The position numbers were made by a program, and so were the translations under genes. DNA of 64,000 nucleotides from Saccostrea cucullata (lineage: Eukaryota): assembly GCF_032062105.1 (NCBI RefSeq), contig NW_026927173.1:124001-188000 (forward strand), read 5' to 3'. The stretch's first letter is position 1. The number at the start of each line of letters is the position of its first letter. This document shows positions 1-64,000 of the stretch, piece by piece. The notes under the pieces are model-generated. The model was not told where the DNA came from. It did not search any database and saw only the letters and a list, made by a program, of their open reading frames with translations.

Positions 1-802
1 TAATGTAAATTCAGATTTGTTCAAATCATGACCCCCCGGGGTAGGGTGTGGCCAAAATGGCCGATCAAAGTTTTACATAGGAATATATTGGAAAAATCTT
101 TAAAAATCTTCTTCTCAAGAATCACTGGGCCAGGAAAGATGAAACTCATGTGGAATCATCCTCAGGTAGTGTAGATTGAAGTTTATACAAATCATGACCC
201 CCGGGGGTAGGGTGGGGCCAAAATGGCCGATCAAAGTTTTACATAGGAGTATATTGGAAAAATCTTTAAAAATCTTCTTCTCAAGAACCACTGGGCCAGG
301 AAAGATGAAACTCATGTGGAATCATCCTCAGGTAGTGTAGATTGAAGTTTTTACAAATTATGACCCCCAGGGGTAGGGTGGGGCCAAAATGGCCGATCAA
401 AGTTTTACATAGGAATATATTGGAAAAATCTTTAAAAATCTTCTTCTCAAGAACCACTGGGCCAGGAAAGATGAAACTCAAGTGAAATCATCCTCAGGAG
501 TGTAGATCGAAATTCGTACAAATCATGACCCCCGGGGGTAGGGTGGGGCCAAAATGGCCGATCAAAGTTTTACATAGGAATATCTAGGGAAACCTTTTAA
601 AATCTTCTTTTCAAGTACATTAAAGCCATGCTTAGTGATATTTATAGGGAATCATCTTAGGTAGTGTAGATTCAAGTTTGTTAAAATCATGACCCCCTGG
701 GGGGTTAAAATTCATGCCCCCTCCCCCCTCAGTTGTGATCTGATGTGTGCTTTTTCTTAGCCAATTACTCAGGTGAGCGATGTGGCCCCTGGGCCTCTTG
801 TT
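1..802 (+). mobile_element. Non-autonomous Helentron-associated element (HINE-type) carrying a ~166-bp tandem satellite (Cg170-like); 5' part lies outside the window
   Basis: Motif aaatcatgacccc recurs at about 23, 189, 355, 520 and 684 (period ~166 bp). The array ends in ctcaggtgagcgatgtggcccctgggcctcttgtt (subterminal motif plus GGCCC-CT-GGGCC hairpin), the same terminus seen at 22957-22991 and inverted at 44421. Confidence 0.85.
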
Positions 803-956
803 GTAACATGTTTGGGTGGATATGGATTGGAAATAACACCACAGATTGTGCAACACAGTCATTATATGAACGAATCTTTCCCTGTGCAGTGCCATTGCTT
901 CAAACAGAGATAACAGCCTTTGAAGTTTCTATATATATATCTATTTATTTTCAAAG

Positions 957-3646
957 CTCTGCGGGAGAAAATGAAAACAAATAGACTGAGTCTAGAAGGC
1001 TTTGGGAAGAGGGTCCAGGAATTGGAGGGCAATCTACAAAATAAAGTGAGTACAAAGAAATTGGCCGGAAGAGATAAAATTTCTGATTAGAAAACATTTT
1101 AAACAATAAAAAATGCTGAAAGGGACTTAAAATTTACATCTTAATTGACAAGATTTTTGATTACACAACATCCATGATAATTTGAAGTTTTAGTTTATTT
1201 ACTATTAGTTATTAGTAATCAGTTTACCACTCTCTTTATCCTTGTAGCAACTGACCATTGAAGAGCTGCAAAGGCAACTACATTATGCCAAAATTTGTCA
1301 GCAGGATGAAATTAAGGTATGTTTTGAATTTGATCTGATACACCTGTACAATTATTATTACCCAGCTTTGAATCCGTCGTTTTTACTATTGATTTTACAC
1401 AATCATGTGACTTTGTGATCCGACTTAAGAATTTTTAAATGTGTTGTTTGTTCCCTATATCATTTAAAATGTGCCTATTGTTCCTTAGACCAATATATGT
1501 AAATGTGCCCATTTTAGGCTGTGGAGGATAAATACAACAGCATATGCAGCATTAACCAGAGACTGGAGGGGCAAATTATGTCCCTCTATGGTCAGATAGA
1601 CCAACTGCAACAGCCTAAACAGGCCAAAAGTAAGTAGTATTACTACCATATCAATGTATAGACAAATAGACCAACTGCAACAGCCAAAACAGGTCAAAAG
1701 TAAGTAGTATTACCACCACATCATTGTATAGACAGATAGACCAACTACAACAGCCAAAACAGGCCAAAAGTAAGTAGTATTACCACCACATCATTGTATA
1801 GACATACCAATTGACAAACTAAAGCAGTCAAAACAGCCCAAAGGAAGTAACATTTACCCACCATATCATTTTATACAAGTTCATGTACTCTGTTTATTAT
1901 AACATTATATATAGGTAGATATCATAAATAAAGCTGGGTAGAACTGCAATAAACTATTTTATTTTACTTTTACATGTAATACAGTATTAAGAGACATGTC
2001 TTAGGGATTTTTATTTTATTATTAGGCTGAAATCTCACAAAATAGGTAACTTCTAGCTTAAAGTTTATAGCAAGTTTTATAAAATGGAACAATAAAAATG
2101 CATGCAAATATATCTGAAACATGCTTTTAAAAAAATTTTTATTGTCTAAAGAACTTTTACAGTTACTGGTATGTCTTTTGAGCATGTCTTTAAATTATAC
2201 AAGAAACATTTTCTGCCTCTCATTCTTTAATTGCAGCAGTTTGATCCTTATTAAATCTCGGTATTACTAACTTTATTTCTTCATAAAATGAAAAACAACT
2301 TTTAATATTTAACTATAAAAGCCTGTTTGCTTGCTGTCCAAAAGAGGTACACATATTTGACTTTAAGGTCAGTGGTCAAGGTTATATGTGGTTATATTTG
2401 TCAGATTTGTTAAATGCTAATAAACCCACATGTGAAATATCATACCTTGGACATGATTACATGTGAAAACCAAGAAAGATGAAGAAATAGAACAAAGCAA
2501 ATCAGACAAGTTCTAGGACCAGGCAAACAAAAACTAGAATAAAGCTCATTTTTCCTTCAAGTGGAGAGATTGGTAGAATGTCTCCTAAAATTAAGTGTTT
2601 ACCTGTCTCCTTTGTTAATATAGCTGTAAGAGGATACCGTTACTGGTTCAGTATTTATATCCTTAATTACATAGATTTGGACATCCAACATACATGTATT
2701 TAACCCTATACGATTCCAGTCTCATATTGCTACTTTGATCTTTCGAAGCTGTTGGAGAAAACTTACTGATTCAAAGGTCAGAATCTCAAGATTCAAAGGC
2801 AGTGATAAATGATACTTTGTACTGGATCTAATATAAAATATTAATACCCTATATTCGGAGACAGTACCCAAGAACTTGTGAAAAAAAAATGAAGCATGCA
2901 TTGCACCAGCTCTTGTAAATCTGTATCAAGTGATGCTGCGATCATTCAAGAATCATTCCTGCACAAGTTAATTACTCGGTAACAAATACCATCATCACTC
3001 CATCTCTTTGCAGCATATCTCTTAATTTCAAGTCTTTGCATGAAAAACTTCAAAATATGTATTTATATCCATATGTTATTGTAATTACAGTAATAAAACA
3101 AAGTGTTTAAAAACAAAACACCTACAAGTTTCAAATTAAAATAAAAAGTACATCATTGAAATGACAAGATGCCTAATTTAACAAAGCATTTGTTGTTTAC
3201 TTGTATCAATATTGTATATTTATTAAGCATGTTAAAATGAATATTAATATTCACTGTTTACAGTTTCCATTCCACAACACCACCATGTATCAGATGATAG
3301 CACACCCAGAGAGAGAACAGGATCTGTGCCCTCCAAGCCCCCCAGCGTCAAACCTCTACTTACAAAGATCAGTAGTGTCCCCTTAGGATGTGGACTGGCA
3401 GGTCCCCCACCCACAGGGGTCAGGACAGGTCAGGAGGGGTCAAGGTCACACCATTCAGACACAGGGAAGTCAAGGTCGGAGGTGACAGGAGCACACCTGA
3501 GTGGGCGGACAGAACGGTCAGAGGATGCTGTGTCTGTATCCTCCACGGAATCGATGGGGTCCTCTGGGGTCAGGCGGGGGAATATACTCCACAGTGATGG
3601 AGAGGAAAAGTCACTGTCCTCTAAAGACAGTGGTTATAATAAATGA
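957..3646 (+). CDS. TSC1: Hamartin (tuberous sclerosis 1), last four coding exons: 957-1045, 1248-1316, 1518-1629, 3264-3646; 5' exons are outside the window
   Basis: GT-AG exons join in phase to give ..KRVQELEGNLQNKQLTIEELQRQLHYAKICQQDEIKAVEDKYNSICSINQRLEGQIMSLYGQID.., which aligns by eye with the human TSC1 coiled-coil end ([58 protein letters not shown]). A Ser/Gly/Pro-rich tail follows. Confidence 0.8.
1597..1875 (+). repeat. ~70-bp tandem repeat (3 good copies plus 1 degenerate) spanning a TSC1 exon end and splice donor
   Basis: atagaccaactgcaacagcc.aaacagg.caaaa|gtaagtagtattac.acca.atca.tgtatagac starts at 1597, 1667 and 1737. Confidence 0.9.
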
Positions 3647-5589
3647 CTGCCATGTGTTCCAGCTTTTGTAATGGTCTTTCTTAAAAAGAACTTAGAGTTT
3701 ATGTTTTGATAATGTTAACCATGATGTCTTTAGAAATTAACACAGTTAAAAATGTTTTATGATCATACTGGAAACTAGCATTTATTGCCAGACTAGAAAT
3801 ATTCATGATTTTTGCATTCTTCTTTTATGCTATCATTTGTGTGTAACTCGATCTGCCTGCTTTATAAGTTGTATGCCAGCATGCTTAATTTGCATTACTG
3901 GAATAATGTGTGTGTACAAGTGTACTGCAAAACAGTTTATGATGATTTATAAGTAATTGATGGCTCTGTTGCTAGTTTATTATACATCTAATGAGATGCT
4001 GGTTTGTGACCAGTCTATACAGAGACATCTCTACTTCTGTGTATGTGAGATCCACACATAAAAAGGGTAATTTTGAACTTACAATCAAAACTTTTTATGT
4101 AGATGATACTTTTCTAGTTAAAGAGTCAGTGGCCAATTAAATCTATTGATATTTCTTAGAAATATGAACAATTATAAAGATCAGGGAACCTTCAATCTTA
4201 ATGTACTAACACAGAGATATAGCCAGTGGAAGAAATGTATTTTAGAATGATTTATTATGAAGTCAGTGCTATTGGTGTTTGATTTTAGAACAATATTTAA
4301 TATGTGCCATATATAATATCATGGAAAGGTCAAGGTCATAGACAGTGATCAGTTTAAGGCTGTGTGTACAATTTGAAGTTTTCCTTGACATTTCCTTTTC
4401 ATAAAGAGAAGATAATCTAGTTGACAAGGAAAGAGGATTTAAATAAATGTGTAGTGAAATATTGGAGAGAATGGAAGATTATTATTATGTGAATGTTCAG
4501 TACCAATGATATAAAAATCTAGTCAGTGGACTTTTTGCCAGCAGTATTTGTATGTTATAGCATTTTAAAAATGTTTGTTATAATTAAGACAAATAAAAGG
4601 TACAGATTTGATGTTTTTTGTGCATATTTCATATTTACACATATTTGCAGATCAATTGCAACTTCTCAGGCCTTTCTGACAAGTGGAAAAACAACCTCAA
4701 ATGTATTATGTAGATGCCATGACAACCCCCTTTTCACAAAATTTGAAATAAACGTGGGAGGACCTCTTATCTCTGGTGTATGGAGTTAAACTTTATTCAA
4801 AGTAAAGATATTTACCTAAAGTACACTTTAGAAGGGATTTGTTACTCTGTCTAACCTATATTTAATAAACAGGAAGATGTATAAATTTTTAACATCCGGT
4901 GATTGTTTTTTCTGACCTCTGACGGAAAGACCAGAGATGATGCCATTGATTTGCAGATATGGATATACAGCAGTTACAGATAGATAGTATTTGAGAGTTA
5001 TTTATCAGTAATATTGAATTTTTGCCATTGGATCCTACAAGTTCTCTATTAATATGTGCCATACAATTTGGCAAGGATTATATCTCTACTTTAAGGGTTA
5101 AGAAATGAACCTCAAGCACATTTAAATATGTTTCTTGAAGAGATTTCTGAAGGAGCTGAACTTGAAAATCCCATTTCATTGATTTTAACTTAAATATATT
5201 GGGATTTATCAGGATTTTAATTTGACATGTGGATAACCTGTGACATGACCTTTCAGAAAGACCAATCATTTTTTACAATCATGAATTTGACCTTGAAATA
5301 TTTTATTATGTTGAAAGTTGCAGTAAACAAGCAAATTCAAAGAAAGTTGGATAGGCAAAAATTTTTTATATATTCTTGAACAAATCTTTGAAATTATCAC
5401 CGAAGTTGATTTTTTTTTTTTTAAATCAGGTCAATCGTGAAAAGGTAATGATTAACACTCACAGGTAATGCACATGTCATATATGAAAGCCCTATCTCTT
5501 CTCAATATAATGTTTGTTTGAATGGCAACATAACGAAGATTAAAATTTTTTTGAATGCAAATTAAATATATTATTACCCAAAGTGGGGT

Positions 5590-6867
5590 TTTTCTCACAA
5601 GAAATATGATGTGAAATACAAAATCCCTAGCACCACCTGTTCAAAATTTATAGTCGAGGATAAATTTTTTTTCCAACGTGAAAGGGTCTGAATTGTTGGT
5701 TTCTTAAGAAAGGTCTTGTCACAAATAATACATATGTGAAGGATGAAAACCCTAATCCTAACCATTAAAAAGTTATGGCAAAAATTGAAGTTTTTTACAA
5801 AGTAGGTCAACTCCAAGGTCAAGATCAAAGGGTCAAAGTTGTTGATATCCAATGAAAGGTCTTCTCACAAGGATTATATATGTGAAGTATGAAAGCCCTA
5901 GCCCTTACCATTCAAAAGTTTTGACCAAAGTTAAAGTTTTTTCATAAGTACAGAGATGTCCAAGGTCAAAAGGTCAAAGTTGTCGGTATCCAATGAAAGG
6001 TCTTGCCACAAAGAGTACATAAGTGAAATATGAAAGTCCTAGTATCTACCGTTCAGAAGTTGTGACCAAGGTTAAGTCCTAGTATCTACCGTTCAGAAGT
6101 TGTGACCAAGGTTAAAGTTTTTTAAAAAATAGTTAAAACTCCAAGATCAAGGTCAAAGGGTAAAAGTCCTTGGTATCCAATGGAAGGCCTTCTCGCAAGG
6201 ATTACATATGTGAAGTATGAAAGCCCTAGCCCTCATCGTTCAAAAGTTATGCAAGGTTAAAGTTTTCTCATAAGTACGTAAATCTCCAAGGTCAAGTCAA
6301 AAGGTCAAAGTTGTTGGTATCCAATAAAAGGTCTTGCCACAAAGAATACATATGTGAAAAATAAAAGTCCTAGTATCTGCCGTTTAAAAGTTGTGACCAA
6401 GGTTAAAGTTTTTAAAAAGTAGTTAAAATTCCAAGGTCAAGGTCAAAGGGTAAAAGTTCTTGGTATCCATGAAAAGGTCTTCTCACAAGGATTACATATC
6501 TGAAGTACGAAAGCCTTAGCGCTTACCGTTCAAAAGTTATGGTCAAGGTTAAAGTTTTTTCATAAGTATGTAAATCTCCAATGTCAAGGTCAAAAGGTCA
6601 AGGTTGTCGGTATCTAATGAAAGGTCTTGTCACAAAGAATACATATGTGAAATATAAAAGTCCCAGTACCCACCATTTAAAAGTTATGGCCAAAGTAAAA
6701 GTTTAGAATTTTTGTTTAAAAGTGGGTCAAACTAGGTGCAAATTTGGTGGTACCCAAAGAAAACACAAACGTGTGAAATATTGTATATATAAGTTAACAA
6801 GGTTAAAGTTTTTGTGAAAAATAGACAGGTTCATGTCCCCCTCGCTTTCGCGAAAGCGGGGGACAAG
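5590..6867 (+). mobile_element. HINE/Helentron-type element with a ~146-bp tandem array organised as alternating A/B monomers
   Basis: Repeated gtatccaatgaaaggtctt..cacaa..tgtgaa.tatgaaag.cctag..caaggtcaa units. Terminal hairpin gtccccctcgctttcgcgaaagcgggggac at about 6835-6865. Confidence 0.8.
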
Positions 6868-7082
6868 GAAATATGGCAATAATAACTGTTTGAGGAATTT
6901 TTTTAACAGTTTTATTCAAAAATATATCAATGGACAGTCAATTTGAATTCAATAAAAACCTTTTGCTATGTACATGTGAAATATCACTCCATAAACAATT
7001 TAAATGTATACTTTTTTACATTCTGTAAAATAAAAACAGTATGTATATTTTTCACACAATAATAAAAGTTGATAAATAAGTC

Positions 7083-10000
7083 TCAGATTTTAATGTTCTC
7101 CATGTCCTCTTGGAGTTGTCTTTCTCTCTCCTCCTTCATTGCTTTACCGTGTTTTTTCGTTATATTATAAGGCAGTAACTCTGGGTTTAAGATTTTAAAC
7201 GGAACGTCTGTCTTTTCTGCCTCCTCAGACTTGTTTAGCAGAGATCTGTAATAGTCCATGTCATATCCCCGGAACGGAAAGTTACCCTCCATGTACCCTG
7301 TCAAATATTCAACAATCAGATTTAATCATTCTTCCTTTGCTTCATCAGCCAGTGGATTTAGTATCCATGAAGTCAATCAAAATTCCTCTGAAGACATAAA
7401 TTATGTAAATGTACTTTGTGCATCCCCCCACTGTCCCAAAAATACAGCAAAAATTAGTATGGTAATCTCAATAAGCTAAAAATATTGCATTTCAAATTAA
7501 CTTGTAGCTTAATCAACATATGATAAGTGTGTGTTGAATACTGATTGTACATGTATTAGATAATGCTTACCACTCTCTATAGCCAGTTCTGTCTCCCTGA
7601 TGAGATTTCTCTGCTGTTTATAACAAACTCCTGTCTTCCTGTTGTCGGAGACCTTGATTGAGTTGGCATCTAGAAACTCCTTTAGCAGTCTAGGATGCTG
7701 AAAAAGGAGCAGAAATACACATATGAATTCGTACATTACTCATTTAACCAGTTATAATTTAAATGGTGCATTGTGCATCAAAGGTTTCAGAATAGTAATG
7801 GGCATAATGGCTCACCCTGTGGTCAACCACCAGATAAACATCTCGGCACACAGGACATGGGTTGTTTGTCAGGAACACACCTTTATGCTACACAAAGATA
7901 TAAAATATTTCTATATTCAATGTAAAGAAATACTCATGAAATAAATCTTAATTTCCTGATTTCATATCCATACCTTTCAGTTACAATCAGCCTATTATGA
8001 CCTTAGAGGTCACAGTATTACCATAAATTAAAGGGGAAATACTCTTACTTGTGTTTCAAATTTACTTCCACAAAAATCAACATGCTGATTCAAAAAGTGA
8101 TCAAGAAGTAAAATCTGAAGCTTGTTATAAATATATGTTGTTAATTAATCACAAAGAAGCCATTACTCAAAGAATTTTATTTTTGATGTATCCTTGTTCT
8201 CTTTTTTTTCCAGAAAGCTACAGTTCTGCAGTTTGTTTCTTGCATCTAAGCATAGCTTTGTCAGTCTGAATTTATTTCACAAGACTAGGTAACGGGTCAA
8301 TTTCACTGAACAAAATTTGTGTAGATTCTCCCTTACTTCCTAGATTGATTGGTAATGAACAAGACTAATTCCTTTACTTATCAAGATTTCAATAATACCT
8401 GACATACAACATAAGACATTGGTAATTGAAGCTAAATACCTCACAATGATTTGGAGATATTCAAATCATAATACACTGTATTAAGCCTTCAGTAAAAATT
8501 CTAACTTACAGTACAGGTGTACCGAGGCCGTGGCATTATGTTCCCTTTGTAGTTCCTTTTGTATCTCATCCATATTCTGTTTGACCCGTAAGCTTTCCTA
8601 AATGCTGAAGAAAGAAAAAGTTTAATTCTCATTTCTCAAAAATATCCTTTTCATTTCAATACCTCAATCATTTTCTTTCAAATGAACAAAACAGAAAATT
8701 AAAATACTATAGTTTCATATATTTTTCATCTGCACAAAAATACATAAAAATTTTTTTTTTTTTCCTCGAAGAAAATCATGCCTTAGACTTCATTGGTGAA
8801 AATTTTTTAAAGAGACATTACTCAAGTTCTACTAAAATTCATGTATTCTGAATAAAAATGCCTGTACAATAATGATATCATAAGGTGTAAAAGAATTTAC
8901 AGACCAGCACTGTCAAAGTACTTGATGCTTTGTTGGTAAGTAACATCAGGTTTCCGTTTCTTCTTGTAAGCAAACCCTCCGTAGACTCGGCCGAGTTCCT
9001 CCGAGTCTTCCTGGTCCTCCGAATCCTTCCACTTCAGTGACATTGATCTGGTACCAGACACGGCCAGCTAAACATACATATTTACATTTTAAAAATTCTT
9101 TGTCTGAACTAAGACTACAAATAGTGAAAATACGTGTACTTGATTTCTACATGAAGCTACTGGTTCATTGATAGGCATTGTTAAAAAAAATCAGAGAGAC
9201 AGAAGTTGGCAGAGCTTACACTGAATACTCAAGTCCAGCACAATCTCTTGAATTAGCTATATAGCTTAATTAAGGTATTCAAAAATAGTTAGATTAGATA
9301 AAGCTATTTTAAAGATGAAATAAAATTTCTTATATTATATTTTTTGTGTGATATGCTATCAAAATATATAATTCGTGATAGCATAGGCTAGTATCCTCGA
9401 GGAACCTATTTCGGTGGTATTAGCAAACTACGCGATAAAATAATCTTGACGGGAAAGATTAAAATAAAACAAATGTAACTAACTTTCGAAGGACTCTTTA
9501 TTTAATCAAATTATTTCCATATTAGCTAATAAAAAACTCTATAATTTGTTTTTCTTGCGATTTCTTTTTTCCTTGTTGTTTACGTAAGCAGAACTGTTGA
9601 GGTACCTAAATCGGTGGTATGGTACTTCTCAAAAGTTTTCACCCTAATAACACGAACCACGGGCATAAATTTATGAACAACGAATATTAAATCGTATACA
9701 TGAACAAAGGGATAAATTACAATTTTATAAAAGTTTTATTTATCATTGTGACAGGGACATAAATAAATTCATCACCACATCTTATAACTTTCGTTGTGCA
9801 GCAAAACTGCAAGTGGATCCAGTGGTTACAATTTTCAAAGTTACACTGAGCCCACTTCACAAAAACAACTTATTCATTTATTTTTTATTCATTTTTTGTA
9901 TTTATTTATTTTACCAACATGAAACTATATAAACTTTTAATAGCTTTCTTTTGATTTCTGAACTAATTTCTATGTATTTGTTTACTAACAATTTACCAAC

Positions 10001-10750
10001 AAGATTTATAAAAATAAACCCCTGGTATCAAAAACATATAACAGACACTAACTTTTGGACATCCTCTGTATTTCTATTTAATTATGCTAGCCACATGACA
10101 GTCACGTGACTTGAAAGCGCAGACGGTAAGCTGCGTCTACAGTATGTATTTCGATTAATTATTTCTTTTAAATCTATATTTAGAAGTCAATTACATTTAG
10201 ATATTTTTAGCATTAATAAAATATGGTATTTTTTGTTGATATGACAATATCGGCCATTTACTTACACTTTTCTCTGGCATTTCGGGTTTTTTTTTCACAG
10301 AGTCGTAAGCTTCCGTGTTTACAAACACTACGCAAAAATCAATGACGTCAGATCTCGCACGGTAAGAAAACGCGCGTGCCCAATGGGAAATACCACCGAT
10401 TTAGGAACCCCACCGTTTTAGGACCTTTGACGATATACAGAAAATATTAACTTCAAATCTGTGTCTATGTACCTTTAACTGTGAGGAATAATTGTAAGAT
10501 TTCTTTCCAGGATGATGGTAAAGCAATTGGCCTGAGTGGTAATTTAATGCATAAAAAAACATTATGACATGGCCATGGGTCAAGCCAAGAATGAACATTA
10601 AAGTGACAAATTTGTCCCTTTTTCGTTGTGTTTTTATCCTTCTCAATCTAAAAACGATTTCATATCTAATCTAAAAAAGAAAATATTAATTACCAGCTTG
10701 GTATCCAAAGAAACTAACTGCTGACATGCTTTCTGAAAAATCTTCAACAT
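7083..10750 (-). CDS. MRPS18B: Mitochondrial ribosomal protein S18B (mS40), ~242 aa; exons 10750-10694, 9067-8905, 8604-8510, 7887-7816, 7697-7571, 7297-7083
   Basis: In-phase GT-AG splicing gives MLKIFQKACQQLVSLDTKL-LAVSGTRSM..YFDSAAFRKAYGSNRIWMRYKRNYKGNIMPRPRYTCT-HKGVFLTNNPCPVCRD..HPRLLKEF..TGVCYKQQRNL, matching S18B motifs (YG..WxxYxRNxKG, NPCPxCRD, TGVCxKQ). The first exon is the least certain. Confidence 0.92.
9594..10415. mobile_element. Non-autonomous TIR DNA element in MRPS18B intron 1
   Basis: ctgttgaggtacctaaatcggtggtat (9594-9620) is the imperfect inverted complement of ataccaccgatttaggaaccccaccg (10390-10415). A third related motif lies at about 9399-9420. Confidence 0.55.
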
Positions 10751-11209
10751 GATTCTACTTTCACTTTGATCTGAATCCTCAGAACGTTTGGTTCAGTCTA
10801 TATCGGTAGAAGGGGGAGTCTTTATTGACACCTATTCTGTGCAAATAGATTCACCCCTAAATTAAAACAATCATTAACTTTGCAAAAATAAGGTTAAGAT
10901 TAATAACAATTTCTTTATAATATGAAAAGTTGATTCATGTATAGCATGCATAAATGGTTATTTTGTCCTCTTTTATTTCTGTATTAGATGCTTTTGTTTC
11001 TTGTAAATTTGACCCAAATTTCTGCATTGTCATACTGTGAGACGAATGGGATAAGTATTTTTCATAAAAAGGAATAAAATGAAATTGCTGATTTTTTTCC
11101 TTGAAATAGATTTATTTGAATTTCTATTTTACAATTTTACAAAAATGAAGTGATTTGAAAAGGAAGTATTCCAAAATGAAGAAAATGAATTTGACAACTC
11201 TTTTCCCAT

Positions 11210-11608
11210 ACTGTTCTCTTTCTTGAGCTCCACCGGTGACGTCACAAAATTGCCGACAGTGCTACCGCATTCGTTCACTGTAACGGCTAGGGATAGGTTG
11301 AAATGTACATGAGATTGGTTGTGTAAATTGCATCTAAATTTTTAATTCCTTTAAATTTATTAGTATTTTTTCTTAAATATTAATCAAAACTATCAACACT
11401 CTTCGCTACATTCTTCACATGTGACAACGACCGTTGGATTTAGCGTTTATAGAAGACTCCATATTGCTTGAAATACTGCTGTTTTGATCTATTTTTCTCA
11501 TGTATAAATTGTGGAACGTGATAATTCCACAATATTTCTTTGACCATAAGTAACCGTATAAAGGCTGAACATAAAGCCTAGACAGGACAAGGATTCACTA
11601 TTTCGATC
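11210..11608. promoter_or_regulatory. Putative bidirectional promoter and non-coding first exons of MRPS18B (-) and PPP1R10 (+)
   Basis: Locally CpG-enriched. CRE palindrome tgacgtca at 11237-11244, inverted CCAAT (attgg) near 11314, plus-strand donor cgatc|gtaagt at 11609, candidate minus-strand donor near 11209. It lies between the two divergent CDSs. Confidence 0.5.
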
Positions 11609-13096
11609 GTAAGTTGTTGGCTGGTTACCATATTGTTTATTTGTATAACACGTTTACCAATTTGATATTGTAATATATTATAAAAGTTAACTATAGATAA
11701 AATCTTATTAAAGAATCTTTCAAATTAGGCCTACATCAAGAATGAGAAAGAAAATGCAAACTCTGTCAGGTGATCGGTCCTCCTAGAGAAGACCGAATAA
11801 CTTATATTTTGTATGGCTTTGACATGTTATAATTGGGTGAAAAATGATATGAGTGTATATCAATGTATTTTTGTCTCTAAACTATTATAATTTCATAAAG
11901 ATTTTTATTGTTTTGTTTATATTTTACTGATAGACAATTTTTAAATGAATTAAATATGGCTGCCGATCTATATTCACGTCAGATTTCAACCACACCGAAA
12001 TGTAGGACAAGTCAACACATGGTTGCGATAACCTGTATAACCATGGAAACCGGGTTGATTGTCATACCCTTTGTCCTGGGGGGATATTGATTTTTTACTG
12101 AGCTTTGACACCCTTATGTGACGTCATATTATACGTCTGACCTTGGGCGGATCAAGGGCGTTGAAAATTACCTAAATAATAAATTTTGTTGTCTGTATCA
12201 AGATATTCAAAAGAGTGGAATAATGTTTGGTAAATAGGATTTGGTTTAAGAGATCATGAGTAATAACAACTAAATAAAATGGTAGGGATTCATACATTTG
12301 AATTTTCATGCAACAAAAAAATTTTATTACTAGCAGAAAAAAATGAAATGTATTTTCCTTTTTCTATAAATATATAATCTTTTCTGCAGAGGATAATTTA
12401 CTGTGACAGTATTCTAAATTAATAGATCATGTTTTATATATGCATAATTAAAAATAAATATATTATTTCAAAATCCATAATTAATTATTAAAATTAAATT
12501 AATAAAGCACTTGTTGAAAAACAGATTTACTAATTGGCATTGTAATCTGACTTTTTAAACTTTTAAAATTTCCTCTAAATTTCAATATATAGTATCAAAA
12601 AGCCTGTTTTGTCTAATGTGCATCATAAAATTTATTTTGTGAATATTACCAAAGAAAAGGCCAATTTAGCAGGACAACTGTATCAGCTTTTGTCTTGATA
12701 TATTAAGTTTACGGTACAAGAAATTTTAAATTTTATCTTTTCATTTTTTCGATTGTAAAATCTTGAAAATTATTCCTTACAGCTTTGACAGTACTGTTGC
12801 AATAATATGAAATGCTTTCACTGGGTATCTTTAAAATATTTATTTCCTTGTCAACTGTTTTTGTAACAAAACTATCATTGTGTTATTTTTGAAATGGAGA
12901 GATTTCAGGAGGAAGAATTTTTATATAAAAGAAAAAAGTAGTTGAAAAGGGGTCTATTAATACCACAATACCTAATACCACAAGTAGTTGAAGTTACAGG
13001 AAAGCATTATGATAATAAAAGGATTAAAAGCATCTTATCGATAAGTTGACTTTGTAAAACGAAAAAAGTTTGCTACTAAAATTCTGATATATATCT

Positions 13097-13326
13097 GAAA
13101 TAGCAGCAGTTCTTTTCTCACCAAATGAATATTTTTTCATGCATACATTTCATCAGAATTATAGTTTGTACACTTTGGAAAAAATAACTTTCTGTACGGA
13201 AAAGAGGAAAATCTCTGAATTTTCCCAACTACAATTCTGATAAAATGAATAGTCAATACATATGAACGTAACAGCATATGCATGAAGAAAATATTCATTT
13301 GGTGAGAAAAGAACAGCTGCTATTTC
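13097..13326. repeat. ~230-bp foldback (nested inverted repeat) element, MITE-like
   Basis: 13097-13145 and 13277-13326 are near-perfect inverted copies (~50 bp). An inner pair atcagaattatagtt / aactacaattctgat is also inverted. Confidence 0.8.
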
Positions 13327-14347
13327 AATACAGGGTAGGGCAAGGAGAAATTTTATTTGAAATAAAAAAAAATCAATAGATTTAAATATATCGGAAATTT
13401 GATATAGAATCTCATTTTGAATTGCAGTAGACAATGTTTAGATGTTAAAGAAAGAATAGATTGTTTTCCTATGACATATTTTGCCCCGGAGTTATTCCCC
13501 TTGGCTGCCATCTTGTAGGGCAAGGAAGTGAATTTTCCTCTTTGAACAACCAATTTTAAACATGCATGGCAGAAATATTTGGTGAAAAATATTTACAATC
13601 TTGAAATTATGAATTAAAAGATGATTTTACAAATGTATATTCATTAAAAAAAAAAAAAAAAAAACAGGGTTATCTTTACCTCAGTAATCAGTATAACAAA
13701 CTGAACTTGGTTGAATAATGACAGATTCTGGGAATACTGACCTACAATATGGCAATCATGGGGAAATAACTCTTGCTTAAATCACCTCAATGAAAAACCA
13801 TTCACATTTTGTATAACAATTCTTGTCTGTCTATTTAAGGTGCCTAAGAGTTGAAATAGCAGGGGACATAAAAAGGGTACAAGGGGGTATGGGGTTCCTC
13901 TCTTAACAAAAAAAAAAAGCCTTGGGGGAAATTACCAGTATAACCGGAGGATTATGTCAATATGGGCAGGGAAATTCCCCAGCCACTGGGTCTTGCAGAC
14001 AACCCTGCTACTGTTTCATTAACACTCTTACAAAATTAGATTCAGTCATTAGATTGATTAGTTTATTGTTGAGAGAAGCCCTGGTTTTAACCATTTTTGA
14101 CACTTAAATGTTCTCTCTTTAAGAAGTCATTTCAATGACACAAAGATTAACTCAATCAGCAAAACATTACAACGGTCAAGTTTTGAACTTGATTTTGCAG
14201 TTTTAACTTAAAAGTCTTATTTTTTTCTCTTTTCAGATTGCTGCAGTCTGCTGCGTGGAACAATGGTCGATTAAAGTCAAGAAAGCATTCAATTTCCCTT
14301 GCTCTCTGATAATAATAATCGTCCCAGATGAAAAATATTAAAATAAA

Positions 14348-17300
14348 ATGGTAATTTTCTATCATAAAGCAGAACAACGAAAATAAAAAAAAAGTTGCTG
14401 AAAATGTGTGTCAAAACCAGTGTGTTTGTGGACAGAGTGAAAGTGGGATATAAGACCTTGAAAACAGCATTCTCTTTATTGAAGGCATAAAATTTATTTT
14501 GAAAATTTTGTTAAAAATGCATATTATTAGAGTTATATTATAGAAATGGTCTTTTTCTGAGGGAAATTCTAATAAATCGGAGGTATGTATCCTGGACAAA
14601 TAGGTCTTGAAATCTAACGTATGGAGAAGTCATCAACTTTGGGATGGAAGTGCAACAATTCCTGGCCCTGTTTGAGACATAAAAAATAAGGTCAAGGAAT
14701 TAATTGATACATAAAAGCAAGGTTCACCAAGGGCCCTATTTGGCCTTAAAAAATTTTTTTATTCAATTTTAGCTGACATTTTAAAAATCAATTTCACTCT
14801 GACATGACGACTAGATAAAAAACGTTTTTCTTACTATGTACAGTGAAACTAGCTTAGTCCAGATGTTGTGCAATATGAAATCTTGTCTAATACAGTAGAA
14901 ACTCAAAATTCAGTTGTTTAAGATACTGTATGACATGGAATGGTTGCTTAATCTGGTCAATTTCTTTGGAACCAGGTCAAAAATTCCAAGTAAATATTGA
15001 TTGAATAGGTGGGGGATATTTCAAATATTTTCTTGGCTAAGTTCCTGCAGAATATCTATTTGTTGAGCATACTCATAGGCACATATTTTTTTTTGTAGCA
15101 TTGAAACCCACTTCATATCTACAAAACAGTTTCTTCTTTTTGTGGCTTTTGAAAAGTATTTTTTTTTTATAAGATGAGTTGAAAGGAGAAAGTTTTCTTT
15201 ATATTAGTTTTGGAGAATGGAGATAGGACTTAGAGAATCCATAAACTGGACCATTTTATACATAATGTGAACTTAGCTCCTATATCTCTTAGTACAATAT
15301 ATTGGCAAAGCATACAGTCCCATGGCATAGTAAAGGTAAAAATGAAATTATGTACAAAATGCAGGAAAATGAAAACAATCTGGACATTGATTAATTGATA
15401 AAACCGATGAATACAAAAAGAGGACGGACTTCAATGATTTTGATAAGCTTCATTGATTATGCTGTCCTGCTGATCATACAGGTATAGAGGCTTTAAGATT
15501 GAAATGGCACATGACAATCTTCTTGCCTTGCTTTTGTCATCAAATATGTATAAGCCTTTTCTTCCATAAAGACTGGAATCTTCTCTAAAATCCAACTTGA
15601 AGCAAAGTGCAAAATCTGTTGGTTGTGAGAGACATAGTTTTCTCATATGAAATGCATAACACACCATTATATATTTATAACAAAGAATTCTGATTTAATG
15701 GGTTGAATTCAGATCATAGAATTTTTCAATTTTCATATAATAACTATAGGTAAGGGGAGAATGAACAAAAAAAGTGATGCATCTAGTCTTGAGATTATAA
15801 AACATAAGGTGCTTTTAATTTTCCGAATTGAAATAAAATGAAAAGATTGGGTTCACATTTGGTCAAGGGTTTAATAGAAGTCATGGAGCATGTAGATAAT
15901 TTGTAAATTCGACTCCATTATTGTGAATGTTTCTTGGCCTTCAACTGTTTTTTAATGCCCATTGTGATAAAAAATAAAAAATTACAAGAGGAAATATAGA
16001 AATAAAATTTCAAGTTGTTTAAAATGTGGCTGTATGACAAAATCATTATCAGTCGACAAAAAATGCATTCAACGGAAAACACAAGGAGTACTTCCTGATT
16101 CACAATTATTCTCGTGAGCATGTTGTTTTGAGGGATTTTCTCAGGATACATGCATTAACAGTATTGATTTTATATTTAGATTAATATCAAAATAAAGAAA
16201 GCACACTATGGGCATGATAAATTCAAGGAATCATTGAACTTTTTCAAAAGAAATTGTTAGGGGGGGGGGGGGGTACCATTTAGGAATAAGAGGTAGCCAC
16301 TTCTGGAAAGACATTTCTGAGTATTGGTGCTTGGGTGCAGTATAGTCAAGTATCTTTTTTAAGGCAGTAAAACAGAATAAAACTAGTTATCCAACTCAAC
16401 AACATTAAGATCTGAAAGATTTTGCATTGCATCTTCATCCGGTAGAAGGATCCTGTCCCAGTTTTGAATAGGGAATAAGTTTATCCTACTTAACATTAAA
16501 ATAAAAAAAAAAAAAACAAACTTTAGTATTTTCTGATTTTGCCTTTGTTTTAACAATTTGAAATTCTGGATCAAAAGGGTACATAGACCTAAAAGGACCA
16601 ATTAAGCCCTTAATATGGATTGGATTGGGGGGGGGGGTTAATGATACCTGTTAGATGAAAGAAATTGAGCCAAAATTGATGTTTAAAGACTTCATTCTTT
16701 GGTGTAAAAAGATTTGCACAGACGAGATAAATTTGAATGCTGTTTTCAAGGTTTATGAGAGAAAGGTTTGAAAATAACAACATACTGCAGTACATGAATA
16801 CATATAAGGCCAAGAGCAAATGTTTTATTTCTTTATGAAATTGAAGGTTTGACTCTACATAAGGCCAAAATATATACACAGACACAGATAAAAATAATAT
16901 ATATTTATATATAATTATAGCCTTATTGTAATGTAATATATGGTACTTTGATACTTTGTCTGAAGAGCTTCTAGTGCACATCTCCAAGAATTCTATAGAA
17001 TTATACTAAATCTTCAATGTATACCCTGAATGGAAATATTTTTGGCTTCGTTAAATTTGATTGAGAAGAACATGAACCCTCTTCAATGATTATTATAAAA
17101 ACAATTCTAGAAACAAACACATTGGCATTCATTTCTGAAATTCAAGAGGGACTACCATTACCCAGTTCATATATCTGATTTTATAAGGAGCTTTGCTTTG
17201 ATGAACTATACATCTTCCAAGTATTTGAAGTTAATGATGACAAACTTTTTACAGGCCCCAATAGATCCCCATCAGTTGTTGAAGGGACTAGCTCCCTTGT

Positions 17301-20300
17301 TAACACCAAATGGTGCCATCAAAAGTCCAACTGAAACCTCCAGAATAGTTAGCTTGATGAAAGAAGCAAACAAGCTTGTAAGCAGATGTGTTTACATCAA
17401 CATCCTTAGAGCTACAGAGTCTGAGAAAACTCTGGAAAAGTAAGAAAACGTTCATACACTATCAGAATACTTCAAGCTATATAAATCTCATTAAACTGAA
17501 GCAAGATGAATATTCTGTTAAAGCACATGCACAAAATATTAGTTCAACAAAAATAACACTGGAAAACATCCTGGTCGCCTATACATGTTGATTTCTTGAC
17601 ATTTCTTTTCATTGATACCTGTAGGTTTATTGAGGTGGGAGGTTGGGATGTCCTCAATAGTTGGCTACAAGACTGTAAAGAATCGGAGAATTATCCAGTT
17701 CTGGTAGAGATGCTTAAAGTATTCCAACAACTTCCTGTCACAGTGGAACTACTCAAGCAAAACAACTCCGCCAAGACCATCAAGGCTTTTTCTAAATGTG
17801 ACAATGAAAGTGAGTGTCTATATACAGTATTGATTAGCTGCTCTCATGTTTTATTATGTTGTACATGTACTAAAAGGGCCTGCTACATTGTACTAACCTG
17901 AAGCTGGACAACTTCAGGGAGTGATATTGTAAATACGACAACTTAATAAAGCAAGAATACAAAGGCTAGAACACAATAGGGGGTTATGGGGGGATGAGCT
18001 GTATGCAGGATTATTTTCGCCCCATGTTATTTTCGTTCTTTTACACTTGATAACAAATTTGCCCCATTTTAAATTAGCCCAATCACAGTTCTGTTTAAGA
18101 AATTTATACTGTTTTCTTTGAGTTCCACCCATTTGAAATTCCCCCATTTGTGACTTGATTGAAAAGGGCAAAAGTAAAACAGGGGCCAATATTTCCCTGT
18201 ATACAATATATACTAATCCTGGCTAGGGACATGTACTTCATTCCACTGTGTTTCATGCCTGTGTACGCTTGCTTACTCTTGTTACTGCCCTTTTGTTTCT
18301 ACCTCCTTGCCTTTCGGGGAAGTGAGTGAGTTCCTTTTAGTTCAGTTGTTTGAGCCATAATTTGCCTCGGTATTGGCCAGCGACTATTCAACAATATTGC
18401 ACGTATTTCTAGGCATTCATAACCACCATCATCTGTAGAGTAAAACACCCCTCAGACAAAGTACCAGAATGAGCAATTCTGATTTGATATAAGCATCATT
18501 TGTTAGATTTGTTAGAATTACAGTATTTTTTAAAAACCATGGGGAATGAAAATCATTTTGTTGTAAGCGTGAATTCATTTCAAGCATGTTCGCAAGTTTT
18601 ACTGTGGACAGTGAGGTTGATGTATCACTGTATTAGTGTATGTTTTGCATCTGTAATATAGTTACAATACACATTTGATAGACTGTTTCTTTATTTCTTT
18701 TATAGCTGTCAAAACAATGTCCTCTGATATTGTGGACAAGTGGATGGAGAAGGTCAGAGGAAAGAATAATGAAGTTTCAAGTATGTAAATATATATATAT
18801 TTGCTCTGCAAAAAGTTTATTACTTGTCATGTTTAATTACTTACTCAATGCATAGTGTATTTTTATGGAGAAATATACATGTTAGATGACTTGATTTTGA
18901 AAGCATTGAAATTTCAAGTTTTTAATCTGATGATGTAATTGCTAGTAATTTGTGTTTGCAGATGACTCTAAAAAGAAGAAGTCAGACAAAGAAAAAAGTA
19001 AAAAGAGTGACAGAGACAAGGAATCTGATGAAAACAGGAAGAACAGTGATAAATCTAGAGATGAGAAATACTCAAAACATAGGACTAAAGAGGAAAAACT
19101 CAGTGAGGATGTGAGCATTAAGGACTCGTTAGGTGTTGTGACAAAAACTAACGGACTGAAGCTTCATATCAAGATAGAAAGACCCCCAGTGTCAGACAGT
19201 GATAAATCAAAATCAGAGTCCAAACCAGACAAAAAACGAGCTTCCACGGTCAAAAGACCAAACACAAAGTTCAGGTCTACAGGTGCGATTTTATTTTTGT
19301 ATTTTAGATAATAATTGATCAGTTTCTTGAAGATTTTTGATCGTTTTCAAACTCTATGAATGCCAAATTTTACAGGTTTGGAGGAGGATATTGTTACCAA
19401 ACAATCAAAGAAACTGTCAAATGATCCAAACAAGTCGCAACAGAAGAGGCAAGGGTAAGGAGGACATAAATAAACGTATTACAATTGCATTTCAAAGCAA
19501 TTACAATTTACATACACTAAGATGATAATTGCTGAATGACATTTCTAATTTATTTATTTTATGAAAGTTCGGAATTGAAACCAAAGGAGGAGCAGCCACC
19601 TGGAAAGCGGTCTCGTTTGGAGGGTGGGTCTACAGAGGATGCCACATCAGAGCAACCACCTGCTCAGTCCCCCACCACAGCTTCTCCTGCAGATGTGCAC
19701 AAGCAAATCAAAATAACACCGCCTAAACCCAAAAGTGAGTTGTCAAGTTTACACATTGTAAGGAAAGAAGTACATGTATCTGTCCGAAAGCTCATATCCA
19801 AATTTCAATGTTTTTATCTGACTCATCGTGCTGTCGTCTGATTTCTCTGTAAGAGAAATGGTAATGTTTAATGTGTAAATTCATATTAAAAATTCATGTT
19901 TTCTTTTAGCTGTGATACATGAGAGTACAAATTTCATTGACTCTCTCCTTCCTGACCGTCCAACTGGAGTGATACGTAGGAAGAAGAAGACGGGTGCCAC
20001 GGTGGCGATAACCTCTGTACCTGGTGCCTCGCGTGGTCCAACCACTCCCATTACTGCCAAACCCCCAACGCCTACATCTCCCCATACCCCCATCTCCCCT
20101 ACCACTGCCATCAAAAACTCACTTCCGGTTGTTCCATCTGTAAGTCCTCAAATAGATTCACTTTTGTTATATCAGAGGTTTTTTTTTGTTGGTCATATCA
20201 CTCAAACACTTGAGATTTGTAAAAGTTTTAATTTAATGGAGAGTGGTTTGTATACTGTATAAAATGACATTTTTAAAAATAAATATACATCTGTAATTAA

Positions 20301-22956
20301 CCTCTAACCTGTCTGTGATGAAGAAAGCTGGGACTGATGATAAAATATTTATGATTTTGATAGTTTTACAAAGACACATTGGAAACACCAACTGAAGAAA
20401 AAAGGAGTCCAAGCCCTCCCACATTGGACAAGAGGAGCCCCTCCCCCACAGAAAAAGAGGACAAAGATACTGCCCCACCCACTCTAGAGGAGAATAAAAC
20501 TTCAGAAGATGTGGAAATGACGGATGCTTTAAAAGAGGGTAAAAACTTTGATCGCTAAAAGACTATTTTATTTTGTAAAAAGTTAATATTTCTTCGGAAT
20601 TTTTAATTTTGTTTGAAGTTATTGAAACATTGTAATTTAAAATGAGAGAAAAAATGATGAGTGAACAATATTTTGTTTTCAAAAACTTTTTCTGACCATG
20701 CAAACTGAAAATAAGGTAACAACTTAATATTGTACCTATATATTGTGTCTTGAAATACTTGATACAGGCTCTGAAGCCAGCAGAGAAGCAATGGACACAG
20801 ATGAGAAGTCCGGGGAGTCTAAGGGTCTACTGACAACAGGTGCTACAGGCAAAAAGAAGAAAAACAAGAAAGTATCCTGGGCCGAAGACTCCAGTTTACG
20901 ATTATTTCACTACTTTGAACTGGACGAGACAGAGAGAGGTACAGACAAACTTATGTTTCTATTTTTCTAGGTGCAGTTGAAACATTTTTACAAACAATAA
21001 AGAAAAGGGGGGCATTATTAATATTTAATTTCCTTACATTTATAGAAAATGTGAATAGGCCAAAAGACTTTAACCAGTTGAAGAAACAAGAAGCACATTT
21101 GGATAGGAAGGTAGGCATGTCTTGGTTTTATAAATATGTTTGTAAATTGTAAAGGTTCATGTACATGTAGGTAAATCCTGGTTTTAAAATAGAAATTTTA
21201 CGAGCAGAGTTTTTATTGTATTTATAATACACATAAAATTTATTTACAGGTGATGGAATCTGCAAGAAGACAGACCAAAGACAACATGGTTGAGGCCATA
21301 CCTGTAAGTATAGACCAAGAATTGTTTTATTACTAGGGATATTCATTGTTCAAGTTCTCTGTGTTTATTCAGTATTGCTGATTTATAAGGGGAGTAACTG
21401 TGATTTGAGTGTTGGATTATCTTTAAAGTGTAAATAAATAATGAACAAGTTAATTGATAACTGTAAAACATTGTAAACTGTTGTAGAAATAAAACCGAAG
21501 GGAGGTTACCTGCAAATGCGTTGTAAACAATTAGGCACCACTTTGTGTAAGGAAGAAGGTGTGAACATTAACATGATTTTTTAAGTTCAATTTAAATATA
21601 CAATGAATGTTTAATTTTATACGAGAAATAAAATCAGAAATGGTTCACAGTGTTTTTGTTTAAAAAATAATCTGTTCCGTAATTGTTATGTAACTCTTTT
21701 GCGTTTGATGTCCAAGTGATAAGTTGCCACAAAGCTATCCTTGTAAAGGGGATAAACTTGATCAAGCCATCCTATAAAGGGAGATTTATATGAAAATTTA
21801 GTGGCACTTTTTAAAAATCTAGATTTCATAGAATTATGATACGGTAAAGATGAAACTTTGGGGAAACAACGAGGTAGTGTAGATTCAAATTTGTTAAAGC
21901 ATTTGCATTAATTGGCATGTAATCAAATGCATCCAAAGTTTTACATAGAAATATACAGGAAAATTCTTTAAAAATCTTCTTCTCAAGAATGACAAAGCCA
22001 TAATTCATCATATTTTTATGGGAGCATGCTCAGGTAGTGTAGATTCAAGTTTGTTCAAATCATGACCCCCGGGGGTAGGGCAGGAAATGGCCGAAGTTTT
22101 AATGAAATATATAGGAAAATTAAAAACCTTCATCAATATATATGGAAGCATGCTCAGGTAGTGTAGATTCAAGTTTGTTCAAATCAAGCCCAGGGGTAGG
22201 TACATCAAAGTGTTTGAAATATATAGGAAAATTCTGTATAAAAATCTTTTTCCACAGAATGACAAAGCCATAATTCATCATTTATTTGGAAGCATGTTAG
22301 GAAACCCTAATTACTGTTTGTACAAATGCAATGAACATTTTACGTTTTAAAACCGACCAAAGTTTTAATAGCAATATATAAAAATTCTTTAAAAATCTTC
22401 TCAAGAATGACAAAGCCATAATTCATCATATTTATATGGAAGCATGCTCAGGTAGTGTAGGTTCAAGTTTGTTTAAATCATGACCCCTGGGGGGTAGGGC
22501 GGGGCCAAAATGGCCGACCAAAGTTTTACATAGAAATATATAGGAAAATTCTTTAAACATCTTCTGTGTTCAAGAATGACAAAGCCATAATTCATCATAT
22601 TTATATGGAAGCATGTTAGGTAGTGTAGATTCAAGTTTGTTCAAATCATGAAGTGGAGGAGGCCTCCATGGCCGATAAAGTTTTACATAGAAATATATAG
22701 GAAAATTCTTTAAATCTTCTTCTCAAGAATGACAAAGCCATAATTCATCATATATATATGGAAGCATGCTCAGGTAGTGTAGATTCAGTTTGTTCAAATC
22801 ATGACCCCTGTAGGGTAAAGCAAAATGGCCAGGCAAAGTTTTTAAAGATATATAAAGGAAAATTCTTTAAAAATCATTTTCTACAAAGTAGCAAATCCAT
22901 GATTTATTTAAACTTTACAATAAAAAGCCATTTTCTACTTTTTCCTACCCTTAGTG

Positions 22957-22992
<36 letters not shown>

Positions 22993-24745
22993 TATATCTA
23001 GTATAGATTGGACGTTTTTAAATACACAAATGAGTATTCAAATTAAATCTTCTGTTCCATTGTAGGCTTCCTGACACACCAAGTGAACCTGACCTAGAAA
23101 CAGTAGAACCTGCAGATCCGAAGTTTATTCCCCTCGAAGATGTGAGTTACAGTACCTTTAAGCATTGCATCATTGTTAAATACAATGTGAACATAGTGAT
23201 CTTACTCAGAATGTAGACAAATTTTGGTGTAGGCTGAGCTTATTTGTGATTTACTTTTTGACCTTTCAGGAAAACTCCACAGGAGAGGATGTTTTCAGTC
23301 ATGTTAACCCTACTGCACACGAGGCTACTGCTGCTAATACTCCTCCTGACCCCAGTTCTATTTTTGGTCAGCTTAATATACCTCCAGACATTGCAGGTGT
23401 ACTGCAAACATTCCAGCAGGGAGGGGGGCTTCCTCCAAACCTAGACCCCGCCAGTGCTCAGAATATCCTGGCATCAATGATGGTAAGAACATACTGTAAA
23501 TGTATTACTTTTAGCAATGTATTCTATTTAGCAATTTTGGCAGAAAGTAGAATGTGCTTAATCAAGTACATGTACACCACTAAATGTTTTGTTTATTATA
23601 CTTTTACATCTCCCGCTTTCAGATTGCACTTAATCAAATCTACATAAAGTTAAACTTTTTGAAACATTAATTTGTGCTAAATATCATACACACATATATT
23701 TACAGTATCCTGATTATTACACCATCTCAAAAGATTTTTGTTTTCACATGTATATTGGTACTTATCTTCATTCAATGAAATGTACTTTTACTTTCTGAAC
23801 TTCCAGGGAACAGTTGGAGATCCAAATAAAACAGGAGATGCCTTTGACAAACTGAAACAAATTCTAGAACCATTCCAATCCATGCAGAATACTGGAGGTA
23901 ATGTTCTTGTTATCTTAAAATTTAGACTATTGAAGAAAAGTAATTTGTGAGAATAACTCTTAAAAAATGCACTTATATTCTTAATGTGTTTTTTGTACCT
24001 TTTAGTTATGGGACCTATGCACCCGCCTGGTCCAGGCATGAGAATGCCTCCCCCAGGGCAGGGGATGATGGGGCCACCTCCAGGTGGAATCTTAGGAGCT
24101 GCTCCTCCAGGGTTTAACCCCATGATGGGACCAGGTGGACCCCAGAGATTCCCAGGTATGACATTGTATATTTATTTTAAAAATGAAAAAGACTTTTGTT
24201 GTGTAAAATGTCGTACAACTTTTTGTTCATTTATCAAGGTTGACCTTTTGATTTCATTGTAGGTGGCCCTGGGAATGATGAGTGGGGAGAAAACATGATA
24301 GGAGGACCACCAATGAGGGGTAGAGGTCGGGCGGGTATACCAATGAGAGGTGGGGGACCACGTGGCCCTCCTCCAGGAATACCTGGGGGCCCTCCAATGG
24401 GTCCCCCAATGAGAGGAGGAAGAGGGGGCAGAGTTAGACAAGGTAAATATTATTCTGTTGGTTTGCTCATACGTGTGATTAATAATTGGGAAACAAAGAG
24501 AAAAAATGTAAATAGTGTAGGAACAATATCAATCTAAAATATTTTAACAATCCCATTCTTCTGTTTTTCATAAGATTCATAATTTGTGGTATTCTCAAGT
24601 TATTACAAGAATTTCTCAAACAAGTGACCTTTTTGTTTCAGTGAATGGAGACCGAGCGGTGTGTCGTCATTTTGCTGCGGGTGGTTGTCGGAGAGGAAAC
24701 ACTTGTTCATTCCTACACCCGGGTGTTAACGGACCACCAGTATAG
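14348..24745 (+). CDS. PPP1R10: PP1 regulatory subunit 10 (PNUTS), about 18 coding exons: ATG 14348-14350, 17255-17439, 17625-17809, 18706-18780, 18962-19282, ~19376-19454, ~19568-19734, ~19910-20139, ~20363-20538, ~20769-20938, ~21046-21110, 21250-(damaged), 23066-23141, ~23270-23482, ~23808-23897, ~24006-24154, ~24263-24442, ~24641-24745
   Basis: The N-terminus [61 protein letters not shown] matches the PNUTS TFIIS-N domain. PP1-binding motif [13 protein letters not shown] at about 20853-20890, P/G/M-rich and RGG region, and C-terminal C3H1 finger [27 protein letters not shown] are present. Confidence 0.95.
18000..18206. mobile_element. MITE in a PPP1R10 intron
   Basis: Imperfect terminal inverted repeats: tgtatgcaggattattttcgcccc and ggggccaatatttccctgtataca. 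Confidence 0.6.
21780..22991 (+). mobile_element. HINE-type element with a degenerate ~166-bp satellite array in a PPP1R10 intron
   Basis: Repeated tcaggtagtgtagattcaagtttgttcaaatcatgacccc and aaaatcttcttctcaagaatgacaaagcc units; terminus ctcaggtgagcgatgtggcccatgggcctcttgtt. Confidence 0.8.
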
Positions 24746-26100
24746 CATTGTGTTGTCTTGGTGTAAATGGACTACCTCTTACACAAGGGGCATTACCATA
24801 TATTCATGAGAAGAATCAAGTAAATGGAATTCAGAATGTTTTCCGACATGTCTGTGAGATGAGCTCTCTTATAGACTTACGAGTGTGGGACTGAAGTCTG
24901 AAAGATTAACAATAGACTTACAAGATTAACTTACAGGAATAGAACTTACAGACTGGAAACTTACAAGTTCTTGTGGTTTATAAAATTAATTGCAAAACTT
25001 CAGGGGAATTTCTATTTAAGGTTGTTTATATGCACATTTTCCTTTTTAAGCATAGAATATTGCAAGAAAGAGACACACTTCAAAAGTGAACTACATGTAC
25101 ATTTGTATTCAAAATTAGGTATCTTATGACTGAAGAAATAATGTAAATCAAAACTTTTCCCAAAGAAATGGGGTTGGTGAATTTTTATTTATATTTGTGT
25201 ATTTTTTAAAATAGACATATACTGAAACTAGATGTAGATATGGTAGAGGATAAAACTAAGGTTGAAATCCATATTCTGTCATGCAAATTGTGTAGCATTC
25301 AGTTCAAATTTCTGTTTGCTATTATAGAATTATTACATCTTTGTAATATTGACCTTCAAAAGTGTTCAAACCGATACACTAGTCAATAAGTAACCAATAA
25401 ATGGATGATGGAAAATCTGATCACTGATTTTATTCAGATAAGGGCATTGACATATTTGTACATTTGAATATTGTAAAAATGTTTTTTGCTGTTGGACAAA
25501 ATCAAGATTTTGAGGACATTATTGAAAAAAGAAGGAAATGCCATTTATGATTAGTTTGAATGGAGCAAATGCATGAATTTCAGTGTATGTATAAATGTCA
25601 AATGTGTGACTGTCATAAGACTTCAAAAGTAAAGATATGCAACTTGGATGGTCTGTTAGTGGGTATGTGTGAAGGTGTGTGATTGTTAAGAGTGATTAAG
25701 ATGGTTGTTATTTTGTATGACTCAGAGATTATGATGATGTTATAATTCCATTTAATGGAGGTGTACATAAACAATCTTGTTATACATTTACATACAGGAG
25801 ATGCCAAAAATAAATTTTAAAAAAATTAACTTTTAATTTTGTTGTATGTATACAAAGGATCTTTGATGTATGAACTGATAAAGGTTACAGATGCTTCTTT
25901 GCACTTACTTTCTCAGAAGTAGTTTTAACTTGTCTTTAATTAAGTTGAGAAAGGAAATCTCTGCTGAATACAATTCATTTCATACTCATCATCACTATGC
26001 AGAGAAAAATGAAAGAAATCTCATTTTATAATTGTATTATTAATGTTTATATACAACATAAAACCACAGTTCGCGAAAATTTTCTCTCGTTAATAAAAGT

Positions 26101-27990
26101 TTTTAGCTCACCTGAGCTGAAAGCGCGAAAATATAGTGATCTACAGTAAGTTGAGAAAGGAAATCTCTGCTGAATTTAATGCATTTTTTACTCATCATCT
26201 CTATGCAGAGAAAAATGAAAGAAATCCCATTTTTAGGTCACCTGAGTAAACCTATTGCTATCTCAAATGAAGGGCGTTTCCCTCTACATCAAGTCGTAAA
26301 CTTTTGAACATTTTTAGCTTCTTCACTGGGCCAGGAAAGTTTCAACCAAATTTGGTATAAAGCATCTATGGATGAAGAAACAAAAGTTTGTGAATTTCAT
26401 GACCCCTGGGGCTGGGGCGGGGCCAGGGGTGGGGCCAAAATTTTACATAGAAATATATGAAAAATTCTTTAAAAATCTTCTTCTTTCAAGAATAACAAAG
26501 CCATGAATTGATCATGATTGTATATGGAAGCATTGAGTAGTGTATTAAAATTGTACAAATCATGGCCCGGGGGGGTCAGGGGCACAATAGTGCTAGGGCA
26601 GGCTAAAATTTTATATAGTGAAAATGCAAAATTCTTTGAAAATCTTCTTCTCTGCTCCTGGGCATTGAATAAACTTAACTGAATACATAGTTATGATGAG
26701 CAAGAGTGCCTCTTCCAAAATTGTGAAATTTATGGCCCCAGGTAGGGCAGTGGCCACAATGTTGGCTGGCTCAAAGTTTTAGTGAAATATACAAAATTCT
26801 TTCAAAATCTTCTTCTCAGAATAACAAAGGTTTTAAATAAACTAATTTAGTATATAGTTATAATGCCTCAACCAAATTTTTGATTTTCATGGCCTCTGTG
26901 TCAGGGGATTTGCCATTTTGTTTATAGGGGGGTTGGCTCTTTTGATTATATAGAGAAAATACATTAATTCTCTGAAAATTGTTTCCTTTGCACCTGGGTA
27001 TTATGCAATGCCATGTATATATAGTTATATGAAGCAAGTCAGTGTCTCTTCCAATTTTGATTAATTTCATGCCCCCTCAGGGGTATGTGTGGGGGGGGGT
27101 TACAAAGTTTTACATAAATTATATATGTTTTGAAAATTCTTGGTAAAAATCTTCGTTTATGAGAATAAAAAGCCATAAAATTCCATGGTCAGTGGTTCTT
27201 TTGGGGTGGGTTGCACAACTGGTTTTAAAGTGGAAGTGCATTTTCTCTTTGTTATTCTGATCTACCTCTGGGTATTAAGTAAATAGAGTAAGCATGCTTA
27301 GTTTATAATTATGATAAGCAATGGTGCCTCTTTTAAAATTGTGAATTTCATGGCTTTTGGTTTAAAACACGAACCAAATTCAATTGTTGGAAAGTTGTTA
27401 CATGATACCCAGGTGACCTATAAGGTCCGTGGGCCTCTTGTATAATTTATAGAGCCCGACCCAGGGGACCATAAAATCCACAAGTTTCAAAGAGGTGCCC
27501 TTGCTCGTAACTGTCCACATAGTTTTTTTAACTGGTTAAAGACCTGGCCTAGGGGCCATAAAACTTAGATGAGCTCACTTTTGATCTTAGTCCAGTTTTT
27601 GCTAAGGAATATACAAACTTGCCAAAAGCATCCTTGGATCAAAAGGGATTCAAAGTTTTATGGCCCCCAGGCCTGGATCCAAGATCATGAACAGGGAATT
27701 AATGAAAATTTGGTGGCATGGTATAAAAATCTTCTTCTCAAGAACCTTACTTACACTATAGGAAATGTTAATGAAAGCCTTATAGGGAAGCATCCTCACT
27801 TTAGAAATTTGTTCGAAAATGTAGTATAAGAATTGGCCTACTAAAAGTAGTTGACATAGAAATATATAGGAAAATTCTTTAAAAATTTTCGACTTTGAAG
27901 AATAGCAAAGCCATAATTTTTTTTTTTTATTTATATGTCAACTTTTTCAGGTAGTGTAAAAAAAAGTTTGTTCTCATGACCCCCCCCCAC
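26101..27990 (+). mobile_element. Mosaic of HINE-type elements with Cg170-related satellite units
   Basis: 5' motifs ttttagctcacctgagc (26101) and ttttaggtcacctgag (26232), satellite-like units (aaaatcttcttctc, catgacccc), 3' motif ccaggtgacctataaggtccgtgggcctcttgt (~27409-27441), and more fragments to about 27990. Confidence 0.65.
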
Positions 27991-28146
27991 TTTCAAACAC
28001 GATGCTACGCCACTGATGAAACAGACTTAGACTTTAGTCAAATTTTTAATTGCATATTGTAGCGGACAGTATATAGGAAACTTATACTGCCTCGCCAGTG
28101 AGCTAGCTTTTCTGGTGATGCGGTAGAGTCTTTCTCTATTTCAGGC

Positions 28147-28192
28147 AAGTTAAGCAACGGCGAGCCTGTTTAACCCTTGGATGGGTGACCGC
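28147..28192 (+). repeat. 5S rRNA-derived fragment (internal control region), probably the head of a 5S-related SINE-like repeat or a pseudogene
   Basis: aagttaagcaacggcgagcctgtttaacccttggatgggtgaccgc resembles the 5S box A to box C segment (aagctaagcagggtcgggcctggttagtacttggatgggagaccgc). The flanks are not 5S-like. Confidence 0.6.
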
Positions 28193-28339
28193 TTCACGTT
28201 ACAATGTAAAATGTTTATTAATTATTGAATAATTCTCTAATTTTGCAGATAACAACAATTTTATAAAGCTATATTAAAAAATATTTTCATTTTTGCCTAC
28301 TTGACTAAATCAAAATTCCAGAACAACATGAATATTTTG

Positions 28340-28700
28340 ACTTAAGCTTAGGATGTTTCATGATCCTGGGACCAGAAGAGCTTATATGATAGTAAGATGA
28401 GCATCCGTCTGTCTGTCTGTCTGTAAACAATTTTTTTCAAAACAATACTCCTCCTACAGTTTTGGTCTGATTTCAATAGAACTTGTCACACAAGTAGACT
28501 ACACTAAGATACATAATATAGTGCATCGGTTTTTGATTTCAATGAATGGTGTTGCCATGGTTACTAAAAATAGAAATTTCTGTGAAATTCCTTTAAAGAG
28601 CAACTCCTTTTACATTTTCTGTCTGACTTCAATATAATGCAAAAAAGTAGACAACACTAAGACACATAATTCTATTTATTGCTGCCTGTTGCAAAGTTTC
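28340..28700 (+). mobile_element. Degenerate HINE/DINE-like element with a (GTCT)n microsatellite
   Basis: catccgtctgtctgtctgtctgtaaac at about 28402-28428, followed by two related ~160-bp units (caa.actcct...taca.ttt..gtctga.ttcaata). Confidence 0.45.
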
Positions 28701-29189
28701 AAATCCAAGTACTACTTTTCCTTTGTTTAATATAAGTACAGACCAGTAGAGCTATAGTCTAACCAGATACTTCTGGTTTGTCTTATACCCCAGGGGGAGC
28801 AGAGATTTTTAAAGCAATGATGTACTCTCGCTACTTGATCTATTGAGCCTTAACCCCTAACTGAAGGACCAATTACGAAGGGCTCCGAATTTCATAATTT
28901 TGTTAGAGGGCTTATTACAACTATGCGAACAGTTTGACTGCTTGATGTCCAAGACTATAGAAGAAGATTTTTTAAAAGATATCATTTACCCCGCCCGGGG
29001 GGGGGGGGGGGCCATAAAAAATCACAATTTTACTTATCGATTGATGGATCGTTATTAACAATAATTGAACTTGTATTAAAGCAATGTCATTAAATTTTGT
29101 ATAAAGAGAAGGCTACCTAAGTTGTTGAAATTGTGCATCTTGACTTTTTTAAATGTTTGTTTAATTCGGTTTGCGAATTAAGAACCTGC

Positions 29190-29520
29190 AATGAAGTATA
29201 TGAAGATAACGAACAGTATTCAAGCTCAAAAGACCATTAAACATTACAAAGCAGGACTGAAGCAGAGCAAACAGGGACCTTCAAAACATCAGAGGTGGGA
29301 TCAGGTGCCATGGAGGAGTGAGTATCCCCTGCCGACTGGTCACACCCGCCGTGTGCTCCTTGTCATGATCGGGAAATAACGGGAAAATCCGTCGACAATT
29401 CAGTGTGTAAATAATGTAATAACAATAATTATGAAAACGTCAGTCAGCATTTGACATATACCGATGGATCTTATTTGCTGACAACGTCATTAATATTGTA
29501 CTGACCATATGTTCAAATGT
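29190..29520 (-). mobile_element. 3'-terminal fragment of a Penelope-like retroelement (same family as 60876-62975)
   Basis: Clearly similar to 60876-61170 and 62380-62640, including aatgaagtatatgaagataacgaacagtattcaagctcaaaa and gaggtgggatcaggtgccatggaggagtgag. Confidence 0.75.
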
Positions 29521-30282
29521 TAACACACGAAGAACGACCAACGGCAACGGACAAAAATCAGTAAGAATTTAAATAGGTCGATAGTTCAGGTGGCCTAAAA
29601 AGATTTAAAAGTTGTATAGAGCTGATTGAATAAAAAAAATCTGTACAAGTTGTATCATTTAAATAACGAAAACCTGTGAGAGTAATGATTGCTGAAAGGG
29701 GTGGGGTATAGGAGGTTAATCTCTCGTAATAACCATTATGTTATTTCGAAACGGAGGATTTTAAATATCTAAACGTGCAAATTTTATATCTATAGTGAAA
29801 ATTGAACTTAAAGCATATTTTTCTGGGACAACTGTTGCACCACTAATTAAGGTGTTCCTCTCTGAAAAGGACGCAATTCTCTTTCCCTAAATAGGGACAC
29901 TGATAATATCCCGGTAATTAAGAGCATTTTGTAGTAGACCGAGATTTACTATAACAGAAATTTTCAAAAACGTAATTAGCCGAGCAGTATTTAATCAACT
30001 AAGTTTGTACAAGTACCGAGGTCAATGGGGACAGGCATATTTTTAAAATTAAAATTCCAAGAAAAACCAATATTTAAAAATGCTGCGATTGAAAGAAATA
30101 GATTATCACAAGGAATTTATATCATACAGGTTTATGGTACTAGTAGATTTTCTAATAATTTTAAAAAGGGAGACATATTTGCAGGGACATGTTAAAGATA
30201 TTCTGCAAAAAAACCAGATACATATTTATTGGTAGCTGCAGCTGTGGATACTCATATTTTTACTGAAAATTGTGAAGTTATT

Positions 30283-30731
30283 AAGCAGAGAGCACACAGA
30301 TCCGATAAACGTATTGTCAAAGCCTTCGATTTACGCCGACGCTTTTTTGTCGCTCATTTCGGGTATTTTTCTTGTATTTTATTCTTTCCCCAGCTTTAAA
30401 AGTGGTATTTAATAATTAATCAAACATTCAACTTCAAATTCTGACAATTCACTTACCTTTCAATGCTAACAAATGGCTGTTTGTGATTACGGACGTCGAA
30501 ATGGACCTCTTTTAAACCAACATTACAAAACTATATACAGGACTGTTTTGGACCATTAAAAGGTAAATAAAGTATCCAAAATAAGAGTTTAATATATTAC
30601 TAATTATAAGATACCATTCTAAATGCCAGAGAACGCTTAAACTACAAGAAATAAATACTTAAAATAGCGACAAAAAATCGTCGGCGTAAATCGAAGGTTT
30701 TTACAACGCATGGATCTGTAGCTCTCTGCTT
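30283..30731. mobile_element. MITE with ~55-bp terminal inverted repeats
   Basis: aagcagagagc..cagatcc..ccttcgatttacgccgacg (30283-30341) versus cgtcggcgtaaatcgaagg..ggatctgtagctctctgctt (30679-30731). Confidence 0.75.
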
Positions 30732-30784
30732 TATCTGTCCGAATTTTCTCAAGCAGAGAGTTACAGTTCTGCAGCTAATTTATT

Positions 30785-30909
30785 GGTAGTTCTTTTTCAC
30801 GTGCTCGACTTTTTTAATACTAATTACATACACTATAATTATTTTTGGTAGTTCTTTTTCACGTGCTCGACTTTTTTAATACTAATTACATACACTATTA
30901 ATTATTTTT
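30785..30909 (+). repeat. ~62-bp near-perfect tandem duplication
   Basis: ggtagttctttttcacgtgctcgacttttttaatactaattacatacactat occurs twice in tandem. Confidence 0.9.
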
Positions 30910-31122
30910 GATTGGCTAGCACTGATGCATCATCTTTTGATTATGATGTCACAATGGATATACCGGTATATATACTGGTGACGTCATAATGATTGTGACG
31001 TAACCATGACTGGAACAACATTTGTGAAAAGTGAAAAGGCTCTCTTTATGTAACATACTAGTAAATGATATGAACTACAGTATAAATATAAGTAAATCAT
31101 GGCTAAATCAGTAAATAATTAA

Positions 31123-32175
31123 TCAGTAATTACTGGGTAAACATTTAAACAAATTAACAATATCAGAACGGAATTTCATGTCAAAATAACCATAAATAAT
31201 CGGGTTAACCACGTGATTGATGACGTAAAATCTCTGCAAGGTGAAAAAGATGATCGTCTCTGCGTTAGAAATATTGTACCACATTTCTGGCGAAAGTTTG
31301 CTTATGATCAGAAAAATGCATGTTGGTGTGTAGGAAATCAGATAAAACACAATAATGGTGAAAAACATCACATTAAAATTAATTTTGCTTTCTTTGTGAA
31401 TCTTCGGTTTCGACGAAATTTCTTTGGTGCTGCACTGGCTTGGTTTATTATCTGAGATTGAATCGAACTGCGTTGATGTGATTTCCATACTTTTTCTACG
31501 TCGAGCCGCTCGTAGTTTGTTGTGACGATAGATGACGACTCCGATGGGAATGTAGAGGAAACCCACGGTAAGGATGTTTACCACCATCAGAAGAAAGATG
31601 ATGTAGTAGTAAATTGCTTCATACGTAGGATAGTTCCCTGCTCCCGTGAAACAAGTTAATCCAGTAACGTTATGTCCATTAAAGATTCCCTCCACTTCTT
31701 TGTTTCCAGAAAACAACAAAACTGGACACGAGTACAAGATAGAGAAAACTACAATACATGCCAAACAAAGCTTTCTCTTGTTCTCGTCCATTTGTTTCCC
31801 CAGAGGCTTGCAGATCTTCAAATACCTCTGGACAGCTATTCCGATAAGTAGCAGAGCCGACAGTCCCGAGGTAGCTGTCATGGTGTACAACAAACCTTTG
31901 CAAAGTCCGGACGACGGAAAGTCTACAAAGTAGATGGATTCGAGAACGTAAAACACCGAGGCGACAGTACTTGCGATTAGATCGAACACTGCCAAGATGG
32001 GTATGAAGTAGCGATCATCGCGGTTCCCTTTCATTCGAAAAGCGTACACAAGTAGCACCAGTATGTTCCCCACCAGACCAATAAAGCAGACGACACCTTG
32101 AAATACAATGGTGGGCAGAAGTTTCTCCGCATAGTCCTGGTTCCATTGCAGAGTGAGATTGTGTACTTTATCCAT
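31123..32175 (-). CDS. Intronless rhodopsin-family (class A) GPCR, ~350 aa, peptide-receptor-like orphan
   Basis: Seven hydrophobic segments with GN (TM1), LAVFD (TM2), Cys at the top of TM3, QRY in place of DRY, SYTP (TM6) and NPIIY (TM7). The ATG at 32175 sits in a ccaccATGg context, with a splice acceptor about 30 nt upstream. Confidence 0.92.
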   Translation of the reverse strand: MDKVHNLTLQWNQDYAEKLLPTIVFQGVVCFIGLVGNILVLLVYAFRMKGNRDDRYFIPILAVFDLIASTVASVFYVLESIYFVDFPSSGLCKGLLYTMTATSGLSALLLIGIAVQRYLKICKPLGKQMDENKRKLCLACIVVFSILYSCPVLLFSGNKEVEGIFNGHNVTGLTCFTGAGNYPTYEAIYYYIIFLLMVVNILTVGFLYIPIGVVIYRHNKLRAARRRKSMEITSTQFDSISDNKPSQCSTKEISSKPKIHKESKINFNVMFFTIIVFYLISYTPTCIFLIISKLSPEMWYNISNAETIIFFTLQRFYVINHVVNPIIYGYFDMKFRSDIVNLFKCLPSNY

Positions 32176-34455
32176 GGTGGTCACATACCCCCTTTCCCCG
32201 TAATCTGAAGTAAAAACTGTGTTAGACTAAATTTCCAAAAATAAATTGACAAGGACCAAAAATCTTAGGTTTTGTTGATATTTCCATGTATTTTTCACAA
32301 TTCTATAACATTTCTAGCGCCTCCATCAGCGTTTTAAAATCACAGCTGTTTCTAGCACAAACTACATGAAGAAGATGGTTATCCTCTATAGTGACAATTT
32401 GTTTTTCATTTAATAGTTTCAATTCAAGTATTATGTATTGACCACGGGGCGTTAAGCTTGAAAGATTTTACTGTTTGAATGGTATGCCAGTAGGTAGCCA
32501 AGATTAGGGGGTATTAAAAGCATTTAACGACAGGCAGTAGAAACCTTATACATTCAAAGCTAACATCGCCTCCCACTTGCAGATTTAACGAAAATTCTAT
32601 TTCTGTGGTTTTGTAGACTACATGTTTAGATAAATACTTTATAAAAGAGTAACAGGTTGTGATCGTGGGAATAAGCCTATATAATATTGGTCCTCTATTT
32701 AAAGAATTAACTAAATGTACCACTTGAAACTAAATGATGCATGAAAAATATGTACACGTTATAATACTGGTAAACTGACCTGCGTTAAGTGTATCCTGAG
32801 ATATAACATATGCATCATCTTTGATACATCTATATTAATTTTATTACTAGTATTATGACAAGTCTAAATGATTTTAGTAATAGGACGCATTATTTAAGTC
32901 ACGATTATACGACTTTCCGGTTATGTAGCTGAAGGACATGAACCTGTTTCATGACGGTTCATCGGGTAGAAAAGAAGCAAAAAAAAAGTAGCAGCATGCA
33001 ATAAAATTCAATGAAAGACTTGAAATATATAAGGGCTCTTCTTCATATTTGACACACCTGTACATATAGACAGTATAACGATCTACCTGGTTTCAAAAAA
33101 GGTCTTGTTCTGTGGTTTTATGGGAACCCTGTAATAATGTCAACAACCTCGGTGACAATTTACATTTTATGCCTTTAAAATTTAAACTGTTAAAGACTAA
33201 GTTAGAACGCATTAGGTGCTTTAATACACTGAGACAGAATACTAGAGACATATACCAATTACATGGTATTTTCATACATATGTATTTGGGAAAATAGGTA
33301 ACTGCGACCGTTTGAAATGAAGTGATGGTAATATTAGGGCAAGGCCTAAAAGCTTTCTATAAACATTACACACTATACGCTCAGGCAGTATGTTTTCTCT
33401 ATGGTAAGGTGGTAATGTAGTTTTGGTCTGCCTGTTTGTCTGTTAATCTGTTTGTATGCAAGAACTTTAACCTTGCTTAGTATTTGAATGGTTGCTTCCA
33501 GGGCTTTTATATGTTACCTTTTTATTCCTAGTGACAAGACCTATCTTTGTCATTTATCTTTCTTTTCCAGAAAAAGCTAACTCGGCCATGTATAAAACAA
33601 TGTAGCCAGAAAGTTAAGTCAACAATGTAAGCAGTGTCCAGTTCTCAATATGTCTCCTTCCTATACTTTATGTAATGTTTTCAATTAATGCATTCTCTCA
33701 ATGCCTTCTGAGAACTACATTTATTAACAAATATGGACCCCCCATTTTCTAGAATTCCTGTATTAAGATTGAATGATCAGAGAATGTGCACAATGCTATA
33801 GAGATGATTCAAAATCTGATGCTTGTAAGTACAAGTTTTTTTCCATTTTGGACATTTGCTAGCACATTTCAGGTAACCTTTTATCTTTGTAGCAATGAGA
33901 ATATTTCATCTGATATTTTTTTTTATTATTCAATTCATTAGTTATAGACACATCTCAGCAATAACATACACATATCACAGATTTTTTATTATAAAGTACA
34001 AACTTCTTCAAAGTGTCAATATTTTCATATCATTGTGAATGTCTTTAAACGCTGTGAAAAAAAGTTAACAAAATATTTTTGCATCTACATTCAATATAGC
34101 CTTTGAACAAATTTTCTAGCTGACATAAAAATATTCTTTTATGACAACATATACATTAAAGAAATTATATGAAGTGAAACAAGTTTTGGTAATATGTAGG
34201 CACCAAATCATATCACAAAAATAAAGATTTTTAAATGACCAGCAGTGTTTATAAACAAAACCAGCAGTTTCAATGTGTTCCAAAATATCTCAAAACTTTG
34301 GCAGTATACTAAATTCTTTACAGCAGTATTAGAACATTAAGACATTGATAAAAAAAGAAATATCAAAATCCTTCTCATCAATAATACGTAGTATTTAAAA
34401 TAAATGCCATTAAGTACAAAAATAAATACATTGTATCTGCTACAGAACAGTATAG

Positions 34456-37400
34456 TTATTTCCCTTTCTTGGATTTACTGGATTTAGAGCTAGCTTTAGA
34501 GGCTTGCGACTCAGGTCTCTTCTTTTCTTCCTTCTTTTCTGGAGATTTATCCTTGGCAGCGGGATCCTCCCTGGGGGTTGTGGGCGTGGCTGAGGTCTTG
34601 TTTGGGGTCTTGTCACCAGCTGTAGACTCCTCCTCCTGCTTTTCTAGCTTGGCCAATCGTTTTTCTAGTTCCCGGATTCTCTCGTTAGCCTCGGCCAGAT
34701 CGGACTCCGCCTCTGCAGCTCGGTCTTCTGCGGCCTGAGCTCTCTGCTCAGTGGCCCTAAACAGTCAAGGACAGAAAACATTACTTTAGAGTCAGGTAAA
34801 GATCTAGTAAATGATATAATCCACAGGTGTCATGAAGTATGGGCAGTATTGTCAATATGGCAATGTTTCTTTTAAACAGAGTCTTTATTATTAAGCTGTT
34901 GTGTACTTACATGAGCTGTCCTTGTAGACTTTCTACAGCCTCCAAAGCCTCGTAAGATTTCTGTGTGTTGGGGGCATCAGGTATAAATGTGGCAGGAGCT
35001 GAGGGCTGTCAGAAACAAGAATATTATTTTATTTTCAAAAAAGGCAATTAAAAATGGGAAAAAAAATATTTAGAGAGAAAGAGAATTTTTACCTTAGAGT
35101 CAGATGTCTTAAGAGTTTTGGTGTGTGTGTTCTCATCATAACCAATCACTTCCAGTTTCTCTTTACTGGACTCTTTGTCTTGCTGTAGTAAAAACCATTA
35201 TCAAGATTAAAATTGAGGAAGATTAAATGCATCTTTAATGCTTTAGATTTGACCTGGACCTTAATACTAACCTTGGGAGGTACTGGGGCTGTTTTCTTCT
35301 GCTCCTCTCCCTCCCCTGCATCTCTCTCTGGTGGAACCCCATCCTCTGGTTTTTTATCTGATTCAGCTGGCTGTGTGGGTGGAGCCTCGGTTTTCTATAA
35401 ATGAAAACACTAGATGAATATATCATGCTGCTTACATAATGTATTTAATTATTAGATGTAAATTTTACAGTGAGTACATTTTATACATGCTAGTTGTTCA
35501 ATAAATGTTCAAAAAAAGTCTGTATATATGGTCATTGTCCAACTAATTGAAAATAAAGCACTAAAAAATTAATACACACAAAATACAATTAGATTTTCAT
35601 TCTATAAGAAAAGTCCTTACAGCCTCTGGTGCTGAGGGTTGTAGTTTCTCTTTGTCATGGAAAGCCACGGCAGGTTTCTCTGGGGCGGACTTCTTAGCTG
35701 GCTCCTCCCCGGGGGTAGTCGAGGGGAACAGGGACTCGACTGGTTCCTCTAACAGGTGACTGGTTAATAACTTAGCTGTGTGGATCCAATCCATGCATTC
35801 CGTCTGTAAAGGTCAAAGGTCAGTACACAAAGGTCAAGGTAGAGCAGAGAGATACAAGCTATTCTGGACAGACTAAAATATTCAAACCTTCTTTAATATT
35901 TTCATTTTTGTTTTCACAGAAGCAATCTTGTGTAAATACACAAAAATAAAGTTCTCACAGATAAAAAGTGATTTGCAGTAGCAAGAAAAATTTTAACCAT
36001 GCAGATTTTAATTTGTAAAAGTCTTAGCCAAAAGTTGCCTTTTTTTCATTGAAGAAAATAGAGGTATTTCAGAGTCAATGGATTCTTCAGCTAATGGTGT
36101 ACATTTAATCAAGTCTGTAAATGTAGTTTAAGCCTAACCCCGAGTCTGAAACTGTCATTATATTTGAGGACCTACCCTGAGTCTCTGTAAATCCTTGAGT
36201 TCATGTTCAGCGTTGTCCTCCATGTTGTCTCGCCTGGCCTGGGTGTTGTCCATCACTACACCACTACAACATCTGTAAACAACAACAACAACAATTAGCT
36301 CATCTGAAAATATACACTGGATGTACATATACATGTTAAAAGAATTAGCAAACATTTCATGATTGATGCACGATTCACAATTTATGGCTATATTTAGTTA
36401 AAATATGGGTTATTATTTATAATCTTTATTTAGCTGTAGTTTAAATTTTGCTATTTTCTAAGCAAATTTACACTTGTCTTTAAAAGAATAAAAAGGGACA
36501 GAAATCAGCAAATACAAGAAGTGAAATCTGCTTCAATCTGTGTATCTTTACCTTGAATTCTGAAATTCATCCTCTATCACTAGAAGACTACTGATGCCAT
36601 ATAAGATTTCACTGCATTTTCTGATTAAGACAGGCAGAAAGAAAGAGAGAGAAAAAGTTAGTATATAAAAGAGAAAGATAGATATAAAAGCAGTCATAGC
36701 AAAGATAGGTTAAGAAAGTTAGGAAATTGTCAGAATAAAGATAGTGAAAGAGGTAAAAGTTAGCAGCAAAAGCTAATACAAACTATTATAGTCCTTACAC
36801 AGAGGCTTAACGATACAATGCATGTACTGTAAATCACTATTTATTCGCGAGAACTTTATTTTCGCGTAATAACGGGAGACGGAATGCTCGCGAAAATTTC
36901 ATTCTCGCGTATAATAGAATTCCTTAAGATTATATAGAGCAATGACCACAATTCATGAAAATGTTGTCTCGCTTATAAAGAGTCAATGACTATCTCGCGA
37001 AAATAAGGTGTCGCGAAAATTAAGTGATCTACAGTAGTAAGCAACTAGGAACTGTAAAGTTAATGTTCATACAAGCTGTAACAACCTGCACTTCAAGCAT
37101 CAGAGTACACTATTATAAACTTACTGAGCTACATAGGTTGAGAACTGCTCCAGTTGTTCAAACAGCATTTTGACGTTGGAGTAGAGCTGCCCCAGGGTCA
37201 GGCTGTTTAGGAGGACCATGTCTGCTGCCTCCTTAGAGTTCCCCTCCTTATCCGGGGCGAGTCGTAGCAGCATCTGGACCATCCATTGAACCATCTGAGA
37301 GTGAAGTGTCGAAACCTACACAAATCACAAAGTATTGTCATTCAAAAATTTTACAGTCACCCGATCAGACTTATACTTTGATTTGTTCTCTTTTTAGAAA

Positions 37401-51638: not shown

Positions 51639-53447
51639 CAGTGTTCGAAATTAGCGTCGGTCCGTCGGTCCTGCGCCGACGTACAAACGGAAGGACTCAT
51701 GTATAGTATGACTAAATGGGTCCTTGAAATGATTTTGGGCCGATGATGATTTAAAAAAGAAAGCCTAAAAATATGTTTCTTTTATCAACCGACACATTCA
51801 AATTGCTATCATATATGTGCCGGTTTTAAAAACTGATGCAATTTTTACAAAGAATGTTAATTGTAGCTTTAGTTGAAATATAAATAGATCCATACAACCT
51901 TCATATAAATATGAAGAGGAATGATCATTTATATAACATCTATTCTTTCCCAAATTTGTTTAGCTTCATTTTCTATCGCAAGACAGCCATGTTGGGTGTC
52001 TACTGTAAATATCCCACCTGGATATTTCAGTCCTGAGATGTTTGGCGCTCTTTATGTAGGAAATAATGGAAAGTGAAAATTAATGTTTTAAATAGAAATT
52101 TTATTATGCATCAATATGTGAGAACTCTCATTAGGTAAAAAAAAAAAAAGCCCAGACAGACCCTCTTTTTTTTTTCGGGGTGGGGGGTGGGGGGGGTTAT
52201 AGGAAACAAAAAGTATGTTGGGACAACTGCACTTTACCGGTACGTACAAATAACATGGAAATAGCACGTGCTTTCTCTCTATAAGAGAGTCACGCGTCAG
52301 CGTGACGATTTCGCTAAAACGGCAATAAAATGCAAAAATAACCCATTTTTTAAAGCATTTTTTATGTTAATAAACGTTTAATTAAAATTATTAACTAAAA
52401 CTGAAAGCATGTGTAAAACAAACCATTCACTTTCATTTATCGGCCACATTCCAAAGTTGATTTTGTTAAGCACGTGACTTATTTCAGTGCTGTGATTGGT
52501 CAGGGTAGGTGACGTGAAATAGAAAGTTTGACTTCCACTCCATATGATTGTAAACAGTGATTCAACGTGCACCATGTTTACGATGATTTGTATTGTGTTT
52601 TCTATGAATGGATATTTTTAATTGACTGACTGCAATATTCTAGAATTTTTGGAAATTTTAGCGATAAATGTGATCCTTAGTTTGTGGAAATGTTGAATAA
52701 GTCGAGGGGTAAAACTTGTAAACATACAGTGAGGACGGTCTTGTTTCGAGAAAAAGCAATCGACAGTATAAGAAAAATGAAACATAAGAGACACATCTTA
52801 GATTTCTGGAAACAGAGCTGCAGTTAATCTAAACTCCTGGATTTATTGACTAAAAATCTGGAGATTTCAATTTGCAAAACACTGGATACTTTACAATCAT
52901 TGAGACTACATGGAATGCAGTTAGGAAATCTCTACTAAAACAAGAATGCACTAGGATAGTAGCTATAATTGAAAAAATGACGTTTATCTCCTTCATCGCC
53001 CATAAAAAAACGTATTTACAACTCGGTGCAAAAAAAGACACAATAGTTCCACAGTGACACGTGTGGATCTGAGTCTTAGCGCTGATTTATTTAACAACTA
53101 AGGTAAGTTTGTTTTATTCATTTATTTTTTGTACGTATTGGGGGCTGCCGCCCCCAAACCCCCGCTTAAAAAAGCGAAAACCCATTTAGATATCGCTTCG
53201 AGAGTTTATTACACAACAAAATGGCGTTCCATTATATGATATTAAAGTTTTTACGCCGCGCACTCTCATATTTCAAAATACCGTACCGGTAAAGTGCATT
53301 CTATGCAGATTATCAATTAAAGTTTATTTTTCCAAAATATTTGATGGTATTATTTTTGGGCCTATGCTGTCTTGGAAGGACTAGTGTACATCCTATATCA
53401 TTGGGTCCTTTGGACCCAAAGGAAATAATTCCGAATTTCGAACACTG
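51639..53447. mobile_element. Non-autonomous hAT-type DNA transposon with an 8-bp TSD, in the AXDND1 5'-UTR intron
   Basis: Perfect 14-bp TIR cagtgttcgaaatt / aatttcgaacactg, flanked by the direct repeat cttactat (51631-51638 and 53448-53455). Confidence 0.9.
52228..53298. mobile_element. TIR element nested inside the hAT-type element
   Basis: Perfect 17-bp inverted repeat tgcactttaccggtacg (52228-52244) / cgtaccggtaaagtgca (53282-53298). The interior is CpG-richer and no TSD is obvious. Confidence 0.65.
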
Positions 53448-53798
53448 CTTACTATGCTTTTACTCTATCAATTCAAGGCTTTATACATGAATCTTGTGCA
53501 CAATATTAAAATGATGAATAAATAAATCATTTTAAAAAATAAGATTTAATCAAGTGTTCTTATAAAAGTTATTTATCTTGTTTTCTGGCTGTAAAAACTT
53601 CATTGTTAGAAAAAGCTGATACAGTACTGAGATGAAAGATCCATACACTGCAATGAGTTTTTGTTGTGCACCTTTGCACTTTAGGTGCATTTACATTATA
53701 TAACCATATCCTTCCTGTCAGTGTGTGTCTACAGCCCGTACATGATCCACTGGATGTATAATCTCTACATATGAAGAAATAAAACTGCTTGTAAATAC

Positions 53799-53922
53799 CT
53801 AAATAATGTGTTTATCCTCTTCAAAATAAGCATCTAATCTGCGCCTCCAATAGGCGCCATTTTAATTTACACTTGTTGTCAAGGTAGGAGGAACCGGAAA
53901 CTGTCAATGTAAATTCTGAACA
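53799..53922. promoter_or_regulatory. Compact putative bidirectional promoter of AXDND1 (-) and SURF2 (+)
   Basis: YY1-type motif cgccatttt (53855-53863), ETS-type ccggaa (53894-53899), a second YY1-like aatggcg over the SURF2 ATG, and a minus-strand donor ag|gtattt at 53799/53798. Confidence 0.55.
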
Positions 53923-56629
<2,707 letters not shown>

Positions 56630-57636
56630 CACAATCTGTTATAAATTATTAAATCATCAAAAAAATTTTACTGTTATTTTAACATTTTTGATCATGGGTC
56701 AAGTCATGAAATATTGGGAAGAGACTTGTTTGTTATGTACATGGTCATTGGTTTTGCTTTAAAGTATGTTTGTTCATGAAATGTTGATTATGCATTGTAT
56801 ATCATTTGTTAAGTTTTTATGATCATTGAAATTAAAATAATTGTTTGTTTTCTCATTATGGTAATTTTTTGCCCTTTCCGCTGCCCATATACAGTTACAT
56901 GTGCATGTATTGCACATGAAAAACATTAATACCAAATCTTTGCTACTTCAGAGGTTATAAAAAAAACAATGAAAACTTCAAGATTAGGGATCAACAATGA
57001 TGGTATATTCAGAAAGATCTTATCACAGTTCATGCACATGTGAAATATGAAGTTAAATTTTCTATTAATCAAAAGTTATGACCAAAGTTTAAAATTTTGG
57101 TGATAGATGGATAAACTTGAACTTTATATCTATGAGCTGACATAATTTCATAGTGTCTGAACACATTTCTTGATGATTGATGCCTTTTTTGGTTTTACCC
57201 TAAATGATTTTGTTAAAAACAAATACGTCAAAATTTTCTTATAATAAGCTTTGTTAAAGTGTCCAAAAAATGTGAAGTAATTTGAAGCGAATTCGAAATA
57301 AAATATGAAAAATAATAATACAAGACTTTGTTTAGGCGGAAAAAGCTCACTAGGTAAATGGAATAAAACGCTAACTATAGCATAGGAAGGGAGGTCTCTT
57401 CTTGTAAAGAGTATTTTGCAATAGTAAATTTTCCTTAATATGCTGCCCCCCCACTTTTTATAAAATAGAGCACTGTCAAATTGCAATTTTGAAATCTTTT
57501 AGATGGACATGACAGAGCACGACATTTTCCTTAATTTTGTACAATTTCAACAAACGCATCTTTTCGGGTCTTTCCGGTAAGCTCGCAAAAATAATCGTTT
57601 TTCGTTTTGTGAGAAAGGCCGGAGAAGTTGAAATGT

Positions 57637-57942
57637 CGTTTTGTTTGATTAATTATATATTGTTTAACGTCCCTCTCGAGATTTTTTCACTTATATGGAG
57701 ACGCCAACACTTGTCGGTGGAGAGCTACAAATTTTGTCCCATGCTCGGCACTCAGGGCCATTGCGCAGTGAGGGATCTTTTTCGTGCCAGCACCTACTGT
57801 GACACGGGACTTTGGATTATACTGGTCATCCGAAGGACTGGTCTCCACGTCCCACAGTGGGATTCGAACCTGCGACGTAATGATCAACTCCTTACTTCCC
57901 GCCTCTAGAGAAAATGCTCTAACCACTGCGCCATTCGGGCGA
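57637..57942 (-). mobile_element. tRNA-derived SINE
   Basis: Minus strand has A box TGGCGCAGTGG and B box GGTTCGAATCC, a central cccgtgtcacagtaggtgctggcacg..gatccctcactg region, and a tail gggacgttaaacaatatataattaatcaaacaaaac. Confidence 0.85.
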
Positions 57943-59659
57943 CAAAATGTCGTTTTGAGTTTCAGTTTATTGATGCATGGCAAATGGTTCCAAAATTTCA
58001 TTTTAGACTCTTTAGAAGACTGGTTCGTCTTCGTAATAAGGATACGCGTGTAGGAATATATAAAGTAAATCTTTGTTTTTTTTCTTTGCACATGTCAAAA
58101 GATTCTCAAGCATGCGCTAGTCTACTCCAGAGGGCGGGAGTTCAGATTAATCCGCTTTTAATCATTTGTTCATGCTTGATTTGGTTTCTATTGATATTAA
58201 TGTACAGTATTTTTGCTGCTCTTTTGTTTTGTTTTTGTATTATTTTTTTTCTTTTTGCATGACATATTGTATTATATTTTTTTTGTTTCCAATCCTTTTG
58301 ATTGGGGGGGGGTTAGATTTACTTTGTTAAGTTTACTTTGTTAAGTAATGAAAATATCAAACCAACCTCTTTGGAAACTAGGATCCTATAAAATATGACA
58401 AGGAGGGCAATGTATTTGAAGAAAATTGAAATTGACACTGAATAGTTTTCAGGTGGGGCTTTGTAATTTTATTTTATTTATTTATTTCGTTTTTTTGCTA
58501 GTCAAAAACATTTCTACGCGCGTCTCTTGTCTATGTGGACGTGAATGCGGAACCCCCCCCCCCCCCCCCCAAAAAAAAAAAAAAAAAAATCCAAGATCCC
58601 TACGTGTTACTACAATATGAAAACATTTCATTAATTTTTTTTTTTAAATAAACATGATACATCATTAAATTAATTCTTCTCTCACATAACTAATGTAATA
58701 ATGAAATTCACCTGTTATGAACTAAACAAATGTTAATGTTTCTCAAAAATTGATGGTCTATGCAGTTATAAACATGAACTTTTCTTCCTGAAAACAGCAT
58801 AATGTCCACGTATTAGCACACCTCAATCTTAATAAATGTGATTAATGACGCATTTTTTACCACGCACCTAAAAGGTAATTTTTTTTTTGAAAGACATTTT
58901 GATTGGTGGCTATAGACAATCCTGTACACACGCATAAGAAAAAAAAAATCAAAACCAAATAAATTTTAAATCGCGTTTGTTTCAATTTTATTTTTAATCA
59001 GATGTTTCTTAACTCTACAGGAAATATAAATGTATAGTAGAATGATGTTTAAAAATAGCCTAACTGTTGTTATCCTTTGTATATCAAGTCTTTGGTAAGT
59101 ATTGTAACTCGAATTAAATAAATCGAAACAAAATATTCCAAATTAGAATTTACTTTTCACAGTTACAGTATTTGGTGTATTATTATTTTTTTTTTCTATT
59201 TTTTTTTTTATTTTTACAGTTGCGATGGATGGATTCTACACGCGAAATCCCTTTGTAAGGAGATGAATGAGAATAGTGCAAAAGGTGCGGTTAAACTTAA
59301 TTCAAGTTTTTTTTCTCGGTCCTACATGTAATATAATTATAAAACACAAGATATTATAATTAAAAACTTTAGATATTTCACTGTTTTATGAATACTAAAA
59401 ATACAGTTACAATTGTCATGGCATGTTAAAATAATTAAAAAATATATTTAAGGTATTTAAGAAAGAATAAACTCAACCGTTGACTATTGTATTCTTTACC
59501 TTTCTACATCTGAAATAACTATTTTTGACATTTGACATTTTTGACATTTCAGGAAGCAATATAACAATCAAGTACACAATACGTAACCATTTTGCGGAAC
59601 CTTGGTTTGAATATGAACAAAACGTGACGTCAGAGGCGGGTCAACCATTCATTAGGTTC

Positions 59660-60454
59660 ATGGAGCAGGCGGCAGAAAACGATATCAACTTCCAGTGAGT
59701 ACTTTTTTTCGTGGACAGAGTTTGGTTTTTACGGTATACCTTACCATAAAGACTATAGACTGGAAAAGGAAGACCTTGTTTTTGAGTTTTAGTATCCTGG
59801 ATTCACTCACAAGGGCCTCCTATCCCACCTTTTCTCTACTATACATATTGCAAACTCCGAATAAAACTTTAGATCTTGCTTGGAATAAAAACTTTTTTAT
59901 TATGTTTAACAGGGAATAAATGCACTGTATTTTATGTGTAATACGAAATAGCGGAAAAGGAAGCCCCCGTGATTTTTTTGTTAAAAATTACATGTAAAAT
60001 TCACTCAATTACATTTATATTTTCAGATTCTCTTCGAGACACTCTAGCAAGCAAGGCTATGCTGTCGAGGGGCTTGGAAAAGACATGTTAGCTGGTACTC
60101 CTGGTTTGGCTCACTGGCGGTTTCTTAAAGCGCCATCTACCGTCCTAAGTCTAGGTAAGAAATTAAAATTAACAACGGTGAACCATTTTTTTGTAAAGAT
60201 TCACCAATTGATAGCTGAGTATTGTTTAAAAAAAATTAAAATTCAACTTTATGGATAGTTTTTGCAACTCATCATGCTATAAAACAAACAAATACAACTT
60301 TTAACCCTCCTATCTTATGAAATAAACACGTACTAAATGAGATATTTTATTAAATCTAATGTTTTATACATTTTCAGATGTGAGTAGATACATACCAAAA
60401 GATGGTGACCATTTAATCTTGGACTTTGCCACAGTCTGGGATTTTGCCATGTAA
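59660..60454 (+). CDS. Candidate unannotated 3-exon small ORF (79 aa) or spliced non-coding/pseudogenic transcript; exons 59660-59694, 60027-60154, 60378-60454
   Basis: Strong splice sites (ca|gtgagt, ttttcag|, ag|gtaaga, ttttcag|). The exons are GC-richer than their surroundings and join without stops. CRE tgacgtca at 59625-59632 upstream and attaaa at about 60570 downstream. Confidence 0.4.
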
Positions 60455-60875
60455 AGGGACGTTTTTGCAGACCATTTCATCAGAAATCCACCATGCGTTG
60501 ATAATTGTATAAATTATGAATTTATATTTGTTCCTTGTTCATATACAATTGGTATTTTTGTATTAATTTATTAAAAGAAATATCTTTATACAGTATGTAT
60601 ATTAAAGTTTATCATATGTTTTACTTTATATGAAATTATTTGAAAAAGTAAGACAAAAGACAAACAAGCGTCTTTCATCTTAAAAATTGCGAACAAGATA
60701 AAAACAGGGAGCCCTTATAACACCAGTGCTTACGAGTAAAAGCATCCATTTCAACCTGACAAGTACACCGTCGACCCCTTTCAACGATTACGATCAGTTA
60801 CATCAAGGACCCATATAGGACTGAGGAATGACAAAATGACGAGATTTCAGCTTCTAATAAACTTTTTGTTCTGTT

Positions 60876-62365
60876 CAATGAAATATATGGAGATAACGAA
60901 TAGTATTCAAGCTCAAAAGTGTATAAAACATAAAAAGGAGCAGAGCAAACACGGACCTCCAAAACACTATCAGGTGCCATGGAGGAGTGAGCTTCCCCTG
61001 CCAACCGGTCTCATCCGCCGTGTGTTCCTTGACATGATCGGGAAATAACAGATGAATCCTCCATCAATTCAGTATGTTAATAATGGACTAATTATAAGTA
61101 TGAAAAATGTCATTCAGCATCTGACTCAGTGATAAATTGTATTTGCTGACAAGTTAATTGCATCGACCATAGAACTTACGAAATGATGACTTATTTCGTC
61201 ACATAATTTACCTCGTTCTAGACATTATACATACGTAGAGCATACTCTTGGATAACTAATCAGCTAAGAGATATAAACTCCATATGCAGGTGATAAAGGT
61301 ATATTGCTGCATAAGTAAGGGAAGTTGACGAAATAAAGACATCACGTTTATAATAAAGCTTGGTTGTTAGATTACCATTAACGTCTTTTTCAAGTAAAAT
61401 ATCCCAATATGAAACAGATGTGTCAGACTCTATATATGGTATCTTTTATCTCGAGTTGACCAGGGTATATCGTATCATAAGAATGAAAATTACCATTGTT
61501 AATTGACAATACGTCTTCGATATATCTAAACGTTGAGTTGAAGGCCACAGCAAGTGTTTTCTTCTATTCACATATAAGATTTTGGACAAATTCTGCTTCA
61601 TATGAATACAAAAATAGATCTGCTAATAACAGGGTGCAATCGTTACCTAGGGGAATTCCAATGGATTGATGGAAGACCTGGTCTCCAAAAATCACATAGA
61701 TATTGTCAATCAGAACTCAAGCATTATTCTGATGTCAAATTCAGCAGTGTTCAGAATACTTGTGTGTACAATCAGAATGTTTTTAACAAAATAATTTTGC
61801 AAACGGCCAATGACAAAGTATATTTACGCGTTCCATTTTTTATTGAAAAAGCAGCCATCAATGATATCAACAAGCCTGGACTTTAATTATCGTGAGGAAT
61901 CGTCGTAGCGGATATAAAGTTGAAAAAGTTGTAAGTTTTTATGGTGTTAATTTTGGGGAAAAAATTGTGATTTAAAATTTTCCAAAAGTTCCTTCGGATT
62001 TTTTAAATATCCACATCACAGTTCTTTGATATTTCTCCTTCAATACTGTTTAGTGAATAAAGAATATTGCTNNNNNNNNNNNNNNNNNNNNNNNNNNNNN
62101 NNNNNNNNNNNNNNNNNNNNNNNNNNNNNNNNNNNNNNNNNNNNNNNNNNNNNNNNNNNNNNNNNNNNNNNNNNNNNNNNNNNNNNNNNNNNNNNNNNNN
62201 NNNNNNNNNNNNNNNNNNNAGTTTTGGAATCCAATATAGATATATTTTATTTAATTTTGGTAGTTTAGAATATTGAAAATACTCAAATCTGACATTATGT
62301 TTTTGAAGAACTTCTTCCTTAGAATGAAACATTTGGAGATAAGAAACAGTATTCAAGATCAAAAG
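60876..62365 (-). mobile_element. Degenerate Penelope-like retroelement RT plus 3' end (probably the Naiad clade, N-terminal endonuclease type); spans the N gap
   Basis: Minus-strand remnants LYWIPK, IFKNPKELLEN, TYNFSTLY..TIPHD, QSIGIPLGNDCTLLLADLFLYSYEAEF and FNSTFRYIEDVLSINN, with stops and frameshifts. The RT runs directly into the 3' UTR with no C-terminal endonuclease. Confidence 0.75.
62072..62219. other. Assembly gap (run of N)
   Basis: Run of n characters. Confidence 1.
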
Positions 62366-62376
62366 TCAATAAAACA

Positions 62377-62975
62377 ATACAAAACAGGAGTAGAGTAAAC
62401 ACGGATCTCCAAAATATCGGAGGTGGGATCAGGTGCCATGGAGGAGTGAGCATCCCCTGCCGACCAGCCACACCCGCTGTTTGCTCCCTGCCAGGATCGG
62501 GAAATAACGGAAAAATCCGTCGTCAACTCAGTGTATAAATAATGGACTGACAACCAGTATGAAAAACGTGAGTAAACATTTGACTCAATGGTAAATTGGA
62601 TTTGCTGAGAAGGTAGCCGGATCGACCATAGAACTTATGAAATGATGACTTTAAACGAGACTGCTGAAATTCTTGTTTCATCAACTTGTTTGTCAATAAT
62701 TTACCTCGTTTTAGAAATTGTTCATACAAGAGCATGCTATTGCGTATCGAATCAACTGAGATATATACACTCCGTATGCAGGTGATGAAGGTATATTGCT
62801 TCATAAGTAAGGGAAGTTGACGATATCACGTTTACCTTAGAGCTTGGTTGTTAGATTACCTTAAATGTCTTTTTCAAGTAAAATATCCAAACACGAAACA
62901 GATGTGTCAGACTTTGTGGTGTCCTTTATCTCAAGCTCACCAGAATATAACGTATCGACATAGGAATGAAAATGG
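62377..62975 (-). mobile_element. Second tandem copy of the Penelope-like element 3' portion
   Basis: Collinear with 60930-61490. Encodes ..FLKRGKLLTNKLMKQEFQQSRLKSSFHKFYGR..LPLSQM. Confidence 0.8.
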
Positions 62976-62989
62976 AATAGGAGTATAAT

Positions 62990-63280
62990 GAGGAGTACCA
63001 TATGTAGAATTAAATTCAAGTTCCGCTATGTAATGAATAATACAGCTTTCAAAGTTGCACCTCCATCAGTTAAAAGACTTGGTTTCGCATTTTCACCCAA
63101 GTACTGAAGATCTAAAACAAAATCCTATTCATAGCTCTTGCTTTTTTTTCAACTACATTTTTGCCGGACACGTCATTACTGGGGATTTTATTATAGTTGA
63201 AGAGGAAGACATAAAATCAATCACCGTAAAATTTCCTAAATACAGGCGACCCCGATTTTATAATTGACGACAGAACTTCA
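62990..63280 (+). mobile_element. Inverted fragment of the Penelope-like element region upstream of RT
   Basis: ORF 63055-63267 contains AGHVITGDFIIV..KFPKYRRP, resembling the GHVITGDL..KGPKYREP block I recall preceding RT in this family. Its orientation is opposite to the adjacent copies. Confidence 0.55.
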
Positions 63281-64000
63281 TATCTATTATTTTTTCTGTC
63301 TTATGTACGTATACAAGACATATAGATTGCAGATTTATTGTAATAAAATGTTAAATTCCTTTGATAAACATCAGTTCTGAACACAATTTCCCTGTAGTAC
63401 ATAGTCCAGAATAATGTGATCTCCGTCCTGTGGAATATAGGTACTCACTCCTGCAATAATACACTACTGATTACCTAAACTGTTTTGTTAATAAATGTCA
63501 CAGGTTCAATGTAAGAAATGGTGTATTTTGAAAGCAAAATTTTTAATTTCTATTATAAATAGAGAAAAAATATGAGGTGTGCTTTTACTTACTTTAGATA
63601 TGAACTAAAGAGGAATGCTTTCTTTAATAAATATCATCTTCTGCCCGTAATGTAATTGAAACCTATAAACCCTATTACTTATTACGTCCTTAATCCAAAT
63701 TATTCTAGCAGTAAACGTTAAAAAATACGTAGGGCTCAAGTGTATTTCCAAGTACAATTTATATTACATTTATAAAGGGGAGAGAAGCCCCCGCACAGAA
63801 CTTACCAACTGGCAATACTGTAGACGGCGCTCTCAGGAACTGCCAGTAAGACAAACCAAGAACGCCCTCCCTACTTGTTTCCTTTCCTAGCTTTTGTATG
63901 AAGTATCCAAGTTTAGCATAATATGTTGATGAAAACCTGAAGAAATACGAAATTTAAGGTTTAAAACCGTCATACTATGAGTTCCGAGTTTAATAGTTTT

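Follow-up and report, generated by a model that had tools for sequence, protein, structure and literature searches.

A divergent MRPS18B-PPP1R10 gene pair in the oyster Saccostrea cucullata, probably ancestral and retained through close core promoters

MRPS18B encodes the mitoribosomal protein also named mS40, and PPP1R10 encodes PNUTS, a PP1-targeting subunit acting on RNA polymerase II. A well-described arrangement of the two genes is the human one at 6p21.33, in the MHC class I region, where they are divergent and separated by a short shared region. They are described there as head-to-head, in agreement with the adjacency stated in the earlier note on this oyster DNA, and the shared region is reported to be a working bidirectional promoter, with direction-specific switching seen in human cells (PMC2774331). 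In vertebrates, the pair belongs to the MHC 'D-P' framework block (DDR1 ... ATAT1-MRPS18B-PPP1R10-ABCF1 ... PPP1R11). MRPS18B and PPP1R10 are listed side by side in the duck, and ATAT1-MRPS18B-PPP1R10-ABCF1 is presented as the gene order common to duck and human (PMC10845735). In zebrafish, both genes were placed on chromosome 19 (PMC1309616). More generally, conserved metazoan neighbour pairs are described as enriched for the 5'-5' orientation and for short spacers (Irimia et al. 2012, PMC3514665). The MRPS18B-PPP1R10 pair is not mentioned in the main text of that paper, considered apart from its supplementary lists.

The window analysed here, a stretch of 64,000 nucleotides of Saccostrea cucullata, carries the same two orthologues in the same divergent orientation. 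The head-to-head arrangement of MRPS18B (minus strand) and PPP1R10 (plus strand) with no gene in between, proposed in the earlier note, was confirmed by Pfam, PDB, tblastn and RNA reads. Annotations of both genes presumably exist for this species already. The oyster pair resembles the ancient microsyntenic pairs of Irimia et al., e.g. HSPE1-HSPD1, which likewise associate unrelated housekeeping genes in 5'-5' orientation across a spacer of less than 1 kb and, as described, are kept across distant animal phyla (PMC3514665).

The minus-strand gene at 7083-10750 is the oyster MRPS18B (mS40) orthologue, in six exons read as open frames from the ATG at 10750-10748 to the stop codon at 7083-7085. 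The coding part of exon 1 (10694..10750, donor GTAATT), placed from the sequence, consists of 19 codons, in the stretch where a mitochondrial targeting presequence would be expected; their residues are basic, the first acidic one not occurring before position 16. Exon 2 (8905..9067, donor 8905 or 8911) is an open frame right after an acceptor AG and is covered by few RNA reads. Exon 3 (8510..8604), whose acceptor at 8604 was picked because a conserved aromatic residue is thereby retained, carries the motif YG..W..Y[KR]RN.KG and matches residues 60-94 of S18b chains in the PDB (E 9e-5). Exon 4 (7816..7887) carries a CPxC motif and its top seven PDB matches are S18b chains, over residues 99-118, at weak E values of 0.046-0.18. 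Exon 5 (7571..7697) encodes the S18 domain (Pfam Ribosomal_S18, E 3.4e-5, 24.3 bits for a cut-off of 21) and has an S18b chain as its sole PDB match (residues 117-161, weak E 0.83). The last exon (7083..7297), whose acceptor at 7297 gives the best frame-keeping pairing, includes the stop codon and encodes a C-terminal stretch similar to the copy found in the ant-like contig discussed below.

Mitochondrial S18b/mS40 chains are therefore the top match, in chain order, of the three consecutive exons searched against the PDB, from which no S18a or S18c chain was matched; for two of these exons, every other match was to an unrelated protein, with E no better than 0.66. An identity as MRPS18A or MRPS18C was rejected, since S18b chains were the only S18 chains matched and the S18a-like and S18c-like genes were located elsewhere in the oyster genome, on different contigs. 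Two features of MRPS18B membership are present, the S18 domain and the S18b-specific N-terminal extension with its two motifs. The ATG at 10750, already placed there by the earlier note, agrees with the open frame and with an in-frame stop upstream. RNA support for exon 1 and for the start site is weak, with very few reads: the bin 10650-10849 has a low mean depth (0.14-1.22), with reads in all three raw-read runs, and no joint between exons 1 and 2 occurs among the listed RNA joints. According to the depth bins, the 5'UTR reaches about 10849 at most.

The plus-strand gene at about 11250-24745 is the oyster PPP1R10/PNUTS orthologue. Its product is a protein of 847 aa (P0001) bearing the name PPP1R10-like of an oyster, which aligns by tblastn to the exons of the window at 94-100% identity, 7 of the 13 segments being at 100%. 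Exon 1 is untranslated and was delimited from the RNA depth bins 11250-11649 (11250..11608, start approximate), reads beginning within 11250-11315 and being present by 11315. It is joined to exon 2 (14237..14350) by an 11608->14237 RNA joint with GT..AG ends, found in 4 of 4 runs. Exon 2 is 5'UTR save for its final three bases, the ATG at 14348-14350. This unusual start codon had been proposed in the earlier note, and the RNA bears it out, as reads with a loose end at 14351 continue into the exon starting at 17255, again in all four runs. The protein starts with M followed by the exon 3 peptide, which fits an ATG at the very end of exon 2.

Exon 3 (17255..17439, 100% identity by tblastn) encodes the beginning of the PNUTS N-terminal domain and exon 4 (17625..17811, tblastn and Pfam) the TFIIS-like helical bundle. 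The other coding exons were placed by tblastn within 18708..24745, including the exon of the PP1-binding stretch (about 20752-20937, tblastn and PDB 4moy) and the last exon (24641-24745, Pfam), with the CCCH finger and the stop codon. All the features of PNUTS membership are present. The N-terminal TFIIS-like helical domain is recognised by Pfam (PF08711, E 3.9e-9), and residues 2-146 match the PNUTS structures 7lqt, 6vti and 6zv2 (PNUTS 1-148) at E of about 1e-36. The PP1-binding stretch (an RVxF-type motif and the residues after it), residues 498-541, matches 4moy_B, a PP1-bound PNUTS peptide (E 9.3e-9). The C-terminal CCCH zinc finger is matched by Pfam zf-CCCH and zf-CCCH_4 both in the last exon and in the protein. 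Downstream of PPP1R10, the window contains a GPCR-like ORF and a retroelement, and no ABC-transporter-like long ORF.

The candidate shared promoter region is the AT-rich, single-copy spacer at 10751..11249. No ORF of at least 100 aa was found between 10751 and 17254 (the longest has 91 aa), nor any Rfam family or tRNA between the two genes. RNA depth is zero across 10850-11249 in the oyster runs, from libraries that are oligo-dT and apparently unstranded, and the two transcript starts are therefore placed roughly 0.4-0.56 kb apart. No start-site pile-up was detected at either gene, including MRPS18B. The separation is below 1 kb and does not reach the kilobases that the earlier note had named as evidence against a shared promoter, the MRPS18B side of the estimate depending on very low read depth.

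That note had placed a CpG-enriched, CRE/CCAAT-containing segment between the genes near 11.2-11.6 kb. The CpG enrichment there is modest (10 CpG per 300 bp, where the window averages 3.9 and has its 95th percentile at 11), and a full palindromic CRE, TGACGTCA, lies in single-copy DNA at 11237..11244, immediately 5' of the start of the PPP1R10 reads. The description as spacer is corrected by the RNA, which shows 11.25-11.6 kb to be mainly the untranslated exon 1 of PPP1R10. Full CREs are over-represented in the window, with 5 matches per 64 kb for 0.32 expected, a number reached in none of 100 shuffles. A second one in single-copy DNA is located at 12119..12126, in PPP1R10 intron 1. The strongest CpG/CRE/CCAAT block nearby (10.1-10.4 kb) belongs to a repeat some 1.05 kb long within MRPS18B intron 1 (9390..10435), young and dispersed, which includes both the local CpG peak and a CRE at 10343. 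This repeat matches the oyster genome at 34 places; 13 of these matches are nearly full-length, with 89-100% identity, and copies are 97-99.6% identical across 1026-1046 bp. It is enclosed by an older repeat (9341-9380 and 10439-10478), and RNA reads show 9380->10439 joints and disagreeing loose ends there. A MITE-like repeat with inverted ends lies in PPP1R10 intron 1 (13455..13810; 1190 first-look candidates, copies 80-85% identical) and accounts for the RNA reads at 13450-13850.

The full CRE is a trait that the oyster locus shares with the human promoter region as described. In the oyster, however, it adjoins the PPP1R10 start at about 0.4-0.5 kb from MRPS18B, and the spacer is AT-rich (3 CpG within 10751-11233), in contrast with the CpG island of the human promoter. 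As no CpG island spans both starts in the oyster spacer, each core promoter may work independently of the other.

The same pair was recovered on a metagenome contig (L024), in which MRPS18B-like exons lie upstream of PNUTS on the opposite strand, i.e. head-to-head. Its PYROXD1 neighbour gene is 88-90% identical to that of myrmicine ants, making the contig ant-like, hence ecdysozoan. The nearest recognisable exons of both genes are about 6.5 kb apart, a distance between exons and not between start sites, and no full CRE was found between the two genes. Adjacency is accordingly known from several distant lineages (oyster, ant-like contig and, from the papers cited, human and duck), assembled without systematic survey. 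It is not universal: five further PNUTS-like contigs have 3.3 kb or more of flank upstream, and three of them (L018, L025 and L026) have RFC4, a ZIP transporter or an acyltransferase in the place of MRPS18B, so some animals do without the pairing. The occurrence of the same head-to-head pair in vertebrates and in the ant-like contig gives good support to inheritance from the last common bilaterian ancestor, and the earlier proposal that the pair was kept since the protostome-deuterostome split is upheld by the oyster, ant-like and human pairs.

Overall, we consider it probable that the oyster orthologues, divergent with starts about 0.4-0.56 kb apart, represent an ancestral pair retained through close core promoters. 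The two core promoters may lie so close together that a break between them would in most cases harm one of the genes, allowing the pair to survive. They would probably also have upstream elements in common, the CRE at 11237 being a candidate, and a shared bidirectional promoter is a plausible cause of retention. The pair would then be a housekeeping bidirectional-promoter pair, a type reported before for many conserved neighbours in 5'-5' orientation.

A less likely explanation, to be taken seriously nonetheless, is that the ancestral pair was kept passively, its short spacer having so far remained unbroken without shared regulation or selection. A short spacer is a small target for breaks; this one is AT-rich, with CpG and the 11237 CRE clustered on the PPP1R10 side only. 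The splitting of the pair in three of the five usable contigs agrees with passive retention, as does the dispersal of the vertebrate block, of which the oyster shows only MRPS18B-PPP1R10: the flanking framework gene ATAT1 is absent from the contig of the pair, and an ATAT1 domain lies on another oyster contig (C11888). On the other hand, selection acting on 5'-5' pairs, as presented in PMC3514665, predicts just this outcome, a pair that persists in three branches of the Bilateria after its neighbours have scattered, and the activity of the shared region in human as a bidirectional promoter (PMC2774331) also argues against purely passive retention. At the opposite end, a far-reaching extension of retention through close core promoters is doubtful: the regulatory logic itself would be ancestral, in that a bidirectional promoter with a CRE, recognised by CREB together with coactivators, would since the bilaterian ancestor have linked the supply of mitoribosomes (through MRPS18B) to the restraint that PNUTS-PP1 places on RNA polymerase II, with human-type direction-specific switching operating in molluscs as well.

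Independent origin of the adjacency in oyster, ant and vertebrates, by chance or convergence, is very improbable. Across a whole genome, a few neighbour pairs should arise by chance, and this one was selected post hoc, with nothing more direct in favour; against it, three lineages have the same two genes in the same divergent arrangement. We roughly estimate the chance of divergent adjacency for any one pair of genes at a few per 100,000 in each lineage (about 20,000-25,000 genes). An assembly artefact at the junction is the least credible explanation, for although no RNA read spans 10850-11249, the only N run of the window is at 62072-62219, 10751-11608 occurs once in the assembly and the arrangement recurs in another animal, on an independent contig.

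The same arrangement being found in humans and on an ant-like contig, the oyster locus is a well-preserved, if ordinary, instance of an ancient gene neighbourhood. It changes no concept, conserved 5'-5' housekeeping pairs being a described class. It provides an RNA-supported invertebrate counterpart of an experimentally studied human bidirectional promoter, in which MRPS18B and PPP1R10 stayed together while the MHC framework around them dispersed, and is therefore a convenient case for testing shared elements, here the CRE, against a small target for breaks as the reason why such pairs persist.

The window, taken from contig C9310 in an assembly of 1.17 Gb, consists of AT-rich animal DNA (G+C 33%, CpG observed/expected 0.47). 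A search of 1.84 billion library proteins with the 61-residue translation of the plus-strand exon at 17255-17437 gave a match of 100% identity to residues 2-62 of P0001, an 847-aa oyster protein named 'serine/threonine-protein phosphatase 1 regulatory subunit 10-like' in one source. The plus-strand exons are 94-100% identical to P0001, with seven of 13 segments at 100%. P0001 contains the TFIIS-like N-terminal domain of PNUTS (E ~1e-36 against solved structures of PNUTS 1-148), the PP1-binding stretch (E 9.3e-9 against the PNUTS peptide of 4moy) and the C-terminal CCCH finger, and so possesses all three defining features of PNUTS.

On the minus strand, six exons in stop-free frames were found over 7083-10750. 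One of them reaches Pfam Ribosomal_S18. When each exon was searched against all solved structures, the top matches of three consecutive exons were mitochondrial S18b (mS40) chains, at residues 60-94, 99-118 and 117-161 in order. The best E-value was 9e-5, the other two (0.046 and 0.83) being weak alone. Two of these exons list only unrelated proteins below the S18b chains (E 0.66 or worse), and none of the three matched an S18a or S18c chain among the solved structures. Elsewhere in the oyster genome are an S18c-like gene and an S18a-like gene; the latter is on two contigs with identical scores, which may represent the same locus twice. The S18b top matches, together with these separate S18a-like and S18c-like genes, identify the minus-strand gene as the MRPS18B orthologue.

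The MRPS18B model was built by enumerating GT/AG pairs and retaining the frame-keeping ones. It comprises E1 (10750-10694), E2 (9067-8905), E3 (8604-8510), E4 (7887-7816), E5 (7697-7571) and E6 (7297-7086), directly followed by the stop codon (7085-7083), all on the minus strand. The predicted length is 242 codons as a sum over separate exons, which were searched singly. Exon 1 is based on the ATG at 10750, which an in-frame stop precedes by 42 bases, on a GTAATT donor of compatible phase with exon 2, and on the few RNA reads in 10650-10849. An alternative first exon, a short ATG exon at about 10280-10266 with a GTAAGT donor, lies beside a CpG/CRE/CCAAT block at 10.1-10.4 kb. It was rejected because that block falls within a 1.05-kb repeat (9390-10435) with 97-99.6% identical copies elsewhere, and because a repeat piece of ~45 bp with disagreeing loose ends accounts for the whole RNA depth in 10250-10649. 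This repeat contains the strongest CpG peak nearby (17 CpG in 10101-10400, observed/expected 1.75), and its CpG/CRE block is no promoter but sequence recently inserted into MRPS18B intron 1. The young repeat holds a full CRE, a CCAAT box and a palindromic E-box-like site along with the local CpG peak, and interrupts an older transcribed repeat of the same intron (flanks 9341-9380 and 10439-10478). Regulatory sites could be seeded by a mobile element bearing such promoter-like motifs. Repeats are also the source of the reads at 10434-10478, 9341-9380 and 13450-13850. The MITE-like element at 13455-13810 has inverted ends of ~68 bases; the genome yields over 1000 first-look candidates, 80-85% identical, and elements of its type are transcribed somewhere in it.

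RNA from three oligo-dT runs (raw reads) and the contigs of one run were mapped on 8850-14849. The PPP1R10 joint from 11608 to 14237, with GT..AG ends, was recovered in all four runs (4/4), as were reads that break off at 14351 and carry on with the start of the 17255 exon. PPP1R10 exon 1 is therefore untranslated, and the final ATG of exon 2 (14237-14350) is its sole contribution to the protein; the unusual start codon at 14348 proposed in the earlier note was correct. Reads of exon 1 begin within 11250-11315 and end at 11608. Six upstream ATGs are present in the 5'UTR, four in exon 1 (11250-11608) and two in exon 2; the reading frame opened at 14328 differs from that of the main ATG and extends across it. 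This arrangement suggests that PPP1R10 translation may be controlled by upstream reading frames. MRPS18B is thinly covered: in the bin 10650-10849 its mean depth is 0.14, 1.22 and 0.23, and exon 2 is much the same; the mapped RNA gave no MRPS18B splice joint above the listing threshold and no reported start-site pile-up. RNA depth over 10850-11249 is zero in all runs, raw reads and contigs alike. On this evidence, the two transcript starts are ~0.4-0.56 kb apart and the actual intergenic spacer is ~10.8-11.25 kb.

Present as a single copy in the assembly, 10751-11608 is AT-rich, with three CpG in 10751-11233 followed by six in 11234-11284 that surround a full palindromic CRE (cAMP-response-type element) at 11237-11244. 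The CpG-enriched segment that the earlier note placed near 11.2-11.6 kb thus proved to be mostly the PPP1R10 5'UTR exon. Full CREs are rare in the window, with five in 64 kb against 0.32 expected (0/100 shuffles reached five). A second one in single-copy DNA is at 12119, in PPP1R10 intron 1, and a third nearby, at 10343, belongs to the 1.05-kb repeat; the remaining palindromes are at 30979-30986 and 59625-59632. A small RNA gene within the introns or spacer was rejected: the whole window has no Rfam match at gathering score, and its sole tRNA, a tRNA-Leu(GAG) call of the tRNA search, is at 57849-57940 on the minus strand. By ORF appearance, the window also carries an intron-less, seven-helix receptor-like ORF of 353 aa (31123-32184, minus strand) and three consecutive retroelement-like ORFs (41369-43151, plus strand).

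A scan of metagenome contigs based on 32 aligned PNUTS relatives gave 30 PNUTS-like loci, most of them short or resembling intron-less transcripts. Six (L028-L033) match residues 63-138 only and were left out of the PNUTS count. Five were usable, with a match starting no later than residue 61 and an upstream flank of at least 3.3 kb. MRPS18B-like exons were found by tblastn at one of the 30 loci, L024 (E 6e-9 and 5e-7), the queries being oyster exons that very divergent copies may escape. A motif search with three patterns also gave 1/30, two patterns supporting L024. There, the MRPS18B-like exons are upstream of PNUTS on the opposite strand, i.e. head-to-head, with the recognisable coding exons ~6.5 kb apart and no Pfam-recognisable ORF in between. 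The next gene, PYROXD1, is 88-90% identical to that of myrmicine ants. The PNUTS exon of this locus starts exactly at codon 2, like the oyster exon. An intron directly after the PNUTS start codon is seen in oyster (14348-14350 / 17255) and in ant-like L024 (9995); copepod-like L018 is without it. At L018, whose nearest named relatives are copepods (65-67% identity), PNUTS has no introns and RFC4 diverges from it on the upstream side. The upstream neighbour is a ZIP transporter at L025 and an acyltransferase at L026, and L015, with a flank of just 3.3 kb, is uninformative, so the pair is kept in one of the five usable loci. The L025 ZIP zinc transporter (4175-5465, Pfam E 9.5e-28) is divergent; the vertebrate ZIP gene SLC39A7 is also in the MHC region according to a published gene list (PMC10845735). 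Chance may explain this neighbour, or it may be a remnant of wider ancient linkage.

In vertebrates, an MHC block common to duck and human has the gene order ATAT1-MRPS18B-PPP1R10-ABCF1 (PMC10845735), and zebrafish chromosome 19 carries both MRPS18B and PPP1R10 (PMC1309616). A wider MHC-type block on the oyster contig was rejected with ATAT1 as the gene tested: contrary to the vertebrate block, the oyster ATAT1 domain (PF05301) is on contig C11888. A full-text literature search returned no paper stating conservation of the pair outside vertebrates. Neither gene is named in the main texts of PMC3514665, PMC12672016 and PMC2871058, whose supplementary tables may list the pair.

The head-to-head arrangement of MRPS18B (-) and PPP1R10 (+) described in the earlier note is confirmed by the structure and protein matches and by the closely spaced RNA starts. 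Adjacency in other animals was borne out by the ant-like locus and not by L018, L025 and L026. By a rough estimate, coincidence has a negligible probability of placing a given pair side by side, identically oriented, in oyster, ant and vertebrates; therefore inheritance from a bilaterian ancestor, before the protostome-deuterostome split as had been claimed, is well supported. A shared or interleaved promoter is a candidate reason for the retention of the pair. The short spacer, together with the human pair, described as a bidirectional promoter (PMC2774331), would favour such a promoter in oyster, and this reading fits the reported enrichment of 5'-5' pairs with short spacers among conserved metazoan neighbours (PMC3514665). 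Passive retention is also compatible with the AT-rich spacer, the CpG/CRE cluster on one side only and the loss of the pair in other arthropod-like contigs. The oyster pair is a solid and well-documented addition to a known class of conserved gene pairs.
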